NCBI GenBank assembly: GCA_964590395.1
Contig: CAZPVT010000006.1
Coordinates: 4,093-68,092, forward strand
From: an uncultured bacterium
Lineage (GTDB): Bacteria > Hydrothermota > Tepidihabitantia > Tepidihabitantales > Tepidihabitantaceae
Direction: 5' to 3'
Length of the DNA stretch: 64,000 nucleotides
This document shows, one piece after another, positions 1 through 64,000 of this stretch. How positions within the stretch are numbered: the first letter of the stretch is position 1; every line of letters begins with the position of its first letter. A model generated the notes under the pieces. That model was given only the letters and a program-made list of their open reading frames with translations, was not told the origin of the DNA and ran no database searches. A program made the translations under genes and the position numbers.

Positions 1-329
1 TCGGACTCGCACTCAACGCCAACCCCCTGACCTTTGCTGGACTGGCAGGAATGGGTGATCTGATCGTTACCGCATTTTCACCTCACTCCCGCAACCATCA
101 ACTCGGCCTGGCAATCGGCAAAGGCAAAGAACCTGCTACCGCACTAAAAGAGTTAACCGGGGTCGCTGAGGGTTATCACACCGCACGCACCGGTTTTGAA
201 CTCAGTCGTAAGATGTGGATAGAAATGCCAATTACCGAAGAGATTTATAAAATACTTTATCAAAACGAAAAGCCGGAAAACTCACTTATCCGGCTTTTGA
301 AAAGGCCAACCAAAAAGGAGTTTTACTGA
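1..329 (+). CDS. gpsA: NAD(P)H-dependent glycerol-3-phosphate dehydrogenase, C-terminal fragment (5' end lies outside the window)
   Basis: The reading frame continues upstream of the listed ORF to the window edge (GLALNANPLTFAGLAGMGDLIVT...). The C-terminal region matches the GpsA family (LTCFSPHSRN-like, HTARTGFELS). Confidence 0.8.
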   Translation, partial: GLALNANPLTFAGLAGMGDLIVTAFSPHSRNHQLGLAIGKGKEPATALKELTGVAEGYHTARTGFELSRKMWIEMPITEEIYKILYQNEKPENSLIRLLKRPTKKEFY

Positions 330-673
330 TGAAAAAACAGAAGTTCTATTCTGTATCTCAGGTATGTGAACTTTTAAAGATACCACCCCACACCTTGCGC
401 TACTGGGAAAACCAGTTTGAACTGAAGTTTCAGCGCAACTCTGCCCAACGACGGATCATCTCCTCAGAGCAACTGAAAAAACTGGAACTGATCCAGCATC
501 TTTTGCATCGGGAAAAGATGACCATCAAAGGTGCGCGCCGGAAACTGAAGGAGATGGGGCTAAAACCCGAAGAGTTGCCCCAGACCAAAGACAAACGGGA
601 AATTCTGCTCTGGTTAAAAAAAGAACTGATTGGCTTACGGGCGACACTCCAAGCCAGCAAACCTGCTGATTAA
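329..673 (+). CDS. MerR-family HTH transcriptional regulator
   Basis: N-terminal MerR-type HTH (YSVSQVCELLKIPPHTLRYWE). The ATG overlaps the gpsA stop by 1 nt. Confidence 0.6.
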   Translation: MKKQKFYSVSQVCELLKIPPHTLRYWENQFELKFQRNSAQRRIISSEQLKKLELIQHLLHREKMTIKGARRKLKEMGLKPEELPQTKDKREILLWLKKELIGLRATLQASKPAD

Positions 674-678
674 AGTTT

Positions 679-2346
679 TTAAGAAAGTCCGCTTATCCTG
701 CCGTCATCTGCGATATCAATCTTTAAGGCATTTGGCTTTTTTGCCAGTCCGGGTAAAAGTTCCATATCACCCGCAACCGGCACCAGATAACCCGCACCGG
801 AGCGGATGTGGATTGCAGATATGGTAATTTTAAACCCACTGCACGCCCCAAGGCATTCCGGATCATCGCTCAGCGACAGGGGCGTCTTGGCAATACAGAT
901 CGGCAGTTTATCATAACCCAGCGCATAGATGCGCTTTAACTCCCGCTCTGCCCTTGGCGTATAAACCACCTGATTTGCCCCGTAGATTTTCTTTGCCACC
1001 GTCTCAATCTTCTCCTCGACCCGCCAGTTGTAATCGTAAATCGGCCGATTCTTTCCGGGTTTTTCTATTACCTGCTGTAATACCGCCTGTGCCAGTTCCT
1101 CACACCCCTTACCGCCATCTGTGTGCGGAGAACAAACCACCGCCTTTGTCCCGAGTTCTTCGCAGGACTTGATGACCAGCCGCAACTCATCCTGAGAATC
1201 ACCCTCAAACCGGTTGAGTGCCACCACCGGCTCAATCCCATATGTCCGGCAGTTCTCAATGTGCCGGCGCAAATTTTCCAAACCAAACCAGAGATGACGC
1301 AGTAATCCCTTACGGGGATCGCTTGCCCCTCCCTGATATTTCAGCGCCCGCAATGTCGCAACCAGCACGCATCCGTCAACTGTAAAATTGCCTACCGGAG
1401 CCACCAGATCAACAAACTTCTCAGCACCAAGATCAGAACCGAACCCGGCTTCAATAACTGTCCAGTCGCAGAGACGAAGCGCAGCGTTGGTTGCAATTAT
1501 ACTTGCAGTACCGTGAGCAATATTAGCAAAAGGTCCGGTGTGAATCAGTGCCGGGGTGTTTTCGGTTGTCTGAACTAAATTAGGCTTAACCGCATCCTTC
1601 AAAAGCGCTGCCATCGCTCCGGTCGCTCCCAGATCCTGAGCGGTTATCGGCTTGTCATCATAACTCAGGGCAACCAGTATCTTACCCAAGCGCTGTTTCA
1701 AGTCTGCCCTGCCGGATGCTAAACCCAAAATTGCCATCGCCTCTGAAGCCGCGGTAATTACGCAACTGTCCTCCCGTGCTGGACCGTTTCCCCTGCCACC
1801 CAGCCCTACCACCATTGATCTCAAAACCCGGTCATTCATATCAATCGCCCTGGGAAAGAAAATCTCTCTCTCATCAATACCCAGCGGATTGCCGAAGTGG
1901 ATGGCATTGTCCAGCATTGCGGAAAGCAAATTGTGCGCCGAAGTAACCGCATGGATATCACCGGTAAAGTGCAGGTTAATATCCTCCATCGGCAGAACCT
2001 GGGCATAACCACCACCAGCCGCCCCGCCCTTGATACCAAAAACCGGACCAAGCGATGGCTGACGCAATACCACAATTGACTTTTTTCCCAGCCGGTTTAA
2101 CGCCATTGACAGCCCAATCGAAACCGTGGTTTTACCCTCGCCAAACTTGGTCGGCGTAATCGCGGTTACCAGAATCAGTTTGCCGGTAGGGAAATCTTTG
2201 ATCTGCTCCAGTAGGCGCACGGAAAGTTTCGCCTTATAGTTGCCGTTGGGCAGAATCAGGTCCATATCGGTTATTCCTAATTCCTTAGCGATTTCCCAGA
2301 TCGGCAGCAGTTTTATACTCTGGGCAATGTCAATATCTGAGAGCAT
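679..2346 (-). CDS. fhs: formate--tetrahydrofolate ligase
   Basis: 555 aa with the FGEGKTTVSIGL P-loop-like motif and full-length similarity to FTHFS. Confidence 0.9.
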   Translation of the reverse strand: MLSDIDIAQSIKLLPIWEIAKELGITDMDLILPNGNYKAKLSVRLLEQIKDFPTGKLILVTAITPTKFGEGKTTVSIGLSMALNRLGKKSIVVLRQPSLGPVFGIKGGAAGGGYAQVLPMEDINLHFTGDIHAVTSAHNLLSAMLDNAIHFGNPLGIDEREIFFPRAIDMNDRVLRSMVVGLGGRGNGPAREDSCVITAASEAMAILGLASGRADLKQRLGKILVALSYDDKPITAQDLGATGAMAALLKDAVKPNLVQTTENTPALIHTGPFANIAHGTASIIATNAALRLCDWTVIEAGFGSDLGAEKFVDLVAPVGNFTVDGCVLVATLRALKYQGGASDPRKGLLRHLWFGLENLRRHIENCRTYGIEPVVALNRFEGDSQDELRLVIKSCEELGTKAVVCSPHTDGGKGCEELAQAVLQQVIEKPGKNRPIYDYNWRVEEKIETVAKKIYGANQVVYTPRAERELKRIYALGYDKLPICIAKTPLSLSDDPECLGACSGFKITISAIHIRSGAGYLVPVAGDMELLPGLAKKPNALKIDIADDGRISGLS

Positions 2347-2363
2347 TTTCCCCTCCTTATAAT

Positions 2364-3014
2364 TTACTCCCGGGATATAAGCATTATACTCCCCGCCATT
2401 GCTGCGGCGATCACTGCGGTAACACTAAAAAAGGTAATTGCCGCGGTTGTAGCATTGCGCTGATATGCTCGTAGCGCCGCGCGACGGGACAGTTCTACGG
2501 TTGCCGTATCATCTGCACCAACCGTGACCCAGCGCGTGCCAACCCTCACCGCGTCCCGCTCATAACTTGACAAAAGGGCATAGCGGTCTGCAGGCAAACC
2601 CGCAGGAGAAATCAATCGCCAGAACTGCTCCGGTGTCTCATCCCGATAGGCAAGATACACATCTTTAATCCCGAAGAAACTTAGATAATGCCTACCCTGC
2701 TGAACCGAGAAAACAGTACCAGGTTTTTCCACCAGCATCCTGCAGCCATCACAATAAATTTCGGTTGGCACCGTATCCGGATAGACCGCAACGAACCCAA
2801 TCCCAGCGCCCACCTCCTCAACGAACGAACTGTTTTTATTCCGCTCGGTATCTATCTGCCTTCTTATCGTATCCATCGGCATTGTCGCGGGCAACTCAAT
2901 TCGAAACTGCTCCCTTTCATCAATCAGGTCTGAACCACCCGCGCCTAACGCCCAGCCCCCTGAATTTAGCATCATACCGGATAAGAAAAGTGCCAGCAGA
3001 CTTTTACACCGCAT
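2364..3014 (-). CDS. hypothetical exported protein with C-terminal TM anchor
   Basis: N-terminal signal-peptide-like segment and a C-terminal hydrophobic helix. No recognisable domain. Confidence 0.4.
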   Translation of the reverse strand: MRCKSLLALFLSGMMLNSGGWALGAGGSDLIDEREQFRIELPATMPMDTIRRQIDTERNKNSSFVEEVGAGIGFVAVYPDTVPTEIYCDGCRMLVEKPGTVFSVQQGRHYLSFFGIKDVYLAYRDETPEQFWRLISPAGLPADRYALLSSYERDAVRVGTRWVTVGADDTATVELSRRAALRAYQRNATTAAITFFSVTAVIAAAMAGSIMLISRE

Positions 3015-3017
3015 ATA

Positions 3018-4127
3018 TCAACCTGTGATACCCCTCAGTTGCTTAATAAACCTTGCTATCTCATCTTCGGTATTATAGAAATGCGGTGATATCCGGAGCC
3101 AGTTCTGACGGACCGCACAGCAGTAACCGCTCTGCTCCATTTTACGCTGAACCTCAACCATATCCCGCTCCGGATGCCGGCAGGTAACGATGCCTGCCCT
3201 CTTATTGCGCTCCCTCGGTGTCAACACCTCAAAACCAGCGCCTGAAAGTTCAGAAAGCAACATCCCGGCGAGACTTAAAACCCGCTCCTCAATCTCCTGC
3301 AGACCGAAATCCAGCAGTAATTTCAAAGAGGCACGCAAACCATAAATCCCAACATAATTCTTTGTCCCCTCTTCAAACCGACGGGCATTTTTCTTTAACG
3401 GTCTTGGGGTAAAACAGTCATTAAAATCAACCCAGTGCGCAGAAAGCCAGCCAAGATTATATGGTTTTAATCTGGGTAAATGTTTTAAGTTAACATAAAG
3501 CAGACCTACCCCCTGCGGAGAAAGAAGCCACTTACCACCACCAGCCACCACAAAATCCGCACCAATCTGACTAAAATCCTCATTTATCACACCCAACCCC
3601 TGTATCGCATCTAATATAAAAAATATCCTATGCCTCTGACAGAACCTACCAATCTCCTGGACATCAAATCTCGTACCAGAAAGGAAATGGACCCAGTCCA
3701 GCGCCACCGCTTTCGTTTTTTTATCTACCAGTCTGAAAACAGTTTCTGGTCCCTGGCTGAGTTCAGTGGCGGTAACAAACCGCTTCTCAATCTCTGGCAA
3801 AAGCAGATGGTAAGGATAAGTATTGGCAGGAAATCCGTCCTTCATCATTATCAGATTATCCTCAGGTTCCCATGGTATTGAGCCAATGGCAATTATAATT
3901 CCGCTGGTGGTATTTTTCACAAATGCTATCTCATCCGGCTTTCCCCTCATCACTCTCCCGGCAAGGACTCTTGTCTCCTCCACCACCTGTTCTGCTTCAG
4001 CATAGGGAACGCACCCGTTTTCTGCTGACTGGCGGAGAAAACCTTGCATCGCCTTCACCGTTGTTGACGGTAGCGGTCCGGTTCCGGCATTATTAAAATA
4101 TACCAGCCGGTTAACAACCGGAAACAT
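3018..4127 (-). CDS. class V aminotransferase (cysteine desulfurase / selenocysteine lyase-like)
   Basis: PLP fold V signatures (VYFNNAGTGPLP ... internal lysine region). The start is taken at the internal Met MFPVVNRL, but 4160 is also possible and the upstream part of the listed ORF looks non-coding. Confidence 0.65.
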   Translation of the reverse strand: MFPVVNRLVYFNNAGTGPLPSTTVKAMQGFLRQSAENGCVPYAEAEQVVEETRVLAGRVMRGKPDEIAFVKNTTSGIIIAIGSIPWEPEDNLIMMKDGFPANTYPYHLLLPEIEKRFVTATELSQGPETVFRLVDKKTKAVALDWVHFLSGTRFDVQEIGRFCQRHRIFFILDAIQGLGVINEDFSQIGADFVVAGGGKWLLSPQGVGLLYVNLKHLPRLKPYNLGWLSAHWVDFNDCFTPRPLKKNARRFEEGTKNYVGIYGLRASLKLLLDFGLQEIEERVLSLAGMLLSELSGAGFEVLTPRERNKRAGIVTCRHPERDMVEVQRKMEQSGYCCAVRQNWLRISPHFYNTEDEIARFIKQLRGITG

Positions 4128-4286
4128 CCGGCGCACCCGTTCAACCGTAATTTTTACCATAAGGCAAAATTTTGCCCGCTTATAATTAAAAGTCAAATCT
4201 GTGGTTGACTTTTGCCCTATCAAGGTATAATTAAAATGTGTCCCCAAATCGTAGAGTTGTTAAAATTAAGTAAGTAAGGAGGTAAT

Positions 4287-7200
4287 GTGAACCGTCTTTT
4301 TGTTGTCTTGATGCTGATAGCCGGCATTGCACTGGCAGGCAATATCACCCGGACATTTAACTTTTCCCCTGATTTAATTAAACTTGGCACCCGGGACGGC
4401 TATACCACAGTTGAGCTCAACATGGCAGCCTGTCCTGGTAATCTGGGTGAGCCGGACCTGCCGGTCCTGCCCTACCAGGTGGTAATTCCGGCTGATGCGG
4501 AAGTTACCGGTCTGGAGATAATCTCGTATAAGGAAGAACCAATTCCAGGCACCTATAAGGTTATTCCGGTCCAGCATCCTATCCCCTGGAAAAAGGAGTA
4601 TCAACCGATGCCATTTGTTCCGCCTGACCCCCAGATTTACGCCCAAAATCAGCTCTGGCCCCAGCTACCTGCCCGGTTTGCCCATACCGGCAGTAAATCT
4701 GGCTATCGGATTGCCAGTTTCTGGGTTTATCCGGTCCGGTATAATCCGGTAACCGGCAAACTCTATGCGCTGAGCAGTATCACTATTCGGCTTAACTACC
4801 AATCCGGACTGCATCCTGTTCCCGCTTATACCGATTTACAGATCAAACTTTTTGGTGACCAGGTAAAGATGCTTGTCATCAATCCGGAAGAGGTTGACCG
4901 ATTCGCTCCACCCAAAAGGACAAAAAGTTACGGCTCACTCCTTCTTGAGCCTGGCACCTATGAGCACATCATTTTAACCGGTCAGCAGTTTGCAGATTCA
5001 CTTATCTGGCTACGCGACTGGCGGACCAAACTGGGTTGGCGCTCCAAAATCGTGATTCTTGAATCAATCTGCGCTACCTATCCGGGCAGAGACAATGCAG
5101 AAAAGATGCGCAACTTTATTAAAGACGCTGATACCACCTGGGGCACAATCTTTGTCTTCATCGCCCGACCTGACTATCCAGCAAACTACTATCGGATCGC
5201 GCGTGCTTATGGTTATGACTTTTTCTCGGATATGTACTTCTCGGACCTTGACGGCACCTGGGACAGAAATAATAACAACATCTTCGGTGAACCTGCGGAC
5301 TCGGTTGACGGCTATGCTGATGTCCACATCGGAATGATGACCTTAAACCAGTTCTCAGAAATTGCCAATGTCCGCAACAAGATTATGCGCTACGAAACCG
5401 CACCGGACACCACTGGCAACTGGTGGCATAAAATACTTTTGCCCAACGGCGTAGACTTCTCTGACAACTACAACGACTCCATTGCCAATGCCAGTCCAAC
5501 CCCGCCATATTTTGACCTGAAGATGTATTACTCGGGTAATGGCCAGGTTATCCCAACTCCCCAGCGCTACTGCGACTCTTTGAACTCCGGGTACACTTTC
5601 ACTTCGGTTATCGCACACGGTGACCCGGACTTATATGAACTTGGTGGTTATGTTACCAGCCAGATGATGCTCAATCTGACCAACATCAACCGTCTTAACT
5701 GCCTGACCGCGGTCTGCTGTCATACCGGTGAATGGGATGCCGGCTCAACCAATGGCGACTGTATAGCCGAAAATATGTTTAACCACGCACCAAACGGCTT
5801 TATCGGTGTAATGATGAACTCCCACTATGGCTGGATCAATGTTGCCGAAAAACTGAACTATGCGGTCGCCTACGGGTTTTTCGGATTCAGAACCGCTCGC
5901 AAAATCCATCAGGCAGAAATGCTCTCCTATGGCAGAGACTACTGGGTACCGGTAATCCTTGACTCCCAGAAGTACCGGATGGAAATAATGGAACGCAACC
6001 TGTTTGGTGAACCTGCCACCCCGATCTGGCGTGCCCGACCGTTTATTCCTGTGGTAAGCAAACCAACTTCAATCAACATTGGCAACAACATCCCGGTGAC
6101 CATAACTGTCCAGACCCCGGGTTTTGCGCCCGTGGAATCCGCAATGGTTGTCCTCCAGAAAACTAACGAAACTTTTGTCCGGGGCTGGACCAACTCTTCA
6201 GGACAGGTTACGATGCTGGTATCCTGTCCGACCCCGGGCTTTCTCAAACTCTCGGTCGTAGGTGCAAACAACATCCCCTATTTTGACTCAATCGTAGTTG
6301 TATCCAGCAGCAGGTATATTTCCTATCTCAAACACTATATCAACGACCCACCACCTGGTGGTAATGGCGACAGCATCATCAATCCCGGTGAATCGTTCCG
6401 GATTCCGATGTGGCTCAAGAATTACGGCAATCTGACCGCAAATAATGTAACCGCCCGGCTCCGCACCCGCACCGCTGGTGTTACCGTAACCGATTCAGTC
6501 AAAAACTTCGGTAACATTGCCGGTGGTGATTCAGCCTTTAACAGTCAGGGTTTTGGAATGACCGTTGCTAACGGTCTGCCCAACCGTTATCCCATCTCCT
6601 GTTCGCTTATCTGCAAAGATGCCCTGGACTCCACCTGGGTCTCATTTATCATCCTGTATGTCGGTGCCCCCGCAATTGACTTTGTTAATAAAACGGTAAA
6701 AGATTCAGCCTCCTCCCAGCCAAACGGCAGGCTTGACCCGGGTGAAACCGCTGACCTTGAAGTTACCCTCTGTAACTCTGGATTGGGTAATGCTTATAAT
6801 GTTCGGGCAGTTCTGCGCTCCGGTGATAGTAGATTGGTGGTCTCTGATTCGGTAGCACTCTACGGCACAATTCCGGCTGGTGCCAGCGCCACCAACCGTA
6901 CCGATCGCTTTACCCTGTTCGCCTCATCCTCAATCCCACCGGAAACACCAATTACCTGCACGCTCGCGGTATCGGCTGATAACGGCTACTATAGCCGGTC
7001 AACCTTTACAATTATCATCGCTGAAATGCGCCCGATTGACCCGATTCCGGACAACTCCAACCCGCCACTTTACTGGGCTTACGACGAGGTGGATACGCTC
7101 TATCCACATTATCCTGAGTTTGAATGGGTGGAGATTTACGGTATTGGCACCAGATTGAATCTGAGTGATGACCAGACAATAACCATTGACCTGCCCCCAT

Positions 7201-8006
7201 CATTTGGACCATTTATCTTCTATAATCAGCGCTACACCCAGATCTCCATCTGCTCCAACGGCTGGATTGCTCCTGGGTATACCACACTGACCACCTATGA
7301 TAACACCACACTTCCCAACACCTCTATGCCACCGCTGATTGCTGCGAACTGGGATGACCTTTACCCGCCCTACGGTGACAGTGTCTGGTATTACCATGAT
7401 ACCGCCAATCACCGGTTTATTATTGAGTGGGACTCGGTGTATTACTGGAACAGCACGCAATGGGAGAAGTTTGAAATAATCATTTATGATACCACGCTTG
7501 CCAGTGCAGATGGCAACTCCAGAATCGTTATTCAGTATCTTAGCGCAAATAAGGCAGGCAGTTCTGCAACCGTGGGAATTCAGGACCACACCCGGACCAG
7601 ATACATCCAGACACTTTACAACGGCTCATATCACCGTTGCGCCTCACCCTGGATTCCTAACCATGCGATAAAATTTTCCACTGATAGCCCCACCGGAGTT
7701 ACTGAACAGTTCGGTGCCTCACTCTCGGCTAAAGGCAAAATCCTCGCAATAGCACCCACCCATTTCCATCACACCACCACCATTAACTGGCTGGTGCCAA
7801 GAGCCGGTGAAGTAGAACTGAAGATATATGACCCTCTGGGCAGAGTTATTAAAACCCTGATCAAGGGAAAAATGCAACCGGGAACCTACTCAACGGTCTG
7901 GAATGGAACTGACGAAAACCGCAGGAAAGTTGCTAACGGCATCTACTTCATTCGGCTGACAACTCCGGATAACTCAGTAAAGGTAAAAACTGTCATCACC
8001 CGGTAA
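4287..8006 (+). CDS. secreted gingipain-like cysteine peptidase (C25 family) with C-terminal T9SS sorting domain
   Basis: Signal peptide, C25-like propeptide and catalytic region (VIAHGDPDLYE His region, TAVCCHTGEWD Cys region). Ig/CARDB-like middle domains. The last ~70 aa match a T9SS type-A CTD (KIYDPLGRVIKTL...NGIYFIRL). Confidence 0.75.
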   Translation: MNRLFVVLMLIAGIALAGNITRTFNFSPDLIKLGTRDGYTTVELNMAACPGNLGEPDLPVLPYQVVIPADAEVTGLEIISYKEEPIPGTYKVIPVQHPIPWKKEYQPMPFVPPDPQIYAQNQLWPQLPARFAHTGSKSGYRIASFWVYPVRYNPVTGKLYALSSITIRLNYQSGLHPVPAYTDLQIKLFGDQVKMLVINPEEVDRFAPPKRTKSYGSLLLEPGTYEHIILTGQQFADSLIWLRDWRTKLGWRSKIVILESICATYPGRDNAEKMRNFIKDADTTWGTIFVFIARPDYPANYYRIARAYGYDFFSDMYFSDLDGTWDRNNNNIFGEPADSVDGYADVHIGMMTLNQFSEIANVRNKIMRYETAPDTTGNWWHKILLPNGVDFSDNYNDSIANASPTPPYFDLKMYYSGNGQVIPTPQRYCDSLNSGYTFTSVIAHGDPDLYELGGYVTSQMMLNLTNINRLNCLTAVCCHTGEWDAGSTNGDCIAENMFNHAPNGFIGVMMNSHYGWINVAEKLNYAVAYGFFGFRTARKIHQAEMLSYGRDYWVPVILDSQKYRMEIMERNLFGEPATPIWRARPFIPVVSKPTSINIGNNIPVTITVQTPGFAPVESAMVVLQKTNETFVRGWTNSSGQVTMLVSCPTPGFLKLSVVGANNIPYFDSIVVVSSSRYISYLKHYINDPPPGGNGDSIINPGESFRIPMWLKNYGNLTANNVTARLRTRTAGVTVTDSVKNFGNIAGGDSAFNSQGFGMTVANGLPNRYPISCSLICKDALDSTWVSFIILYVGAPAIDFVNKTVKDSASSQPNGRLDPGETADLEVTLCNSGLGNAYNVRAVLRSGDSRLVVSDSVALYGTIPAGASATNRTDRFTLFASSSIPPETPITCTLAVSADNGYYSRSTFTIIIAEMRPIDPIPDNSNPPLYWAYDEVDTLYPHYPEFEWVEIYGIGTRLNLSDDQTITIDLPPSFGPFIFYNQRYTQISICSNGWIAPGYTTLTTYDNTTLPNTSMPPLIAANWDDLYPPYGDSVWYYHDTANHRFIIEWDSVYYWNSTQWEKFEIIIYDTTLASADGNSRIVIQYLSANKAGSSATVGIQDHTRTRYIQTLYNGSYHRCASPWIPNHAIKFSTDSPTGVTEQFGASLSAKGKILAIAPTHFHHTTTINWLVPRAGEVELKIYDPLGRVIKTLIKGKMQPGTYSTVWNGTDENRRKVANGIYFIRLTTPDNSVKVKTVITR

Positions 8007-8023
8007 GGAGAGGCTAAAAGATA

Positions 8024-8998
8024 CTACATCAAACTCCAGCCCCGCTCCAAATCTCTGACTGCTGATTCGTTAAAATCCGCACACCTTTTCAGCAGGTTAA
8101 CCACCATTTCCCTCTCTGAATTCTTTAATGAAAATTTATCCGGCTCACCCACCATTTGCTTAATTTGATCCAAATTATTAAATGAACGGGCAAACATCTC
8201 CCCTGCCTTATTCAAATACTGTGCCACCTCTTGCCAGCGCTTCGCCAACCGCCGGCAGAATCCAGCCGCCCACATCTGCAACTCCCAGTAACACATTAAA
8301 TTATAGATAAATCCAAGTTTATCAAACCGACACTTTGCCACCGCATCCGCCCAGGTGCGAAATGCGGTTGCACCATAAAAGTACTCCCCACTGAAGCAGG
8401 GAGCAAGACCACGCAGAAGTTTTGTCGCCCTGCCGATTGCTTCTCGGGCACATCTCTCTTGAACAACAGAAAAACTTTCCCCAAAGAAAATCCCTGCTAT
8501 CCGCCCGAGGGTTTTAAGTTCGTTGTATCTGATCTCCTGTCTAACACCGGCTTGTTTCTGAACCAGATAATATTGCTCACGATAGCCACAAACCAAACCA
8601 AACTCCGGTGCATCACCCGCGCCCCAGACAATACAGCAGTTACCGGAATCGATCTCCTCCTTTACCCGGGTAAAAAGTTCCATAAATAAATCATCCTCCC
8701 CACCCTCTACCGCTACCAGTTCGATTTCAATCCCCAGTGACCGCGTTCCCTCAACCAGAATATTCCAATCAAATTCAACTGGTCCGGTAGGTAGCAATTC
8801 CGGATGAATATTAACGATAAAGGCGTAACCGCTCATACCAGCCACATCGGTTAAATCGCATTTTATCCCCAGGGAACGCAAGATCGCGGTTACCACACCA
8901 ACATAACTCACCCATACATCAGAACAATCAACGTTTATGTCAATCACCTTCATCTCGCAAGAATTTTGGTTCACACCTATTTCCCCTTTCCCAGCCAC
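8024..8998 (-). CDS. hypothetical protein (possibly BtrH_N/DUF4872-like, unverified)
   Basis: 324-aa ORF with good coding character and no motif I can name confidently. Confidence 0.35.
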   Translation of the reverse strand: MAGKGEIGVNQNSCEMKVIDINVDCSDVWVSYVGVVTAILRSLGIKCDLTDVAGMSGYAFIVNIHPELLPTGPVEFDWNILVEGTRSLGIEIELVAVEGGEDDLFMELFTRVKEEIDSGNCCIVWGAGDAPEFGLVCGYREQYYLVQKQAGVRQEIRYNELKTLGRIAGIFFGESFSVVQERCAREAIGRATKLLRGLAPCFSGEYFYGATAFRTWADAVAKCRFDKLGFIYNLMCYWELQMWAAGFCRRLAKRWQEVAQYLNKAGEMFARSFNNLDQIKQMVGEPDKFSLKNSEREMVVNLLKRCADFNESAVRDLERGWSLM

Positions 8999-9513
8999 GG
9001 CATCGGATCAACCGCCTTACCGCCGATACGTATTTCAAAATGAAGTATCTCACCGCTCAACCCGATAACATCACCGGCATTTAGCACCTGCCCGGCACTG
9101 ACCCGCAGTTCATTCAATCGAGTGTACACGGTGTGGTAACCACCACCGTGTTCAATTATTACCATTAAACCCTGCCCCATAAACGCATCCGCATAACTCA
9201 CCCTCCCTTTACTGATTGCCTTAACTGGACTGTTTTTCTGACAACTGATGTCAATCCCAAGATTTTTGGTCTTGGTGCCGTATTTCGGATCGAGTTGAAC
9301 TCCAAAATTGGCAACTATTTTCCCGTTTACCGGCCATGGTAATCTACCTTTATTCACCTCAATCGGATGTCGGGCTGGGGAAGCACTCTGTTTTTGGGAT
9401 TGGGGAGCGGGCTTTTTGCCGCGCCTAAATCTTGGCGTACTAGTATAAAATATGCCAGTGCAGTCAAGTAACAACAATACGACAATGAACCAAGGTAACT
9501 GGCGCCAAGCCAC
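8977..9513 (-). CDS. M23 family metallopeptidase (exported)
   Basis: Signal peptide, then an M23 fold signature (...GIDISCQKNSPVKAISKGRV ... GYHTVYTRL ... HFEIRIGGKAVDP). Confidence 0.75.
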   Translation of the reverse strand: MAWRQLPWFIVVLLLLDCTGIFYTSTPRFRRGKKPAPQSQKQSASPARHPIEVNKGRLPWPVNGKIVANFGVQLDPKYGTKTKNLGIDISCQKNSPVKAISKGRVSYADAFMGQGLMVIIEHGGGYHTVYTRLNELRVSAGQVLNAGDVIGLSGEILHFEIRIGGKAVDPMPWLGKGK

Positions 9514-9554
9514 TAAAATCTTTTACCCACTTCTACCTCAAAGTCAACCCTGAC

Positions 9555-9587
9555 TAAAAAAGGGCGCCAGAAATACGGGCGCCCTTA
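9555..9587 (-). terminator. rho-independent terminator downstream of gdh (minus strand)
   Basis: A 9-bp GC-rich stem (AAGGGCGCC / GGCGCCCTT) followed on the minus strand by a TTTTTT run, immediately 3' of the 9618..10937 gene. Confidence 0.5.
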
Positions 9588-9617
9588 AAGAGCGGTTTTT
9601 ATAGTAAAATCAACCCA

Positions 9618-10937
9618 TTATGGGAAAATGCCCCGTTCCTTGTAGACCTTCTCCAGCCGCGCAAGAGCCACAATATATGCCGCTGTCCGCCAGTTGACCT
9701 TGAATTTCCTTGCCGTTTCTCTCACCCGCTGGTAACCACCGACTATCTTCTTGTACAACTTGCAGTCAACCTCCTGCAACTCCCAAAACTCGCTGCGCTT
9801 ATTCTGAAGCCACTCAAAGTAACTGACGATCACCCCCCCCGAATTGCAGAGAATATCAGGCAGAACATCAATTCCCCGTTTTGCCAGTATCTCATCACCT
9901 TCAGGTGTTGTTGGTCCATTCGCGCCTTCAGCAACCAGCCGAACGTTGAGCAAAGGTGTTGTTTCCGCAGTAATCTGGTTCTCAAGCGCTGCCGGAATAA
10001 AGATATCAGCCCGGGTGCGGAGGAATTCGGTATGAGTTATCATTTTTGCTTTCGGATAACCGTTTACGCCACCGTGTTCCTTTACATAACTGGCCAGCTC
10101 TTCAGGATCGATACCCTCAGGATTGCCAATAGCACCGGTAACATCTTCAACTGCCAGCAATCCGGCACCAAGCGGCTTCAGTAGGCGTGCTGCCCAAGAA
10201 CCAACATTGCCAAATCCCTGAACGATATAGGTCGCCTTACTAAGGTCAAAGTTGTTGTCCTTTGCCCATTCTCTGATTAGAAACACCACACCCTGACCAG
10301 TCGCCTTGTCCCGACCGACACTACCACCCGACTCAATCGGCTTGCCGGTTACAACACCCAAGCATCGCTGACGCTCAAACGCTGGCATCATTGACTGGTA
10401 AGTATCAAGAATCCAGGCCATTATCTGGGGGTTAGTATTAACATCCGGTGCCGGAATATCGTAATCAGCACCGATGGTATTACCCAGTGCATAAGTAAAG
10501 CGTCTGGTAATCCGCTCCAGTTCTGAAAACGAGTATTTACTCGGGTCTAACTGAATACCGCCTTTGGCTCCGCCAAATGGAATATTTACGATTGCCGACT
10601 TCCAGGTCATCCAGGTTGCCAGTGCCCGGACCTCATCGATGTCAACCGCCGGATGATATCTCAGCCCGCCTTTGAAAGGACCAAGCGCGTTGTTATGTTG
10701 CACCCGATAGCCGGTAAACACCTCGATTCTCCCGTCATCCATCTTAACTGGAAAATGGACGATAATCTCATTCATCGTCGTCCCCAATATCTTTCGGACA
10801 CCGACATCAAGCTTCATCAGATCAGCAGCCTTGTTAAACTGTCTAATTACATCCTCATAGACACTGTGTCGCTTCTGTTGCCTCAAGTTATTCCGAAACT
10901 CACGAATTTTGGCACGTCCTTTTGTTGTCACCGCCAT
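9618..10937 (-). CDS. gdh: Glu/Leu/Phe/Val-family glutamate dehydrogenase (439 aa type)
   Basis: GGAKGGI active-site motif plus an NAD(P)-binding Rossmann motif (GFGNVGSWAA). Confidence 0.85.
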   Translation of the reverse strand: MAVTTKGRAKIREFRNNLRQQKRHSVYEDVIRQFNKAADLMKLDVGVRKILGTTMNEIIVHFPVKMDDGRIEVFTGYRVQHNNALGPFKGGLRYHPAVDIDEVRALATWMTWKSAIVNIPFGGAKGGIQLDPSKYSFSELERITRRFTYALGNTIGADYDIPAPDVNTNPQIMAWILDTYQSMMPAFERQRCLGVVTGKPIESGGSVGRDKATGQGVVFLIREWAKDNNFDLSKATYIVQGFGNVGSWAARLLKPLGAGLLAVEDVTGAIGNPEGIDPEELASYVKEHGGVNGYPKAKMITHTEFLRTRADIFIPAALENQITAETTPLLNVRLVAEGANGPTTPEGDEILAKRGIDVLPDILCNSGGVIVSYFEWLQNKRSEFWELQEVDCKLYKKIVGGYQRVRETARKFKVNWRTAAYIVALARLEKVYKERGIFP

Positions 10938-10952
10938 TTGGCACCTCGCTAT

Positions 10953-11303
10953 TTACTGATATTCTTCACAGTGCCACACCCCGATTTCTTTGTTACGGAT
11001 GGCACAATCCTTACGGTTTTCACAGTTCACACATAAACCCTTATACTCATCCCATTCGCGCATCTCTTCTAATGTTGGAAACATCTCAACGGCAGTTTCC
11101 TCGGTGATTGTCGGCACTGTCGAGTCGAACTCCTCGCAAAACACCACCGGCTGCTTGTTCCTTACTCTGTAACCGCAGTGCGCAGCGTTATTACAAGTAA
11201 GACATAACCCCTGCTCTTCGGGCGGCACCACTCGGAGCTTTTTAGCCTTTATTTCACTTAATTTTTGGGCCGCTCTTTTGGTAGTTCTTGTAGAAACAGA
11301 CAT
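10953..11303 (-). CDS. small cysteine-rich protein with two repeated C-x2-C-x5-C-x11-12-C modules (putative metal/Fe-S binding)
   Basis: Two near-identical modules (GLCLTCNNAAHCGYRVRNK...FCEEF and GLCVNCENRKDCAIRNK...HCEEY). A perfect AGGAGG RBS sits 8 nt upstream, and a sigma54 promoter about 60 nt upstream. Confidence 0.55.
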   Translation of the reverse strand: MSVSTRTTKRAAQKLSEIKAKKLRVVPPEEQGLCLTCNNAAHCGYRVRNKQPVVFCEEFDSTVPTITEETAVEMFPTLEEMREWDEYKGLCVNCENRKDCAIRNKEIGVWHCEEYQ

Positions 11304-11376
11304 TTTAATCCTCCTTTTTTTACATTAGTTTTTCACCGCTACCCCAATTCCCTTTTCTTCCTCTTTTTTATTAAAA

Positions 11377-11392
11377 TGCAATTACCGTGCCA
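11377..11392 (-). promoter_or_regulatory. sigma54 (-24/-12) promoter
   Basis: The minus strand reads TGGCAC-GGTAA-TTGCA, an exact match to the RpoN consensus. It lies ~75 nt upstream of the Cys-rich gene ATG and is adjacent to an NtrC-family activator gene. Confidence 0.6.
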
Positions 11393-11565
11393 CATAGTTA
11401 ATTTCAGATAAAAATATATGGATTAATAAGGCTAACTTATTAATTGTTAATTAGTTACAAAATTAAAACGGCAGTCGTATTATTATCTCTTGACGAGGTT
11501 CGGACCGAATTGCACAGGGGAAAAACCCCCCACGTGGATATAAATTCCCCGATTTACAATTGAGG

Positions 11566-12912
11566 TTAGACCTTAGGTTTTTTTCGCAGCTTGATTCTCA
11601 GTGTTTTACGGTCGATGTTCAGAATCTTTGCCGCCTTCGTTAGATTACCGTCTACACTATTAAGAACCTGGCGAATGTAATCCTGCTCGGCTTCGGCGAG
11701 CGTCCGATTTAGTTTAAGTTCACTGGAAAGAGAGAATCTCATATATGGCGGCAAATCGGTAATATCTATTATTTCCCCATCAACCATTATCAATAGACGT
11801 TGGATAAGATTTTCAAGCTCCCGGACATTACCAGGCCATTCATATCGTTTGAACGTCTCGAGTACCTGGTCGGAAAGACGGGGTATGGACCTACCCATTT
11901 CTTGGGCGAACTTTTCTAAGAAATATCTTGCTAATAAAAATATATCATCGCCACGCTCGCGCAACGGAGGTAAAGATATGTTAAGTACATTCAAACGAAA
12001 GAACAGATCTTCTCGAAAAACCCCCTTTTGCACCAAACTTAATAGATCTTTGTTGGTTGCCACGATGATCCGAACATCAACTTTATAAGACTTCGAATCA
12101 CCGACCATTCTTACCTCTTTGTCCTGCAATACCCTTAAAAGTTTAACTTGCATTGATGGGGTAGTTTCACTTATTTCATCAAGAAATATCGAACCGCCAT
12201 CTGCCGTCTGAAAGAACCCTGCCCTGGTTTCATTTGCTCCCGTAAACGCCCCTTTCACATATCCAAACAACTCGCTTTCCAATAAACTCTCAGGAATACC
12301 TCCACAGTTAACTGGAACAAATGGTGCTGAAGCCCGTTTACTTGAATAATGTATTGCCCGTGCTACCAACTCTTTACCGGTTCCACTTTCACCCGTAATT
12401 AAAACAGTAGCCGATACTTTCGCCGCCCGTTCGATTGTAGCAAATACCTTTCTCATTACCTGTGATTCCCCAAGCAGACCGGGATAGACCTTTTGCACCG
12501 ATAACTTACTGATTGCCGCCGACCGTCGAATCCGAAGCTTATCCAGTGCCTGCTTCACTGCTTTGAACAACTCTTCATCAGTAAACGGCTTGGCTAAATA
12601 CTCCTCTGCCCCAGTCTTCACCGCCTGCACCGCACTCTCAACCGTCGCGTAGCCAGTAATCACCATTACTTCGGTATCTCTTAGGTTTTCTCGAACATAT
12701 CTTACCAAATCCAGCCCGCTCACTCCGGGCATCTTCAGGTCGGTTACTACTAAATCTACCGGTATCTCTTGTAAAATCTGCAAAGCCTCATTGACATTTC
12801 TCGCAGTATGAACCTTATAACCCTGAGATGTTAAATTCCTTTCCAGCACCTCAAGAGTTTCTATAATATCGTCGACAACTAACAAAGTTGCTTGCCGATT
12901 CTTCTCGATCAT
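11566..12912 (-). CDS. sigma54-dependent response regulator (NtrC family: REC + AAA+ sigma54-interaction + Fis HTH)
   Basis: Receiver domain with the conserved Asp region. AAA+ motifs GESGTGKE, GAFTGA and ESELFGY. C-terminal Fis-type HTH. Confidence 0.9.
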   Translation of the reverse strand: MIEKNRQATLLVVDDIIETLEVLERNLTSQGYKVHTARNVNEALQILQEIPVDLVVTDLKMPGVSGLDLVRYVRENLRDTEVMVITGYATVESAVQAVKTGAEEYLAKPFTDEELFKAVKQALDKLRIRRSAAISKLSVQKVYPGLLGESQVMRKVFATIERAAKVSATVLITGESGTGKELVARAIHYSSKRASAPFVPVNCGGIPESLLESELFGYVKGAFTGANETRAGFFQTADGGSIFLDEISETTPSMQVKLLRVLQDKEVRMVGDSKSYKVDVRIIVATNKDLLSLVQKGVFREDLFFRLNVLNISLPPLRERGDDIFLLARYFLEKFAQEMGRSIPRLSDQVLETFKRYEWPGNVRELENLIQRLLIMVDGEIIDITDLPPYMRFSLSSELKLNRTLAEAEQDYIRQVLNSVDGNLTKAAKILNIDRKTLRIKLRKKPKV

Positions 12913-14631
12913 TTATTTATTTCCTGATGATTTTATCGGTAATACGACCTCGAATCTACTCCCTTTCCCTGGTTCTGACTCTACATTTATTGAACCACCG
13001 TGAGCCACCACAATGCCATGCGCAACCGATAAACCCAAACCAGTCCCCTCACCTACTGGCTTGGTTGTAAAAAATGGAATAAATATCCGGGCTTTCACTT
13101 CATCGGTCATGCCAATGCCGGTATCTTCGATAATTAAAGAGATTACAGTATCTTTTGGAATCGTAGCAATTTTTAATCTCCCGCCATTGGGCATTGCCTG
13201 AATTGCATTAACAACCAGATTAACTAATACCTGGTGCAACTGTGTCGGGTCAGCTGAAATTTCGGGTAAATCTGATGCCAGGTCAAAGCTTAATTCAATA
13301 CCTGCCTTAGCACATCGGCTTTTTAGAAAATAAAGTCCGTCTATTACCAGATTATTCAAATTAACCGCAACCCGTTGTGGCGGTTGCACCCGGGCAAAGA
13401 ACATCAGTTTATTGATAACCTCCCGGGCATGGAGTGCAGCGGATACTATCCGCTCGATATCCTTCACCGCCTGTTTCGGAATTTCCGGCATCTTTACCGC
13501 CAATTGGGCAAAACCCAAGATGTTTGCCAGAGGCTCGTTTAATTCGTGCGCCACACCCGCTGCCAACTGTCCGATCGTAGCGAGACGATCCGCATGTCGA
13601 AGTTGATGTTCTAAACGAGTTTTCTCCTGCTTTGTCTCCCGTCGTTCGACGAAAATACCAATCTCCCGAGCTATCGCATCAATCAGTTTCCTTTCCTCTT
13701 TAAGAAATGGTCCCTCATCAAGTGTCGGAAGTTCTTTGTGGTAAAAAACCTCCGTTAAACCACGTTCCTGCCCCCGAACATAAATTGGTGCCGACTGACG
13801 ATGAAACACTTCACCATATCCGGGAGTAGCATATACTTTTCCATCCAGTTTAATCTGAGCAGAAGCAATCTCTGAGTAAAGCCAAGCCGGTGGCAATTTC
13901 GCCACGGCTGCCTGAAGCGCATCATTCAATTCCATCTCGTCCTTACTTAAAATCCGGTCAAGTTCATAAAGGCAGGTCAGTTCCTTTATCCGCTCTCGCA
14001 ATGCCGCCTGAGCTTGCCGATCTGCCCAAGCAACACCCAATGTCTGTGCTACCCCTTGATAAAATTCGACCTCGTAACTTTTGAAATAACCGGGCTGGCG
14101 GCTTTTAAGAAAAATTAGCCCGTGGCTCTTCTCAGTAATCGAGAAAGTCAATATCGCGACCGAACGGTAGTCCCCCGGTATTTTAATCAGCCGGCCATTT
14201 ATCTGTACCGGCTTGGTAGCATCCGAAGTCCAGAAAGCACCGTTGGCAGTAAAACCGGGTAGACCGGGATCATATTTGCCCGTGACCAGATCCCGACAGA
14301 ATTCAGTAAATTGCACATCCTCAACTTCATCCCCCGGGAAAATCTCATCTGAGTTCAAATTAGACCTGGGGGCTATGCTAAAGAAAAACCTATCCCTTGT
14401 CGAACGATCTAAAATCCCTCGATAATAACGGACACTTTCGTTAATACGTATCTCAATCTCATCACAATCCGAAAAATCCAGAAATTCATTTATTACAATC
14501 CGGGTAAATTCATTTCTTGGTACCCCCAGATTAGCAACGCGTAGAATACGTCGGGAAAGTGCACAGAACTCTTCGGCGAGTTTCTGTCCATAGCCTCGTC
14601 GCCGATGATTGTCTTTTCCTTTGTTGCTCAT
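12913..14631 (-). CDS. cytoplasmic sensor histidine kinase (GAF-like N-terminal sensor region + HisKA + HATPase_c)
   Basis: H-box HELNEPL, and an N/G1/G2 box (IEDTGIGM, GTGLGLS). No TM helices. The stop abuts the RR start. Confidence 0.85.
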   Translation of the reverse strand: MSNKGKDNHRRRGYGQKLAEEFCALSRRILRVANLGVPRNEFTRIVINEFLDFSDCDEIEIRINESVRYYRGILDRSTRDRFFFSIAPRSNLNSDEIFPGDEVEDVQFTEFCRDLVTGKYDPGLPGFTANGAFWTSDATKPVQINGRLIKIPGDYRSVAILTFSITEKSHGLIFLKSRQPGYFKSYEVEFYQGVAQTLGVAWADRQAQAALRERIKELTCLYELDRILSKDEMELNDALQAAVAKLPPAWLYSEIASAQIKLDGKVYATPGYGEVFHRQSAPIYVRGQERGLTEVFYHKELPTLDEGPFLKEERKLIDAIAREIGIFVERRETKQEKTRLEHQLRHADRLATIGQLAAGVAHELNEPLANILGFAQLAVKMPEIPKQAVKDIERIVSAALHAREVINKLMFFARVQPPQRVAVNLNNLVIDGLYFLKSRCAKAGIELSFDLASDLPEISADPTQLHQVLVNLVVNAIQAMPNGGRLKIATIPKDTVISLIIEDTGIGMTDEVKARIFIPFFTTKPVGEGTGLGLSVAHGIVVAHGGSINVESEPGKGSRFEVVLPIKSSGNK

Positions 14632-14684
14632 ATAGTTTAATGATCTAATTATTTAGATTGCCTTAATAGTTTCCGCATTAAGAA

Positions 14685-15035
14685 TGGAGGCGGCGGGAAT
14701 CGAACCCGCGTCCGAAGCGTTCAGTACCCAGGTTCTACATAGTTAGTCAGTCTATATTTCTCATCGCCTACTAAGCCGACTGACAGGCGGTAGCCGACCA
14801 GCCCCAGTAAAAATCCGGCTGCCATCCTGAGGCACAATAACAGCCTTGATCACCCTACTATACCCGCAACCAGCGCCGGGTGAAACTCGCTGGTCCAGGG
14901 GCTACCTTGCTTTAGGAAGCCAGTGCATAGCTGCTATTGGCAGCTGTAGTTCCTCTGTTGTTATTAACGAGGCAACAGAGGAGCCTCGCTATGCCCCTGA
15001 GTCCCTCAGTCACTTCGTCGAAACCATTCGCCCCC
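14685..15035 (-). ncRNA. ssrA: tmRNA (SsrA)
   Basis: 5' end GGGGGCGAAUGGUUUCGACG and 3' tRNA-like end GGACGCGGGUUCGAUUCCCGCCGCCUCCA on the minus strand. The acceptor stem pairs (GGGGGCG / CGCCUCC). An internal tag-like frame ends in a stop. Confidence 0.85.
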
Positions 15036-15100
15036 AGCAAGACTGAGGTATTATATATCCTTATATATTTTACCGCTTTTATTGGCTGGCGTCAACTGGT

Positions 15101-16555
<1,455 letters not shown>

Positions 16556-16611
16556 TCAAATAAATTCGGAGAAAAATACCCGCTGTGCTGGGGAGTTTTG
16601 TCCCGATATGA

Positions 16612-17457
16612 TTATTGTCTTTTCAACAGGAGTGCTTTCATTCTGTCTCTCACTGCCTGCATATCACTACACCGCCTTAAACTGATCGGCGCACCAACAT
16701 AGAAGTACTTCTCCCGCGGTTCATTGATGGCGTTAAAAAACCCGAACCCACTGCCTTGGATGTTTCCCTTATCTCCAGGTTCAATCGCTGGACCATTTCC
16801 TGACCAAACCACCACACACCCATCCCCCTCGTAGACATCAGCAACGAACGCCGGAAATATTCGTTCTGATGGAATAACCAGAAGAGTATCAGTCAGCAAC
16901 GTATCCAACTGAAATATTTGGTCATCATCTTCTCCGTTAGTGCCGCGGTAATTATACTCGATATCAATTTCGGCAAAATACCATTGCGCCCCAGCAGACT
17001 TAGACCAGGAAATATAAAGCGTGGAATCAAGGTCAAGGATATAACCTTCTCTTGGCCGGTGAATGCTAAAATTGCCCGGCATCGTAACCCGGGCACTTGC
17101 CTTCCCCCAGAAATGCTCTACCTTCAATTCATAAGGCTGATTAACCATAAATTGGTTGGAATCTTTATAAGCGTACTTCGTCCATGAGTAATAAAATGCT
17201 GGTAGCGACTCTTTGTTCAAAGAAACCACCGGCACCATCCGCAATCCCTTGGGGTCAAAAACCTCCACATACCGCTCATATTCAACGGTATTATCATAGT
17301 ACTCTCCCCGGTAAAGCCACCCATTAATCATTGGCTCTGAGTAATCCGGATCACGCCCGCAACAACCAGCCACGCTTACTACAAGGTAAAATCCGAAGCA
17401 TATCCACAACCAACAAATGACAAAAATTACTTTGAACTGCTCTCTGATTTTCACCAT
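16612..17457 (-). CDS. hypothetical lipoprotein
   Basis: Signal peptide with Cys-rich lipobox-like VAGCCG. No known domain recognised. Confidence 0.4.
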   Translation of the reverse strand: MVKIREQFKVIFVICWLWICFGFYLVVSVAGCCGRDPDYSEPMINGWLYRGEYYDNTVEYERYVEVFDPKGLRMVPVVSLNKESLPAFYYSWTKYAYKDSNQFMVNQPYELKVEHFWGKASARVTMPGNFSIHRPREGYILDLDSTLYISWSKSAGAQWYFAEIDIEYNYRGTNGEDDDQIFQLDTLLTDTLLVIPSERIFPAFVADVYEGDGCVVVWSGNGPAIEPGDKGNIQGSGFGFFNAINEPREKYFYVGAPISLRRCSDMQAVRDRMKALLLKRQ

Positions 17458-17564
17458 TTCTCCCTTTTAATTAAATCACCCCTCATCATGGCGTTTTACT
17501 TTTCTTCGTCATTGCGAACGAAGTGAAACAATCTCTTTGCGTGTAATCCCATTTTTCCTACCTA

Positions 17565-18659
17565 CTAATCCAAGCGAACCGGCATCAGGACATAAATGTC
17601 CTCACCGTCACTTTGGGAGTCAACCGGCTTGAAAACCGCTGGGGACATCGGGCTGGACAGTTCCACGCTCACCTGCTCGGTACTGATATGCTGGAGAATT
17701 TCCAATAGATACCCCCCATTAAACCCAACTTTAAGACTTTCCCCCTCGTAATGGCAATCAAGTTCCTCTTCACTCTTACCAACCTCATGGGACTCTGCCC
17801 GGACCATGAGTGCCCGCGGTGAGAACTCAAGACTTATCTGTTTACCGAAAGGATTAGCAAATATTAATGCTCGCCGGACCACCGCGCCCAACTCCTCTTT
17901 TTGGATAACCGCCCGATTCGGCAGCCCCTTCGGAATCACCCTTTCATATTCTGGATACTGTCCTTCAATCATTTTAGAAATCACCACCATATTTTCTAAT
18001 TTGAGACCAACCAGTTTCAAATCAGAAAACACCCGAACCTTTTCTTCGCCCCGGGGTAAAATTTTGATCGCCTTCGGAGTTATCAGCAGTCCGGTTTTAA
18101 CAGGAAGTTTCAATTTCCGGGTGATCAACCCCAACCGATAACTGTCCGTCGCGACCATTTTCGTTTCGTTCTTGCCGATCTCCCAATTAATTGCGGTCAT
18201 CAGTGGCCTGCCCTCGTCTTTACTGACTGCAAACTCACAGGCGTCAAACATTTCAAACAGTAAACCAAGAGGAAAGTCAAAAGTAATATCTTCTGGCATC
18301 TTTGGTAATTCCGGAAACTCCTCTGGTGCCAGATGAACAAAATCTGCCTTCATTCTTCCTGCCTCAAATCTCACCCGGTTCTCCACACGGCGAATGACAA
18401 CATCAGTTGACTGACTTGACCGCACTAACTCTGCTAACCGCCGGCCATTGACTAAAGCCTTTCCCTCTTCAACCTTACCTTCCAGTCTAACTTCCTTGTG
18501 AACTACGGTATCACCATCGGCAGCGGTAAGAGCCAGTCGTCCCGGTGTTATTTCTAAAAGAACATTTTCAAATACCGGATAGGTGGTTTTACCGGGAATA
18601 ATCATAACAACCGTCTCCAATACATCAGCAAAAATCTCCCGTTCTAACGAACAACGCAT
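17565..18659 (-). CDS. dnaN: DNA polymerase III beta sliding clamp
   Basis: 364 aa with the three-domain clamp pattern. The N-terminal IFADVLETV... region is typical of DnaN. Confidence 0.85.
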   Translation of the reverse strand: MRCSLEREIFADVLETVVMIIPGKTTYPVFENVLLEITPGRLALTAADGDTVVHKEVRLEGKVEEGKALVNGRRLAELVRSSQSTDVVIRRVENRVRFEAGRMKADFVHLAPEEFPELPKMPEDITFDFPLGLLFEMFDACEFAVSKDEGRPLMTAINWEIGKNETKMVATDSYRLGLITRKLKLPVKTGLLITPKAIKILPRGEEKVRVFSDLKLVGLKLENMVVISKMIEGQYPEYERVIPKGLPNRAVIQKEELGAVVRRALIFANPFGKQISLEFSPRALMVRAESHEVGKSEEELDCHYEGESLKVGFNGGYLLEILQHISTEQVSVELSSPMSPAVFKPVDSQSDGEDIYVLMPVRLD

Positions 18660-18780
18660 ATTGCCTCCTTTGTGAAATAAACCATTAATATAGTTTTACT
18701 CTTTTACATCTCATTGTCAAGTTTGCCCTGTCTGAAAGATGATTTTGACTTACCGATCATTTTTTCTAAATTACTTCATT

Positions 18781-19920
18781 ATGAAAATCCATGAGTACCA
18801 AGCTAAACAAATTTTTGCCCAGATGAGAATACCCATTCCCCGTGAGCAGGTAGCGCAGACTACTTTTGAGGCAAAGGAAATCGCTCAAGCACTCGGCATG
18901 CCAGTGGTCATTAAGGCTCAAGTCCTCGTCGGGGGTAGAGGAAAAGCAGGGGGAGTAAAAAGAGTAGAGAAAATTGACGATGTTCCCGTGGTTGCGGAAA
19001 GTATTCTGGGAATAATGATTAAAGGACTGAAAGTGGCAAAGGTGCTGGTTTCAGAATGCATTCCTATCAAAGCGGAGTTTTATGTTGGCATCACCATTGA
19101 CCGAGCGCTGCGCCAACCGGTCCTTTTAGCCTCTGCCGCCGGAGGTGTGGAGATCGAAGAGATTGCCCGCAGTAATCCGGAAAAGATCCACAAATGTAGA
19201 ATTGATCCGCTTCTCGGACTTTTGCCATTTCAAACCCGGGACATCGGATTTACTCTGTTCACTGAACCGGCACTCACTCAGGAATTTAACTCAATTACCC
19301 AGAAACTCTACCGCCTATTTATTGAACAGGACTGCTCGCTGGTTGAAATCAACCCACTGGTCTTAACCACCAGCGGTAAATTGATCGCCCTGGATGCCAA
19401 GATTAACTTTGACGACAATGCCCTTTTCCGGCACCCGGAAAATGAAGCCCTGCGGGACTTCAGTGCTGAAGAGCCCACCGAGGTGGAAGCCAAAAAAGCC
19501 GGCCTCTCCTATATTAAACTTTCCGGCAATGTCGGTTGTGTGGTTAACGGCGCCGGTTTAGCAATGGCAACCATGGATTTGATCAAACAATTTGGTGGCG
19601 AACCAGCAAACTTCCTTGATGTTGGTGGCTCCTCATCACCTGAAAAGATGGTCACCGCCCTGCGCATCATCCTCTCTGATCTGAATGTCAAAGCAATTTT
19701 AGTTAACATCTTTGGCGGTATCACCCGTTGCGATGACATCGCTCGGGGTATAATCCTTGCCCAACAACAGGCTGATATCAAAGTTCCACTCGTCGCTCGG
19801 CTGGTCGGTACCAATGCGGAACAGGCAAAAGAACTACTCGCTAACAGCCCGATCCTCTGGGCAAATACTATGTCCGAAGCGGTAAAACTGGCGGTGGTAA
19901 AGGCAAAGGAGGCGAAGTGA
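18781..19920 (+). CDS. sucC: succinyl-CoA synthetase beta subunit
   Basis: [13 protein letters not shown]-terminus and an ATP-grasp domain. The start is moved to an internal Met matching the family N-terminus. Confidence 0.9.
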
Positions 19921-20777
19921 GTATTCTGATCGACGAAAACACCCGCGTAATCGTTCAAGGTATCACCGGCAGAGATGGTGCCTTCCATACCAAAATGATG
20001 AAAGAATACGGCACAAATATCGTTGCCGGTGTAACACCCGGAAAACGCGGGCAGGAGGTGGAAGGTATTCCGGTCTTTAACTCGGTGGCAGCGGCAGTCA
20101 AGGCGACTGATGCCAACACCTCAATTATCTTTGTCCCTGCCAACTTCACTGGTGATGCTCTTTTGGAAGCAATCTTTGCTGGTATTAAACTCATCGTCTG
20201 CGTAACCGAAGGTGTGCCAACACTTGATGCCATCCGAGCAATTGCTGTTGCCCAAAACCGGGGTGTGAGAATAGTCGGACCAAACTGTCCGGGTGCAATT
20301 TCCCCGGGCAAGGCGAAGGTAGGAATAATGCCTCATAGTGCGTTTAAACCTGGGTGTATTGGCGTCGTTTCTCGCTCAGGCACTCTGACTTACGAAATCG
20401 CTGCCAACACCGGTGATTTCGGCCAGTCAACCGTGATTGGCATCGGCGGTGACCCGGTCATCGGCACAAACTTCATTGACTGTCTGAAGATGTTTCAGGA
20501 CGACCCCGAAACCAAAGCAATTGTGATCGTCGGTGAAATTGGTGGTAGCGATGAAGAACGGGCAGCAGAGTTTGTAAAGGAGTACGTTACCAAGCCGGTA
20601 TTCGGTTTCATTGCAGGACAGACCGCACCGCCAGATAAAAGGATGGGACACGCCGGCGCTATCATCTCCGCAGGTACCGGTACCGCCACAGAAAAAATAC
20701 GGGCATTTCAAAATGCGAGCATTGAAGTCATTTACGAACCCGAAGAATTGCGGCAAAAACTTCTGGCAAGAATATAA
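19917..20777 (+). CDS. sucD: succinyl-CoA synthetase alpha subunit
   Basis: GTG start overlapping the sucC stop (GTGA). CoA-binding and His-loop motifs (GITGRDG ... MGHAGAI). Confidence 0.9.
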
Positions 20778-20780
20778 CGA

Positions 20781-21245
20781 CTATAACTTCGTCTGGGGTT
20801 TACTCCTCTGCCAGTAAATTAAAGTTCCAATCGTACCTTGGGCGTCTCGGATCAATGTACAGAACACCCCTTCGTTACCTGAATTCTCTCCCTCGTCAAC
20901 ATCCTCGGCTGAAATCACTATTGCCTTCTCCCCGCGCGAGGTACTGAACCCTACCCCTTCCCATAAACCGGTAATCGCCTGCCGATAAAATTTCTCCACC
21001 ACCGGTAAAGAGTCATCCGTCTGAAAAATGTAGAACCGATTGATGCCGGCATCACTACTTTCACCAGACTGATCAATTTCTATTGCATTCGGATATTTTA
21101 GTGCTGCCGGCAATTCCACGAGATCAGCACTCATTGCCTTTACCGCATCAGCCTTTTTAACCCTGGGTTCAACTTTGGTTTTGGTTCCGCTACAGTTAGT
21201 AAACACAAGCACCGCCAAAACTGCCATCAACCTATACCACCTCAT
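20781..21245 (-). CDS. hypothetical lipoprotein
   Basis: Signal peptide with lipobox LVFTNC. Confidence 0.4.
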   Translation of the reverse strand: MRWYRLMAVLAVLVFTNCSGTKTKVEPRVKKADAVKAMSADLVELPAALKYPNAIEIDQSGESSDAGINRFYIFQTDDSLPVVEKFYRQAITGLWEGVGFSTSRGEKAIVISAEDVDEGENSGNEGVFCTLIRDAQGTIGTLIYWQRSKPQTKL

Positions 21246-21437
21246 ACTACACGCCTTTCTGGTATACTCATAATAGCAAAGAAAAGTGAAATGTCAATTC
21301 TACTTATTCTAAACGGTATAATCCTTAAAAGTTTGTTTGACGCCTTAATAAAACATCTCTTTTTTCTATAGCCAAAACCGGCGTGTCAAAATGGTTGTTG
21401 ACTATTCTACGGAAAAGGATATTATTTAAATCTGAAA

Positions 21438-22277
21438 ATGAGGTTCGGGTTCCACATCTCCATTGCAGGAGGGTTCGCCAATGTGCACCAACGCGCAGAA
21501 GAACTCGGTTGTGATACCATCCAGTTGTTCACCCGTTCGCCGCGCGGCTGGGCCGCTCCCAAGCTGGATGAAAACGACGTGGCAAAGTTTCGGCGAGACA
21601 CTCGGACCTCAAAAATATGTCCGGTCTTTGCCCATGCACCTTATCTACCCAATCTCGCTGCAGTTGACCCAGAAATCCGCAAACTTTCCATCGCCGCAAT
21701 TACCGACGATTTAAAAAGATGTGCCATACTGGGAATTAAATTTCTTGTCGTTCATGTTGGCAAAGCGCTGGGGGCAGATGAAAAAGTTGCCTTTAAAAAG
21801 GTAGCGGATAACCTGAACCGGATACTAAAAATTGCCGAAAACCAAGTTATGGTACTTTTAGAAAATACCGCTGGTATGGGTTCAGAGATCGGCTACCGTT
21901 TTGAACAGATCGCTGAGATCATTGATTTAGTAGAACAGCGCGACCGGATCGGAGTCACACTGGACACTGCCCATTCATTTGAAGCGGGCTATGACTGGCG
22001 TTCCCGACCCACGGTTGACGAAACACTGCGTCATTTTGACCGGACAATTGGCATGGGCAGACTGTACCTGATTCACCTTAACGATTCCAAAACTCCGTTC
22101 GATTCCCGGGTTGACCGGCATTGGCACATTGGTAAAGGCGAAATCGGTATTGAAGGATTCAAGGTAATTGTGAATCATCCACTACTAAAAAAACTACCGG
22201 CAATAATGGAAACGCCGCGCAAGAGCATAAAAGAGGATCTGGAAAACATGCGCACCGTCCGGAGCATCACCAAGTGA
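21438..22277 (+). CDS. nfo: endonuclease IV (AP endonuclease family 2, TIM barrel)
   Basis: FGFHISIAGG, HAPYLPNLA and LENTAG Nfo signature regions. Confidence 0.85.
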   Translation: MRFGFHISIAGGFANVHQRAEELGCDTIQLFTRSPRGWAAPKLDENDVAKFRRDTRTSKICPVFAHAPYLPNLAAVDPEIRKLSIAAITDDLKRCAILGIKFLVVHVGKALGADEKVAFKKVADNLNRILKIAENQVMVLLENTAGMGSEIGYRFEQIAEIIDLVEQRDRIGVTLDTAHSFEAGYDWRSRPTVDETLRHFDRTIGMGRLYLIHLNDSKTPFDSRVDRHWHIGKGEIGIEGFKVIVNHPLLKKLPAIMETPRKSIKEDLENMRTVRSITK

Positions 22278-23653
22278 AAATCCAATTCTGGGGTGGTGTT
22301 GGCACGGTAACCGGTTCCCAGCATATTCTGAAAGCTGAGGGTAAACAGTTGTTATTAGAATGTGGCCTATTTCAGGGACATCGCCAGGAGGCAGAAGAGA
22401 TCAACCGCCATCTACCCTATGATGCCAAGACAATCAACTATTGTGCGGTAAGCCATGCCCATATTGACCACATCGGTAACATTCCTAATCTGATTAAGAA
22501 TGGTTTCCGGGGTCAGGTTTTGATGACCAAACCCTCAGTGGCTTTAAGCCGGGTGCTACTCTTGGATTCCGCCAAGATCCAGGAAGGTGACATCAAATAT
22601 CTAAACAAAAAACGACGGGAGAAGGGGGAACCGCCCAAAGAACCGATTTATACCACCGCCGATGCAGAGCATAGTTTGACTCGCCTTAAGGGCGTTGGTT
22701 ACGCCAAGGCAAACAAACTCGGTCCATTTACCTTATATTTCCACGACGCCGGCCATATTCTGGGCTCGGCATTGATCGACATTGAAGTTGCTGGCAAAAG
22801 AATACTCTTCACCGGTGATCTGGGAAGAAAAAAACTCCCCATCATCCGCGACCCGGTTCAAATCAGGGAGGCTGACATCTTGATTATGGAGGCAACATAT
22901 GGTAACCGAATTCACGGTGATTACGAAGATGTACGCAATCGGCTGACGGAAATAATCAACCGGATTTTCCAGCGCAAGGGTAGAATTATCATTCCCGCAT
23001 TTGCGGTGGAACGGGCACAGGAAATCGTTTATAACCTGAAAATTCTCCGCAAGGAAAATCGCATTCCCGATATCCCGATATTTGTCGACAGTCCGCTTGC
23101 CAGTCAGATAACCGAAGTCTATCGGAACAGCCTCGCCTACCTTGATCAAGAGACCAGTTTGTTACACGATGAGCACGACGGTATTTTTGACTTTCCCGGG
23201 CTACGTTACATTGAAGATGCTTACGAGTCAAAGAAACTTAACTCCATTGACGGACCGGTTATCATCATTTCACCATCGGGAATGTGTGAGGCAGGCAGAG
23301 TTCTTCATCACCTCAAACACTCGGTCACCGATCCGAAAAACTTAATCCTTATCGTCTCCTTTCAGGCAGAACACACTCTGGGGCGAAGGATAATAGAAAA
23401 ACAACCGGTGATAAAGATCCTGGGCGAAGAGTTCCCTCTCCGGGCAGAAGTAATAGCAATGGATGAGTTCAGTGCCCACGCGGACCGGAACGGACTCTTA
23501 GAATATGTCCGGAATATGAACCTTGCTCGTCTCCAAAAGGTCTTCTTGGTTCATGCCGAACCCCCCGCGGCTGCCGCAATGATTGAACCGCTTAAAGAAT
23601 TGGGTATTCCCGAAATAATCATTCCTACCAGAAGCATTGAATATGAAATTTAG
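22274..23653 (+). CDS. MBL-fold beta-CASP RNA-metabolising hydrolase (RNase J/CPSF-like)
   Basis: HAHIDHIG metallo-beta-lactamase motif plus beta-CASP conserved C-terminal His. Overlaps the nfo stop by 4 nt. Confidence 0.75.
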   Translation: MKIQFWGGVGTVTGSQHILKAEGKQLLLECGLFQGHRQEAEEINRHLPYDAKTINYCAVSHAHIDHIGNIPNLIKNGFRGQVLMTKPSVALSRVLLLDSAKIQEGDIKYLNKKRREKGEPPKEPIYTTADAEHSLTRLKGVGYAKANKLGPFTLYFHDAGHILGSALIDIEVAGKRILFTGDLGRKKLPIIRDPVQIREADILIMEATYGNRIHGDYEDVRNRLTEIINRIFQRKGRIIIPAFAVERAQEIVYNLKILRKENRIPDIPIFVDSPLASQITEVYRNSLAYLDQETSLLHDEHDGIFDFPGLRYIEDAYESKKLNSIDGPVIIISPSGMCEAGRVLHHLKHSVTDPKNLILIVSFQAEHTLGRRIIEKQPVIKILGEEFPLRAEVIAMDEFSAHADRNGLLEYVRNMNLARLQKVFLVHAEPPAAAAMIEPLKELGIPEIIIPTRSIEYEI

Positions 23654-24314
23654 GTTACCATTGTTGATCGCTATCCTGTTTGGCATCAACTGTCATATCT
23701 TAATTGACTCCACCCCTCCCACCTGCCTTATCATATCACCATTTGACTCCTCCTTAGTCTCTGGCATCGTTATAGTCCAAGCCGAGGCACACGATTCCGG
23801 TGGCATTGCCAGAATCGATTTTTACGCGGACGGCTCCCTTTTTGCCACTGAAACTTCTGCCACCGCAACTGCCGAATGGGACACCCGCAACCTGCCAGAA
23901 AACTCCTGGCATAAACTTTACTGTCTTGCCACCGACCTAGCTGGAAACCACAGTGCAAGTGAGACTGTGAATATCAAAGTTGTCTCAACCGCCCAACGCA
24001 GTCTATTTCACGGTAAAATCACCATCAATAATAACTATTATTTTACGATTAACTTCGACGCGGAAACGAGTAAAACCATTCGGGGCGACGCCCGCGCCGT
24101 TAACAACGGCAAAATCAGCCGATTTTTACTGCTTGATGCCAACAACTTCCAGAAATACCGCGCTGGCCAACCTTATACCGCACTTTACGAACAAAACGAC
24201 CGGTCTGAAGTCAGCATAAATTATCAATTTACCGTCACCGCCAGATATTATGTTGTCTTTCTCAATACCACCGGCACCTCGCAGACCTATTGGATAAGAC
24301 TTACCCTGGAGTAA
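23637..24314 (+). CDS. hypothetical secreted protein with Ig-like/Big-like region
   Basis: Signal peptide, then a beta-rich region (IVIVQAEAHDSGGIARIDFYADG). Confidence 0.4.
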   Translation: MNMKFRLPLLIAILFGINCHILIDSTPPTCLIISPFDSSLVSGIVIVQAEAHDSGGIARIDFYADGSLFATETSATATAEWDTRNLPENSWHKLYCLATDLAGNHSASETVNIKVVSTAQRSLFHGKITINNNYYFTINFDAETSKTIRGDARAVNNGKISRFLLLDANNFQKYRAGQPYTALYEQNDRSEVSINYQFTVTARYYVVFLNTTGTSQTYWIRLTLE

Positions 24315-24319
24315 TAATC

Positions 24320-25822
24320 ATGACGCTAATAATTGCCATTTTACTAAATATCCTCCCCCGACCAGAATGTCCGCCTTTGACCGTGGCTGACCTCAGACGT
24401 TATTTTACCCTTGAACAGCGTTTTAACACTCAAACACCTACCGAAAAGGTTGAACTACCAATGAGGCACGCGATTCCCGGACGACTGGTTATCGGCTTCC
24501 GACCCCAAGCACTCTGTTCGGTTATCTCCCGTCTGGAAGCGATTAATCTCCGCATCATCCTCATTGACACCACGGCAGATTTTATCGTCGTGCATCTCCC
24601 CCCGAATACCCAAGTTGCAGATTATGAAAAAATTATTACCTCGTTTGCCGGTATCAGATTTGTCGAACCGGACTTTTGGGTTTATACTCTGCTCATTCCT
24701 AATGACCCGATGTTTTCCACTGTTCAATGGGATAAATGGGTGATGTATTCAGACCCCGCTTGGGACATTGTCACCGGCGGGAATATCAAAGTTGCGGTTG
24801 TGGACAACGGCGTTGAATACCTCCATCCTGACCTCGCCGCCAACTTTCGTGCCGGAGAGCTCGGCTATGATTTTATTGGCAATGACAATGACCCGCGCCC
24901 GGACAACCCAACAATTGAAAATGCCTTCCACGGGACCCATGTTTCAGGAATCATTGCCGGTATCATCGGCAACCAAATTGGCATCGCTGGCTGGGCACAA
25001 GTTCAACTCCTCGCCGTCCGTGTCCTCAATGACTCGGGCAACGGAACATTAACTGATGTCGCCCGGGGTATTCGCTGGGCTGCAGACAACGGCGCGATAA
25101 TTATCAATCTGAGCATCGGTGGTGATGCGGTATCAACCCCATTACTTGAAGCCTGTCAGTATGCAGTGCGAAAAGGCGCGCTACTTGTCGCTGCATCGGG
25201 AAATGATGGCAAACAGGGCATAACCTATCCCGCCAAGATGGCGGAGTGTATTGCGGTCGGTGCCACTGACGCAACCTCTGAATTAGCCTGGTTCTCCAAC
25301 TACGGGCCAGAACTAGAGTTAGTTGCACCTGGAACCACCATCTATTCCACTGTTACTGGCGGATATTATGGTTCGGCTAATGGTACATCAATGGCTACTC
25401 CCCAGGTAAGCGGTGTAGCAGCACTGCTTTTTGCCCTTAACCCATCATTCACCGCCAACCAGGTAAGAGCGATATTAAGTGTCAGTGCGATTGATATGGG
25501 CGCTAATGGCAGAGACGCGTATTTCGGTTACGGCTTGGTAAATGCTTATCGGGCAGTTCAACTGGCGCAGTCATTGCTAACCGGTTCAACCACCAAATCT
25601 ATCGCTAACCTACCAACTCTACCCACTATTATTAACCATCGCACTCTATCCTTGCCGTTAAATGAGGGAATAATAAGTATTTATAATTCCACCGGCAGGC
25701 GTATCTTTAAATCTTCCTCGCCGGATAACAAAATCAACCTGACTGAACCAGGGACTTATTTTCTCCGAATTAACTTACCAAACTCATCACCGACTATCAA
25801 AAAAATAACTGTTATCCACTAA
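24320..25822 (+). CDS. S8 subtilisin-family serine peptidase with T9SS C-terminal sorting domain
   Basis: Catalytic triad regions VAVVDNGV (Asp), HGTHVSGIIAG (His) and GTSMATPQVSG (Ser). C-terminal ~60 aa CTD (IISIYNSTGRRIF...GTYFLRI). Confidence 0.85.
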   Translation: MTLIIAILLNILPRPECPPLTVADLRRYFTLEQRFNTQTPTEKVELPMRHAIPGRLVIGFRPQALCSVISRLEAINLRIILIDTTADFIVVHLPPNTQVADYEKIITSFAGIRFVEPDFWVYTLLIPNDPMFSTVQWDKWVMYSDPAWDIVTGGNIKVAVVDNGVEYLHPDLAANFRAGELGYDFIGNDNDPRPDNPTIENAFHGTHVSGIIAGIIGNQIGIAGWAQVQLLAVRVLNDSGNGTLTDVARGIRWAADNGAIIINLSIGGDAVSTPLLEACQYAVRKGALLVAASGNDGKQGITYPAKMAECIAVGATDATSELAWFSNYGPELELVAPGTTIYSTVTGGYYGSANGTSMATPQVSGVAALLFALNPSFTANQVRAILSVSAIDMGANGRDAYFGYGLVNAYRAVQLAQSLLTGSTTKSIANLPTLPTIINHRTLSLPLNEGIISIYNSTGRRIFKSSSPDNKINLTEPGTYFLRINLPNSSPTIKKITVIH

Positions 25823-26160
25823 TCTCGTTGGTATTCTGCCCAGCACTCATCGTTCTCCCATACTCTTACCTTGATAACCGGATAATACCGCGCCATCTCA
25901 TCAAAAAAATAACGAGCGAGATTTTCTGCTGTCGGATTGAAATTATAAACCTCGTTTAGTAGTTTGTGGTCAGGAAGCATGCTACTTAATTTCTCGCGCA
26001 ATTCTGAAAAATCAATCACCACTCCCGGCGGGTTCAAATGCTCAGAACCGACCACCACGTCCACCCGGTAATTGTGGCCGTGCATCTGTTCACACCTACC
26101 ATCGCCACCCTTAATCTGATGGGCAGCACTAAAACTATTCCTTACCATTACCCGATACAT
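25819..26160 (-). CDS. queD: 6-carboxy-5,6,7,8-tetrahydropterin synthase (PTPS/QueD family)
   Basis: CEQMHGHNY (C-x5-HGH) motif, 113 aa. Confidence 0.8.
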   Translation of the reverse strand: MYRVMVRNSFSAAHQIKGGDGRCEQMHGHNYRVDVVVGSEHLNPPGVVIDFSELREKLSSMLPDHKLLNEVYNFNPTAENLARYFFDEMARYYPVIKVRVWENDECWAEYQRD

Positions 26161-27257
26161 TATTTAACCTCCTTTTTTATTCTATTCTTGCCCCTTCTCT
26201 CCAAAACAGAAACAAACGCCTCAACCCGACTGATAAAGCCGGTCTCCGCGGTATGCTCATCAATTGAAATTGACAAGAGTGGAATGTCATAATCCCGGCT
26301 GGCTAAAAACAGCACCGGCTGTACCACAGTACTTGGCATACAGGCAAACGGATGAAGATGGATTACTCCGTCATAACCCTCCTGGGCAGCAAGAATCAGA
26401 TGGCCAAGTGAATTGGCATCCTCACCTCCAACACAATAACGCCAGTATTTTTTCGCTGCCATCTGTGCTCTTATAACCTCTCTTTTCCGCAATCGAAAAC
26501 TGTGGAATCCGAGCCAGCGCGGACCGGTCAAAAACGGCTCCACCCACACCCTCATTTCTCCCAGCAGTTCAATGACATTAAAATTAACAAAAGGTTCTAT
26601 GGTGCAATAACTTTCACCAATCAGTTTTATCCGCAGACAACTATCTCGGTCATTCCTTCTAATCCGGTCAAAACGAATAGCGACTGAATCTCTCAGCTGT
26701 ATCAGTTCTCTCACATTATTTGTGTTGGCGATCTGATTCACAACCTCCTGAACTAACCGCCGGCACTCCTTTGGCTCAACAGAAAAAGGCATTGTCTTGC
26801 GGGCATACTCATAGGTCTTTTCCAGAGCAGACGCTTTAAACCATCCCAGACGAAATGCTCGGGCCGTCCGCAAAAGTGCCCGGGAAAATCTACCCTCACT
26901 TAACCCCAGAATCTCTTTTGCCACCGCTATCAACTGATCATGCCGTAACTCCACTAATCTAAACTTATACCCCAGATCCCTGGCAATATCTGCCTGGAGT
27001 CTACCGTAATAACCATATCGGCACGACCAAGAACCACTCGTATAAACAAGTGCATCTGCTCCCATTTCTAAAGCACGAACAATATTACCCAGGGTTATCT
27101 TGAAAGGCAGACAGAAGGTTTCAGGTGCAAGCTGTACGCCCAATGCAATCGTCTCACGGTTAGGCGGTGGTGGTATTACGACCTGTGCCCCTAACTCCTG
27201 CATGATCGGTTCCAACACCAGCCGGATATCACCCATATAAGGAAACGCAGCCTTCAT
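26160..27257 (-). CDS. DUF2229-like / 2-hydroxyacyl-CoA dehydratase-related (acyl-CoA dehydratase activase-associated) protein
   Basis: CLPFK and C-terminal IDEHTAETG-type motifs. Paralogous to the upstream gene. The stop overlaps the queD ATG by 1 nt. Confidence 0.5.
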   Translation of the reverse strand: MKAAFPYMGDIRLVLEPIMQELGAQVVIPPPPNRETIALGVQLAPETFCLPFKITLGNIVRALEMGADALVYTSGSWSCRYGYYGRLQADIARDLGYKFRLVELRHDQLIAVAKEILGLSEGRFSRALLRTARAFRLGWFKASALEKTYEYARKTMPFSVEPKECRRLVQEVVNQIANTNNVRELIQLRDSVAIRFDRIRRNDRDSCLRIKLIGESYCTIEPFVNFNVIELLGEMRVWVEPFLTGPRWLGFHSFRLRKREVIRAQMAAKKYWRYCVGGEDANSLGHLILAAQEGYDGVIHLHPFACMPSTVVQPVLFLASRDYDIPLLSISIDEHTAETGFISRVEAFVSVLERRGKNRIKKEVK

Positions 27258-28201
27258 CGTCCACTGGCTCGGGCGCAGGCTAAATCAATAAACGACTCCA
27301 ACCTCGTTCTCAACCCGGTTTCAGAACTATGCTCATCAAAAAGCAGGGTCAAAATCGGCAATCCGCTCTTAACTGCTACCCTGCGGCGGACGAGTTCATT
27401 CATCACCGACGCAGTTCCACAGGCAAAACTTGATACCAACAGGATCCCGGCAGCCTGGTATTCTCTTAGTAGTTTTCTGGCCCTTACGAATAATTCTAAT
27501 TCATAAAACCAATTCGGCAGTTGACTACGCCTCACCTCATCGACAACCTCATTCTCTTTAACCACAGGCACCAGCGGCACAACGCCAAGTTCACTAAGCA
27601 TCTTTAACATATTAAGACTTATATGCTCATCGTAAATCAAATACGGATGACCGATTACACCGATCAACCGGTCGCACTCTCGCGCGTGCTTATTAAAGAT
27701 ATCAACCGGCACAAAACTGCTACTTAAATTTTCTGACGCTGGTATTTTATCATTAGTTGCCAACTTAAATGCCCTTCGTGCCGATCGACTGCTAACTCCC
27801 AATTGACGGGCAGTATCAACAAACGCCATTTCATCGGATTGGACCCGATGGTCAATAATCAGTTCAAAAAATTTATCAACCTTAGGGAAAATCGCGCTCA
27901 CCAAATCCGGCAAGGCAATCGCCTTAGGACAACCAAAAAACCAGTCCTGCTCCAAACTACGGCATACCATTCTGGGCAAAAAAACAAAATCGACTCTCTC
28001 CAGCAACCTATCTATCTGTCCTAAAAAAACCTTAACCGGCAGACACAGTTCTGCAGGTGCTATCGCGACACCCCGGGCAACAATATCCTTATCAGTTTTA
28101 TCTGACAGCACCACATCAAAACCCAGCTGTTCAAAAAAAAACCGCCACCGGGAAAAGTGGTAGTATGTATACAATCCACGTACAAAACCGATTTTCACCA
28201 A
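27254..28201 (-). CDS. DUF2229-like / 2-hydroxyacyl-CoA dehydratase-related protein (paralog)
   Basis: ELCLPVK and C-terminal FDEHSSETGLRTRLE motifs. Overlaps the downstream paralog by 4 nt. Confidence 0.5.
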   Translation of the reverse strand: MVKIGFVRGLYTYYHFSRWRFFFEQLGFDVVLSDKTDKDIVARGVAIAPAELCLPVKVFLGQIDRLLERVDFVFLPRMVCRSLEQDWFFGCPKAIALPDLVSAIFPKVDKFFELIIDHRVQSDEMAFVDTARQLGVSSRSARRAFKLATNDKIPASENLSSSFVPVDIFNKHARECDRLIGVIGHPYLIYDEHISLNMLKMLSELGVVPLVPVVKENEVVDEVRRSQLPNWFYELELFVRARKLLREYQAAGILLVSSFACGTASVMNELVRRRVAVKSGLPILTLLFDEHSSETGLRTRLESFIDLACARASGR

Positions 28202-28283
28202 CTCACGATTATAACCCTCTATCCAAATCGGTCAAATAATTATAACAAGGTTGACAGACCCTTAACCAATTCTAAACTCTCTT

Positions 28284-28709
28284 ATGCCTCGGTGGCATCT
28301 GCTAATCTCCTTCTCTCTTTTTCTTCTTGCCTGTTCTACAGCTGTGCGGACCAAAAACGCGCTATCCAAAGAACTTCATCAGGTAGTCATCGGTTACTAC
28401 CCGGAATACCACTATTCTTTACCTCCTGAGCATCCACTTTACCAGCGAGCAAAAAAACTACAAACCGATATTGCCCCCCGCGAACATCTCTTCTCCCCCA
28501 TCATCCGGCAAAAATTGGGTGTGAACCAGCCGTTAAAATTCCGCCTCTCCTATATCGGGCACGACTCCATCAACCATCGTCTCATCTTTCGCCTCTTCGC
28601 TTCAAACAAAAAGCCCGATACAATTGCCGGCTGGCAGGTACAGATTGTCTACCGCTTGCCTGAGTTAGTCCTTGACCGCATCTTTGCCTGGGCAGTGCCA
28701 CTGGAATGA
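28284..28709 (+). CDS. hypothetical lipoprotein
   Basis: Signal peptide with LLACS lipobox. Confidence 0.35.
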   Translation: MPRWHLLISFSLFLLACSTAVRTKNALSKELHQVVIGYYPEYHYSLPPEHPLYQRAKKLQTDIAPREHLFSPIIRQKLGVNQPLKFRLSYIGHDSINHRLIFRLFASNKKPDTIAGWQVQIVYRLPELVLDRIFAWAVPLE

Positions 28710-28764
28710 ACTGAATGTCTTATAATTCTTGACTTTAGAAGCCTTTGAGATAACATAAGTAAGA

Positions 28765-28840
28765 CGGGGCGTAGCGCAGTTGGTTTAGCGCACCAGCTTG
28801 GGGTGCTGGGGGTCGTCGGTTCAAATCCGATCGCCCCGAT
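28765..28840 (+). tRNA. tRNA-Pro (anticodon GGG)
   Basis: Cloverleaf folded by hand. Acceptor CGGGGCG/CGCCCCG, anticodon loop TTGGGGT, T-loop TTCAAAT. Confidence 0.85.
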
Positions 28841-28864
28841 TTAATTTATTTTTGGGGTTAAATA

Positions 28865-29224
28865 TCAACTGGCGAGATTGCGCTTTGCCAGTTCTACCAG
28901 TTGAGCAAACTCTCCGGGTGCGTGAATCGCAACCTCGGATAGCACACTGCGGTCCAGGTCCACACCAGCAAGTTTTAGACCGTTAATAAACCTGCTGTAA
29001 CTGATATCGTAGGGTTTAAGTGCCGCGTTGATCCGTGTGATCATCAGCGACCGGAAAACACGTTTTTTCCGCTTGCGGTCCCGATAGGCGCTCAGCAAAC
29101 CGTGCATAACCTGTAGACGCGCAGTCTTGTATAACCTGGACTTACCACCCCAGTAACCCTTTGCTTGCTTTAACCATTTCTTGCGGCGTCTTCTGGTAAC
29201 TGGTCCGGTTTTTACTCTTGCCAT
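28865..29224 (-). CDS. rplT: 50S ribosomal protein L20
   Basis: MARVKTG...RRRKK N-terminus. Full-length L20. Confidence 0.95.
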   Translation of the reverse strand: MARVKTGPVTRRRRKKWLKQAKGYWGGKSRLYKTARLQVMHGLLSAYRDRKRKKRVFRSLMITRINAALKPYDISYSRFINGLKLAGVDLDRSVLSEVAIHAPGEFAQLVELAKRNLAS

Positions 29225-29233
29225 TTCTCTCCT

Positions 29234-29434
29234 TTACGAATAAGGCATCAAACGTTTCAGTGCTTTGACTCTGGTTTTATCGGCAATCGCTGGTCGATGC
29301 AAAAAACGTTTGCGCCGACTGTTCTTGGCACTGTTATTATGACTTGTGCCGCTATGACTATGCACAAACTTACCGGTTGCAGTTCTTTTAACTCGTTTCT
29401 TTAACGAACTTACCGTTTTTAGTTTCATCTTCAT
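29234..29434 (-). CDS. rpmI: 50S ribosomal protein L35
   Basis: MKMKLKT..KKR basic 66-aa protein in the expected position. Confidence 0.9.
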   Translation of the reverse strand: MKMKLKTVSSLKKRVKRTATGKFVHSHSGTSHNNSAKNSRRKRFLHRPAIADKTRVKALKRLMPYS

Positions 29435-29982
29435 TTTGGCACCAACATTAATTGAATTGACTTTCGACCTTCATCCAGAAATCTCACCTGTCCTTCGACT
29501 CGTGCGACATCAGACAGATCCTGCTTTATCCGCTCAATCAACCGCATCGCCAGATCGGTATGCAAAACCTCTCTTCCGCGTAACCATAAAATCAGCCGGA
29601 TGCGGTCCTTATCAGCAAGAAACTCCCGCATCTTCCGCAATTTCACCTCGTAGTCGTGTTTATCAATTTTCATCTTCATTCTAATCTGTCTCACCTGTGT
29701 CTGATGCTGCTTCTTTTTCGACTCACGCTGTCGTGCTTTTTGTTCATAAAGGTACCGCCCAAGATCCATAATGCCACAAACCGGTGGTTCCTCATTGGGT
29801 GCCAGCATTACCAGATCCAGACTCTGTCTTCTTGCTATTGCAATTGCCTCGCGGGTCGGCATTATGCCAATTGGCCTTTTATCCTCTCCGATTACCCGTA
29901 CATAGGGAACCCGGATCTGTTCGTTTGCCCTTGGTCGGTCCTTGAACCCTTCCCTTACAACCTGCTTACTATGCTCTTCCAG
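29431..29982 (-). CDS. infC: translation initiation factor IF-3 (non-AUG start; the ORF-track model is N-terminally truncated)
   Basis: The frame continues upstream of the first AUG with IF3 N-domain sequence (NEQIRVPYVRVIGEDKRPIGIM...). AGGAGG lies 6 nt before an in-frame CUG, and an in-frame AUA abuts the SD. Classic thrS-infC-rpmI-rplT arrangement. Confidence 0.8.
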   Translation of the reverse strand: MEEHSKQVVREGFKDRPRANEQIRVPYVRVIGEDKRPIGIMPTREAIAIARRQSLDLVMLAPNEEPPVCGIMDLGRYLYEQKARQRESKKKQHQTQVRQIRMKMKIDKHDYEVKLRKMREFLADKDRIRLILWLRGREVLHTDLAMRLIERIKQDLSDVARVEGQVRFLDEGRKSIQLMLVPK

Positions 29983-31867
29983 TTTTATCCTCCTTGATTA
30001 GTGCTACTACTTTATCCAACGAAAAGGCACCGAGATTACCTTTACCGCGCTGGCGCAACGCGACGGTATTTGCTGCCGCCTCGCGCCCGCCAACAACCAG
30101 CATAAAGGGGATCTTCTGGCGCTCTGATTCACCAATCTTATAGTTTATTTTATCATTATTTAAATCAATTTCAACTCTGACATCTTCGGCTCTCAGAATA
30201 TCATAAACCCTCCGGGCATAATCGGTCTCTTTATCCGTAACTGTCATTATCCGTGCCTGTACCGGCGCCAGCCAGACCGGAAACGCACCACCGTAGTGCT
30301 CAATCAAAATTCCGATAAACCGTTCAATTGAGCCCAACACCGTTCGATGAACAAGATAAGCCGGCAGATGCTGACCGTTACTATCCATATAGTAAACATC
30401 AAGTTTATTTCCCAGATTAAAATCAAACTGACAGGTAGCACACTGAAACTCCCTACCCAGTGAATCCGCAAGATTGATATCGATCTTCGGACCGTAAAAA
30501 ACCGCCTCTCCTTCCGCACGGTGAAAATTAAGCCCGAGCCGGTTGAGTGCATTGATTAACGAACCTTCCGCCACCTGCCACTGCTCATCGGCGCCTAAAT
30601 ATTTTTCCGGATGTTTCGGGTCGCGCACCGAAAGTGCAACATTAAATTTCTCAAAACCAAAACTCCTTAGCATCTTCAGTGCGAGGGAGACGACTCCAAA
30701 AATTTCTTCCTCCACCTGTTCACGGGTACAGAAGATATGAGCGTCGTCCTGCGTAAATCCCCTCACCCGCATCGTACCGTGGAGCACACCGGAACGCTCA
30801 TAACGATAAACCGTCCCCCATTCTGCCAGACGCAACGGCAGGTCCCGATAGGAGTGAACCTTTGTGCGATAAAGCAGAATATGACCCGGACAGTTCATCG
30901 GCTTCAGCACATACTCCTCATTCCCCATCGGAATGACATACATATTTTCCCGGTAATAATCATAGTGTCCCGAGCGATGCCACAACTCACTCCGGGCGAT
31001 ATGGGGGGTAACGACCAGCTGATAACCGGCTTTTAGATGCTCCCTCTCCCAGTACTGCTGGATGAGCCGTCTTACCACCGTCCCCTTCGGGTGCCAGAAT
31101 ACCAGTCCCGCTCCTGCCTCCTCATGAAAACTGAAAAGGTCCAGTGCCGGACCGAGTTTCCGATGGTCGCGCCGCTTTGCCTCCTCCAGCCTCTCTAAAT
31201 ACTCTGCCAACTGCTGCTCATCAGAAAACGCAACGCCGTATATCCTCGAAAGCATCCGATTCCGCTCATCACCACGCCAGTAGGCACCGGCAACACTCAG
31301 AAGTTTAATTGCCTTAATCCTGCCGGTATCCGGCAGATGCGGACCGCGACAGAGATCAACAAAATCACCCTGCTCGTAAACCGAAATTTCTTCATCTGGA
31401 ATCTCATTGATAATTTCCAGTTTGTAACTCTCGCCCCGCTCTGAAAACAGCCGGATCGCCTCATCCCGGGGTAAATACTTATGGATAATCGGAATTTTTT
31501 CGGCTGCCAGTTCACGCATCCGCGTCTCAATTTTCTCTAGGTCCTTTTCAATAAAAGGGGTGGGCACATCAAAATCGTAATAAAAACCCTCCGGTACCGC
31601 TGGTCCGATAGTTACCTTTGCCTGTGGATACAACTGCTTTACCGCCTGCGCCATCAGGTGAGAAGCGGAATGCCAAAAAATCTCCCTGCCTTCAGGAGAA
31701 TCAAAATAAACCGGTTCAACCCGGGCATTATTTTCAATCCGAAATGCCAGATCCACCAGCCGATCATCAACCCGAGCGGCGATCGCCTCTCCATCTTTGA
31801 GCAACTCCCCGGCAGTTACTCCCGGTGCTACCTGCCGTTCTTCGCCTTGGACAATTACTTTAATCAC
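29969..31867 (-). CDS. thrS: threonine--tRNA ligase
   Basis: TGS N-domain, class II aaRS motifs and C-terminal anticodon-binding domain. 632 aa. Confidence 0.95.
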   Translation of the reverse strand: MIKVIVQGEERQVAPGVTAGELLKDGEAIAARVDDRLVDLAFRIENNARVEPVYFDSPEGREIFWHSASHLMAQAVKQLYPQAKVTIGPAVPEGFYYDFDVPTPFIEKDLEKIETRMRELAAEKIPIIHKYLPRDEAIRLFSERGESYKLEIINEIPDEEISVYEQGDFVDLCRGPHLPDTGRIKAIKLLSVAGAYWRGDERNRMLSRIYGVAFSDEQQLAEYLERLEEAKRRDHRKLGPALDLFSFHEEAGAGLVFWHPKGTVVRRLIQQYWEREHLKAGYQLVVTPHIARSELWHRSGHYDYYRENMYVIPMGNEEYVLKPMNCPGHILLYRTKVHSYRDLPLRLAEWGTVYRYERSGVLHGTMRVRGFTQDDAHIFCTREQVEEEIFGVVSLALKMLRSFGFEKFNVALSVRDPKHPEKYLGADEQWQVAEGSLINALNRLGLNFHRAEGEAVFYGPKIDINLADSLGREFQCATCQFDFNLGNKLDVYYMDSNGQHLPAYLVHRTVLGSIERFIGILIEHYGGAFPVWLAPVQARIMTVTDKETDYARRVYDILRAEDVRVEIDLNNDKINYKIGESERQKIPFMLVVGGREAAANTVALRQRGKGNLGAFSLDKVVALIKEDKTGRA

Positions 31868-31914
31868 AGGTGAATAATACTCAAAAGCACGATTATGTCA
31901 AGACAGGTTTCCTC

Positions 31915-32604
31915 TCAGGGACTGATCTTGAAATACACCCCGGCATTCAGCCACTCATCAGCCCGTCTTCTACCCAACACATCATACACCATACCGTCTG
32001 TTACGGTCCAACGCTCTCTGCTCAGCATCACCAATTTTCTCCTCTTCATTGAACCCCGCGCATCCAACTGAAACTCCTCCTGATTACCCTGCAAGGTTGT
32101 ATCATCTACCGTAACATCATCAAAGTAAACCATTGCCCCCGGCAGTGCCAAACAGGAAACAGAAAGGAAAACAGCCGAATCCGGAGTAGTAACCCAGTGG
32201 GAGTACTGGCGATAACTGTTAGAGTAATAAACCGGAATAAACAGTGGTGTGCCCACCGGATTGCCCAACATTGTCAGAAACTGCAATATAAATGAACCAC
32301 CTAAACCACCCGGCACCAGGGCAAAACCAGAAAACTTGTAATAAGCACCGGACCGCACCACGGTTAACGAGGTGGCAAACGCCATCGTATCTCCACCGAG
32401 CAGACACAGACAGTAATCACCGGAATTACTCTGGGTATCTTTTACTGCTGAACCTGGATAAAGGAACTCCGATGTCAGCCAGCCGAGGGGCATATTCACC
32501 CCCAACGTATCCAGCCATACTTCAAAAGAAGGATTCGGCAGAATATTGACCGCACCGGCAATCCCCAGCAATAAAAACAGTAAACCAGCGGACTTAATTT
32601 TCAT
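31915..32604 (-). CDS. hypothetical secreted protein, CBM-like beta-sandwich with T9SS-type C-terminal domain
   Basis: Signal peptide, NPSFEVW carbohydrate-binding-module-like N-terminus and a C-terminal VYDVLGRR...GVYFKI tail. Confidence 0.45.
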   Translation of the reverse strand: MKIKSAGLLFLLLGIAGAVNILPNPSFEVWLDTLGVNMPLGWLTSEFLYPGSAVKDTQSNSGDYCLCLLGGDTMAFATSLTVVRSGAYYKFSGFALVPGGLGGSFILQFLTMLGNPVGTPLFIPVYYSNSYRQYSHWVTTPDSAVFLSVSCLALPGAMVYFDDVTVDDTTLQGNQEEFQLDARGSMKRRKLVMLSRERWTVTDGMVYDVLGRRRADEWLNAGVYFKISP

Positions 32605-32634
32605 ATCGCCATTTTATTGATTATCTCCACCTAA

Positions 32635-35529
32635 TCAATTTCTCTCCGAACTGAACAGAACCTGCCTGTAGGCATTCAGCACAAACGGATCCGGCTCCCT
32701 ATCCTTTGCTAAAAGCAATATCGCCCTAACCTCCCGGTCCATCATCCTTCCCAGCGCCTCCACCGCACACAACCGCACAAAAGGCTCGTTATGCTCCAAG
32801 TACCGCTTAATCTCACGCCGGCACTTATCCTTAGTCACCTCGGTTGTTAAGGTATCAAGTTTAGCAACAATCTGTCCAAGCGCCCGGATACTGTGTCCGA
32901 GTGCGGGCACTGGCTGTTTTACCAGACTCCGCAACAGCGGGTCGATACTCGGTTCACCAATTGCCACCAGTGCTGCCTCAGCAGCACTGCGCACGGTAAA
33001 GAATCTATCATTCAAACTCGCAATCAAATCGTCAATTGCTACCGGGTTTTTTAACTTACCGCAGGCTTCGGCGGTAACAATTCTGGAAACTTCAAAAGTA
33101 TCTTTAAGCAGATAAAGTATCTTCGGCACCACCGTGGAATCACCGATACTGCCCAGCGCGTAAACCGCCCGGCGCGGAGTGATCCGCTTCTCTTTCAATG
33201 CCAACAGGATTGAATCCACCGCATCCAGTGCACTCTTTCCCATCTCGCCCAGCCAGTATGCCGAGTTATTCCGGGCAAGATACCTTGAATCCCGCAGACC
33301 CCTGTAAAGATAGGGCTTACAGGTATCAGGTAGCGCACAGCACAGTGCCTTGATCGCCTCTGATTCCAGGCCATCCTTGGTATCCAGTTTCTTTTCATAA
33401 AAATACTCTATCGCTTTCTTCCCCAGTCTTATCAACTCTTTTCTCGCCCTAAGAACCCTCTTCCGCGCATTGCCCACTGCCCAGATTGATGCGGTCTTAA
33501 AAATACTCTCCACCGGTACGGTGATTATCGAATCAATGCTTGCCTCTGAAGTATCAACATCCGGCTCCCAGTCAATCACTGTAGCAGGACGTGCCAGGTC
33601 CGCACCGGAACCGTAAGTCCCTTTTGTCCATCTGTTCTGGTCTTCTGCCACATTTCTCCCTGAATACCAGTCCTTGCCCGCAAGGTCTAAAAAAACACCC
33701 ATTCCTCCAAATCCCCGTGCCCAGTTTGACGACCCCTGACAGATTAACGACTCTGATGCCATATACCAGTCATTACCATCCTGGTCAATAAAAAGCCCAA
33801 CCGAATTGGTCAGTCCAATACCCTGTCCACCAGAAGCGTAATACCCATCATCACCCTTGCGGTCCACTAACACCCCGACCGAAAGGTCATGCCCTTCGCC
33901 CTGACTCGGACCGAGCCGGGAAAAATAGGAGTCATTACCCTCCTCATCAATCAAAGCGCCAACCGAAAGATGAATCCCCGCGCCCTGTGTATATTGAGCC
34001 GCGGTATAATGGTCAAACCCCTCCTCATCATAAAGCATTCCCAACGAATACCAGTAACTTGTCCCCTGTGCGAAAACCTCGGCATTATAGAAATCGTTTC
34101 CCTGAAAATCGGCAAGAAATCCGATACCCCCACCTGCATCCGGTCGCACCCCGATTGCAAAACCCTGAGCAAATGAGCGATACTCTCTGGGCAACAATGG
34201 CTCATGCTTGTATTTACCACCTGCATAATAAAGGTCATTTCCCCGGCCCTCTGCCAGTAAACCATATCCCCAGGTTCCGGCAAACCCCTGACAGTAACAA
34301 CTGGAGCGATAAACATCATTACCATTCTTATCAATCAGCAGACCTGTGCCGTAATGCCCCGCACCTTGAACAAAAAACCCCGCATCGTAAACATCATTAC
34401 CATCACCATCCCTTAGCACACCGGTACCAAATATTGCGCTACCCTGAGCATAATGCTTACTGCGATACACATCATCACCCTGCAGGTCAAAAACCACCCC
34501 GCACCCGAAAACTGCGGAACCCTGGGCAAAAATCTTACTACTCTGATACAGGTCATTACCTTTTAAATCCAGCACCACACAGAAAGGCTTGTCAAGAACT
34601 CCTACCGCACCACCCGCACGATTGTAATATATGTCATTTCCACCAAGGTCGATTATCACCGCCGCCTCGCACTCATAAACATTATCACCACTGCCCCCGA
34701 CAATCACCCTACCCCATTCGCTCTCCTGATAATAAACCACATCGCCCTTTACCCCATCCACCTGCTGCTTGACAGCAATATCAATTAGTCCATCTCTTAA
34801 AATCATAGCTGCCTTATCAACTGCCATCACCACCACCAACCCGCAAAGTGCCAGTGCTTTACGGTCAATCTTCCGGGCATAAGCAAGCAAAGTCTCAGCC
34901 TTAACCTGCTGTGCGGTGTCATAATCTCGGCCAAACTCCCGATGCAACATCCCGCTGAATCCCCTTTCCAACGTATCATCCTCATCCTTCCAGAATGATG
35001 GCACTTCGCCGAGCAAAATATCCAGCTCCCGCTTCGGAATCTGGGTGATTGCCATTTTCAGATACCGATTACCAACCGCAAAACCGGCAAAAATCAGATT
35101 CAATGCCTTTACTAACTCCGGTGTCAGACCATCCTTTATACCGGGACTAACCCGCACCACCGCTTGAATCTCATTCCACAACCTAACAGAATCCGATTTA
35201 CCCACCGGCACATCAACCTGCTGATAAAGCGAAAACAATAACCCGGCAGGCAAATCAAGTCGCTTTTTGACCTTTACTGCTTCATCCTCAACATACGGCA
35301 GCACCCCCAGAGGACGAGCAAGCAAACTTTCCACCACCTTCAGCCGGAAAAAACTGTCAATCGCCCATAACTTATAAAACCCTAACTCCTCCTCATTCAT
35401 CCCCTGAATCTTCAACGCCTCATCCAGCGTTGCTCTTGTGAGTGAATCAAGCCCGTAAATTGCTGTTGTGGTTTTACCAGCCACAAAACTCCCCAAAAGA
35501 ACAACCAGCACAAAAAGATTTTTCATCAC
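32635..35529 (-). CDS. large exported protein with >=11 tandem ~26-aa D-x-x-G-(N/D)-D-x-Y...Q-G repeats (predicted beta-solenoid) and C-terminal HEAT/PBS-lyase-like repeats
   Basis: Signal peptide. Repeats such as LDLKGNDLYQSSKIFAQGSAVFGCGVV, FDLQGDDVYRSKHYAQGSAIFGTGVL and IDKNGNDVYRSSCYCQGFAGTWGYGLL. C-terminal alpha-solenoid (HEAT-like). Confidence 0.55.
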   Translation of the reverse strand: MMKNLFVLVVLLGSFVAGKTTTAIYGLDSLTRATLDEALKIQGMNEEELGFYKLWAIDSFFRLKVVESLLARPLGVLPYVEDEAVKVKKRLDLPAGLLFSLYQQVDVPVGKSDSVRLWNEIQAVVRVSPGIKDGLTPELVKALNLIFAGFAVGNRYLKMAITQIPKRELDILLGEVPSFWKDEDDTLERGFSGMLHREFGRDYDTAQQVKAETLLAYARKIDRKALALCGLVVVMAVDKAAMILRDGLIDIAVKQQVDGVKGDVVYYQESEWGRVIVGGSGDNVYECEAAVIIDLGGNDIYYNRAGGAVGVLDKPFCVVLDLKGNDLYQSSKIFAQGSAVFGCGVVFDLQGDDVYRSKHYAQGSAIFGTGVLRDGDGNDVYDAGFFVQGAGHYGTGLLIDKNGNDVYRSSCYCQGFAGTWGYGLLAEGRGNDLYYAGGKYKHEPLLPREYRSFAQGFAIGVRPDAGGGIGFLADFQGNDFYNAEVFAQGTSYWYSLGMLYDEEGFDHYTAAQYTQGAGIHLSVGALIDEEGNDSYFSRLGPSQGEGHDLSVGVLVDRKGDDGYYASGGQGIGLTNSVGLFIDQDGNDWYMASESLICQGSSNWARGFGGMGVFLDLAGKDWYSGRNVAEDQNRWTKGTYGSGADLARPATVIDWEPDVDTSEASIDSIITVPVESIFKTASIWAVGNARKRVLRARKELIRLGKKAIEYFYEKKLDTKDGLESEAIKALCCALPDTCKPYLYRGLRDSRYLARNNSAYWLGEMGKSALDAVDSILLALKEKRITPRRAVYALGSIGDSTVVPKILYLLKDTFEVSRIVTAEACGKLKNPVAIDDLIASLNDRFFTVRSAAEAALVAIGEPSIDPLLRSLVKQPVPALGHSIRALGQIVAKLDTLTTEVTKDKCRREIKRYLEHNEPFVRLCAVEALGRMMDREVRAILLLAKDREPDPFVLNAYRQVLFSSERN

Positions 35530-35535
35530 CCCTCC

Positions 35536-37137
35536 TTATCTATTAATAAGCACCTTTAATCTACTGCCTCTACCCTGCACCAGATAAACACCTGCGGGCA
35601 ACAGATTGCCGTGGCTATCACTGCCATCCCAGATCACCTGTTTCTGCGCCAGTGCCTCCCATACCCTCCTACCATCGCTGGAATAAATCTCAATCAGTTC
35701 TGGCTTATCAGCACTCAAAACGATCTCAGCCTTATTCCGGAACGGATTGGGCTTAAAACCTATCACTACCCGTTTTGCCGGTTCTGGCATATCCTCAATC
35801 CCAACCTGACTGGAGTCAAAAGTGATGTCGCAGATAATTGTGTCGCCCACCTCCCGGATATTCCGCACACTCACCCAGGTCGGCTGATTGTTCCTTGCCT
35901 TGCTTGACGGGTTTGACCAGTTGTCAAAACTTGTCCGGTTCCAGATTCCAGGTAAAGGATCAGAGGTATCACCCAGCGCCTCATGATAGATATGCGGGTC
36001 AGGTCTTACACCGCTACCACGGTCCAGGTGATAGGTTGAATCCTCCTCCAGGTCAACCCGATTGTGATCGGCGCTATAATACGGATCAATATGCCAGATT
36101 AACAGTCCAGAACCGGGCAACGGTGCATCAAAACCCTTTTTCTGCCGGTTTTCCAAAAGAAAACAGGTATCAGAATCTCTACCCTGTCGCCACACCTTGT
36201 AAACAACCGGATGGGTCTCAACATCTAAAATCCGCAAACCAAATGTATCCCGGGTTATCACCACCGGCTGGACAAAACCTGCCTCAACCTTGCTCCACGC
36301 CTCCATATGTGATGGGCTCCAGGGTGTATTACCACCTGCGCCCCATGCACCATAACCCATCAAACCCCAGTAACCGATACCCCAACTGTTTCGGCTGTAA
36401 TCATAAAGGTCAGGCAATCCTACTAAATGTCCGAGTTCATGGCACATCACCGCAATACAGCAAAGTGTGGTATCTCTGCTCTCGGTAACCATTGCAAACT
36501 CCGGCACATTGGTAACACCATCAATTATCACCCCATCATTTGTCCGGTAATTAAAATACGGTATCGCGTGCGACCACAGGCAATTAACATCGCCGTTATC
36601 CGCACCATCCGCACCTGCATGCACCATAAACATCGCCTCAATATGCCCATCACCGTTAACATCAAAATCCTGGAAATCAATAAACGAATCAACCTGCTGT
36701 AAATTCTCCCTTGCCAGTTGTCTGCCAGTTGATAGCATATAATTCCCATCGTAATAACGGGAATAGTTGTATCTCGACATAAACCAGCGGTTACCCGCAA
36801 CTCCACCCCGCACCGAGTACCGACCATACGAGTTTTCTAAAAAGAAATCATTCAAACTCCCTGCCCGATAAGGCTGACCATTATAAACCCCGACCGAATA
36901 AAGCATAGAATCAAACCTTGCCGGTGAATGTCTGATTGTATCTGCCCGGTTATCCGAAAACTGCATCAGAATCGTAACCGTCTCGCAAAAATCATAGTCC
37001 TTCAGTTTATTCGGACCCGGAACCTCAACACCCGCAGGAAAAACCGGTGCTGGTCCCCAAAAACCGGGCTTGGGTGGCATTGCTAATGAAATACTGAAAA
37101 CCAGTAAAAACACTGCTGTTAGCCTCATATTTCTCAT
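35536..37137 (-). CDS. M6 (immune inhibitor A-like) zinc metallopeptidase with T9SS C-terminal sorting domain
   Basis: HELGHLVGLPDLYD zinc-binding motif in an InhA-like context. Signal peptide. C-terminal CTD (EIYSSDGRRVWEA...GVYLVQGRG). Confidence 0.75.
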   Translation of the reverse strand: MRNMRLTAVFLLVFSISLAMPPKPGFWGPAPVFPAGVEVPGPNKLKDYDFCETVTILMQFSDNRADTIRHSPARFDSMLYSVGVYNGQPYRAGSLNDFFLENSYGRYSVRGGVAGNRWFMSRYNYSRYYDGNYMLSTGRQLARENLQQVDSFIDFQDFDVNGDGHIEAMFMVHAGADGADNGDVNCLWSHAIPYFNYRTNDGVIIDGVTNVPEFAMVTESRDTTLCCIAVMCHELGHLVGLPDLYDYSRNSWGIGYWGLMGYGAWGAGGNTPWSPSHMEAWSKVEAGFVQPVVITRDTFGLRILDVETHPVVYKVWRQGRDSDTCFLLENRQKKGFDAPLPGSGLLIWHIDPYYSADHNRVDLEEDSTYHLDRGSGVRPDPHIYHEALGDTSDPLPGIWNRTSFDNWSNPSSKARNNQPTWVSVRNIREVGDTIICDITFDSSQVGIEDMPEPAKRVVIGFKPNPFRNKAEIVLSADKPELIEIYSSDGRRVWEALAQKQVIWDGSDSHGNLLPAGVYLVQGRGSRLKVLINR

Positions 37138-37404
37138 TCCTTAAGTGTTTTACTATACCATGACAAACACAGAAATCAACAATCCAATATAAAAACGCGC
37201 TCACTGCTATAGGATGATCTGGACGCCGTACTGGCAATTACTGCTGTATCCGGTAGACGTAGAAACTGGCAACCATCCTGCCACTCCAGACTATCCTTAT
37301 CATACCTCTCTGTTGACAAATCGCAAAATAATTTATAACATTCTAAAATGCGTGATATAATCCAGCACATAGCAAGCAAAGGAACAAAATATCGGCAGTA
37401 ACTA

Positions 37405-37902
37405 ATGACTAAGATGAAACTGATTGTCCCACTTATAATCGGTATAATAATAACTATCTGCACAGCCCAACAATTGTGGGTAGCAAGATACAACGGACCA
37501 GGAAATGGTTACGACGAAGCAACCGCGATTGCGGTCGATAATAGTGGCAATGTTTATGTCACAGGCTGGAGTATTGGTTCAGGCACTTATGAGGATTATG
37601 CAACGGTAAAGTGTGGTAGTGGTTCTATCCTTGAAGAAAACAGGACGACGGCACAGTTAAAACAGGAATGGCTAATCCCGACTCTGATAAAGGATGAGTT
37701 GTTAATACGCTTTAATCAATCAGTAGAAAAATCTCTCTCGTTATTTATTTATAACGCACTGGGCGAAAAGTTGCGTTCCTCCCCGATTGAAAAGGGAACA
37801 GAAACAATGTGCTTATCCTTGAGCGGTTTAAGAACGGGTACCTACTTCATAAAATCTAATAACAGGACCATCAAACCTGTAAAAGTGACCTTAACAAGAT
37901 AA
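37405..37902 (+). CDS. short SBBP-repeat protein with T9SS-type C-terminal domain (possible truncated paralog of the 61517.. gene)
   Basis: One beta-propeller SBBP-like repeat ([32 protein letters not shown]), then directly a CTD-like tail. Confidence 0.5.
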
Positions 37903-38090
37903 AACCTCGTATTATACCAGCCTTCGTCTCCTCTATCATTTTACCCGCTACCATAAGTCAAATTTTTGTTTAGATTTTTAATGAAACACTGTGGCAGTTT
38001 GACAATACCGAAAACTTGGCTATTGTTATATAGCAGGATATGATGATCAATAAGAGGCTACTAATAGTAGACCGCGGGTAAGGTGAGCAG

Positions 38091-39218
38091 ATGAGTATCA
38101 CCCTCACCACCGTCAAAGACAAAAACGACTGGCAGGATTTTGGGAAACTGCCCTGGCAAATCTATCGGGGCAATCCGAACTGGGTACCGCCGTTATTGTC
38201 CGAAGTAAAGGAAACCCTTGACACCACCCAAAACCCGTTCTGGGAACACGCCCGGCGCGAACTATTTTTAGCCCGAAAGGATGGCAAACCTGCGGGCAGA
38301 ATTGCGGCAATTGTTGACGATAACCACAACCGCTTTCACCAGGAAGAGACCGGCTTTTTCGGATTCTTTGAATGCATTGAAGATTTTGATGTGGCAAAAA
38401 TGCTCTGGGATGAAGCGAAAAACTGGCTCAAGGCACAGGGTATGAAAAAGATGCGTGGTCCGGTCAACCCCAGTATGAATGACGAATGCGCCTTTTTGCT
38501 GGAAGGCTTTGATAAACCGCCAACGATAATGATGCCCTATACCCAGCGCTACTACCTTGACCTTGCCGAAAGATACGGATTTAAAAAGGCAAAGGACCTC
38601 TACGCCCTCTTGAAAAAGGCAGAAGACGGTATACCGGAGCGGATCGAACGGATGGTTACCGCGATTAAGAAAAAGACCCGTGTTACCATTCGCCCCTTTA
38701 ATATGAAAAATTTTGAGCAGGATATTAAACATCTCAAAGAGATTTACAACTCCGCCTGGGAAAAGAACTGGGGCTTTGTGCCGATGACCGACAAGGAAAT
38801 GGACTTAACCGCTAAAAAACTGAAACAACTAGCAGACCCGGACCTGGTCCTCTTTGCCGAGATAGATGGTAAACCGGCTGGCGTAACCGTTACTATACCG
38901 GATTACAATCAGGTCCTGAAACAACTTAACGGCAGACTCGGTCCGGTTGAGATTCTGAAGTTCCTTTATTACCGAAGAAAAATCACCGGTGTCCGCTCCC
39001 TGATTGGCGGAGTCAAAAAGGAGTTCCGCAACACCGGCATAATCGCGGTTTTGTATTACCAGACCGAGAAAAACGCTGCGGGCAAAGGTTATCAGTGGTC
39101 TGAACTGGGCTGGAACCTTGAAGACAATGATTTAATCAACCAGTTTGACATTGCCATCGGCGGCAAAATCTATAAGAAATATAGAATTTACGAAATGCCA
39201 ATCAATGACAACTCATAA
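38091..39218 (+). CDS. conserved hypothetical protein, GNAT-fold acyltransferase-like (PNWVPPL family)
   Basis: N-terminal PNWVPPL motif that I recall from a family of ~375-aa GNAT-like proteins, but I could not verify this. Confidence 0.35.
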   Translation: MSITLTTVKDKNDWQDFGKLPWQIYRGNPNWVPPLLSEVKETLDTTQNPFWEHARRELFLARKDGKPAGRIAAIVDDNHNRFHQEETGFFGFFECIEDFDVAKMLWDEAKNWLKAQGMKKMRGPVNPSMNDECAFLLEGFDKPPTIMMPYTQRYYLDLAERYGFKKAKDLYALLKKAEDGIPERIERMVTAIKKKTRVTIRPFNMKNFEQDIKHLKEIYNSAWEKNWGFVPMTDKEMDLTAKKLKQLADPDLVLFAEIDGKPAGVTVTIPDYNQVLKQLNGRLGPVEILKFLYYRRKITGVRSLIGGVKKEFRNTGIIAVLYYQTEKNAAGKGYQWSELGWNLEDNDLINQFDIAIGGKIYKKYRIYEMPINDNS

Positions 39219-39267
39219 CGGCCTCCTTACTTGACTTAACCTATTTTTATAATATAAATTTTACCTG

Positions 39268-41883
39268 ATGTTATTATCGCTTGTTCTTATCTTAACTACC
39301 GCAAAACCGCAACTCTCTGACTTCCTCTCCCGCCAGGATTACTCTACCGCCGCTCAATACTATTATCAGCAGATTCAGCGCCAGCCGAAAAACCTTTCCG
39401 CTATTAAAAACCTTGCCCGGGTTTACGACCACTGGCGCAGGTTTGACTCCAGTTTATACTGGTGGGAAAAAGCCTTTCAACTTCAGCCCGATGATGACTC
39501 GGTTATAGTTGGCAGATGGCGGGCGCTATACAACTTTCACAAAAAGGACAGTGCACAACTTGATTCAATTAAGAAATTACTCGAAACCGAACTCCTCCGC
39601 ATCTTCGTCTATCCTGATACCAGTTATCGCAGTATTAGCCTTGCCTATCAGGGATTTGTCCTGATTGAAGACACAGTGCGTACCCGCCGCGCTGCCAATC
39701 TCCTTACCCACCTCTATCCGGACTCTGCTATCTCCTACGAGATAATCGGCAGCGCATTTTATGACTCCCTCTATCCGGTCTGGAATAACGACACCGCCAA
39801 ATTACTGGTCATCTCCAACTTCCTTGCCCGCTATCCAAAAACCGAATGGCGCCAGACATTTTATATTTATCTATTAAGCTCCCTCTTTAATCTCAAGGAC
39901 ACCCTGAGTCTTGTCTCAATGACCCACCGGATGCTCAAAGAGGATTCGCTTGACCCATTCCGCTACCGGTATGCCTCTGCCATCTTTAACCGGCTGAAGT
40001 TCCATCCCGAACTTGCCGAACTTTATGCCCGAAAGGCAATTGAACTGGAACCAAAGGCAAAAAAACCGAAAAATAAACCCCAGGAACAGTGGCAACTTGA
40101 ATACCCACCCCTATATGGTCTTGCCCGGGTTGCCCTTACCGAAGCGCTTTTGCTTCAGAACCGGCCAGCAGAGGCGCTTCCCTATCTTTATCAGGCAATT
40201 CAGAACTTCTCCTGGGACCCGGATAATGAGATGACCCCTGCCCCCTACTACTGCCTCCTTGGTGAAGCCTACGAAAAACTGGGCAAGACCGACAGCGCAA
40301 AAATCGCCTATCTTAAAACCCTGGTCTTTGGTGACTCCCGCAACTACTATACCAGCCGTGCGGACACCAATCTCCAGCGTCTCGGCGTAAGACAAAACGA
40401 ACAGTTAACCCTTGCCCGCGAGATTTTAAATTATACCGGTCCGGTCTTCACCGATGTCACCGAAGCATACGGCCTGGAAAACCGGCGCGAGTCACGGGTT
40501 GCCTGGGGCGATTATAATAATGACGGTTATGAGGATCTCCTCTTAAATGGCTGCCGTCTTTTCCGCAACGACTCGGGCAGGTATTTTACCGATGTAACCG
40601 ATTCCGCCGGCTTAACCGGCATTACCGGCAGGGGTGGTATCTTTGCGGACTTTAACAACGACTACTGGCTTGACCTTTATGTCTGCGGTGCGGATACTCA
40701 AGACTACCTGCTTCTGAACCGATTCGGCAGACTCTTTGACCTCACCGAATCGCTCGGCTCTCCATCTGATCCTTATCCTACCGAAGGCTGTGCGGTTGCC
40801 GACTACGATCAGGATGGCTGGCTTGACATCTACTGCGCCAACTACGAAAACTGGGAAAAACGGATCTATTATCCGGACCATCTTTATAAAAACGAACTGG
40901 GCAGATTCAAAAATATAACCAAAACCACCGGCATAATCCCGCCCTATAACGAAGACCTTGCGGGCAGAGGGGTCAACTGGTGCGATTACGACGACGACAC
41001 CTATCTGGACTGCTATGTCTCCAACTACCGCCTGTGTCAAAACCTGCTCTGGCACAACAACCGCGACGGCACATTTACCAACCTTGCTCCGAAACTGGGC
41101 ATTGCCGGCGATGAAGTAAAAGGCTACTTTGGCCATACGATCGGCTCGGTCTGGCAGGACTTTGACAACGACGGCGACTGGGACCTATTCTGTGCCAACC
41201 TTGCCCATCCCCGCTACATCGAATTCTCCAACCGTTCAACTCTTTACGAAAACCGCGGACCAAAGGCAAACCCGCAATTTATTGACCGGCGCGCCCAACT
41301 CGGCATCCGCTACGAAGAGACCCACTCAGACCCGGCATTTGCCGATGTGGACAACGACGGCGATTTAGACCTTTACCTGACATCTATCTACGAAAACAGG
41401 CGCTCATTTTTATACCTCAACCAGTTAAACCCGGATCCCGCACCTGCAATTGACTTTGGCAACTACCGGTTCCAGGAGGTAACCTATCTTGCCGGGGTCC
41501 GTGCCTTTAACGGCTGGGGCTGTGCCTTCTCGGACTTTGACAACGACGGTGATCTGGACCTGGTGGTTGGCTCGGGCTCGGGCCTGCGCCTCTTTCGCAA
41601 CGACACCAAAAACGAAAACAACTGGCTCAAGGTCAAGGTTATCGGCACCAAACACAACACAAGCGGTATCGGTGCGAAGGTTACGGTCATTCAGGGCAAA
41701 AAAAGGTATATCCGGCAGGTGGAAGGTGGCAAAGGCACAACCAGCCAGAACTCACTCGTTCAGCACTTCGGCCTGGGCAAATCAAAAGCGCCAATAACCG
41801 TGGAGGTCCGTTTTGGCAAGGATTCTCAGGTAACCCTGAAAAATGTCCAGCCCAACCAGATGCTGATTGTAACCGAGCCCTAA
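39268..41883 (+). CDS. TPR-repeat + FG-GAP/VCBS-like repeats + C-terminal ASPIC/UnbV domain protein (CRTAC1 family-like)
   Basis: N-terminal TPR-like helices. Repeated ...DxDxDGxxD... FG-GAP-like motifs (YNNDGYEDLLL, FDNDGDLDLVVG). C-terminal UnbV_ASPIC-like domain. Confidence 0.7.
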   Translation: MLLSLVLILTTAKPQLSDFLSRQDYSTAAQYYYQQIQRQPKNLSAIKNLARVYDHWRRFDSSLYWWEKAFQLQPDDDSVIVGRWRALYNFHKKDSAQLDSIKKLLETELLRIFVYPDTSYRSISLAYQGFVLIEDTVRTRRAANLLTHLYPDSAISYEIIGSAFYDSLYPVWNNDTAKLLVISNFLARYPKTEWRQTFYIYLLSSLFNLKDTLSLVSMTHRMLKEDSLDPFRYRYASAIFNRLKFHPELAELYARKAIELEPKAKKPKNKPQEQWQLEYPPLYGLARVALTEALLLQNRPAEALPYLYQAIQNFSWDPDNEMTPAPYYCLLGEAYEKLGKTDSAKIAYLKTLVFGDSRNYYTSRADTNLQRLGVRQNEQLTLAREILNYTGPVFTDVTEAYGLENRRESRVAWGDYNNDGYEDLLLNGCRLFRNDSGRYFTDVTDSAGLTGITGRGGIFADFNNDYWLDLYVCGADTQDYLLLNRFGRLFDLTESLGSPSDPYPTEGCAVADYDQDGWLDIYCANYENWEKRIYYPDHLYKNELGRFKNITKTTGIIPPYNEDLAGRGVNWCDYDDDTYLDCYVSNYRLCQNLLWHNNRDGTFTNLAPKLGIAGDEVKGYFGHTIGSVWQDFDNDGDWDLFCANLAHPRYIEFSNRSTLYENRGPKANPQFIDRRAQLGIRYEETHSDPAFADVDNDGDLDLYLTSIYENRRSFLYLNQLNPDPAPAIDFGNYRFQEVTYLAGVRAFNGWGCAFSDFDNDGDLDLVVGSGSGLRLFRNDTKNENNWLKVKVIGTKHNTSGIGAKVTVIQGKKRYIRQVEGGKGTTSQNSLVQHFGLGKSKAPITVEVRFGKDSQVTLKNVQPNQMLIVTEP

Positions 41884-41971
41884 AAAACTTGATTGGTTTT
41901 ATTAAGACAATAAAATTGTCTGTTAATTTGCCATCTATTTACACCCTGATGCTAAAATACATTATTATTAA

Positions 41972-42109
41972 TTATCCATCCTCTTCCTGTGTATGTTCGT
42001 TCGGTTTAGGTTCTGTTTTTTCTGGTTGACCTGAAGGATTAGTAACAGGTGGATCGGGAGGCACAAAGCCTTTCTCTTTCTTTTGCACTTTTTTATCCAT
42101 AGACTTCAT
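41972..42109 (-). CDS. small ORF (45 aa, Lys/Pro/Glu-rich), translationally coupled to the upstream membrane-protein gene
   Basis: ATG 2 nt after the stop of the 42112..42585 gene. Low-complexity MKSMDKKVQKKEKGFVPPDPPVTNPSGQPEKTEPKPNEHTQEEDG. It is below the ORF-track length cutoff and was found by eye. Confidence 0.25.
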   Translation of the reverse strand: MKSMDKKVQKKEKGFVPPDPPVTNPSGQPEKTEPKPNEHTQEEDG

Positions 42110-42111
42110 AT

Positions 42112-42585
42112 TTAACCACCTTCGGATCTAATTCTGCATAAATTCGTACCGACAAATACGGCAAGCGAAATTATTCCTAATATAAATGCAATTAGTGAAA
42201 ACAAATTGAGAAATGAGGTCCATCGTGCCAATGTATTCTTTTGCTTTAATGCGTCCCTTTCCCCTTTTTGGTCGGCATCCAGCATATCACGGTATCGCCG
42301 AAGTGATCGGATACTGAACTTGAAACTTAACATTATAGTGAACAACGAAAACAACAATAATCCCCAGGCGCTAAATAATATCCATAGATATTTAGGGGAG
42401 GGCGCTATTAACCTGATAAATGTAATTGACAATCCCAATGCACCGCTTGACAGTGTTATAATGGCTTTATCAAATGTCTTTGTCGATTCTAATTCTAAAT
42501 TAATATTAATTTTTCGTTCGTCCAAATATACATCTTTAGGTAACTCTGGCAATTGTGAGGATTTTTGTGTCTCAGGGCAATTCAT
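42112..42585 (-). CDS. hypothetical membrane protein (3 predicted TM helices)
   Basis: Three hydrophobic segments after a ~50-aa soluble N-terminus. AT-rich gene. Its start is 15 nt after the GIY-YIG gene stop. Confidence 0.45.
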   Translation of the reverse strand: MNCPETQKSSQLPELPKDVYLDERKININLELESTKTFDKAIITLSSGALGLSITFIRLIAPSPKYLWILFSAWGLLLFSLFTIMLSFKFSIRSLRRYRDMLDADQKGERDALKQKNTLARWTSFLNLFSLIAFILGIISLAVFVGTNLCRIRSEGG

Positions 42586-42599
42586 AATAAATATGCGAT

Positions 42600-43361
42600 T
42601 TATGCCAATTTAACCCTGCCTTTTCGCAAGGCATCAAGCGAAATCCAGTTTCCGTCCTTTGTCTTGAACCGCCACCATGTCCAGCCATTTATAGACCGCC
42701 CTGTTGCTGCTTTTCCGGCTGATGACGGCGAATTAAATATTTTATTTTTCAACCTCTGCCAATCTGCGCTTCTGCTATCAAATGTGATTGTTCCATCTTT
42801 GCGTATTTGAGCAATGAATGTTTTCCCCTTGTATTCCATCCGAATGTGTAATCGCTTGAATACATATTCACTTAGTTTAGTTTTGTGTTTATTCGTTATT
42901 TTTCCTCTATCTTTTGCCCCCGATTTACTTTCTTCTTCTTCATCCGATATACTCCAACTCGTCCACTCTTCAATTTTTCGGTTTACACTTTCCCGCAAGC
43001 GTCGACGTAATTCATACATCAAGTCCTGTGAATCAATAAATTTACCTGTTACTCTATTCCCGGGCGGTTCTGCAATGCGAAGTATCAATGCTTCAAGCTC
43101 CTTCAGATGCTCATCGCCTTCGGTCAGATAGATACTGAAGCGGTTCCATTTGCCAGAATGGCGGTCACGCATATGACTGCGTAATCTCGATCGCAGATTT
43201 CTTGCTAATCCAACGTAATAAAGACGGTCATTCTTGTAAAGCGCATAGACGCCGTTTTTTCTTCTGATAAAATCGCGAATAACCTCAGGGGATTCGTCCA
43301 GCACTTCCCCAGCAACCCCCTCAAGATGCTGAACAACCAAACGCGTTGGTCTATATTTCAT
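42600..43361 (-). CDS. GIY-YIG nuclease-domain protein with DUF4357-like C-terminal domain
   Basis: GVYALYKNDRLYYVGLARNLRSRLRSH GIY-YIG motif. C-terminal FNSPSSAGKAATGRSINGWTWW motif that I recall as characteristic of DUF4357. Confidence 0.6.
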   Translation of the reverse strand: MKYRPTRLVVQHLEGVAGEVLDESPEVIRDFIRRKNGVYALYKNDRLYYVGLARNLRSRLRSHMRDRHSGKWNRFSIYLTEGDEHLKELEALILRIAEPPGNRVTGKFIDSQDLMYELRRRLRESVNRKIEEWTSWSISDEEEESKSGAKDRGKITNKHKTKLSEYVFKRLHIRMEYKGKTFIAQIRKDGTITFDSRSADWQRLKNKIFNSPSSAGKAATGRSINGWTWWRFKTKDGNWISLDALRKGRVKLA

Positions 43362-43521
43362 CAGTCACCCTTTTTATCAAACTTGAATTTCCGTTAGGAG
43401 AAATTTGACTGTATAGATATATCACGCAACATAACATCATTACTATTAACATTAACTAAATTTAAAATACTTGTCAAGAACTTGTATAACTCAAACACAT
43501 CTCCGAGATTTTGCCTTTTAG

Positions 43522-44859
43522 TTATCGGCTATTTCTCGGCTTGGCGCGGGATTTCTGAGCGAAATTAATCTTTAACGGTTTCAGGAACTGGTAGTATTGA
43601 TAACCGATATCCCGGGTGATTTCCGCTCCATTTTCAATAGGTTCATCGGCAGACTCACGGGAAATTCTTTTCAACTCCCTTTTTGCCAGTCCGTAAAAGG
43701 GGTTCAGTTCCAGTGCAATCTTTAGGAATAATTTAGCCGCACCCGATTCGCCCCGAACAAGATGGCAGGTTGCCTTATTGGCATAGACCCGGAAGATTTC
43801 CGGATAGGTAATTCTATTCTCCAAGAGGAAGGCAAAAAACCGGTTGATTCTCTTCAGGGCAGTGTCAAAATCCTCATTACTCAGCGATTCAATCACCTGA
43901 TGATATTTCTTATACATCGGCGGAATCGGATTTTTGGAAATGGTCAGATTTATATCGGGCAAGAGACCCTTTTCATTGGACTCCTTGACCTTCTCCAACG
44001 GGGTTTTATCACCCAATTTCTTTTGCGGGCAGAAACGGTAAAATCGTGCCAGCCTTTCCAGTATCAAAGCCACGGCAACATCATAGTCCATTCGGTCCGG
44101 TGGTAGTAAACTGAATATCAGATTCAGCAAAGCCGGAAATTCACCCACCGATTCATTATAAATCCATTCTTTAATTGTTGCCGTGTCAACAAATTTATTA
44201 AGACCAAACCTAAAGAGGACTTCTTGCAGGGCAACCTCCGCCTCCTTTAGGGTGGAAATCTCCCTAGGGACCTCCGCCTCGCCTTCCCTGCTTAAAATGT
44301 TACTCCAGATCACCTTGGGATTCCAATTCTCTTTTGAGCCGCGGAAGACCCTTTCCACCTCCGGGCTCATTTTGATTGGCGGCAACGGTGGTGCCGTGCT
44401 TACCAGTTCATAATGCTCTCCCACCTTTGCCACCCGGCCCGGAAATACCTGTCCCGCTGTGACACAAAAGGTTAACTGGTACTCTTTGACCCAATAGACC
44501 TTGCCGGTCTGAATGTTTTCCAAGAGTAGCCCCTCGCCCAATCTGACCTCTTTTATTTTATAAAAACCATAGCAGTTATCCTGCAGTTGCTTATAAACCT
44601 CAAGCCGGGCATCGTTCAAATTATCGGGGTTGGTTAAATAAAAGTCCTCAATAGGTGTCCGGCCATTGCTCAGTTTAAAATCATATACAAACCATTCGTT
44701 GAATAACCCGGATTCCACCTCGTCGCGGATTTTGATTTCATTAATCGGCGCTGAGGGGCTTAAATCAAAAAACTCTCTTAATGCGCCCAGGATATCCGGG
44801 TGAAATTTCGGATTAGAAAAATAATAATTCAAAATCATCTTAATCGTTCCGGGTTCCAT
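43522..44859 (-). CDS. hypothetical protein (445 aa; C-terminal TPR-like helices)
   Basis: Long ORF in low-GC island context. No motif recognised. Confidence 0.45.
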   Translation of the reverse strand: MEPGTIKMILNYYFSNPKFHPDILGALREFFDLSPSAPINEIKIRDEVESGLFNEWFVYDFKLSNGRTPIEDFYLTNPDNLNDARLEVYKQLQDNCYGFYKIKEVRLGEGLLLENIQTGKVYWVKEYQLTFCVTAGQVFPGRVAKVGEHYELVSTAPPLPPIKMSPEVERVFRGSKENWNPKVIWSNILSREGEAEVPREISTLKEAEVALQEVLFRFGLNKFVDTATIKEWIYNESVGEFPALLNLIFSLLPPDRMDYDVAVALILERLARFYRFCPQKKLGDKTPLEKVKESNEKGLLPDINLTISKNPIPPMYKKYHQVIESLSNEDFDTALKRINRFFAFLLENRITYPEIFRVYANKATCHLVRGESGAAKLFLKIALELNPFYGLAKRELKRISRESADEPIENGAEITRDIGYQYYQFLKPLKINFAQKSRAKPRNSR

Positions 44860-44930
44860 AATTTATATATAAATATTAAAAACCATTTGACTAAATTCAA
44901 ATACCCGCATTCTATTCCATTCCATTTATG

Positions 44931-45620
44931 TCAATCATCGGAGTTTGAACTGCCGGCACGATTTAATATCTCGCCAATCGCCATTTTGAGAATCTTGAAG
45001 TTTTCATTCAGATAGTATTTCCTGAACTCGGCATCAAGCAGAGAACCCAATTTGACCGTATAATCACGCCGGGTCAACTGGTCAATTCCGCGCTGAAGTT
45101 TTCTAACTATCCCGACATCTTCGGGCAGGTTCACCCCATTTTTAATTATAAACTCAATGTCAAACACATCCCTTATTTCCCGGCGTACCAGAAACGCATC
45201 AATCTTTGCCCGCAACATCTCATTTAATTTCGGCACGGTCACCAGGACCTGTGTCGTGGCATAGCGACTGTAGGCAATCGCCCTTTCCAGTTCTATACGC
45301 CTGGGTTCTTTTCGGATCTCAATCTTAAGCCGGCGCAGATATTCAACCGACTTCAGTTCCAGAAGCAGAGTAAAAAACTTGCTCTGCCGGTCGGTAAGCG
45401 TGTAATAGCCGGAAAGAAAATCAGCCAGATTTAAAAAGAAGCGCCGGTAATTTAGTTCCTTATTTACCCAGAAATCCAGGTCAACCGAGAACCGGTTTAA
45501 GCCATAACACAGCCTTAGCATCGTTCCGCCCGTAAAAATCAACCGGCTCAGAAACCTGCCGCTGTTTAACCGGTCCAGCACCTCAATTTCAAACCGCTCC
45601 TGCTGAATCAAATCCCGCAT
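44931..45620 (-). CDS. AbiEii/AbiGii-family nucleotidyltransferase toxin (type IV TA)
   Basis: FTGGTMLRLCYGLNRFSVDLDF motif typical of DUF1814/AbiEii. Confidence 0.75.
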   Translation of the reverse strand: MRDLIQQERFEIEVLDRLNSGRFLSRLIFTGGTMLRLCYGLNRFSVDLDFWVNKELNYRRFFLNLADFLSGYYTLTDRQSKFFTLLLELKSVEYLRRLKIEIRKEPRRIELERAIAYSRYATTQVLVTVPKLNEMLRAKIDAFLVRREIRDVFDIEFIIKNGVNLPEDVGIVRKLQRGIDQLTRRDYTVKLGSLLDAEFRKYYLNENFKILKMAIGEILNRAGSSNSDD

Positions 45621-46204
45621 AGTTTTTCAATTACCTTTCTGGTTTTAACCGGGTAAACCCGGACAATCCGCTGCAACTCCTTTTTGTCCAACCGGCTAAG
45701 GTCAAGCGCGGCAAAATCAAGCCGGTATTTACCAAAGGAATAAAGATATAACGCATCAATCAGCGCCTTCTCCGGTGTGGCAATAAAAAAACCATCCTTT
45801 CTGAGAAAACTGAAATAAACACCTTTCTTTAACTTGTAATACACAAACTGCTTGCCCTGAATTTCAAACTGAACTGTCCTTTTCACCCCGCAACTTTCTA
45901 TATAACCCGGTTGGACCTGAGTTGTTATCCCGTAAAAACCAAGTGCGGTGGTTAAGGAAACATACGAAGGAACCTGCAGGATATTGGCAATCTGAAACAA
46001 CTCCACCTGGGAAAAACCCTGCCAATTCTGGGCTAATGTGTAAACCCCCTTTTTCAAACGGATAAAAACCCCCTTTTTACAGTTCCGGCTGACCAGCACC
46101 CTTATTGAACCCGGCTGTTTTTGCCCGATGCTTATCAGGTCATCTAAGGTAAAGAACAGTTTCCGGCTCAGCCGTTGTAATAACGCCCATTCCTTATTAA
46201 GCAT
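45608..46204 (-). CDS. AbiEi-family antitoxin / transcriptional regulator
   Basis: Located immediately upstream of, and overlapping, the AbiEii gene. Its ~200-aa size and N-terminal wHTH-like region fit AbiEi. Confidence 0.55.
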   Translation of the reverse strand: MLNKEWALLQRLSRKLFFTLDDLISIGQKQPGSIRVLVSRNCKKGVFIRLKKGVYTLAQNWQGFSQVELFQIANILQVPSYVSLTTALGFYGITTQVQPGYIESCGVKRTVQFEIQGKQFVYYKLKKGVYFSFLRKDGFFIATPEKALIDALYLYSFGKYRLDFAALDLSRLDKKELQRIVRVYPVKTRKVIEKLCGI

Positions 46205-46376
46205 AGATAGTTAACAATTCTGTTAATTATATATCCCTACAACCGCTGGTCAACTATCTGCGAAATCCTGTTTTGACTTGGCATTCTCGGTTTTAATCAG
46301 ATACCAGCCATTTGATAGTAGCTTTACCTCTCTAATCTGGCGGCGAAATTTACCTCTGCCCCAGTATTCACCAACC

Positions 46377-47961
46377 TTAATTTCTTTCACGTTTCACCTC
46401 GTAAATAATTAGATACTGATGGGTTAATTTAAGATAACCATTAAAATCGGGCAAAGTCCCTTGACTCTCTTTAACTAACACGATTATCTCTTTGAGCGCC
46501 AATTGCTGATTATCAACAAGATCAACAATCCTTTTTGCCAATTGCTCAATAAAACCATTTATCCGAACATCTTGAGTTTGAATCGCCACAAACCCGTTAT
46601 CTTTCATTGTCGACACCAACCCATTGACTATCTCCTCTATCTTCCCCAGATACTCATCAACCGAAAAACCTGATTGCCACTGAGACCATCCTGGTGATTT
46701 GATATAAAGTAAACCCATTTCGCCTTTGATCCTTCCGGGTTTAACTTCGCCCTTTCGCCTGCCAGTACTATCCAGCATCACGCTCAAACAGTCTCCTCCC
46801 GTTCCATAACGGGCAAGAACATTACTATCCAGCGACCGGTCAAACTCCTCCTCCGGGAAAACCCAGACCGTGGTGGTCTGAAAAGTTTTCATTCTTTCGC
46901 TGATAATTGGCACCTTTTTTAACACCAGCGGTTTACTAATTACCTCCCTTACCTGTGCCTGATATTCACGTCTGGCATCAACCGGCTTTTCGAAAATCGG
47001 CAGATACTCATGGGCAAGAAGAAGAAAGTTATGCTCAATACTGCTTTTATACCAGAAACCGGTGGTTTTGCAGTTGTGCTGACGCTTGATCACCAATTCG
47101 CGCAACTTAAAACCCGCGGAAAGATAAACATTGATAAGTTCAAACCCCAGAGGTAAAATATGTCTCTTCCGACGCAAATCACCGATCAATATTGCACATT
47201 GTCGGCCTGGTTTCAAAACCCGAAAACTCTCCTCCGCCACATCTCTCATTGCGGCTAAAAAATCATCAACATCAAGTAACGAGAGATCTCCTTCCTTACC
47301 ATCGGTATAATGAATAATGTTTGCATAAGGTGGATGGGCACAGATTAAATCCACTGAGTTGACTTCTAAAAAAGATAGATTCCTGGCATCCCCAACTAAA
47401 AGTTCTGGCTCATAAACTGAAGAATCCAACTCATCACCGGTTAATTTCAACTGGGGGGCTAAAACATTAAATGCGAGATTCCGCCGTGCCAGTTCAATTG
47501 CCTTTTCGTTGATATCCAGTGCAATACACCGCCGGCCAAGAAGTTTTACACTCAATCGCAGTTGTCCCTGCTCCACAGAAATAATCTAAAACCAACTCGT
47601 TGGGTTGAGAATAACGGAGTATTACATTCCTTGGTATATACGGGGACCAGTTACCCCGATACTCCCCACTATGCGTTGCCCAATTTCCTCTTTGTTTGAA
47701 ACTCCATACTGTTGTCGTTTCCAAAATAAACCCTACCGGCTGAAGTTGTTTTATTCTGTTTTCCGGCTTTAATCGGCTAACATTCAACCCATGTGTCTTG
47801 GTAATCAGTCTCTCAATGTATCTGAAGGTTACCCCGTATTTTTTACCAATCTCAACATCCGGCGTTCCCTTTGTCTTCTCGAGCAAAATCGCCTGATCCA
47901 CTGAACTTTTACTTTGCTTTCTCACTCTGCTTGACATACCTAACCTTATTAAACATATCAA
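46377..47961 (-). pseudogene. N4/N6 DNA methyltransferase disrupted by a +1 frameshift in an A4 run (two overlapping ORFs)
   Basis: The upstream ORF ends ...VLDYFCGAGTTAIECK in frame A. Frame B continues LLGRRCIALDINEKAIELARRNL ... DLICAHPPY (motif IV-like). Deleting one A at 47544-47547 (coding-strand AAAA) fuses them into a ~528-aa MTase with an N-terminal HTH. Confidence 0.65.
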
Positions 47962-48000
47962 TAACCAAAAGTCAATAAGGTTTTCCCTTACTGTGAAATA

Positions 48001-48396
48001 TCACTCCTCGGGCTCGGGCACCGCAAACGCCTCGTCCCGGATGCGCTCCAGAACCTGCCGGTCCAAGGTCCTTGCCACCCATTTCTCAAGTAGGACATTC
48101 ACTTCCCGCACCAAGGAAGGTCCGGAAAACTTAAGCATCCGGCTGAAAATCTCCCGGGCAAAGTTGAGATAAAATGGATACAAAATCGTCGGCACATCTG
48201 CGGAGTTAAGCACCTGTTTTGCCCGGGTCTCAATCGCCACCAGCAGCGCCTGCGCCGCCTCGGTGTTGCGCTCCATTGAACCCCGCATATCCTTAAGCGT
48301 GGCACAGACCCTTTCCGGTCGGGTCTTCACCCGCCACTTTTCTATCCTTTTAACTGTATCATTTTTCATCTTAAACTCCTTTCGTTTTGCCTTCAC
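48001..48396 (-). CDS. hypothetical protein (131 aa)
   Basis: An ORF with coding character immediately upstream of the methyltransferase. Confidence 0.35.
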   Translation of the reverse strand: MKAKRKEFKMKNDTVKRIEKWRVKTRPERVCATLKDMRGSMERNTEAAQALLVAIETRAKQVLNSADVPTILYPFYLNFAREIFSRMLKFSGPSLVREVNVLLEKWVARTLDRQVLERIRDEAFAVPEPEE

Positions 48397-48548
48397 TATA
48401 TAAGATGCCGGAAACTCCCGATTATTAACACATAATTTTAATGTAAATATAAGTATTTGTTTTTGAAAATATTAATTAAATATATAATAAAATTTCTAAG
48501 ATAATACCCTGCCCGGGGCTTGCCCCCTGGCGGTTAACAGGACAGTGG

Positions 48549-49259
48549 TTATTGTTTTCGGGATCTCCTGTTGGGCACCGGAATTAAAACTGGCACCGTC
48601 TGGCAGTACCGTTCGTAATCCGGTTTCATTATCTCCTTTAACAAACGCTCCTCATAACGCACCTGAAGATAGACAAGCGGTATCCCTAAAACCAGTGCCA
48701 GGATCAACCCGCCATAGGAGTTGAAAACCAGCGCCGAGCCCAAAAGCACCAGCACAATCGCAAAATAGCGCGGATGACGGCAGAGTCTCTGCCACCTTAA
48801 ACCCAGAAACCTTTTTACCGGAATTATCAACTCCGCACCACCCGATTTTGTCTGGACAATTCCCAACAGGGCAAAAAGCGTTGCCAGACGCAGATAAACC
48901 CCGAGTCCCAATATCACCAGTCCGATAATCCCGGTAATGAGAGCAGGAATCGGTATCTGGGTCCAGCGCCACCAGATATAATCACCCCCGAGATACCCGA
49001 GATAGGGATAGAAGAAGAAAGCAAAGATCGCGCGCCAGAGTGGATTGGGCTCCACCACCCCGGACTGGAAAAATGGCGAACCGAAGTAATACTCCAGTCC
49101 GAGCCAGAGGATAAAGATATAGGCAAAAATCAGGGGCAGGGTCATCTGTTCAGGAATCGCATCCCGGAAAAAGTTGGTAAAGAAGACCAGAAAGTAACCG
49201 GTTGTCAGTACGGTCCAGATGAACCTGCCGGATTTGAACTTTAAAACAAACCGGCTCAT
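48549..49259 (-). CDS. isoprenylcysteine carboxyl methyltransferase (ICMT/PEMT) family membrane protein
   Basis: Multi-TM with RHPRYFAIVLVLLG and a C-terminal EER...Y..Y motif. The start is moved to the Met at MSRFV.. to avoid a 74-nt overlap. Confidence 0.6.
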   Translation of the reverse strand: MSRFVLKFKSGRFIWTVLTTGYFLVFFTNFFRDAIPEQMTLPLIFAYIFILWLGLEYYFGSPFFQSGVVEPNPLWRAIFAFFFYPYLGYLGGDYIWWRWTQIPIPALITGIIGLVILGLGVYLRLATLFALLGIVQTKSGGAELIIPVKRFLGLRWQRLCRHPRYFAIVLVLLGSALVFNSYGGLILALVLGIPLVYLQVRYEERLLKEIMKPDYERYCQTVPVLIPVPNRRSRKQ

Positions 49260-49260
49260 C

Positions 49261-50478
49261 TTACCTCTTTCCCCGGGATTGAAGAATACAAGCGAGGTAA
49301 TCCACCAACCGCAGTTCAGATAACTCAAAATCACTCACCTTGAAATCCGGTTGTCTTTTCAGCAAACCAAAAGTCGTTCCCAGGCGATAGACCTGCTGGC
49401 TGGATATCCTGTTAGCCAGTTTCGGCGCCAAAATCACCTTAACACCGGGCAGACTCAAAAGCCGTTTGAGCTCCACCCCGGTAATGTTAAAAATCACCAG
49501 TTTTCCCGGTTCCGGAAGGATACCACCCAGTTTACCCCGGGTTACAGGACCAGGCAGAATGGTATCCAGCACAAGTGTGCTATCATCATAGACAAAACCG
49601 TCAATCAACCCCAGTTTTAAGATGCCATCGACGAGCATCTTTGATAACTCTGCCGGTAAAATCCTTACCCGGGTAACCATCACCGTTTCGTTTGCTACCG
49701 TCGCCCGGTTCTGGAAAAACGAGTCAAATACCGCCTGCACCACCGGTGAGGGCTTAACATTCTCAAGCACCATCCTGCCTCTATTCATCTCGATCAACCG
49801 TTGGCCAAAAAAAGCCAGGTCATAAACGGTGATACTGTCCTGAACTGTGCTCACCACCAGGTCATAGCCTGGAATTTCGATCCTCTCGCCCGGAGGAACT
49901 AAAAGGATGTTGAAACCTCCCCTGTTCCTCAACAGTCCGAGCACCCGCCTTGCCGCATACGCCGGAGAGAGATAATTGACACCCTTCAACCGGTAGTAAA
50001 CTGAACCGGAGCCCGTAAGCAGTGCGGTAACACCAATAACGAGATTGTCAACTGTTTTGACAAACCAGTTATGAGCGATGGGTAACCCGGCGGTGTCCTC
50101 AAGGTTACCCGCAAGGAGGAAAAAACGCGCCCGGTCAATTAATTTCTTTACCGAACAGGTGCCAAGTTTCAGCCATTCCGGGTTGAGTATCTGAGCATCA
50201 ATGCCTGCGCTGTTTAAGAGCGCAACCTCTATATCAGCCCGATCCTCGAGCTCAAACTGCTGGTCAAAGATGAGCCTACCGGTGCCCAGCCAGAGCACCC
50301 CGTTCCTCTGCTTCATCTCTGAAATCAGGTTTGCCATTTTTACCAGTTCGGTAACGGTCAGATTACCGCTGACCAGTAAGGTCAAACGGTGTGGTGCCTG
50401 TTTCACCACCGCACGGGCACAACCACCGCCGATCAAACCGACGGCAAAAATCACACATAAACACGCCAGATATTTCAT
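49261..50478 (-). CDS. hypothetical lipoprotein
   Basis: Signal peptide + lipobox (LIGGGC). Confidence 0.4.
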   Translation of the reverse strand: MKYLACLCVIFAVGLIGGGCARAVVKQAPHRLTLLVSGNLTVTELVKMANLISEMKQRNGVLWLGTGRLIFDQQFELEDRADIEVALLNSAGIDAQILNPEWLKLGTCSVKKLIDRARFFLLAGNLEDTAGLPIAHNWFVKTVDNLVIGVTALLTGSGSVYYRLKGVNYLSPAYAARRVLGLLRNRGGFNILLVPPGERIEIPGYDLVVSTVQDSITVYDLAFFGQRLIEMNRGRMVLENVKPSPVVQAVFDSFFQNRATVANETVMVTRVRILPAELSKMLVDGILKLGLIDGFVYDDSTLVLDTILPGPVTRGKLGGILPEPGKLVIFNITGVELKRLLSLPGVKVILAPKLANRISSQQVYRLGTTFGLLKRQPDFKVSDFELSELRLVDYLACILQSRGKR

Positions 50479-50570
50479 CGCGGTCAGTTCTTGGGATTAT
50501 ATTCGCCTGTCAGCAACTGTCAACCACCACGCTTGACTTTAATAATTGGCCGATTAATCTTAAAACATCC

Positions 50571-50641
50571 TGGGGGATCGTCTAACGGTAGGACGGCTGG
50601 CTCTGGACCAGCTAGTCGGGGTTCGAATCCCTGTCCCCCAG
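50571..50641 (+). tRNA. tRNA-Gln (anticodon CUG)
   Basis: U1:A72 acceptor typical of tRNA-Gln. Anticodon loop CTCTGGA. T-loop TTCGAAT. Confidence 0.85.
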
Positions 50642-50667
50642 TTTCATTACGAGATCCGCTCCGGCCT

Positions 50668-51957
50668 TTATTTCTCTGGCGGGTTAGGCTTACCTCTTTT
50701 TCTGAGTTCTGCCTCAAAACCCCGGCCTGTGGGAAAGTAATATTTTCTGCCTTGGAGCGACGGTGGTAAATGCTCCTGCTCTACCCGGGCATCGGGAAAG
50801 TCGTGGGCATATTTGTAATCCTTACCATAACCCAGACTCTCCATAAGCGGTGTAACCGGATTACGCAAATGGAGTGGCACCGGTTCGGTTAAACTGTTTA
50901 AGGCATCCTCTTTTGCCCGGTTATATGCCTCGTAAACCGCATTGGACTTTGGTGCCAGCGCCAGATAGATTACCGCCTGTGCCAGTGCGGTGTTACCCTC
51001 CGGCATACCGACAAAATGCACCGCCTCCTTTGCGGCGTTGGCAATTAACAGCGCATCCGGGTCTGCCAGGCCAACATCCTCAGAGGCAAACCGCACCAGC
51101 CGGCGCACAATATAAAGCGGGTCCTCACCTGCCTCCAGCATCCGGGCAAGCCAGTAGAGCGCACCATCCGGATCTGAATCCCGCAAAGATTTGTGCAGAG
51201 CAGAGATCAGATTGAAGTGCTCCTCTCCCCCCTTGTCATACAACAGAAACTTCCGCTGAATTACATCCTGCGCCAGCGAAAGTGTTACCTTCCTTTTTCC
51301 CGCCTTATCCGGCTCAGCAGAAATGACCGCCAGGTCCAGCGCGGTTAAAGCCACCCGGGCATCACCCTGCGCAATTACCGTAAAGTAGTCAAGCACCGCA
51401 TCATCAATCAACGGATTCAGTTGAACAAGCCCCTGCTCCGAACTAAGCGCCCGGCGCATCAGTAACTTCAAATCATCAGGTGAAAGCTGGTTCAGGACAT
51501 AAACCCGGGTCCGGGAAAGGAGCGGTGCGATCACCTCAAAGGATGGGTTCTCGGTGGTGGCGCCGATCAGGGTGATCAAGCCGGACTCCACATATGGCAG
51601 AAGCGCATCCTGCTGTGCCTTGTTGAACCGGTGAATCTCATCAATAAACAGAATTGTCCGGCGTTTAAACAACTGCTGGTTTTCCTGTGCCCTTTTTACC
51701 GCCTTGCGGATATCGCTGACACCTGCGGTAACCGCGGAGATCTGGATAAAATCGGCATTTGTATGCCGTGCGATGGCAAGCGCGAGCGTGGTTTTGCCTG
51801 AACCGGGCGGACCCCAGAAAATCATTGAGTGCAGTTCACCCCGTTCCAGCATCCGGCGAAAGGGCTTATCCTTACCCAGCAGATGCTCCTGTCCAACAAT
51901 CTCATCCAGTTCCTTCGGTCGCATCCGGTCCGCAAGCGGAGTCAACTGCAGTGCCAT
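50668..51957 (-). CDS. rarA: replication-associated recombination protein A (AAA+ ATPase)
   Basis: [13 protein letters not shown] Walker A. MgsA/RarA C-terminal domains. Confidence 0.9.
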
Positions 51958-52014
51958 CAGGCTATTATAACCTTTTAATTACCAAGTAGCAAGCCCGCAC
52001 CTGATGGTGAGAGG

Positions 52015-52635
52015 TTAAACTATCTTCAAAAGCAGAAAGTAAATACCGGTGATGATGGATAGGATCCGGGCAGTGGTGCGAATCAGTTCAAACCGGGCAA
52101 GGTAACCAAAAAGAACGAGCGGCAGAAAATAGATCGAGGTGGCAAGGAAGAAGAGAAGAAAGAAAATAACACCATTTAGGATGCCGGCAAACTCCAACAC
52201 ATTGACAAAAGCTAAAAGAAACGGGGGACAGGGGCTGATACCTACGAGCAAACCTAATAGAAGTAGAAATTGGGTGGATTCAAAATGGGGTTTAAGAAAA
52301 CGGCAGGGTGTAAAGCGAGCAAATGGGTCAAGACCGGTTATACCGTATAGTATTAGAATAATGGCAAACAGGATATAAAGTACCGGAATTATTACCTGCC
52401 GGAAAAGTGGATAACGAATTAAATTGGCACCCAGCATCCCGGCAATGAAACCGATAAGCAGGTAGGCAATGAGTCTGCCCAAGAGAAATATCAACACCCT
52501 CCGAAAAGAGTTGCTGATACCTGAAGTTCTGGTACCCGCCAGTGCGGGCAGGGTGATCGGCAAGCAGTAGCCAAAGCAGGATAAACCGGTTGAAAGTCCG
52601 AGCGCAATTACCCGGTAGAGAAGCAGCTGGCTCAC
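52015..52635 (-). CDS. polytopic membrane protein, DsbD_2/CcdA-like thiol-disulfide transporter family (tentative)
   Basis: At least six hydrophobic segments with Cys in TM1 (LSCFGYCLP) and in a GISPCPPF segment. Confidence 0.4.
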   Translation of the reverse strand: MSQLLLYRVIALGLSTGLSCFGYCLPITLPALAGTRTSGISNSFRRVLIFLLGRLIAYLLIGFIAGMLGANLIRYPLFRQVIIPVLYILFAIILILYGITGLDPFARFTPCRFLKPHFESTQFLLLLGLLVGISPCPPFLLAFVNVLEFAGILNGVIFFLLFFLATSIYFLPLVLFGYLARFELIRTTARILSIITGIYFLLLKIV

Positions 52636-53063
52636 CGCCGGATCACCAGACCGGGATCGATTTTTACCGTGGCGGTCCGGACACCCGGAGTGTTAAGAAG
52701 AGTGTCAAGGACTGCATTGCCGATCTCCGGGATATAGGGACAGTCGGGAGTGGTCAAGCCCAGCACCACCCGGATGTTGCCCGCGGTATCATAGTTAAGC
52801 GATTCCAGAAGTCCAAATTGCAGGATGCTAACGGAAAATTCCGGATCCAAAACCGTGCCCAGACGGTAAAGAAGAACTGTTGAGTCAGGAGCTGTCTTCA
52901 GAAATGGATAGCGACCAGTGCCTTCAAGGATAAAGTGTTTTATTGACTTGCTACCGAGGCGCAGGTAATGGGGCAAAATGGTCAGGGTGATGCCGGCAAG
53001 TAAGAAGAAAATTATCAGCAAGGGCCGAAGAATACGCTGGTAACAGTAACCGTCTTTGACCAC
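52632..53063 (-). CDS. membrane-anchored DUF59 (MIP18/SufT-like Fe-S assembly) domain protein
   Basis: N-terminal TM helix, then VLDPEF...VVLGLTTPDCPYIPEI..V..L DUF59 signature. Confidence 0.45.
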   Translation of the reverse strand: MVKDGYCYQRILRPLLIIFFLLAGITLTILPHYLRLGSKSIKHFILEGTGRYPFLKTAPDSTVLLYRLGTVLDPEFSVSILQFGLLESLNYDTAGNIRVVLGLTTPDCPYIPEIGNAVLDTLLNTPGVRTATVKIDPGLVIRR

Positions 53064-53148
53064 AGAAATATTTTAACAACGGAATTTTTTGAAGTAAATT
53101 ATTACCGAACAGAGTTGACAAAAGAAAGGTTTGATCTATGCTTGAATT

Positions 53149-53433
53149 ATGAGTGAAAAGGCATCGTTTCTTGCACTTGTTTCCGGTCGGGTACAAGGAG
53201 TTTTCTTCCGGATGTTTGTAATGAAGGAAGCAAGAACGCTGGGGCTTGCAGGCAGGGTCCGCAATCTGCCCGACAGCAGAGTTGAGGTGATTGCAGAGGG
53301 CGACAAGGACAGGCTGGTAAAACTGACCGAAAAACTACATCTGGGACCACCGGGCGCAATTGTGGAAAAAGTGCAGGTAGAATGGGACGAGTACCGGCAC
53401 GAGTATGACGATTTTCAGATTGACTACCGGTAA
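53149..53433 (+). CDS. acyP: acylphosphatase
   Basis: VSGRVQGVFFR signature, 94 aa. Confidence 0.85.
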   Translation: MSEKASFLALVSGRVQGVFFRMFVMKEARTLGLAGRVRNLPDSRVEVIAEGDKDRLVKLTEKLHLGPPGAIVEKVQVEWDEYRHEYDDFQIDYR

Positions 53434-53439
53434 AAAATT

Positions 53440-54540
53440 ATGAGCGGATGGTGTGAAGCAGATAAGCGGTTTATGACGGAGGCGCTGGAGTTGGCGTTTA
53501 AAGGCTGCGGTTTTGTCTCGCCAAACCCAATGGTAGGAGCGGTGGTGGTAAAGGATGGCAAGGTGGTCGGCAGAGGTTATCATCAGCGTTACGGCGCTGA
53601 ACATGCCGAAGTGATGGCAATCAAAAATGCTGGGGCAAAAGCACGAGGCGCAACCCTTTATGTAACAATGGAACCCTGCTGTTTTCAGGGCAAGACACCC
53701 GCCTGTACCGACGGTATTAAACAGGCAGGTATCAAAAGGGTGGTCGCGGCAATGATTGACCCTAACCCAAGGGTCAACGGTAAAGGGCTCAGGTGTTTGC
53801 GCCAGATAGGAATTGAGGTGAAAGTCGGCCTTCTGGAAAAGGAGGCGCGCCGGCTGAACGAGGCTTATATCATCTATATGACTGAACATCGGCCGTTTGT
53901 GATGTTAAAAGTGGCAATGAGTCTGGACAGTATGATGGCAACCGAAGATGGTGAATCCCAGTGGATCACGGGCGAACGGGCAAGAGCAGCCGGACAGTTT
54001 CTGCGCCTGATCGCTGATGCGGTACTGGTTGGAGTGAACACTGTGCTTGCAGATGACCCGAGGTTGACCTGCCGGCTGGTTGATGGTAAAAGACTTTTAA
54101 GGGTGGTGCTGGACTCTGCTCTGCGCATAAAGCCAACCGCCCGGATTTTCACTGAACCGGGCAGGGTGATAATCTTCACCGCCAGCCAGCAGGAGCGGAA
54201 GATTCGCGGACTGGAAAAATGTGGCGCTGAGGTGGTGCGGGTGAGGGAGGAAAAAAGAGGCAGGTTGAGTTGGCAGGATATGCTGAATGAACTTTTTCAT
54301 CGCCAGATTATGGCGGTGCTGATTGAAGGCGGAGCAACCGTGGTTTCATCAGCGCTTGAATCAGGAGTGGTTGACAAGGCATACTTCTTTCAGTCACCAA
54401 AAGTGCTCGGTCCAGGTAAACTGTTTAGCGGGGGAATGAACTCCCGGACCTTAAAGGGCGCCCTGGTGTTGAAGGATGTCCGGCACATCGAACTGGGTGA
54501 AGATATACTGACCGAGGGTTATGTTTACCGGTTTAGTTGA
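53440..54540 (+). CDS. ribD: bifunctional riboflavin biosynthesis deaminase/reductase
   Basis: CMP/dCMP deaminase zinc motif (HAEVMAI ... EPCCFQGKTPAC), then a RibD_C reductase domain. Confidence 0.9.
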   Translation: MSGWCEADKRFMTEALELAFKGCGFVSPNPMVGAVVVKDGKVVGRGYHQRYGAEHAEVMAIKNAGAKARGATLYVTMEPCCFQGKTPACTDGIKQAGIKRVVAAMIDPNPRVNGKGLRCLRQIGIEVKVGLLEKEARRLNEAYIIYMTEHRPFVMLKVAMSLDSMMATEDGESQWITGERARAAGQFLRLIADAVLVGVNTVLADDPRLTCRLVDGKRLLRVVLDSALRIKPTARIFTEPGRVIIFTASQQERKIRGLEKCGAEVVRVREEKRGRLSWQDMLNELFHRQIMAVLIEGGATVVSSALESGVVDKAYFFQSPKVLGPGKLFSGGMNSRTLKGALVLKDVRHIELGEDILTEGYVYRFS

Positions 54541-55117
54541 AACGGTCGGAGTTGTCCGCCAAGTTAGGAGCCGGGCTAATAACCGACTGCTAACGATTGA
54601 AACCGATTTTGCCCCCGAGTTGCAGATCGGTGAAAGCGTGACGGTTCAGGGTTGCTGTCTTACGGTAACTGATGTCAGCAAAAGGCGGTTTGAGGTAGAG
54701 GTAACCAAGAAGACATTAACCGCCACCACCTTAGGCATGCTCTCCCCTGAAATGCTGGTAAATCTGGAACGGGCGCTGAAGATGGGCGACCGCATCGGTG
54801 GCCATATGGTTTTAGGACACATAGATGAGGTGGGCAGGATAAAACGGTTAATAAAACGGAGTGGGGAGACCGAGGTGATAATCGGGATCGACCCAAAAAA
54901 CGCCCGGCTGGTTGTGCCCAAAGGTTCAGTTGCAATTGATGGTGTAAGTCTGACCGTGCAAAAGGTTGGCAGTGCGGAGTTCAGCGTCAACCTTATTCCG
55001 TTCACCGGCGAAAGGACAACATTAAAAACCTGGCGCACCGGCATACCGGTGAACATCGAGTATGACATCATCGTCAAGTCTGCTCAGCAATTATCGGGTC
55101 CGAATCCGCGAATGTAA
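54521..55117 (+). CDS. ribE: riboflavin synthase (alpha subunit)
   Basis: MFTGLVETVG N-terminus with duplicated lumazine-binding repeats. Confidence 0.9.
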   Translation: MFTGLVETVGVVRQVRSRANNRLLTIETDFAPELQIGESVTVQGCCLTVTDVSKRRFEVEVTKKTLTATTLGMLSPEMLVNLERALKMGDRIGGHMVLGHIDEVGRIKRLIKRSGETEVIIGIDPKNARLVVPKGSVAIDGVSLTVQKVGSAEFSVNLIPFTGERTTLKTWRTGIPVNIEYDIIVKSAQQLSGPNPRM

Positions 55118-55889
55118 ATCAGCCCTGAACCGCACCGGTATTCCCGGCGGCGACTACTGTCTCAATCCCTATCTTGGCTGTACCCATAACTGCCTTTACT
55201 GTTACGCCAGTTTTATGCTTCGGCACCACCGGTTAAATGAACCCTGGGGCTCGTTTGTGGAAGCGAAGATCAATCTGCCGTTGGTATTAAAAAAGGAGGC
55301 GAAGCGCACCGGCAGGGTACTTTTGGGCACAGTGTGTGACCCATATCAACCTGCAGAGGCGAGCTTTTATCTGACTCGAAAATCCCTGCTGATTATGGGA
55401 GAGGCGGGGTATCAGGTGGAGGTGATGACCAAATCGGATTTGATTTTACGGGACATTGAAATACTAACAAGGTTCACCGGATTCAGCGTGGAGTTTTCCA
55501 TCACCACACTCGACGAAAATGTAGCAAAAGTTTTTGAACCTGGTGCCTCGTCACCAGCAAGGCGGTTAAATGCGATTGCCCAGCTGATCAAAGTAGGGGT
55601 ACCGACCACCGTTTTCTTTGGACCGGTCCTGCCTGGATTTTCTGATTCCCTTAAGACAATGGTTGAAATACTGAACGCACTAAAGGGCGTGGGAGTAAAA
55701 TATGTGCTGATTGATAAAATGAACTACATCAGCGAGAAGATAGATCGAATCGCACCGGTGTTGAATTCAGAAAAACGCCAACTTTACCGCCTCATTTCCG
55801 TCCATCCCTTGCGCTACACTGCAGAACTGCGAGCAAGGGCAGAACAGGCAATCCGAAAGACCGGAATTAACGGCAAAATCATCTTTTGA
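55062..55889 (+). CDS. radical SAM protein (SPL/DNA-photolyase-like family)
   Basis: C-x3-C-x2-C (CTHNCLYC) cluster motif near the N-terminus. The start is uncertain because the ATG at 55062 overlaps ribE by 56 nt. Confidence 0.6.
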   Translation: MTSSSSLLSNYRVRIRECKSALNRTGIPGGDYCLNPYLGCTHNCLYCYASFMLRHHRLNEPWGSFVEAKINLPLVLKKEAKRTGRVLLGTVCDPYQPAEASFYLTRKSLLIMGEAGYQVEVMTKSDLILRDIEILTRFTGFSVEFSITTLDENVAKVFEPGASSPARRLNAIAQLIKVGVPTTVFFGPVLPGFSDSLKTMVEILNALKGVGVKYVLIDKMNYISEKIDRIAPVLNSEKRQLYRLISVHPLRYTAELRARAEQAIRKTGINGKIIF

Positions 55890-55924
55890 TTGACCGGGGA
55901 AAATATTAAAATAAAATTGAGCAA

Positions 55925-57175
55925 ATGGATTTAAAACTGATTCGCGAGAACCATGCTGAGGTACGGCGGATGCTTAAACTGCGCCGGAGTCCGGCTGACA
56001 TTGAGGAGATCCTGAAACTGGATGAAAAACGGCGCCGATTGATAAAAGAACGGGATGAGTTGCGCCATAAACAGAAGAATGTTTCTGAAACTGTTGCCCA
56101 GTTAAAACGAGAAAAAAGGGAAGACCCGGAGATTTTAGCCCTGGCAAAAGCGCTCTCTGAGCAGGTAAAACAGATTGAGGAGGAGCTTAAGGTAATCGAG
56201 GAGGAGCAGGAGCGGCTGGTTAATCTTTTACCCAATCGGATTCACAGTTCGGTTAACGAAGAGGAGGAGATTATTACTCAATGGGGAGAACTACCAAAGT
56301 TTGATTTTGCACCACTGGCACACTGGGACCTAACCGAGACACTCGGGATCGTGAATTTCGCTACCGCAGCAAGACTTGCCGGATCCAGATTTGTACTTTT
56401 CCAGGGACTGGGAGTAGCACTGGAAAGAGCGCTGATTAACTTCTTCCTCGATACAGCAATCCGAAAATACGGCTATTTCGAAATCGCACCGCCCCTGCTT
56501 GCCAACTATGCAACCCTTTTCACTGCTGGCCAACTACCCAATCTGGAATCGGAGATGTACCTCGTTAAGGAGGAAAACCTGTATCTAATCCCCACCGCTG
56601 AACCACAACTGGTGGCTTATTTCCGAGAAGAAATAATCGATGAGTCACAACTACCGGTGAAGTTAGTTGCGTATACCCCCTGTTTTCGGCGGGAGGCAGG
56701 CTCCTATGGCCGGGATGTCCGTGGTATGATCCGGGTGCACCAGTTTGATAAAGTGGAACTGGTCCGATTAACCAAACCAGAAGAGTCCTACGCCACGCTG
56801 GAGGAGATGCGTAAAGAGGTAGAAAGTCTGTTGCAGGCGCTTGAACTTCCCTATCGGGTGAAACGGCTTGCTGCCTGGGATATCGCATTTCAGTCTGCCA
56901 AAACTTATGACCTTGAGGTTTATGCCGCGGGCTGTAACCGGTGGCTGGAGGTATCGTCTATATCCAACTGCGAGGACTTTCAGACCCGGCGGGGCAGAAT
57001 TCGGGTGCGGATAAAAGATGGCAAAAGTTATTTTCCTCATGCACTGAACGGCTCGGCACTTGCCTTGCCCAGAACATTTATCGCCATCGTAGAAAACTAT
57101 CAGCAGAAAGATGGCTCTGTACTCGTCCCTAAGGTATTAAGACCTTACCTGGACGGACTGGAACGCATCTCTTGA
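55925..57175 (+). CDS. serS: serine--tRNA ligase
   Basis: N-terminal coiled-coil arm plus a class II catalytic core. 416 aa. Confidence 0.95.
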   Translation: MDLKLIRENHAEVRRMLKLRRSPADIEEILKLDEKRRRLIKERDELRHKQKNVSETVAQLKREKREDPEILALAKALSEQVKQIEEELKVIEEEQERLVNLLPNRIHSSVNEEEEIITQWGELPKFDFAPLAHWDLTETLGIVNFATAARLAGSRFVLFQGLGVALERALINFFLDTAIRKYGYFEIAPPLLANYATLFTAGQLPNLESEMYLVKEENLYLIPTAEPQLVAYFREEIIDESQLPVKLVAYTPCFRREAGSYGRDVRGMIRVHQFDKVELVRLTKPEESYATLEEMRKEVESLLQALELPYRVKRLAAWDIAFQSAKTYDLEVYAAGCNRWLEVSSISNCEDFQTRRGRIRVRIKDGKSYFPHALNGSALALPRTFIAIVENYQQKDGSVLVPKVLRPYLDGLERIS

Positions 57176-57563
57176 TTTTTAGTTTGAAACCCTGAGGTAA
57201 AAGTTGTTTTAAACGCAGTTTTTTTAGACGCCCCTCGGTAGCGAGGATGATTAAAGGATTTCGGCCAAACTCCCTTATCACTTGGCAGCAGGCACCGCAG
57301 GGAGGTGTGAACTCTACAGTTGGGGTGAATACAAGTACCGCCCTGATCCTTCTTTCCCCCGCACTGACCGCCTGAAATATCGCCACCCGTTCCGCACACA
57401 CAGTCAACCCCAGTGAGGCGTTTTCAATATTTACCCCGGTAAAGACACTTCCCCTACCCGTCAACACCGCAGCGGAAACTTTAAAACCGGAGTAAGGTGC
57501 ATAGGCATTTTTAACTGCCTCGCGGGCAGCGGTCAAAAGCAGTTTAATCTCATTTCTATTCAC
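57129..57563 (-). CDS. cdd: cytidine deaminase
   Basis: CAER and PCGACCQ zinc-binding motifs. Confidence 0.8.
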   Translation of the reverse strand: MNRNEIKLLLTAAREAVKNAYAPYSGFKVSAAVLTGRGSVFTGVNIENASLGLTVCAERVAIFQAVSAGERRIRAVLVFTPTVEFTPPCGACCQVIREFGRNPLIILATEGRLKKLRLKQLLPQGFKLKIKRCVPVRPGKVLIP

Positions 57564-57574
57564 CCCACCCTCCT

Positions 57575-58750
57575 TTACCGGGCGATAACCCCCCAGAAAC
57601 TAACCCCTGCTGGGGTGGGCTTGACTCCCAGATATTCTGCCGCGGTCGTGCCAAGGTCAGCAAAACTCTCTCTTGTACCCAGGTCTATTCCAGGTTTGAC
57701 CAATTTGCCGTAGACTAAAAGTGGCACATACTCCCGCGAGTGATCGGTTGATGGAGTAGTCGGATCACAACCATGGTCAGCAGTAATGAAAAGTAAATCA
57801 TCGGATTGTAGTCGATTTAAAATATCAGTCAGTGCGTAGTCAAACTCCATAAGTCCACGGGCAAATGAATGGAGGTCGTTACGGTGTCCCCAATCCATAT
57901 CAAATTGCACCAGATTGGTAAACACCAGTCCGGGCTTGGGTTTATCAAGAACCTCCTTCAAGATAGTTAAACAATCATCATTTTTAACCGTGTGGTGAGT
58001 TTCAGTTAGCCCCTGACCGGCAAAAAGATCATCTATCTTGCCGATGCCAATGACCGCAAGGCCGGCAGATTTGATGTTATCAAGCAGGGTCGGTTGGGGT
58101 GGAGGGCAGGAGAAGTCCTTGCGTTCCGGTGTCCGATAAAATGAATCGGGTTTACCGGCGAATGGGCGGGCGATCACCCGGGCAACGCGGTATGGCCCAT
58201 CCAGCAACCTTCGTGCAGTTGTACAGATCCGGTAGAGTTCTGGCACCGGGATAATGTCAACATGCGCCGCCACCTGAAATACACTATCGGCTGAAGTGTA
58301 AACAATCGGCGACCCGGTACGTAGATGCTCCTCTCCCAGCCGATTGATGATCTCGGTACCAGAAGCGGGAATGTTACCCAAGACCTTCCTACCGATCTGT
58401 TCTTCAAATCGCTGGATCAAATCCCAAGGAAAGCCATCAGGGAAAACCGGAAACGGCTGGTCGGTAATCACCCCGGCAATTTCCCAGTGACCGATAGTTG
58501 AATCCTTGCCGAGAGAACGTTCTCCCATTTTGCCAAATGAAGCAAGTGGTCTTTCAGCCGGTGGTACACCGGCAATAGAGATAATATTACCTAAGCCGAG
58601 ACGGGCGAGGTTGGACAGAGTTATACCACCGATTGCCGTAGCAAGGTTGACAATAGTATTGGAACCACAATCGTGGAAACGGTCTGCATCTGGTAACTCA
58701 CCACAACCGACACCATCAAGAACAATAATAATAACACGGCGCTGGAACAT
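57575..58750 (-). CDS. deoB: phosphopentomutase
   Basis: IIIVLDGVGCGELPDA N-terminus, alkaline-phosphatase superfamily. 391 aa. Confidence 0.9.
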   Translation of the reverse strand: MFQRRVIIIVLDGVGCGELPDADRFHDCGSNTIVNLATAIGGITLSNLARLGLGNIISIAGVPPAERPLASFGKMGERSLGKDSTIGHWEIAGVITDQPFPVFPDGFPWDLIQRFEEQIGRKVLGNIPASGTEIINRLGEEHLRTGSPIVYTSADSVFQVAAHVDIIPVPELYRICTTARRLLDGPYRVARVIARPFAGKPDSFYRTPERKDFSCPPPQPTLLDNIKSAGLAVIGIGKIDDLFAGQGLTETHHTVKNDDCLTILKEVLDKPKPGLVFTNLVQFDMDWGHRNDLHSFARGLMEFDYALTDILNRLQSDDLLFITADHGCDPTTPSTDHSREYVPLLVYGKLVKPGIDLGTRESFADLGTTAAEYLGVKPTPAGVSFWGVIAR

Positions 58751-58761
58751 TGGGCTTTAAA

Positions 58762-58843
58762 TGCCGGGGACAGGATTTGAACCTGCATGCCGTGAAGCAC
58801 ATGGCCCTCAACCATGCGTGTCTGCCAATTCCACCACCCCGGC
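58762..58843 (-). tRNA. tRNA-Leu (anticodon GAG), long variable arm
   Basis: Minus-strand GCCGGGGTGGTGGAATTGGCAGACACGCATGGTTGAGGGCCATG...GGTTCAAATCCTGTCCCCGGCA. Type II tRNA. Confidence 0.85.
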
Positions 58844-59351
58844 GAAATCAGACTCAACTATTATAGAAACAATCTGTCTCCTGTCAATCTTGGAAAATCT
58901 CAGCCTCTCTTTGTCAGTTTACCTCCACGAATTGTCAAAAAGAACAAAAGCAAACCTTTGCGCCCTAATTTCAAACGCCTTTTCAGGTTTGCCCTCATAT
59001 TTAAATCGGCAAAATCACCCTCGCTTAACCCAACCACAAATCTCAGAAGAGCTATAAAACCCGTAGTGGTGGGGGGGACATGCCCTTGGGAAGAAAGGCG
59101 ATAAACCAAAAACTCATTAACTAATTGCCAATGCGTGCCTTACAGCAAGTTTGCCAATAACACTTCAAATATCTCCGTTAATTTTCTAAAGATTCCGGCT
59201 CTAAATGATAGGGGGCGAATGGCTAAAATTACCTCCTGAGGAATACCTTTTTCATCTTTCCATTGCCCGTTTTGCATTTTGCCTTGAACATTGCATAAGC
59301 CTCTGGCTCTAAATGAGGAAAGGCATCCTTATTAACGAGCGGATGTCATAC

Positions 59352-59379
59352 TTGACAAAAATCCTTTCAGCTGTATAAT
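59352..59379 (+). promoter_or_regulatory. consensus sigma70-type promoter (TTGACA-16-TATAAT) with no downstream ORF
   Basis: Exact -35 and -10 hexamers with a TG dinucleotide immediately preceding the -10. It points into an ORF-less region and then antisense to the 59577..60458 gene. Confidence 0.4.
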
Positions 59380-59576
59380 GTGGTGCTACCTGAGTGCCAC
59401 TGGCTTGGGCAGCTGATTCTGTTAAGGGAAAACAAAGGGAGGACAAAATAAGGAAGGATATTGTCATACGCCGATTTATTTGTTTTTTGATTGAAAGGGA
59501 TTTTCATAACCATTATTAATGGGCTCGCTGTCGATTAGTTAGTATCTGCTGAATTTTATCGTGAAGTTGGTTCTGG

Positions 59577-60458
59577 CTAACCGCTGAGTTTAGACGTGTA
59601 ATTTTGAAATTGTGTTTGCAGACGGCGGGTTATTGGTCCGGGTCTGCCATCAGCAACTGGTTTGCCATTTACTGATATAACCGGCACAATTTCCCAGGTG
59701 GTGCTGGTGACAAAGATTTCATCCAGTTCTGGAATTTCTTTTTCTGCAACCGGGTTTTCGGCAACCGGCAGATTGAGTTGATGGCATAGTTCAATAACAA
59801 CATTTCGGGTGACACCAGGCAAAATGTGATTGTTAAGCGGGTGGGTAAAGATAACACCTTTTTTGACAGTGAAGAGGTTGGTGTGTGTTCCTTCGGTGAG
59901 GTTGCCTTCGCGAACAAAGATTGCCTCGTCCGCACCCGCTTCTGCTGCTGCCTGACGGGCAAGGACACTGGGTAGAAGTCCGATGGATTTGATGTCGCAG
60001 CGCTGCCAGCGGATGTCAGGGACGGTGATTGCCCTGATGCCCTGGTCTGCCTCGGCCTCTGGCGGGACAATCGGCATTACCGAGATGTAGAGTGTGGGGA
60101 TAATCCCCCCGGGCGGGAAGAGCAAATTGCGTCCCCAGATTCCACGGGTTGCCTGAATATAGAAAAACACATCTCTTTCCTGGAGTTGATTGCGCTCTAA
60201 TAACTGGAGGCAGATTTCACCAATGGCATCAACATCAGGAAGTTGAATCCTGATTGCGGCGAGGCTGTTTTTAAACCTTGTCAGGTGGTCGTGGACCCGA
60301 AAGAGTTTGCCCGCATAAGTGCGCATAACTTCATAGACGCCATCGGCAAAATAAAAACCACGGTCATCAGGAGAGATGTGCGCCTGTTTCTTGGGGAGAA
60401 TTGCGCCGAGAGGGTTTTCTGCCGAGCGGAGATAGCAGAAATCGCTGGTTTCGTTCAT
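59577..60458 (-). CDS. class IV aminotransferase (BCAT / D-amino-acid aminotransferase / ADC lyase family)
   Basis: Fold-type IV PLP enzyme pattern (FYFADGVYEVMRTY... lysine region, ...EGTHTNLF). Confidence 0.7.
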   Translation of the reverse strand: MNETSDFCYLRSAENPLGAILPKKQAHISPDDRGFYFADGVYEVMRTYAGKLFRVHDHLTRFKNSLAAIRIQLPDVDAIGEICLQLLERNQLQERDVFFYIQATRGIWGRNLLFPPGGIIPTLYISVMPIVPPEAEADQGIRAITVPDIRWQRCDIKSIGLLPSVLARQAAAEAGADEAIFVREGNLTEGTHTNLFTVKKGVIFTHPLNNHILPGVTRNVVIELCHQLNLPVAENPVAEKEIPELDEIFVTSTTWEIVPVISVNGKPVADGRPGPITRRLQTQFQNYTSKLSG

Positions 60459-60538
60459 GGCAATAATTTATTTGCGGACGAGGATAAGTCAATAGTTGAA
60501 ATCAAGGTTTGATACCATAGGCTTATGTGTAAGTTTTT

Positions 60539-61378
60539 ATGCGTATAAGAATTATCGGTGCGGAATCTTTTGGGGTGAGGAGTATGTGCTGTGTTGTTGA
60601 AACCGCCAGCCGACGGGTGGTAATTGACCCCGGTGTTGCACTGGCGCCTTTGCGTTTTGGTCTGCCACCCCATCCGGTGGAACTGAAAAGGGCGGAAGCA
60701 ATCCGTGAAGAAATTTTATTGGAGATTGGTCAGGCAACCGATATTGTGGTCAGCCATTTTCATGGTGACCATACACCATTAGCAACACCAGACCCATCAC
60801 AGCTATTACTATCAGAATTTGCTAAGCAATTGGGCGCGGCTAAAATCTGGATTAAGAGCCGTCACGGAAACACGAAATTGATGGACAAGAGGTATGGGGA
60901 TTTTGTGCATCTATTTGGCGATAGGGCTTTGGATGCCGATGGTAAGGATGATGGCGAACTTGCCTTTTCTCTGCCGGTGCTGCATGGGAAGAAAGGAAGA
61001 GGAAAGGTGATGATGACCAGGGTTGTTGATAGAGGCTCGGTTTTTGTTCATGGCTCAGATATTCAACTTCTTGATGATGAGGCTGTTGCCCAAATAATAA
61101 CCTGGAAACCAGATGTTGTCTTTGTTGATGGACCTCCGGTGTATCTCGGATTGCCCATTTGCGAGCGAGAGCGGGCGATTACAAGCGGGCGGCAACTGGC
61201 GAAGATGGTTCACAGGGTTATTATTGACCATCACCTTTTGCGTAGTCAAGACGGACTGTACTGGCTCAGGCAATTAGGTGAGGAAAGCGGCGGTCGGGTG
61301 ATGTCAGCTGCTGACTGGGAGGGGGGAAGACCGTTGCTCTTGGAGGCGCAGCGTCGGTCGCTGTTTCGCAGTAGTTAA
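60539..61378 (+). CDS. MBL-fold metallo-hydrolase
   Basis: VVSHFHGDHTPL metal-binding motif. Confidence 0.7.
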   Translation: MRIRIIGAESFGVRSMCCVVETASRRVVIDPGVALAPLRFGLPPHPVELKRAEAIREEILLEIGQATDIVVSHFHGDHTPLATPDPSQLLLSEFAKQLGAAKIWIKSRHGNTKLMDKRYGDFVHLFGDRALDADGKDDGELAFSLPVLHGKKGRGKVMMTRVVDRGSVFVHGSDIQLLDDEAVAQIITWKPDVVFVDGPPVYLGLPICERERAITSGRQLAKMVHRVIIDHHLLRSQDGLYWLRQLGEESGGRVMSAADWEGGRPLLLEAQRRSLFRSS

Positions 61379-61516
61379 TCAGCAATAATTGGCGTTCATT
61401 GTTGACATTTATTGATTACGAGATATAATATAATTGAATCTGCGGGTATAAAGATGTTTGGGCATAATTGGGTTACATTCCGGAAAGGTTTTAATTGAAA
61501 AACAGAAGGAGGTGGC

Positions 61517-64000
61517 AATGGTAAGAATTTTCTCAGTAAAAGCAGGGACCATCTGGATAACTTTTATTTTTCTTCTTGTGCTGAGTGGGCTATCTTTCGG
61601 ACAGATTGAGGTGTGGAGTTCGCGGTATAATGGCGATGCGGATAATTGGGATGAGGCAACCGCAATGGCGCTGACTCCGGATGGCAATGTCGTTCTGACC
61701 GGTAACAGCACAGGAACAGACGGCTCTTTTGATATTGCGACAGTCAAGTTTTCCGGTTCTAACGGCGAGATTATCTGGTCAAGACGGTGGCAGGCGGTCA
61801 GCGGCTCGATGGATAAAGGCAGGGCAATTGCCTCCGATAATATGGGGAATATCTTTGTTGCCGGTTTTACCGTGAGGTTAGGGGTTGATACTGACTATGT
61901 TATAATTAAATACCGTGCTGATGGCACCGAGTTATGGGTAAGGCGTTATAATAATGGCTGGAGAGATGTGCCGATGGCGGTGGTGGCGGATGAGGTTGGT
62001 GGCTGTTTTGTCACTGGTTATTCGTTCCATTATTTGCCTAATGACACTAACAGTGATTATCTTACCATTCACTATTCACCCAGTGGCGCTGTGGAATGGA
62101 TGGCGCGTTATAATGGACCGGCAAATGGCAACGATTTGGCATCAGCACTGGTATGGGACCAGCGGGGTGCGCTCTATGTTACCGGTTATTCTTGGGGCGG
62201 TGAAACCTCCCAGTTGGATTATTTGACAATCAAGTACAATGCTGATGGAGAGACGCTTTGGACCAGGCGTTATGACGGCACCGGCAGTGACCCACTCATC
62301 AATAATGACTATGCCTTTGCCATAACTTTAGATAATGATGGCAATGTTTATGTAACCGGAAGGGCAGGAGAAAGTGTAACCCACTACGATGCCACCACGA
62401 TAAAATATACCCCAGGAGGACAAAGGGTATGGATAAACCGGTTTGACTGGGGTGAGAATGCACCGGATGGTGCTGCTGAGATTCAGGTTGGACCAGACCG
62501 CTCAGTTTATTGCGGCGGTTTTACCGAAACAAATCTCGGCGATCTTGATATGCTTGTTTATAAATTGACTCCAGCCGGCGAGGTTGAATGGCAGGATATA
62601 TACTTTGGCTTTGTTGGGGAGAATGACAGCGTTGAGGCGCTTTGCGTTGACCGTTATGGCAATGTTTATATTACTGGTTTTTCCTCTGGCTCCGATGCCT
62701 ATGATGATTGGGCGACGATAAAATATAATTGCAACGGCGCTCGGGTCTGGCTGGCAAGGCATGGTGACTTAAATGAGGAGGCGGACGAGCCCAATGCGAT
62801 TGCGGTTACCCAATTAGGCGATGTTTTTGTTGCCGGCTATGATGTTCTTGAGGGGAATGAGGATTATGCGCTGGTGAAGTATTCTGCTCCAGATGTTGGT
62901 GTGGCGGCGATAATTCAGCCACGGGATACATTCCGGCTGGATGCAGAGGTAATCCCCCGGGTAAAGGTCAAAAACTACAGTGCGCTCAGTTTTACATTTC
63001 CGGTGCGGCTGGAGATTGGTAATTTCTATTTTGATATTGAACAGGTGCCGTATCTCGCCCCCTATGATTCAATTGTGGTGGCTTTTGGACCCTGGGTAGT
63101 CCGGGATGTGGGTGAGTATAATGTCAGGTGTCATACGATGCTGGTGGGTGATAAGGAACCTGGTAATGATACGGTCTGGTCCAGGGTAAAAACGGTTTCT
63201 CCTTGGGAGCAACTTGCCGAAATGCCGGTCGGACCGAATGAAAAGGACGTTAAGGATGGAGGTGCTTTGACCTTTGCACAGGAGAGCCTGATTTTTGCCT
63301 TCAAGGGTAATAATAGGAGTGAGTTCTATTGTTACAACATCACAAGCCTTACCTGGGTTGAAAAGGAAAGCATCCCGGCTCCTGAACGAAAAAAGGTAAA
63401 GGGTGGTGCCTGTCTTGCGGCAGATGCCAGTGGCAATGTTTATGCGCTCAAGGGTAACAACACCCTGGAGTTCTGGCGTTATTCGATTTATGAGAACCGC
63501 TGGCAGCAACTGAAAGATTTCCCGGCTGGTAATAAGCGGGTGAGAGGCGGTGCAGGGATGGTGTATGTTCCTGAATTTCGTTCAATCTATGCTCTGCGGG
63601 GGGCTAATACCACTGATTTTTATGCCTATTCTATTGATGGCGATTCCTGGATTAAGAAACAGAGCGTCCCCACAGGTGACCGCAATCGCCGGATAAAGGA
63701 TGGTAGCGCTATTGCATTTGATCGCAATTCCACGATTTATCTACTAAAAGGCAACACCTATGAGTTCTGGGCTTATAAGTTGAGAGGCGACACCTGGATA
63801 AAATTGCCTGATATTCCGGATTCAAGAATTAACCCCAAACGACGCAAGGTAAAAAAAGGCGCGGATATGGCTTATGACCCGGATTTTGCGCGCGTTTATG
63901 CGACCAAGGGTGGCAAGCAGACTGAGTTCTGGTATTTTGATGTTTTCGGTAATAACTGGGTAGAGACTACGGATACAATCCCAAAATCCATTTCAAAACG
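61517..64000 (+). CDS. large exported SBBP beta-propeller-repeat protein with C-terminal Kelch-like repeats (3' end lies beyond the window)
   Basis: ATG at 61517 with a GGAGGTG RBS. Signal peptide. About 9 SBBP-type repeats (Y.TIKY...G..W.RRY.G....D.A.A...D..GNVYVTG). From ~63.2 kb, five ~48-aa Kelch-like repeats (KGN.T.EFW.Y......W). The frame is open to the end of the window. The ORF track omits it because it has no stop. Confidence 0.7.

What the first reader, a model, noticed from the sequence alone, without database searches (positions are those of the whole stretch)
9555..14631. Self-contained sigma54 circuit: cytoplasmic GAF-type histidine kinase + NtrC-type activator beside a perfect -24/-12 promoter that precedes a Cys-rich mini-protein and glutamate dehydrogenase
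The activator gene ends 260 nt upstream of an exact TGGCAC-N5-TTGCA element (11377-11392, minus strand). About 60 nt downstream are an AGGAGG RBS and the 116-aa Cys-rich ORF, followed 15 nt later by gdh and then a strong hairpin+T6 terminator (9555-9587). In the AT-rich spacer upstream of the promoter lies an 8-bp perfect inverted repeat, TTAATAAG-N5-CTTATTAA (11423-11443), a candidate enhancer/IHF site. This suggests nitrogen- or redox-responsive control of gdh via an uncharacterised metal-binding co-transcribed protein.
Basis: partly seen in the sequence, partly recalled or inferred. Interest (0 to 1): 0.6.

Follow-up and report, generated by a model that had tools for sequence, protein, structure and literature searches.

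The report
Conserved sigma-54 switch for glutamate enzymes
A sensor kinase, a sigma-54 activator and an unstudied eight-cysteine mini-protein form a gene cassette, conserved in about a dozen bacterial phyla, that sits in front of glutamate-making enzymes; the circuit type is familiar, but the mini-protein and the activator's DNA site have not been described.

Summary
TGGCACggtaaTTGCA (11392-11377, minus) is the only exact -24/-12 match in 64 kb (0.02 expected). It precedes an AGGAGG site, a 116-aa 8-Cys ORF, gdh 15 nt later, and a 9-bp GC hairpin with T6.

Comparison with 80 related loci from about 13 phyla shows a conserved cassette:
- The GAF-type kinase and REC-AAA+-HTH activator lie upstream in 70 of 74 loci.
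- A sigma-54-like site lies upstream of the Cys gene in 70% of loci, against 1.6% of control windows.
- The next gene is always GDH (26 of 76) or a NuoE/NuoF(-GltD)/GltB-FMN complex (50 of 76).

It is a pair of 15-bp dyads, GGGGA-N5-TCCCC, at 11550-11517, just after the activator's stop codon. This motif occurs in 69 of 71 loci and changes where the activator's recognition helix changes.

The Cys protein is real (dN/dS 0.10; about 2000 clusters at 50% identity). It consists of one to three 28-aa modules, C-x2-C-x5-C-x11-12-C-E-E-[FY]. It has no Pfam, NCBIfam or PDB relative, and AlphaFold gave no confident fold. Its cofactor and role are unknown; I favour a metal-dependent regulatory partner.

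Verdict: a new variant of a known kind of circuit.

The parts
12913..14631 (-). Cytoplasmic sensor histidine kinase, 572 aa. Domain order: GAF domain (about res 20-210), a second GAF-like mini-domain (about res 211-335, motif 'KELTCLY...DEGPFLKEER'), HisKA, HATPase_c.
   Evidence: HisKA and HATPase_c by Pfam. GAF_2 hit in 27 of 35 orthologues, mapping to the end of domain 1; the window copy itself gives no hit. Second domain: weak GAF hits in 3 of 14 sequences and no PDB relative. No transmembrane segment.
11566..12912 (-). Sigma-54 enhancer-binding response regulator, 448 aa: REC, AAA+ (GAFTGA), Fis-type HTH (recognition helix IDRKTLR).
   Evidence: Pfam Response_reg, Sigma54_activat, AAA_lid_14 and HTH_8. 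GAFTGA motif found. Below the NtrC, AtoC and ZraR equivalog cut-offs. Orthologues are 56-82% identical across phyla.
11517..11550 (-). Candidate enhancer (UAS): two 15-bp dyads, GGGGAatttaTATCC-acgt-GGGGGgttttTCCCC. It starts 15 nt after the activator's stop codon, and its centre lies about 140 nt upstream of the -24 element.
   Evidence: Family consensus GGGGAatTTCTCCCCggtGGttCaaatcTCCCC. Present in 69 of 71 loci above the 99th percentile of control windows, at a median of 155 nt upstream of -24. Conserved in the nearest relatives. Dyad sequence changes in loci whose recognition helix differs.
11422..11445 (.). Its left part, AATTAATAAGTTA (11445-11433), is an IHF-like site with one mismatch.
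   Evidence: Only the left part is conserved in L081-L083. Chance level 3.8-12.6%. IHF-like sites are modestly enriched in related spacers.
11377..11392 (-). Sigma-54 promoter, TGGCACggtaaTTGCA (GG at 11391-11390, GC at 11379-11378). Predicted transcription start near 11366.
   Evidence: Unique exact match, 0.02 expected. Conserved in relatives. The transcription start is inferred, not mapped.
11310..11315 (-). Ribosome-binding site AGGAGG, 6 nt before the ATG.
   Evidence: Conserved in the alignment.
10953..11303 (-). 116-aa protein with a basic N-terminal tail and two 4-Cys modules: GLCLTCNNAAHCG...VVFCEEF and GLCVNCENRKDCA...GVWHCEEY.
   Evidence: 168 homologues. 1963 clusters at 50% identity with E<=1e-3. 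Eight invariant Cys. dN/dS 0.10 against L081. No Pfam, NCBIfam or PDB relative.
9618..10937 (-). Glutamate dehydrogenase, 439 aa, of the archaeal/Thermotoga-like hexameric type. Co-transcribed, with a 15-nt gap after the Cys ORF.
   Evidence: Pfam ELFV_dehydrog_N and ELFV_dehydrog. Best NCBIfam match GdhA_Arch, 483 bits against a cut-off of 750.
9556..9586 (-). Intrinsic terminator: 9-bp GC-rich stem, 9-nt loop, T6.

Best explanation
This is a conserved three-gene regulatory cassette that switches on enzymes converting 2-oxoglutarate to glutamate.

Steps shown by sequence and comparison:
- A cytoplasmic kinase with a tandem GAF-like sensor and a REC-AAA+-HTH activator are encoded immediately upstream.
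- Directly after the activator's stop codon lie two GGGGA-N5-TCCCC dyads.
- About 140 nt further downstream lies a perfect -24/-12 sigma-54 promoter.
- That promoter is followed by one transcription unit: the 8-Cys mini-protein, gdh and a terminator.

Inferred mechanism:
- The kinase senses a cytoplasmic metabolite or redox signal. 2-Oxoglutarate, glutamate or glutamine are the obvious candidates.
- It phosphorylates the activator, which oligomerises on the dyads.
- The activator contacts sigma-54 RNA polymerase by looping the AT-rich spacer, perhaps with help from an IHF-like protein at 11445-11433.
- ATP hydrolysis then opens the promoter.

The mini-protein:
- It is an obligatory member of the transcription unit, whatever enzyme follows.
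- It consists of independent 28-aa four-cysteine modules, each of which most probably holds one metal centre. The C-x2-C-x5-C spacing favours a [4Fe-4S] cluster over zinc.
- I think it most likely feeds back on the kinase or activator, or adds a redox or iron input. GlnK does this for NtrB, PspA for PspF and FleN for FleQ. This last step is the weakest.
For: Promoter:
- Unique exact match in the window, 0.02 expected.
- A site scoring at least 9 of 11 lies upstream of the Cys gene in 70% of 78 loci. The figure is 1.6% for control windows and 1.3% for the antisense strand.
- No sigma-70-like site on the coding strand in 11304-11565.

Synteny:
- Kinase and activator lie upstream on the same strand in 70 of 74 loci.
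- The next gene is GDH in 26 of 76 loci and NuoE-like in 50 of 76. Pfam confirms the NuoE, NuoF::GltD, Fer2/Fer4 and GltB-FMN assignments.
- Starting from four kinase orthologues leads to the same small ORF each time.

Enhancer:
- Found in 69 of 71 loci, at a fixed distance (median 155 nt) and fixed position after the activator gene.
- Conserved in the nearest relatives.
- Loci with an altered recognition helix have altered dyads: GINRKTLR, GINRKTLH and DIARATLR go with TACC or CCTC half-sites.
- Loci without a nearby kinase and activator still keep the dyads and the promoter.

Activator: complete REC, AAA+ and HTH_8 domains with GAFTGA.

Mini-protein:
- Eight invariant Cys and dN/dS 0.10.
- Variants with one to three modules show the module is the functional unit.
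- Its core sequence differs little between GDH-type and NuoE-type loci (identity 0.46, 0.43 and 0.41 within and between classes). That fits a partner common to both contexts.
Against: - No transcript data, no mapped transcription start, and no rpoN gene in the window.
- The window's own dyads are degenerate: the first right half is TATCC and the linker is 4 nt rather than 3. The gapless matrix scores them 5.9, against a control 99th percentile of 3.0 and typical values of 35-48.
- Nothing shows which way the signal acts or what the signal is.
- For the mini-protein there is no cofactor evidence and no usable structure (pLDDT 54.6 and 59.2).
- In three loci the order is promoter-GDH-Cys-NuoE. 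The Cys gene there stays next to NuoE rather than next to the promoter, which fits an enzyme-directed role at least as well as a regulatory one.
Confidence: 0.8

Rival explanations
1. The mini-protein is directed at the enzymes, not at the regulators. It would be a dedicated small iron-sulfur electron carrier, an assembly factor or an activity modulator for the glutamate-forming enzymes. Examples of the last kind are the small inhibitors IF7 and IF17 of cyanobacterial glutamine synthetase (own knowledge). The circuit upstream of it works as described in the best explanation.
For: - The next gene is always GDH or the NuoE-like subunit of an iron-sulfur-rich NuoE/NuoF/GltD/GltB complex.
- In L027, L037 and L040 the order is promoter-GDH-Cys-NuoE, so the Cys gene stays glued to NuoE.
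- Copies at operons that have no nearby kinase or activator (L031, L051) show that it travels with the target operon.
Against: - GDH needs no electron carrier and has no metal cluster, yet 26 of 76 loci, including this window, pair the protein with GDH alone.
- The core sequence barely differs between GDH-type and NuoE-type loci. That is unexpected if it docks onto two unrelated enzymes.
Confidence: 0.3
2. The AT-rich palindrome at 11443-11423 is the activator's binding site. The GGGGA/TCCCC dyads would then be something else, such as a terminator-like hairpin closing the kinase-activator transcript.
For: - A perfect 9-bp inverted repeat lies between the activator gene and the promoter.
- The dyads are themselves self-complementary and lie right after a stop codon.
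Against: - The right arm is lost in relatives whose Cys protein is 83% identical.
- No such palindrome recurs in other loci, and its chance level is 4-13%.
- It lies only about 40 nt from the -24 element, unusually close for an enhancer.
- The dyads are conserved in sequence, not merely in pairing potential, across about 13 phyla. They have no following T run and track the recognition helix.
Confidence: 0.05
3. The adjacent activator does not control this promoter. Another enhancer-binding protein elsewhere in the genome does, and the adjacency is only a matter of synteny.
For: - Enhancer-binding proteins can act in trans.
- Some loci (L031, L032, L051, L068) have the Cys operon and a sigma-54 promoter without a neighbouring kinase or activator.
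Against: - Adjacency holds in 70 of 74 loci across phyla.
- The motif sits at the 3' end of the activator gene, and helix and dyad change together.
- Only one GAFTGA protein is encoded in the 64 kb.
Confidence: 0.07

Closest known systems
NtrB-NtrC (GlnL-GlnG) with sigma-54 at glnAp2 and glnK-amtB in enterobacteria (own knowledge of the textbook system)
   Same: - A cytoplasmic kinase and a REC-AAA+-HTH_8 activator.
- Tandem dyad enhancer about 100-150 nt upstream of a -24/-12 promoter.
- Targets in ammonium and glutamate assimilation.
- The first gene of a target operon (glnK) is a small signalling protein that feeds back on the kinase.
   Different: - The activator and kinase score below the NtrC and NtrB equivalog cut-offs: 416.8 against 558.6 bits, and 94.5 against 240 bits.
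- The sensor is a tandem GAF-like domain, not PAS.
- The enhancer is GGGGA-N5-TCCCC, not TGCACC-N5-GGTGCA.
- The small protein is an 8-Cys repeat protein, not a PII trimer.
- The kinase-activator pair is not downstream of its own target promoter.
GnfL-GnfM of Geobacter sulfurreducens (PMC2995071)
   Same: A two-component sigma-54 system outside the Proteobacteria proper. Footprinting and reporter fusions showed that it acts directly on an RpoN-dependent gdhA promoter.
   Different: - GnfL is a 363-aa NtrB-like kinase with a PAS domain.
- GnfM is a master regulator of nitrogen fixation and represses gdhA during fixation.
- That paper does not mention cysteine (0 occurrences of the word in its text) and describes no small Cys-rich companion gene.
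RocR / sigma-L control of rocG (catabolic GDH) in Bacillus subtilis (own knowledge; PMC12316311 notes sigma-54-linked GDH genes in Bacillota)
   Same: A GDH gene transcribed from a -24/-12 promoter under a dedicated enhancer-binding protein.
   Different: RocR is a one-component PAS activator that responds to arginine and ornithine. There is no kinase and no mini-protein, and the enhancer is different.
Anti-activators or co-regulators encoded in sigma-54 operons: PspA-PspF, FleN-FleQ (PMC8528422), GlnK-NtrB
   Same: A small protein made from the sigma-54-dependent operon, or alongside it, that adjusts the activator or kinase. This is the logic I propose for the Cys protein.
   Different: There is no sequence relationship. 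The interaction is untested here. None of these proteins is cysteine-rich.
C-x2-C-x5-C iron-sulfur motifs of WhiB-like proteins, FNR and endonuclease III/MutY (own knowledge)
   Same: The same C-x2-C-x5-C spacing plus one distal Cys. Module 2 even carries G-V-W after the third Cys, as WhiB1 does (alignment).
   Different: There is no detectable homology: hhalign probability 0.8%, and Pfam WhiB hits in only 6 of 32 members at E>=0.096. The fourth Cys lies on the other side of the motif. The proteins here are tandem repeats and occur outside the Actinobacteria.

Membership tests
Sigma-54 (-24/-12) promoter | GG and GC dinucleotides 10 nt apart within the TGGCAC-N5-TTGCW consensus | tested here: met
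   11 of 11 consensus positions at 11392-11377. Unique in the window, 0.02 expected.
Sigma-54 (-24/-12) promoter | Correct strand and position upstream of a gene, conserved in orthologous loci | tested here: met
   74 nt upstream of the ATG. A site scoring at least 9 of 11 in 70% of 78 loci, against 1.6% of controls.
Sigma-54 (-24/-12) promoter | rpoN present in the genome; transcription start about 12 nt downstream of the GC | not testable with these tools
   No RpoN-box motif in the 64 kb. The rest of the genome and transcript data are not available.
Bacterial enhancer-binding protein, NtrC-type response regulator | REC domain, AAA+ sigma-54 interaction domain with GAFTGA, and a Fis-type HTH | tested here: met
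   Pfam E-values 1e-27, 4e-70 and 1e-11. GAFTGA at about 12252.
NtrC (NR-I) proper | Score above the curated equivalog cut-off of TIGR01818 or NF008176 | tested here: not met
   416.8 against 558.6 bits, and 347.8 against 620 bits.
NtrB (NR-II) proper | Score above the NF008293 cut-off | tested here: not met
   94.5 against 240 bits, matching the kinase core only.
GAF-domain sensor kinase | Significant match to a GAF profile in the N-terminal sensor region | tested here: inconclusive
   The window protein gives no GAF hit at E<=1. Of 35 orthologues that are 49-82% identical, 27 hit GAF_2 (best 1.5e-8), mapping to the end of domain 1. The family is GAF-type; this copy is too diverged to show it alone.
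Glutamate dehydrogenase (ELFV family) | ELFV_dehydrog_N and ELFV_dehydrog domains | tested here: met
   E-values 7e-57 and 1.5e-70. Substrate and cofactor specificity were not tested, and the score is below the GdhA_Arch equivalog cut-off.
WhiB-like (Wbl) iron-sulfur proteins | Detectable sequence or profile homology to Wbl proteins | tested here: not met
   hhalign probability 0.8% against WhiB1 (the recalled WhiB1 sequence was verified against PDB 5OAY). Only faint Pfam hits.
Wbl / FNR / EndoIII-type [4Fe-4S] site | Four Cys ligands including a C-x2-C-x5-C triad, and a bound cluster | not testable with these tools
   The motif is present twice and invariant. The cofactor can only be shown biochemically. 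The AlphaFold models are too poor to judge geometry.
Intrinsic terminator | GC-rich hairpin followed directly by a U run | tested here: met
   9-bp stem and T6 at 9586-9556; -22.3 kcal/mol, z-score only -2.1 against shuffles.
IHF-assisted sigma-54 promoter | WATCAANNNNTTR site between the enhancer and the promoter | tested here: inconclusive
   One site with one mismatch at 11445-11433, conserved in three near relatives. Family-wide enrichment is 18 of 71 against 9.6 +/- 2.8. The presence of IHF in this organism is unknown.

The most novel reading that the evidence does not exclude
The 28-aa four-cysteine module defines a new class of small iron-sulfur (or other metal) sensor protein. This protein would be the third component of a widespread sigma-54 two-component system. 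It is made from the promoter it controls and binds the kinase's GAF-like sensor or the activator. In that way it would tie glutamate synthesis to the redox, oxygen or iron-sulfur status of the cell in many anaerobic phyla.
Probability: 0.3. Interest if true: 0.75.

Novelty: new variant of a known kind. Interest (0 to 1): 0.6.

Why it matters
Control of glutamate synthesis is worked out mainly for Proteobacteria (NtrBC, Nac), Firmicutes and cyanobacteria. This cassette appears to be the equivalent switch in WOR-3, Zixibacteria, Planctomycetota, Ignavibacteria, Verrucomicrobiota, Latescibacterota, Anaerolineales, Acidobacteriota and several deltaproteobacterial groups. Most of these lineages are uncultured.

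The work yields four things:
- A testable enhancer motif, which allows the regulon to be predicted in hundreds of metagenome-assembled genomes.
- A link between GDH and an unusual NuoE/NuoF(-GltD)/GltB-FMN complex as interchangeable targets.
- A large family of about 2000 clusters of small cysteine-repeat proteins that has no annotation at all.
- An experimentally accessible host, Syntrophorhabdus aromaticivorans UI.

Tried and rejected
- Structure of the mini-protein. Two AlphaFold runs, with 32 and 108 sequences, gave pLDDT 54.6 and 59.2. I ran no fold search because the matches would be meaningless.
- Family searches for the mini-protein. A PDB profile search found nothing at E<=10. Pfam and NCBIfam found nothing.
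- WhiB homology. Rejected on hhalign probability 0.8%.
- Cluster names. All members are labelled 'hypothetical protein'.
- Class test. I asked whether the Cys protein sorts by the downstream enzyme. The effect is weak (0.46, 0.43 and 0.41) and not decisive.
- Known RNA elements in the leader. Rfam finds only the tmRNA.
- A recurrent 'TTAGC(C)' word between enhancer and promoter occurs in 10 of 71 loci and in none of the background regions. It is not position-locked, so I did not pursue it.
- AT palindrome as the enhancer. Rejected.
- Second kinase domain. No PDB relative and only weak GAF hits.
- Literature. Five full-text searches found no description of this cassette or protein. The library does not cover subscription journals.
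- Desulfovibrio sigma-54 regulome paper. None of the searched terms (glutamate, glutamine, GGGGA, cysteine) occurs in its text, so I found nothing equivalent there.


Full report
**What is in the window**

All genes of the finding lie on the minus strand.
- A 572-aa histidine kinase (14631-12913) runs directly into a 448-aa response regulator (12912-11566); the two ORFs abut with no gap.
- A 262-nt intergenic region follows.
- Then come a 116-aa ORF with eight cysteines (11303-10953) and, 15 nt later, a 439-aa glutamate dehydrogenase (10937-9618).
- The unit ends with a hairpin, AAGGGCGCC-9 nt-GGCGCCCTT, and a T6 run at 9586-9556. It folds to -22.3 kcal/mol, though the z-score against shuffles is only -2.1.

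Pfam supports the gene assignments. The regulator has REC, Sigma54_activat, AAA_lid_14 and HTH_8 domains and carries GAFTGA. The dehydrogenase has both ELFV domains.

TGGCACggtaaTTGCA at 11392-11377 is the only exact match to the sigma-54 consensus in 64 kb, against 0.02 expected. AGGAGG lies 6 nt before the ATG of the Cys ORF. No sigma-70-like site lies on the coding strand between the regulator gene and the Cys ORF.

One number is wrong: the regulator gene ends 173 nt, not 260 nt, upstream of the -24 element.

**The arrangement is a conserved cassette**

- The Cys protein has 168 homologues in the word-indexed search.
- An exhaustive profile search found 1963 clusters at 50% identity with E<=1e-3. 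The 150 best are all small proteins of 89-224 aa.
- A scan of one genome per species found at least 557 loci. The best 80 come from WOR-3, Zixibacteria, Planctomycetota, Ignavibacteria, Verrucomicrobiota, Latescibacterota, Anaerolineales, Myxococcales, Syntrophobacteraceae, Terriglobia, Omnitrophota, Fibrobacterota and the isolate Syntrophorhabdus aromaticivorans UI.
- By tblastn, 70 of 74 loci with enough upstream sequence have the same kinase and regulator on the same strand just upstream. Regulator identity is 56-82%.
- In all 76 loci with enough downstream sequence, the next gene is either GDH (26) or a NuoE-like gene (50).
- The NuoE-like gene is followed by NuoF, often fused to a GltD-like reductase, then a 2Fe-2S/4Fe-4S protein and a protein carrying the glutamate-synthase FMN domain (Pfam).
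- Starting from four kinase orthologues leads back to the same small ORF each time.

The window's organism is a WOR-3 bacterium. An identical kinase and near-identical Cys proteins carry that label.

**The sigma-54 promoter is part of the cassette**

A site with GG-N10-GC and at least 9 of 11 consensus positions lies within 300 nt upstream of the Cys gene in 70% of 78 loci. The figure is 1.6% for 4730 control windows and 1.3% for the antisense strand of the same regions.

In three loci with the order GDH-Cys-NuoE, the promoter sits upstream of GDH instead.

**The real enhancer candidate**

Aligning the upstream regions on the promoter revealed a shared motif just after the regulator's stop codon. 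It is two 15-bp dyads joined by 3 bp, with consensus GGGGAatTTCTCCCCggtGGttCaaatcTCCCC.
- A matrix built from the motif scores above the 99th percentile of 5096 control windows in 69 of 71 loci.
- Its centre lies a median of 155 nt upstream of the -24 element.
- In the window it is GGGGAatttaTATCC-acgt-GGGGGgttttTCCCC at 11550-11517. This is a degenerate copy with a 4-nt linker, scoring 5.9 against a control threshold of 3.0.
- The motif is conserved in the nearest relatives.
- The regulator's recognition helix, GIDRKTLR, is almost invariant. The loci where it differs have correspondingly different half-sites: L047 (GINRKTLR) and L061 (DIARATLR) have GGTA...TACC, and L052 (GINRKTLH) has GAGG...CCTC. 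This co-variation is the best available evidence that this regulator binds these dyads.
- Two loci that lack a neighbouring kinase and regulator (L031, L051) keep both the dyads and the promoter, so those copies can be controlled in trans. L032 and L068, which also lack the pair, keep the promoter, but no clear dyads were found by the pattern search.

- It exists, and is 9 bp per arm.
- Repeats of 8 bp or more arise in 12.6% of shuffles of this region, and 9 bp or more in 3.8%.
- Its right arm is already gone in relatives whose Cys protein is 83% identical.
- Its left part, AATTAATAAGTTA (11445-11433), is conserved there and matches the IHF consensus with one mismatch.
- IHF-like sites are modestly enriched in the spacers of the family: 18 of 71 against 9.6 +/- 2.8.

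An architectural site is therefore possible. An enhancer at this position is unlikely.

**The kinase**
- It has no hydrophobic segment.
- Its own sequence gives no GAF hit, but 27 of 35 orthologues do, over the end of the first sensor domain.
- A second domain of about 125 aa (residues 211-335, 'KELTCLY...DEGPFLKEER') has no Pfam or PDB relative beyond weak GAF hits.
- That domain also occurs twice in a GAF-HTH_8 protein (P0194).
- It also forms the N-terminus of a 1069-aa protein with PPDK_N and nucleotidyltransferase domains. That protein is encoded right after Cys-GDH in Syntrophorhabdus, and an equivalent 1090-aa ORF beginning with the same KELxCLY motif follows Cys-GDH in the Planctomycetota locus L075.

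Neither the kinase nor the regulator reaches the NtrB or NtrC equivalog cut-offs.

**The Cys protein**
- It is under purifying selection: dN/dS 0.10 against L081.
- It has a variable basic tail, a variable linker and two copies of a 28-aa module, G-L-C-x2-C-x5-C-x11-12-C-E-E-[FY]. All eight Cys are invariant in 108 sequences.
- Family members with three modules, or with only one, show that the module is the unit. Each module therefore probably binds its own metal centre through four Cys.
- The C-x2-C-x5-C spacing is that of the [4Fe-4S] sites of FNR, WhiB-like proteins and endonuclease III (own knowledge). Six of 32 members give faint Pfam WhiB hits.
- Profile comparison with WhiB1 is nevertheless insignificant, at probability 0.8%. 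This is a resemblance of motif, not membership.
- AlphaFold gave no confident model, and the PDB holds no relative.
- The core sequence differs little between GDH-type and NuoE-type loci.

**How it most likely works**

Shown: the gene order, the promoter, the dyads, the transcription unit, and the conservation of all of them.

Inferred:
- The kinase senses a cytoplasmic signal and phosphorylates the regulator.
- The regulator assembles on the dyads and activates sigma-54 polymerase across the AT-rich spacer (69% AT, against 52% for the window).
- The cell then makes the Cys protein and GDH from one mRNA.

The direction of GDH (assimilation or glutamate breakdown) and the signal are unknown. 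Because the alternative targets carry GltD and GltB-FMN domains, I favour a role in making glutamate from 2-oxoglutarate.

For the Cys protein I favour a regulatory partner that feeds back on the kinase or regulator or adds a redox or iron input. GlnK, PspA and FleN are precedents for that logic. A Desulfovibrio sigma-54 activator that uses an iron-sulfur cluster for redox sensing (OrpR, PMC8359166) shows that such an input to sigma-54 control exists. The main rival is an enzyme-directed role. It is supported by the Cys gene's constant adjacency to GDH or NuoE, including the three loci with the order GDH-Cys-NuoE.

**Comparison with known systems**

The circuit works like NtrBC. Precedents for sigma-54-dependent gdh exist in Geobacter (GnfL/GnfM, PMC2995071) and in Bacillus (RocR-rocG, own knowledge; PMC12316311).

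It is not a member of those specific families. The sensor domains, the enhancer sequence and the constant 8-Cys companion all differ. Five literature searches found no description of the cassette.

I rate it a new variant of a known kind, with interest 0.6.

Noticed in passing
window 14682-15035 (-): A tmRNA gene (Rfam 164.9 bits) lies between the second gdh and the kinase gene, ending about 50 nt before the kinase's ATG. ARAGORN reports the tag peptide as AMHWLPKAR. Another frame reads AANSSYALAS* (14944-14912), which looks like a normal tmRNA tag. Little room is left for a kinase promoter.
   Followed up: partly
window 15101-16543 (-): A second glutamate dehydrogenase, of a different type from the first (the two share only about 29-32% identity by tblastn in related loci), lies just upstream of the tmRNA gene. 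It has no sigma-54 site or dyads of its own. The order gdh2, kinase, regulator, Cys, gdh1, M23 peptidase is kept in other WOR-3 loci (L002, L081). This suggests one constitutive and one inducible isoenzyme.
   Followed up: partly
window 12913-14631, residues 211-335 of the kinase; L051:7869-11078; P0194: An unannotated sensor domain of about 125 aa ('KELxCLY...DEGPFLKEER', weakly GAF-like) occurs in the kinase. It occurs twice in a GAF-HTH_8 protein. It also forms the N-terminus of a PPDK_N plus nucleotidyltransferase protein encoded right after Cys-GDH in Syntrophorhabdus, and an equivalent ORF with the same motif follows Cys-GDH in L075. The last architecture hints at post-translational control of GDH.
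   Followed up: partly
L035:6367-11128, L047:6406-11473 and about 50 other loci: The alternative target operon encodes a NuoE-like protein with a Cys-rich C-terminal extension, NuoF (often fused to a GltD-like reductase), a 2Fe-2S/4Fe-4S protein and a protein with only the FMN domain of glutamate synthase. In L047 the operon ends there, with no amidotransferase or GXGXG domain. It may be an NADH-linked, ammonia-using glutamate synthase, resembling Stn-type complexes.
   Followed up: partly
window 4287-8006 (+): A 1239-aa gingipain-like protease (Propeptide_C25, Peptidase_C25) with a C-terminal FlgD_ig-type sorting domain lies near the cassette. This fits a protein-degrading lifestyle and raises the question whether the inducible GDH is catabolic.
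   Followed up: partly
window 8024-8998 (-): A 324-aa ORF with no Pfam or NCBIfam match overlaps the end of the M23 peptidase gene. It is conserved at 49-53% identity after M23 in several WOR-3 loci (L002, L003, L006, L009).
   Followed up: no
L084:9385-9738: In one Zixibacteria chromosome the small ORF after the regulator gene carries only the C-terminal Cys module behind an unrelated N-terminus. This is either a one-module variant or a frameshift in the assembly.
   Followed up: no
related loci, 40-70 nt upstream of the -24 element: The word TTAGC(C) recurs between enhancer and promoter in 10 of 71 loci and never in the background regions. It includes the centre of the window's palindrome (aagTTAGCctt). 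Its position is not fixed and its meaning is unknown.
   Followed up: partly

Follow-up and report, generated by a model that had tools for sequence, protein, structure and literature searches.

The locus described here lies in a stretch of 64,000 nucleotides, which we refer to as the window. Its minus strand carries a gene for a 963-residue protein, preceded by a gene for an M6 metalloprotease and followed by a short open reading frame (ORF). The features, all on the minus strand, are as follows:

31915..32604, minus strand: downstream co-oriented ORF of 229 aa, 30 nt away from the solenoid gene; it has a signal peptide and possibly a T9SS-like tail, and its operon membership is uncertain
32635..35526, minus strand: complete CDS of the beta-solenoid/HEAT protein, 963 aa from ATG
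32653..33513, minus strand: HEAT / PBS-lyase-type alpha-solenoid, approximately residues 673-959
33517..33579, minus strand: low-confidence linker, approximately residues 651-671, pLDDT <50 at 650-670
33586..34767, minus strand: predicted beta-solenoid domain, approximately residues 255-648, from AlphaFold2 (AF2) and repeat detection
33715..34146, minus strand: conserved residues outside the repeat motif in coils 6-11 (R462, Y492, W493, Y513, H520, H547, D548, N575, R605)
34780..35457, minus strand: predicted all-helical N-terminal domain, approximately residues 25-250 (AF2 helices 28-246, pLDDT mostly >85)
35476..35526, minus strand: putative Sec signal peptide, MKNLFVLVVLLGSFVAG, judged by inspection, with no lipobox Cys
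35531..35535, minus strand: ribosome-binding site GGAGG, read from the sequence, between the stop codon of the M6 gene (35536-35538) and the ATG
35536..37137, minus strand: upstream, presumably co-transcribed gene for an M6 (InhA-like) metalloprotease (TIGR03296, 1.2e-47)

On translation, the plus strand of 32635..35529 is full of stops, and the open frame is that of the minus strand. The ORF finder placed the start at a GTG (35529), which yields the 964 residues of the initial annotation; the ATG at 35526-35524, 4 nt from the GGAGG, is the likelier start. We give the length as 963 aa because this ATG was chosen and close homologs likewise start with MKNLF. More than 1300 full-length homologs are 950-980 aa long. 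An antisense ORF on the plus strand (33987-34772) was taken as spurious, since conservation tracks the minus-strand frame.

The N-terminal segment MKNLFVLVVLLGSFVAG has, by eye, the n- and h-regions typical of signal peptides; a crude heuristic finds an N-terminal hydrophobic segment in 211 of 249 full-length homologs (85%). Pfam and NCBIfam searches of the protein revealed no T9SS, T1SS or autotransporter export signal; the models of the T9SS C-terminal sorting domain (TIGR04183 / PF18962) did not match, and the C-terminus is formed by HEAT repeats. Judging from its sequence, the protein is probably exported to the cell envelope, most plausibly to the periplasm.

The central part of the protein is built of repeats with the motif h-h-D-x-x-G-[ND]-D-x-Y...Q-G...G-x-G-h, which defines 12 clear units of 26-28 aa and one degenerate unit (residues 272-291). 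The turn G-[NDKF]-D-x-[YF] occurs 12 times between residues 297 and 618, with successive spacings of 27, 27, 26, 26, 27, 47, 27, 27, 28, 26 and 33 residues. A tandem repeat with a D-x-x-G-N-D-x-Y turn had been proposed in the initial annotation and is borne out: D-x-x-G-x-D-x-Y is matched 11 times, whereas 5000 shuffled sequences yielded 0.007 matches on average and never more than 1. The repeats that it counted as at least 11 are real, but their number is 12-13, not 11, and the Q-G that it placed in the middle of each is present in 10 of the 12. An HMM built from nine units recovered all 12 repeats and nothing else in the 64-kb window. The i-E values of the nine building units (1e-12 to 1e-16) are circular; those of the repeats left out of the model (6, 11 and the last) are weak or partial (0.0013, 0.05 and 3.5e-05, respectively).

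The units are 19-65% identical to each other (mean 38%), and a search for a DNA-level tandem repeat in the gene found none; the repeats are therefore old. Variation of the unit count between relatives, suggested earlier as a check, did not materialize: the number of repeats is constant, and the whole 375-aa solenoid aligns as a single block across phyla. This fixed length, together with the absence of a DNA repeat, led us to reject a variable-number repeat or adhesin.

In the AF2 prediction, a signal peptide leads into a helical domain and then a 13-coil beta-solenoid, which a linker joins to the HEAT repeats, with a pLDDT of 85.4 and a pTM of 0.79 for the full length, and of 90.2 and 0.93 for residues 24-660. 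The predicted solenoid begins with a hairpin cap and one degenerate coil, followed by 12 coils of 26-28 aa, two of which carry insertions (47 and 33 aa). Its pLDDT is ~90 over residues 254-643, and the strand pattern (DSSP) returns every ~27 residues. The model thus predicts a generic beta-solenoid with one coil per repeat, as had been surmised from the hydrophobic register; to judge by the strands, a coil would comprise roughly three beta-segments.

Residues 1-670 could not be linked to any known family. Pfam and NCBIfam gave no match to them with thresholds as lenient as E<=5-10, and phmmer found no relative in PDB; the Pfam models of the pectate-lyase/Beta_helix clan and of bactofilin, FG-GAP, pentapeptide and hexapeptide repeats were all silent. 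Since no Pfam or NCBIfam family was found, the repeat does not fall into a known Pfam repeat family, in agreement with the initial annotation, which could not assign it. A profile of the solenoid gave 0 matches in PDB at E<=10, and the helical N-domain had no Pfam match and a best E of 0.034 in a PDB profile search. Foldseek comparison of residues 1-670 with PDB gave a best E of 0.68, to the Ca2+-bound beta-helix of MpAFP (3p4g), and Foldseek against BFVD returned nothing, so a phage tailspike-like fold was rejected. A full-text literature search found no description of the solenoid family. In two homolog lists and the best 80 genome loci, the only names were "HEAT repeat protein" or "hypothetical", and all hosts were MAGs, with no cultured organism among them. 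We conclude that the middle ~390 residues are predicted to form a previously undescribed beta-solenoid that is probably calcium-stabilized.

The nearest points of comparison are the RTX repeats, with the consensus GGxGxDxUx, and the RIV region of MpAFP, with the consensus xGTGNDxuxuGGxuxGxux and about 13 coils of 19 aa, each with one x-G-T-G-N-D-x-u turn that binds one Ca2+ (PMC3492233). RTX repeats (HemolysinCabind, PF00353) form Gly/Asp-rich parallel beta structure outside the cytoplasm, as is predicted for the 963-aa protein, whose turn has a G-(N/D)-D-x-(Y/hydrophobic) core that corresponds to positions 4-8 of the RTX consensus. However, RTX units are 9 aa long and give two turns per 18-aa coil, whereas the period here is 26-28 aa with one turn per coil; positions 1-2 are G-G in RTX and D-x here; and RTX proteins carry a C-terminal T1SS signal in place of a putative N-terminal Sec signal. 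RTX membership was rejected, as PF00353 was silent at E<=5-10 on the window solenoid and 14 diverse homologs, and hhalign against the CyaA RTX block gave a probability of 0.9%. MpAFP RIV, from a Marinomonas ice-binding adhesin, is the best structural neighbor, although not a significant one (probability 0.41, TM 0.42 normalized to the target). Its coil has 19 aa against ~27 aa, it belongs to a T1SS adhesin of 1.5 MDa rather than to a fixed 963-aa protein, and its Thr/Asx ice-binding face has no counterpart here. An MpAFP-type helix was likewise rejected (hhalign probability 0.3%, Foldseek not significant, unit of 26-28 aa). At the level of sequence, only the G-N-D-x-Y turn appears to be common to the solenoid, RTX and the MpAFP beta-helix.

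The C-terminal switch to a HEAT/PBS-lyase-like alpha-solenoid, noted initially, was confirmed by Pfam, PDB and Foldseek matches and by helical repeats at residues 672-958. HEAT_2 (3e-19), HEAT_PBS (8.5e-9) and HEAT matches span residues 730-940, and PF13646, PF03130 and PF02985 score 69.5, 35.5 and 30.9 bits, above their cutoffs of 27.7, 20.9 and 23.5. AlphaRep/HEAT entries in PDB match this domain with E-values down to 2e-35, and Foldseek relates it to alphaRep and importin (E about 4e-7). In sequence and fold, the C-terminal ~290 residues closely match the PBS-lyase-type HEAT repeats (PF13646/PF03130), on which the alphaRep designs are based. A phycobilin-lyase function was rejected: the scores for the NCBIfam equivalogs of CpcE/CpcF and NblB (39.6 vs 330, 22.8 vs 220 and 18.4 vs 300) are far under the cutoffs of these enzymes. 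The protein also differs from PBS-lyase HEAT proteins in being, as its sequence suggests, exported and in coming from a non-photosynthetic lineage; HEAT makes up one third of it, yet is the source of its entire database name.

The family is large. At 50% clustering it comprised 3,612 representatives at E<=1e-3 and 1,683 at E<=1e-30, each aligned over the whole 375-aa solenoid in one stretch; in the best 150, the domain is 42-62% identical to that of the window protein. It occurs in at least 589 GTDB species with more than 12 phylum-level labels, including WOR-3, Eisenbacteria, Zixibacteria, Cloacimonadota, Verrucomicrobia and Planctomycetes. The ~225-aa helical domain always precedes the solenoid in relatives, and the two together are an ancient module of fixed length. 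Of 74 assessable loci, 57 have HEAT fused to this module and 12 have it as the next gene downstream (69 in all), and the module and HEAT are therefore obligate partners; the other five are short forms with no HEAT gene nearby. Most genomes apparently have one copy, and one MAG carries two (L020 and L064). Relatives are also fused to PDZ (HtrA-type; six proteins), M14 carboxypeptidase and C45 hydrolase domains, which hint weakly at protein or peptide handling.

Two groups of residues are conserved in the solenoid. Within each unit, D3, G6, D8 and Y10 reach 93-100% conservation across phyla in the alignment. The residues outside the repeat motif in coils 6-11 (R462 to R605) are 95-100% conserved in 81 aligned sequences sharing 30-52% identity with the window protein. 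Y492/W493, H520, H547/D548 and N575 lie in the turn that follows Q-G-x-x, and Y513 precedes Q-G; DSSP on the AF2 model places these residues at a non-strand corner. From the repeat register and DSSP, they would form a ridge (R/Y/W/H/H/D/N/R), which suggests a ligand-binding or active site.

The upstream M6 protein has an intact HELGH at residue 233. From the end of its gene it is 6 nt to the GTG and 9 nt to the ATG of the solenoid gene, and the junction contains a ribosome-binding site and no terminator-like site. The co-oriented M6 gene 6 nt upstream reported initially is thus present, with that distance applying to the GTG; its T9SS assignment is less secure, as the Por_Secre_tail score of 20.7 bits falls short of the cutoff (23), leaving a probable T9SS tail. 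The 64-kb window is rich in T9SS-secreted surface proteins. The M6 adjacency is kept only in the closest relatives (L003/L004, L006 and L007; at least 66% identical), and a universal operon with the protease was rejected because L014 (66%) and more distant loci have other neighbors. In all-against-all clustering of neighbors at 80 loci, only the HEAT partner recurred broadly. Most neighbors are housekeeping genes, and some are secreted hydrolases with a CBM9 domain. Peptidase neighbors are M6, M42 (seven loci of one clade) and M20 (two loci); the association with peptidases comes down to a few events at the level of clades. The downstream 229-aa ORF matches no Pfam or NCBIfam family and has one homolog, in L014, away from the solenoid gene; in L006 the ORF is absent and thrS directly follows the solenoid gene.

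We propose that the protein is an exported, probably periplasmic, envelope protein of three modules: a helical N-domain, a rigid 13-coil solenoid and a HEAT arm. The D-x-x-G-(N/D)-D-x-Y corner found in every coil is similar to the turn by which RTX and MpAFP repeats bind Ca2+ (G-x-D-x-U), and by analogy with this five-residue motif we infer that the turns bind Ca2+. The resulting ladder, of Ca2+ sites or otherwise of Asp-mediated turns, would brace the solenoid outside the cytoplasm. A second corner, in coils 6-11 (R462, Y492/W493, H520, H547/D548, N575, R605), would be the functional site, either ligand-binding or catalytic, and the HEAT arm would recruit or present a partner. The ligand would most likely be an extracytoplasmic protein, peptide or envelope polymer, because relatives are fused to PDZ, M14 and C45 domains and the gene forms an operon with a secreted M6 protease in the window clade. 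We regard this explanation as a whole as tentative, with a probability of approximately 0.45.

Other explanations were considered. The solenoid may be an enzyme acting on an envelope or extracellular glycan, modeled on the parallel beta-helix polysaccharide lyases, GH28 hydrolases and alginate C5-epimerases, with the ridge as active site, Ca2+ as cofactor and HEAT as an anchoring or processivity arm. Like the right-handed enzymes of this type (pectate lyase / GH28 / AlgE), the protein is predicted to have a long single-chain beta-solenoid with a position-specific polar ridge over several coils. Carbohydrate-active beta-helix enzymes use polar and aromatic residues like the nearly invariant ones of the ridge; a domain that keeps 42-62% identity to the window protein in the best 150 representatives, which by the genome scan span many phyla, is what one expects of an enzyme or machine part more than of an adhesin; some neighbors are secreted hydrolases with CBM9; and epimerase R-modules, as well as RTX repeats, share the GND turn. 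Nevertheless, neither sequence nor fold matches any CAZy-type beta-helix (Pfam, PDB, Foldseek), the coils are far more regular in sequence than those of the enzymes, glycan metabolism does not form a conserved neighborhood, and the fusions are to PDZ and peptidases rather than to CBMs or glycosidases. We consider a glycan enzyme rather unlikely.

It is quite improbable that the solenoid lacks a specific site and serves passively as a stiff rod that projects or attaches to surfaces, a structural spacer or adhesin comparable to autotransporter passengers and RTX adhesins. Adhesins often contain beta-solenoids, the best (non-significant) structural neighbor is an adhesin domain, and T9SS-secreted surface proteins abound in the window. 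However, a rod of this kind is at odds with a length and repeat number that are fixed across phyla, with old and diverged units free of DNA-level repeats, with the absence of T9SS, T1SS and autotransporter signals, with strong position-specific conservation outside the repeat motif, and with the apparent single copy in most genomes. The close spacing of the genes (9 nt, with a ribosome-binding site between them) and the recurrence of the pair in L003/L004, L006 and L007 could also point to a dedicated partner of the T9SS M6 protease, i.e., a chaperone, inhibitor, or maturation or anchoring factor. This we hold to be equally improbable: the pair occurs only in relatives at least 66% identical to the window protein and is already missing in L014, and the family occurs in genomes labeled Verrucomicrobia and Planctomycetes, in which, to our knowledge, T9SS is not expected.

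The three-module envelope protein that we favor has a more ambitious version, in which the N-domain and solenoid constitute a new Ca2+-dependent envelope module, an enzyme or specific receptor with the ridge as its site and HEAT as obligate partner; as a receptor, it would target an envelope polymer or unfolded or secreted proteins. We consider this version rather unlikely; if true, it would define a new protein family and a system conserved across candidate phyla of the FCB and PVC groups.

Annotation is missing for approximately 650 of the 963 residues and for the homologs, which number in the thousands and come from mostly uncultured phyla (at least 589 species), and databases name the protein solely after its HEAT tail. 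Treating the helical domain and solenoid as one distinct module of constant length, probably dependent on Ca2+ and obligately paired with HEAT, would mend this misleading name and give grounds for a new family or domain entry. The small set of invariant residues offers targets to experimenters. Should the module be an enzyme or receptor, it would represent a conserved envelope function for WOR-3, Eisenbacteria, Zixibacteria, Cloacimonadota and Verrucomicrobia, lineages whose cell biology is almost unknown.

The gene under study encodes a probably exported protein with the following features, the basis of each call being given in parentheses:

32635..35529, minus strand: open reading frame (ORF call; the plus-strand translation contains many stops)
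N-terminus: hydrophobic, putatively Sec signal peptide-like, without a lipobox (by inspection)
Residues 28-246, approximately: all-helical domain (AlphaFold2)
Residues 254-643: beta-hairpin cap, then beta-solenoid with one strand pattern per sequence unit (AlphaFold2)
Residues 650-670: disordered linker (AlphaFold2)
Residues 672-958: HEAT alpha-solenoid (AlphaFold2)

The sequence joining the upstream gene to this ORF reads TAA-GGAGG-GGTG-ATG, so translation probably starts at the ATG at 35526, giving 963 aa. The resulting MKNLF N-terminus is also found in close homologs.

The turn G-[ND]-D-x-Y occurs in 12 copies between residues 297 and 618, spaced by 26-28 residues except in two insertion-bearing units (47 and 33 residues), and a degenerate unit at residues 272-291 lies ahead of them. 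The pattern D-x-x-G-x-D-x-Y was observed 11 times, whereas 5000 shuffles averaged 0.007. A repeat-unit HMM detected each of the 12 repeats, with i-E values of 1e-12 to 1e-16 for the nine seed units, as expected by construction, and only weak or partial recovery of the three non-seed repeats. No further matches were found elsewhere in the 64-kb window. Because the units share a mean pairwise identity of 38% and no DNA-level tandem repeat was found in the array, the array is ancient, without recent expansion. An antisense ORF of 261 aa (33987-34772, plus strand) within the solenoid-coding region probably arises spuriously from the Gly/Asp-rich codon pattern, since conservation among homologs tracks the minus-strand frame.

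The structure was predicted with AlphaFold2 from an 80-sequence alignment. The full-length model had a pLDDT of 85.4 and a pTM of 0.79, and a model of residues 24-660 reached 90.2 and 0.93. The beta-solenoid proposed in the initial annotation was borne out by these models, as was its HEAT/PBS-lyase-like C-terminus, where HEAT_2, HEAT_PBS and HEAT of Pfam match residues 730-940. From DSSP alone, each coil appears to have about three beta-segments: G-x-G-h-h-h-D forms a long strand running into the x-x-G-N-D turn, x-Y-x-x-x-x forms the second, and a short third follows Q-G.

Known families account only for the C-terminal third of the protein. Pfam had no match to residues 1-700, isolated domains remained silent at E<=5, and 14 diverse solenoids gave no match even at E<=10. 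The refuting outcome named beforehand, clean assignment of the repeat to a known Pfam family, was thus looked for and not found. Phycobilin-lyase matches in NCBIfam were sub-threshold and confined to the HEAT part (e.g., 39.6 bits versus a cutoff of 330). A PDB sequence search returned only alphaRep and HEAT proteins; against PDB, the solenoid profile had zero matches at E<=10 and the N-domain profile a best E of 0.034. With Foldseek, the full model matched only HEAT and armadillo proteins, and residues 24-660 had no match with E<0.001. The top match for these residues was 3p4g (E=0.68), a beta-helix with bound Ca2+ from the antifreeze adhesin of Marinomonas (MpAFP), with an RTX lipase lower in the list. 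A viral structure library contained no match to the model.

RTX repeats (consensus GGxGxDxUx) and MpAFP region IV (xGTGNDxuxuGGxuxGxux) are both Ca2+-bound beta-solenoids (PMC3492233). The turn G-(N/D)-D-x-Y of the window protein corresponds to RTX positions 4-8 and, as in MpAFP, occurs once per coil; the coil, however, has 26-28 residues. Alignment of the solenoid profile with hhalign gave a probability of 0.3% for the real region IV sequence and 0.9% for the CyaA RTX sequence, so membership in either family was rejected on profile comparison. By analogy, the solenoid may work like a Ca2+-stabilized helix. In an alignment of 81 sequences (30-52% identical to the window protein), D8, G6 and Y10 of the unit h-h-D-x-x-G-[ND]-D-x-Y are 93-100% conserved in 12 of 12 coils, and D3 in 11 of 12. 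Given this conservation, we infer an ion ladder, with metal binding itself putative, or at least an essential ladder of Asp turns.

Outside the repeat scaffold, R462, Y492, W493, Y513, H520, H547, D548, N575, R605 and D644 are 95-100% conserved across phyla. In the repeat register, W493, H520, D548 and T574 are equivalent residues of successive coils, four residues past Q-G, with Y492, H547 and N575 adjoining; this segment is a non-strand corner in the model. The register, rather than coordinates, points to a conserved ridge that would run unbroken along coils 6-11. Its stacked His-Asp pair and neighbouring His would be compatible with a role as metal site, catalytic dyad or polar binding groove.

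Residues 1-699, used as the query of a word-indexed search, had more than 1300 homologs. Almost all of the top 120 measure 930-1030 aa, the exceptions being a few truncated or partial entries; all but one (Latescibacteria) are labelled candidate division WOR-3, and their names are limited to "HEAT repeat domain-containing protein" and "hypothetical". Exhaustive HMMER searches with the solenoid alone gave 3,612 cluster representatives at E<=1e-3 and 1,683 at E<=1e-30. In the best 150, the entire 375-residue solenoid aligns in one stretch at 42-62% identity; no variation in repeat count, which the initial annotation had raised, was found among them, and coil number is therefore fixed. The sole length difference observed within the domain is an insertion of about 30 residues near coil 5-6, which splits the HMM match in homologs of about 1000-1140 aa (L021, L024, L029, L031, L033, L036, L038, L043, L045, L049, L052 and L056; about half labelled Eisenbacteria and one Fermentibacteria).

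A one-genome-per-species scan placed relatives in at least 589 species, under labels including WOR-3, Eisenbacteria, Fermentibacteria, TA06, Zixibacteria, Cloacimonadota, Hyd24-12, Gemmatimonadetes, Ignavibacteria, Bacteroidia, Verrucomicrobia, Planctomycetales and Armatimonadota. The genomes listed are MAGs throughout. A search from a verrucomicrobial member yielded nothing but MAG or metagenome proteins, again uninformatively named in the same way, and no cultured host occurs among the homologs and genomes listed.

Three module HMMs built from the window's clade were used to scan simple gene calls in 80 homolog loci. The N-domain, solenoid and HEAT are fused in 57 targets. Twelve targets are short forms (620-695 aa, plus one truncated at a contig end) accompanied by a separate HEAT gene of 300-360 aa matching the same HEAT HMM; in 11 of them this gene follows immediately on the same strand, frequently overlapping by 4 nt. 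Five short forms have no HEAT gene nearby, and two loci were left out of this judgement. Since some genomes carry the modules as one protein and others as a split pair, the solenoid module and HEAT arm act together, the strongest functional statement that the data allow; HEAT is an obligate partner. Two paralogs (L020 and L064) occur together in one MAG, CAYNTG01: one is fused (964 aa), and the other is a 638-aa short form whose separate HEAT gene lies two genes downstream.

All-against-all clustering of neighbours revealed no broadly recurring gene besides HEAT. The upstream gene (35536-37137, minus strand), initially annotated as a T9SS M6 protease, does encode an M6 protease with intact HELGH, but its probable T9SS tail is below threshold. 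Apart from the window, M6 adjacency occurs only in L003/L004, L006 and L007, at 66-75% identity to the window protein; more distant relatives have a Metallophos+CBM9 protein, a radical-SAM protein or housekeeping genes upstream. An M42 aminopeptidase lies downstream in seven loci, all of one clade, and an M20 peptidase upstream in two. Of the 150 best representatives, six have an HtrA-type PDZ at the N-terminus, one an M14 carboxypeptidase fusion (top NCBIfam match MpaA, sub-threshold) and one a C45 hydrolase and PDZ. These associations, few and not phylogenetically independent, weakly suggest extracytoplasmic protein or peptide handling.

Other genes of the window were also noted. Thirty nt downstream of the target and co-oriented is a 229-aa ORF (31915-32604, minus strand) without Pfam or NCBIfam match; it has a signal peptide, begins with NILPNPSFE and ends in a C-terminus (GVYFKISP) that resembles T9SS tails; L014 has a homolog (52% identity) away from the target, and in L006 the ORF is absent and thrS directly follows the target. 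Further downstream are thrS-infC-rplT (28865-31867) and two adjoining DUF2229/HGD-D genes (26160-28201, minus strand), CoA-enzyme-activase/2-hydroxyglutaryl-CoA dehydratase-like, which suggest amino-acid fermentation. At 23637-25822 (plus strand), a Big_7 Ig-domain protein precedes an S8 subtilase whose T9SS tail is weak, forming with the M6 protease a secreted-protease cluster within 15 kb. Divergent from the M6 operon, a 165-aa protein (37405-37902, plus strand) has an SBBP beta-propeller repeat and Por_Secre_tail (T9SS); a 105-aa ORF without Pfam match (37176-37493, minus strand) overlaps its start. An 871-aa protein (39268-41883, plus strand) combines TPR repeats, seven FG-GAP_3 repeats and an ASPIC/UnbV domain, and a 253-aa protein (42600-43361, minus strand) has the mobile-element or restriction-associated architecture GIY-YIG nuclease, RAMA and DUF4357. 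In L080, from a MAG labelled Armatimonadota, the upstream gene (45-1886, plus strand) encodes a 614-aa protein in which a T9SS type-A sorting domain is clearly present (39 bits versus a cutoff of 23).

We propose that the window protein is an exported, probably Ca2+-stabilized beta-solenoid platform, with the ridge as its putative binding or active site, which together with the HEAT arm would work on an envelope protein, peptide or polymer. We assign this reading a probability of roughly 45%; confidence is high in its architecture and low in its function. The ridge could instead belong to a new beta-helix enzyme with a glycan substrate, which we consider unlikely. A passive rod or adhesin is a poor candidate, as the length is fixed, a conserved ridge is present and the window protein lacks a surface-export signal. 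The neighbouring M6 protease raises the idea of a dedicated partner, but this adjacency is clade-restricted and such a role seems quite improbable.

Gly/Asp-turn beta-solenoids, such as the proposed platform, are of a kind already known. A 27-residue coil of this type, with its helical cap domain and obligate HEAT partner, is absent from Pfam (2025 copy), NCBIfam 20 and PDB, and no description of it was found in the literature searched. The module of the window protein is large, widely conserved and wholly unannotated.

What the first reader, a model, noticed from the sequence alone, without database searches (positions are those of the whole stretch)
41884..48548. Low-GC accessory island packed with defence-type genes between the CRTAC1-like gene and the ICMT gene
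Base composition drops sharply, with runs of AT-rich sequence at both borders. Every gene is on the minus strand. Contents: a GIY-YIG/DUF4357 nuclease, a 3-TM protein plus micro-ORF, a 445-aa unknown protein, an AbiEi/AbiEii type IV TA pair, a frameshifted N4/N6 DNA methyltransferase and a 131-aa unknown protein. No integrase or transposase and no obvious att direct repeat was found by eye. It therefore looks like an old or decaying defence island rather than an active mobile element.
Basis: partly seen in the sequence, partly recalled or inferred. Interest (0 to 1): 0.65.

Follow-up and report, generated by a model that had tools for sequence, protein, structure and literature searches.

The report
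Variable defence-gene hotspot, partly decayed
This stretch is a gene-swapping hotspot in an uncultured WOR-3-type bacterium: it holds one intact abortive-infection toxin-antitoxin pair, one candidate nuclease module and a broken restriction-modification system, which makes it an ordinary defence island documented in unusual detail.

Summary
Window 41884-48548 has the lowest GC of any stretch that size in the 64 kb (0.426 vs 0.481). There is no integrase, transposase, att repeat or adjacent tRNA.

Related metagenome contigs show a mosaic hotspot, not a single island:
- **Oldest layer:** AbiEii-AbiEi plus a DNA methyltransferase (MTase) with a 193-aa partner gene. Close relatives have deleted one or both.
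- **Later insertion:** about 3.0 kb (41884-44927), carrying the micro-ORF, the 3-TM gene, a GIY-YIG-RAMA nuclease and the 445-aa TPR protein.
- **Right edge:** the 131-aa gene is conserved in every relative, so it is core. The variable region ends near 48000.

Decay affects only some genes. The MTase partner is cut to a 46-aa stump by a ~450-nt deletion. The MTase frameshift is one extra T at 47544; two of three 99.8-99.95% identical assemblies carry the intact 519-aa gene. The 445-aa gene is frameshifted in all three of those assemblies. AbiE, the nuclease and the 3-TM gene are intact and under purifying selection.

An MTase cassette 99.6% identical between diverged lineages shows that exchange continues. 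This is a new member of a known kind, of modest interest.

The parts
41884..44927 (-). Later-inserted ~3.0-kb module (micro-ORF, 3-TM gene, GIY-YIG-RAMA gene, 445-aa gene). It lies between the CRTAC1-like stop codon and the abiEii stop codon.
   Evidence: L028, L029 and L035 have only ~27 nt here. Homology to them is lost right after the TAA at 41883 and resumes at 44928. The same left junction is present in L072.
41972..42109 (-). 45-aa micro-ORF, probably not a real gene.
   Evidence: No family. dN/dS is 1.2 and the length differs (45 vs 49 aa) against L072.
42112..42585 (-). 157-aa membrane protein with three hydrophobic segments, starting 14 nt downstream of the nuclease gene. Function unknown.
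   Evidence: Hydropathy peaks at about residues 41-61, 66-88 and 122-147. No family except a weak DUF2721 hit below cutoff. 97.5% aa identity and dN/dS 0.16 against L072. Lowest GC3 in the window, 0.354.
42600..43361 (-). 253-aa GIY-YIG nuclease fused to a C-terminal RAMA/DUF4357 DNA-binding domain. It belongs to the PADLOC candidate family PDC-S14.
   Evidence: Pfam RAMA 36.2 bits and GIY-YIG 23.4 bits, both just above cutoff. PDC-S14 E=2e-12. Catalytic G37, Y39, Y49, G51, R59, E88/E90 and N102 are conserved in 32 homologues. AF2 model pLDDT 76; Foldseek matches UvrC GIY-YIG and R.Eco29kI for the N-terminal half and MPND-DNA and the CcrM C-terminus for the C-terminal half.
43522..44859 (-). 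445-aa protein of unknown function: helical N-terminus, small beta-barrel, helical middle, C-terminal TPR. Intact in this window.
   Evidence: No Pfam, PADLOC, NCBIfam or PHROG hit. AF2 pLDDT 84, with only TPR matches in PDB and BFVD. Frameshifted in L069 (+A at 43833) and in L070/L071 (-C at 44598). The family is under purifying selection against L027, dN/dS 0.19.
44931..45620 (-). abiEii: DUF1814 nucleotidyltransferase toxin of a type IV TA / abortive-infection pair.
   Evidence: Pfam AbiEii E=4e-17; PADLOC AbiEii E=6e-87, full length. Motifs I-IV are present: GG31-32, R43, D47xD49, K139IDAFLVR, R150DVFD, as defined in PMC3985639. dN/dS 0.17 against L028.
45608..46204 (-). abiEi: antitoxin and autorepressor. 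It overlaps abiEii by 13 nt.
   Evidence: PADLOC AbiEi E=1e-29. NCBIfam TAA_AbiEi E=6e-7 and Pfam AbiEi_4 E=0.002, both below cutoff. dN/dS 0.22.
46205..46259 (-). abiE promoter with putative operator: TTGACC (46253-46248), 16 nt, TATAAT (46231-46226). Inverted arms AGATAGTTGAC (46259-46249) and GTTAACTATCT (46215-46205). Inner palindrome TTAACAGAATTGTTAA (46226-46211).
   Evidence: Best promoter-like site in the region, 11 of 12. Coordinates. Conserved in L028, L029, L030 and L035. The layout matches the inverted-repeat operators described for AbiEi (PMC3985639).
46250..46390 (-). 46-aa stump of the MTase's downstream partner gene (193 aa when intact).
   Evidence: The first 43 codons align with L035:732-1313 and L028:4550-5032. 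About 450 nt are missing up to just before the partner's stop codon.
46377..47961 (-). DNA methyltransferase gene, 519 aa when intact: N-terminal HTH-like region, MTase core with motif I before motif IV, and a C-terminal degenerate second MTase-like domain. Here it is split into 155-aa and 399-aa ORFs.
   Evidence: PADLOC MTase_II PDLC03376 matches colinearly across both ORFs. The intact allele is in L026/L069 and L071. Internal similarity of the C-terminal 200 aa to the core, E=5e-5. dN/dS 0.20.
47544..47544 (.). The frameshift itself: one extra T (TTTT vs TTT; AAAA vs AAA on the coding strand).
   Evidence: Alignment with L026/L069 and L071, which have TTT and an intact gene; L070 shares TTTT.
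48001..48369 (-). Conserved 122-aa gene (131 aa from an upstream GTG). It is the core edge of the hotspot, not cargo.
   Evidence: Present next to the ICMT-like gene in L028, L029, L030, L035 and the WOR-3 MAG L063, at 63-89% aa identity. GC3 0.66. dN/dS 0.14-0.23.

Best explanation
The region is a chromosomal hotspot for accessory genes, mostly defence genes, in an uncultured bacterium related to candidate division WOR-3. It lies where the CRTAC1-like gene (+ strand) converges on a conserved minus-strand block (405-aa gene, ICMT-like gene, 122-aa gene). Cargo is exchanged module by module, by recombination with relatives and by illegitimate insertion and deletion. No element-encoded integrase is involved.

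The window holds three layers:

1. **Restriction-modification-like cassette, now dead.** This is the MTase plus a translationally coupled 193-aa partner, inferred to be the restriction endonuclease. The partner is truncated to 46 aa, which left an orphan MTase. In this strain the MTase also carries a 1-nt frameshift.
2. **An intact AbiE type IV toxin-antitoxin / abortive-infection pair.** By analogy with characterised AbiE systems, AbiEi represses the promoter through the inverted repeats and neutralises AbiEii. AbiEii is a GTP-binding nucleotidyltransferase that arrests growth when released. This mechanism is inferred from family membership, not shown here.
3. **A later 3.0-kb insertion.** It carries an intact GIY-YIG-RAMA nuclease (inferred to be a stand-alone DNA-cleaving defence enzyme whose RAMA domain supplies DNA or modified-DNA recognition), a co-transcribed 3-TM protein, and a 445-aa TPR protein that the population is currently losing.

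Shown: the anatomy, the variability, the deletions and frameshifts, the selection signals, and the conserved motifs and folds. Inferred: the nuclease role of the partner, any phage-defence activity, and the recombination mechanism.
For: **Variable cargo between conserved flanks**
- L028 has AbiE + MTase + partner but lacks the 3-kb module.
- L035 has MTase + intact partner, plus an AbiE deletion scar.
- L029 has only scars, about 270 nt in total.
- L030 has scars plus an unrelated PKD-domain gene inserted at the same spot.
- L072/L073 keep the nuclease and 3-TM genes but lack AbiE and most of the 445-aa gene.
- The WOR-3 MAG L063 has the same right flank, different cargo and a 61%-identical GIY-YIG-RAMA gene.
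- L029, L030 and L035 are 98-99.7% identical in the flanks yet differ in cargo.

**Ongoing exchange**
- The MTase is 99.6% identical between L028 and L035, whose 122-aa and ICMT genes are 70-79% identical.
- AbiE dS between the window and L028 is 0.20-0.29, against 0.67-1.09 for the flanking genes.

**Decay limited to certain genes**
- The partner is truncated here, carries a 99-nt in-frame deletion in L028, and is absent in L029/L030.
- Five of the 7 database hits to the partner stump are 45-128-aa fragments.
- Across four assemblies that are 99.8-99.95% identical, the only three indels all fall in the MTase or the 445-aa gene.

**Intact modules**
- dN/dS is 0.16-0.36 for AbiE, the nuclease and the 3-TM gene.
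- All AbiEii motifs and the promoter inverted repeats are present.
- The GIY-YIG catalytic residues and both folds are confirmed.

**Defence association of the nuclease family**
- PADLOC PDC-S14.
- Homologues lie inside a type I R-M operon after hsdS and next to HNH and HEPN_AbiV genes.

**No mobility signals**.
Against: - The 193-aa partner has no detectable nuclease motif, family or solved relative. Its structure could not be predicted here. Calling the cassette an R-M system therefore rests on context and on its pattern of loss.
- A phage contig carries the same MTase type without the partner, so the MTase can exist as an orphan.
- Cargo at the hotspot is not only defensive: a PKD protein in L030, and LVIVD and GH114 genes in L063.
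- The 445-aa family occurs elsewhere in non-defence settings, for example next to rpsG in L027.
- No experiment links any of these genes to phage resistance in this organism.
- All the relatives are metagenome contigs, so the lineage relationships are inferred from short flanks only.
Confidence: 0.8

Rival explanations
1. The region is the remnant of a single integrated mobile element (prophage, ICE or integrative island). It arrived in one event and has since lost its integrase and att sites.
For: The low-GC block has sharp borders, all genes run in one direction, and defence genes are typical cargo of such elements. A homologue of the MTase lies on a viral contig.
Against: Relatives carry the modules in different combinations, with nested scars. 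GC3 is heterogeneous, and AbiE and the 445-aa gene are compositionally native. There is no integrase, transposase, att repeat, adjacent tRNA or phage-family hit. Unrelated genes have inserted at the same spot in L030 and L063.
Confidence: 0.07
2. The frameshifts in the MTase (and in the 445-aa gene in sister assemblies) are sequencing or assembly errors at short homopolymers. The genes are really intact, and the only true decay is the partner deletion.
For: Two of the three indels sit in short runs: T3/T4 at 47544 and A6/A7 at 43833. The read data could not be inspected.
Against: The T4 allele occurs in two different assemblies (the window and L070), which differ from each other by 8 SNPs and another indel. 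The -C allele at 44598 also occurs in two assemblies (L070 and L071) and is not a homopolymer run of note. No indel occurs anywhere in the 6-14 kb of flanking core genes compared. Random errors would be spread evenly.
Confidence: 0.12
3. The single-base length changes are phase variation. Slippage at short homopolymers would reversibly switch the MTase (a phasevarion-like epigenetic switch) and the 445-aa gene on and off.
For: Both ON and OFF alleles of both genes coexist among assemblies that are 99.8-99.95% identical. Every assembly has a different ON/OFF combination.
Against: The tracts are very short (T3/T4, A6/A7, C1/C2), whereas known contingency loci usually use runs of 8 or more. One site is not a true homopolymer. 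The MTase has already lost its partner, which fits ordinary orphan decay.
Confidence: 0.06
4. The AbiE pair is not a phage-defence system here. It acts as an addiction module that merely stabilises itself or the neighbouring DNA.
For: AbiE systems stabilise plasmids and ICEs (PMC3985639; PMC11062541). In relatives the pair is only ever lost by one deletion that removes toxin and antitoxin together. That is what an addictive pair predicts.
Against: It sits in a locus enriched for restriction-type genes, and AbiE was first defined by phage resistance. The two roles are not exclusive. The pair was nevertheless lost in the L029/L030/L035 clade and in L072/L073, so any stabilisation is weak.
Confidence: 0.3

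Closest known systems
Core defence hotspots / defence islands between conserved chromosomal genes (e.g. Pseudomonas aeruginosa core defence hotspots, PMC10250203)
   Same: The flanking core genes are fixed and the cargo varies between close relatives. The cargo is enriched in restriction, Abi and TA genes. No dedicated integrase is present, and turnover is inferred to occur by recombination in the flanks.
   Different: This one is in an uncultured WOR-3-type lineage known only from metagenomes. It is very small, from about 0.3 kb when empty to 6 kb. Its cargo includes non-defence genes in some relatives. The succession of insertions, scars and frameshifts can be read almost base by base.
AbiE type IV toxin-antitoxin / abortive infection system (Streptococcus agalactiae and Lactococcus AbiE; PMC3985639, PMC7319586)
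   Same: A bicistronic abiEi-abiEii operon with overlapping genes. The DUF1814 toxin has all four NTase motifs. The antitoxin matches AbiEi profiles. The promoter is bracketed by 11-nt inverted repeats.
   Different: The repeat sequence and spacing differ from the S. agalactiae operator. The motif I-II spacer is 14 residues rather than 15. No toxicity, GTP binding or phage resistance has been tested for this pair.
Type II restriction-modification systems decaying to orphan methyltransferases
   Same: The MTase gene is translationally coupled to a small downstream gene. The cassette transfers horizontally as a unit. The partner is repeatedly inactivated while the MTase persists, and the MTase itself then decays.
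   Different: The partner has no recognisable nuclease family, so it is not shown to be a restriction enzyme. The MTase has an unusual build: an HTH-like N-terminus, motif I before motif IV, an HPPY motif IV, and a C-terminal degenerate second MTase-like domain.
GIY-YIG-RAMA (DUF4357) fusion nucleases; PADLOC candidate PDC-S14; proposed 6mA-reading type IV restriction enzymes (PMC4738411, PMC11037411)
   Same: The same two-domain architecture with conserved catalytic residues. The family sits in R-M and defence neighbourhoods.
   Different: The family is uncharacterised. The methyladenine-reader role of RAMA is disputed (PMC11037411, citing work on MPND). Here the gene is paired with a conserved 3-TM protein, a pairing not seen in the other neighbourhoods examined.

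Membership tests
AbiE type IV TA / Abi system | Bicistronic operon, antitoxin gene first, with the genes overlapping or abutting | tested here: met
   abiEi 45608-46204 and abiEii 44931-45620 lie on the same strand and overlap by 13 nt.
AbiE type IV TA / Abi system | Toxin is a DUF1814 / DNA pol-beta-type NTase with motifs I-IV (hG[G/S]..DhD with an Arg, KLxAaxxR, +DxxD) | tested here: met
   Pfam PF08843 E=4e-17, above cutoff. Motifs found at residues 31-49, 139-146 and 150-154, against the definitions in PMC3985639.
AbiE type IV TA / Abi system | Antitoxin of the AbiEi family (N-terminal winged HTH plus C-terminal neutralising domain) | tested here: met
   PADLOC AbiEi PDLC02241 E=1e-29 over residues 12-184. 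The Pfam AbiEi_4 and NCBIfam hits are below their cutoffs.
AbiE type IV TA / Abi system | Inverted repeats in the promoter that serve as the AbiEi operator | tested here: met
   11-nt arms at 46259-46249 and 46215-46205 flank a strong -35/-10 and are conserved in relatives. Binding itself was not tested.
AbiE type IV TA / Abi system | Toxicity of AbiEii, neutralisation by AbiEi, and phage resistance | not testable with these tools
   This needs expression and phage assays.
Type II restriction-modification system | Intact DNA MTase with an AdoMet-binding motif I and a catalytic (D/N/S)PP(Y/F) motif IV | tested here: not met
   The gene is frameshifted in this window at 47544. The intact allele has motif I FCGAGTT but motif IV HPPY, conserved in L028, L029, L068 and L074. 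Its target base is unknown.
Type II restriction-modification system | Adjacent cognate restriction endonuclease | tested here: not met
   Only a 46-aa stump remains here. Whether the intact 193-aa partner is a nuclease is inconclusive: no family, PDB or PHROG hit.
GIY-YIG nuclease superfamily | GIY...YIG motifs, a catalytic Arg, a metal-binding Glu and a conserved Asn, on a GIY-YIG fold | tested here: met
   Pfam 23.4 bits against a 22.6 cutoff. G37, Y39, Y49, G51, R59 and E88/E90 are invariant and N102 near-invariant in 32 homologues. Foldseek matches UvrC GIY-YIG domains at probability 0.99, with weak E-values of 0.04.
RAMA / DUF4357 domain | C-terminal alpha+beta DNA-binding domain of the kind found in CcrM and MPND | tested here: met
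   Pfam RAMA 36.2 bits against a 35.2 cutoff. Foldseek best hits are the MPND-DNA complex 7ydw (E=4e-3, probability 1.0) and the CcrM 6pbd C-terminus.
PADLOC PDC-S14 (candidate single-gene defence system) | Match to the PDC-S14 profiles | tested here: met
   Five PDC-S14 profiles hit, the best at E=2e-12. The family is a candidate only. No validating paper was found.
Integrative mobile genomic island | Integrase or recombinase, flanking direct repeats (att), often a tRNA target | tested here: not met
   No such gene in or beside the region. No border repeats. The nearest tRNA is 2 kb away.
Chromosomal defence hotspot | Conserved flanking core genes with different cargo in related genomes, including an empty or near-empty state | tested here: met
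   Six different configurations occur in relatives, including a near-empty site of about 270 nt in L029.

The most novel reading that the evidence does not exclude
The GIY-YIG-RAMA protein may be a methyladenine-directed (type IV-like) restriction nuclease. On that reading, its arrival in the 3-kb insertion made the resident methyltransferase cassette a liability. The partner deletion and the recurrent MTase frameshifts in exactly this lineage would then record a conflict between a modification-dependent nuclease and a modification enzyme sharing one hotspot. A linked, less speculative reading is that the HTH-MTase-pseudoMTase protein plus its 193-aa partner form a new family of restriction-modification system.
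Probability: 0.1. Interest if true: 0.6.

Novelty: new member of a known kind. Interest (0 to 1): 0.3.

Why it matters
Defence hotspots are well described in cultured Proteobacteria. This locus shows the same organisation in an uncultured WOR-3-type lineage. Nearly every step is legible: insertion at a convergent intergenic spot, transfer of a cassette between lineages, loss of a toxin-antitoxin pair by single deletions, repeated loss of the MTase's partner gene before the methyltransferase, and frameshifts now segregating in the population.

It also flags three uncharacterised items that could be tested:
- a GIY-YIG-RAMA nuclease paired with a conserved 3-TM protein;
- an MTase with a degenerate second MTase-like domain and a small unknown partner;
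- a 445-aa TPR protein family found in variable regions.

None of this changes current concepts.

Tried and rejected
- **Exact-protein look-ups of the two flanking genes** found nothing.
- **The genome-contig scan** gave only a 2.2-kb close relative and distant Cloacimonadota MAGs with no synteny. The metagenome scan was what worked.
- **Border repeats and RNA elements:** none.
- **The 193-aa partner:**
  - No hit in Pfam, PADLOC, PHROGs, PDB by sequence or profile, or plasmids.
  - The word-index search with the 46-aa stump returned only itself.
  - The exhaustive search returned 7 hits, mostly fragments.
- **The 445-aa model** matched only TPR proteins in PDB and BFVD.
- **A literature search for an 'HPPY' MTase motif** found nothing relevant.
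- **Rejected:** programmed frameshifting in the MTase, because an intact allele exists and there is no slippery or stall context.
- **Rejected:** tRNA-Gln as an integration site, because it lies 2 kb outside and beyond two core genes.
- **Rejected:** the micro-ORF as a gene (dN/dS 1.2).

Full report

Yes. GC drops from 0.54 to 0.38 within 500 nt of the CRTAC1-like stop codon (41883) and recovers to 0.52 just right of 48500. The interval averages 0.426 against 0.481 for the rest of the window. It is the lowest-GC stretch of its size in the 64 kb, about 2.9 sd below the mean.

All ORFs of any size are on the minus strand.
- GIY-YIG plus RAMA/DUF4357 (253 aa).
- AbiEii (229 aa) and AbiEi (198 aa).
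- An N6_N4 MTase split into 155-aa and 399-aa ORFs.
- No family for the 157-aa, 445-aa and 131-aa proteins.

The 157-aa protein has three clear hydrophobic segments.

There are no border repeats, no Rfam match except an outside tRNA, no phage-family hits other than MTase and endonuclease, and no integrase or transposase in the JGI gene calls for 21 kb around the locus. The flanks are as described. The left gene is a TPR + FG-GAP/ASPIC protein. The right gene is a PEMT/ICMT-like membrane methyltransferase, although its hits are below the curated cutoffs.

Against a background GC3 of 0.508 +/- 0.053:

| Gene | GC3 |
|---|---|
| 3-TM gene | 0.354 |
| GIY-YIG gene | 0.402 |
| MTase | 0.41-0.42 |
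| 445-aa gene, abiEi, abiEii | 0.51-0.56 |
| 131-aa gene | 0.66 |

Only the first three are atypical. The 131-aa gene is more GC-rich than average.

**2. Comparison with relatives**

*Near-identical assemblies.* Three JGI metagenome contigs carry the same locus at 99.8-99.95% nt identity:
- L026/L069, sample 3300017449, 152 kb.
- L070, sample 3300010284.
- L071, sample 3300010308.

They have the same gene order as the window. This rules out a chimeric assembly.

*More distant relatives.* A metagenome scan with the CRTAC1-like protein found relatives at about 84-86% aa identity with downstream sequence. Mapping the window proteins onto them and aligning the junctions gives these configurations:

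| Locus | Configuration |
|---|---|
| L028 | CRTAC1 / AbiEii-AbiEi / partner (160 aa, 99-nt in-frame deletion) / MTase (517 aa) / 122-aa / ICMT. No 3-kb module. |
| L035 | AbiE reduced to a scar; intact MTase and intact 193-aa partner. |
| L029 | AbiE scar plus about 60-95 nt of the partner's 3' end. Only about 270 nt separate the CRTAC1 stop and the 122-aa gene. A diverged MTase + 185-aa partner + DUF3800 cassette lies on the other side of the 405-aa gene. |
| L030 | As L029, but with a PKD-domain secreted protein inserted at the same intergenic spot. |
| L072/L073 | 90-93% nt identity. The nuclease, 3-TM gene and micro-ORF are kept. AbiE is a scar, and only the last ~29 codons of the 445-aa gene remain. 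|
| L063 | A candidate division WOR-3 MAG. It has the 405-aa / ICMT / 122-aa block followed by LVIVD and GH114 genes and a 61%-identical GIY-YIG-RAMA gene. |

The AbiE scar consists of the first 20 codons of abiEi joined to the last ~16 codons of abiEii.

The flanks are contiguous elsewhere, and the cargo differs between relatives.

*Borders.* The 122/131-aa gene is present in every relative and is core. The variable region is about 41884-48000, not 41884-48548.

**3. History of the locus**

The oldest recognisable state is AbiE plus the MTase cassette. Scars of both survive in lineages that have lost them.

The 3.0-kb block 41884-44927 is a later insertion. It sits between the CRTAC1 stop and the abiEii stop, replacing about 25 nt of spacer.

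Exchange is recent:
- L029, L030 and L035 are 98.3-99.7% identical in the flanks yet carry three different cargo states.
- L028 and L035 share an MTase that is 99.6% identical, while their neighbouring 122-aa and ICMT genes are only 70-79% identical.
- AbiE between the window and L028 has dS of 0.20-0.29, against 0.67-1.09 for the flanking genes.
- L072/L073 look recombinant. Their promoter and scar resemble the L029 clade, while the nuclease module resembles the window. A second, window-type copy of the 'partner 3' end + -35' sequence sits at the joint. I could not fully resolve this.

Nothing indicates a site-specific recombinase. The insertion points cluster within about 50 nt of a convergent intergenic spacer but are not identical.

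**4. What is decaying and what is not**

*The partner gene.* The MTase's downstream partner is intact only in L035 (193 aa). In both versions of the cassette its start overlaps the MTase stop. In the window, a deletion of about 450 nt leaves 43 native codons (46250-46390). The deletion spares the abiE promoter precisely. Other alleles are also damaged:
- L028 has an internal 99-nt deletion.
- L029 and L030 lack nearly all of the gene.
- Five of the seven representatives found among 1.84 billion proteins are fragments of 45-128 aa, one of them internally deleted.

*The MTase frameshift.* It is a single extra T at 47544 (T4 vs T3). L069 and L071 have the intact 519-aa gene. L070 shares the broken allele.

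*The 445-aa gene.* It is intact only in the window. L069 has +A at 43833. L070 and L071 have -C at 44598.

*The overall pattern.* The three indels seen among the four assemblies all lie in these two genes. None lies in the 6-14 kb of core flanks compared. Every assembly has at least one of the two genes broken. This argues for relaxed or negative selection rather than random error, but the read data were not available.

*The intact genes.* By contrast, abiEi, abiEii, the nuclease gene and the 3-TM gene are intact in all four assemblies. Their dN/dS values are 0.22, 0.17, 0.36 and 0.16. The micro-ORF has dN/dS 1.2 and is probably not a gene.

**5. How the parts most likely work**

*AbiE.* The toxin has all four motifs that mutagenesis showed to be essential in S. 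agalactiae AbiEii: GG31-32, R43, D47/D49, K139..R146 and R150DxxD154 (PMC3985639). The promoter is the strongest sigma-70-like site in the region (11 of 12). It is bracketed by 11-nt inverted arms, with an inner palindrome over the -10/+1 region, conserved in relatives. This matches the AbiEi operator logic described in PMC3985639 and PMC7319586.

Inferred mechanism: AbiEi represses its own operon and neutralises AbiEii, and release of the GTP-binding nucleotidyltransferase arrests growth. This is not tested here. In relatives the pair is only ever lost by one deletion that removes both genes, which fits an addictive pair.

*MTase cassette.* The intact protein has four features:
- An HTH-like N-terminus.
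- An MTase core with motif I (FCGAGTT) ahead of motif IV (HPPY, conserved in all five homologues read).
- A colinear match to PADLOC MTase_II PDLC03376 (E=4e-89).
- A C-terminal ~200-aa region that is a degenerate copy of the MTase domain (pairwise E=5e-5).

The closest solved relatives are beta-class N4/N6 enzymes, matched in permuted order. A core-only homologue in Fusobacterium vincentii ends a Dam-like/DpnII-like cluster. A viral contig carries the core and the pseudo-domain among other MTases, without the partner.

I infer, at about 0.55, that the partner is the cognate endonuclease. The grounds are its translational coupling, its co-transfer with the MTase, its much faster divergence than the MTase (26% vs 54-77% identity in the paralogous cassette) and its repeated independent inactivation while the MTase persists. 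No sequence evidence supports a nuclease fold.

*GIY-YIG-RAMA.* The catalytic residues are conserved. The AF2 model (pLDDT 76) matches UvrC and R.Eco29kI GIY-YIG domains, and it matches the DNA-binding RAMA domains of MPND and CcrM. Homologues lie inside a type I R-M operon and beside HNH and HEPN_AbiV genes.

The fusion has been noted in the literature and proposed as a possible 6mA-sensing type IV enzyme, but it has not been characterised (PMC4738411; PMC11037411). PADLOC lists it only as candidate PDC-S14.

The tightly linked and strongly conserved 3-TM protein is not a neighbour in the other contexts I examined. Its role is unknown.

*445-aa protein.* The model is confident (pLDDT 84), but only the C-terminal TPR is recognisable. 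Homologues sit alone next to rpsG (L027), or near DUF6930, PRiA4_ORF3, DUF7309, PIF1, RhuM and Y1-transposase genes. The family is under purifying selection overall (dN/dS 0.19), yet it is being lost in this population. There is no evidence that it is a defence gene.

**6. Comparison with what is known, and verdict**

In organisation this is a chromosomal defence hotspot of the kind described in Pseudomonas (PMC10250203). It contains:
- a bona fide AbiE family member;
- an R-M-like cassette at the orphan-MTase-and-decay stage;
- a member of an uncharacterised candidate nuclease family.

It fails every test for an integrative mobile element.

It misses three things: the locus is a mosaic with ongoing exchange, half of it is well maintained, and the 131-aa gene is core.

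Novelty: a new member of a known kind. Interest is modest at 0.3. The value lies in the unusually complete record of gain and loss and in three testable unknowns, not in any new principle.

The most novel reading still open is a conflict between a methyl-directed GIY-YIG-RAMA nuclease and the resident MTase. I give it about 0.1. Intact copies of both genes coexist in two assemblies, and the MTase's target base is unknown.

Noticed in passing
L072:1-330 and L073:1-260: After the AbiE deletion scar there is a second, window-type copy of the ~70-nt 'partner 3' end + abiE -35' sequence. It is fused to the last ~29 codons of the 445-aa gene. This looks like a recombinant between two variants of the hotspot. 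The exact history was not resolved.
   Followed up: partly
L074:774-6162 (IMG/VR UViG_3300005573_000104): A 60-kb viral contig carries a homologue of the island MTase (core 73% identical, with the pseudo-MTase domain as a separate or shifted ORF). It sits in a cluster of at least three MTase genes and lacks the 193-aa partner.
   Followed up: partly
L068:1363-4729 (Fusobacterium vincentii NZ_CP084075): A 244-aa core-only homologue of the MTase (51% identity, also with an HPPY motif IV) sits at the end of a cluster of a Dam-like MTase, a DpnII-like endonuclease and an Mrr-like gene. The record is labelled a plasmid but is 2.1 Mb.
   Followed up: no
L029:5915-8949: A paralogous cassette lies on the far side of the 405-aa gene in a relative whose main hotspot is nearly empty. 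It comprises an MTase (518 aa), a 185-aa partner (26% identical to the L035 partner) and a DUF3800 protein.
   Followed up: partly
L030:2815-4422 and L063:2893-4871: Non-defence cargo occupies the same hotspot in relatives: a PKD/MAM-like secreted protein in L030, and LVIVD-repeat and GH114 genes in L063.
   Followed up: partly
window 46377-46976 (MTase residues ~320-519): The C-terminal 200 aa of the MTase are a degenerate duplicate of the MTase domain. The TTTVW and 'IKSP' stretches echo the motifs of the active domain. The duplicate is conserved in L028, L029 and the viral homologue.
   Followed up: partly
window 37405-37902 (+): A 165-aa gene with weak Por_Secre_tail/SBBP hits is another low-GC gene (GC 0.406, GC3 0.41). 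It lies in a second local GC dip at 36500-38000.
   Followed up: no
window 14685-15035 (-): ARAGORN calls a tmRNA with the tag peptide AMHWLPKAR*. That is an unusual tag, because tags usually end in hydrophobic residues such as LAA. The call may be imprecise.
   Followed up: no
L061:4487-12732 and L062:7674-9253: Homologues of the 445-aa protein sit among DUF6930, PRiA4_ORF3, DUF7309, PIF1-helicase, RhuM and Y1-transposase genes. This suggests the family travels in variable regions of unknown function.
   Followed up: no
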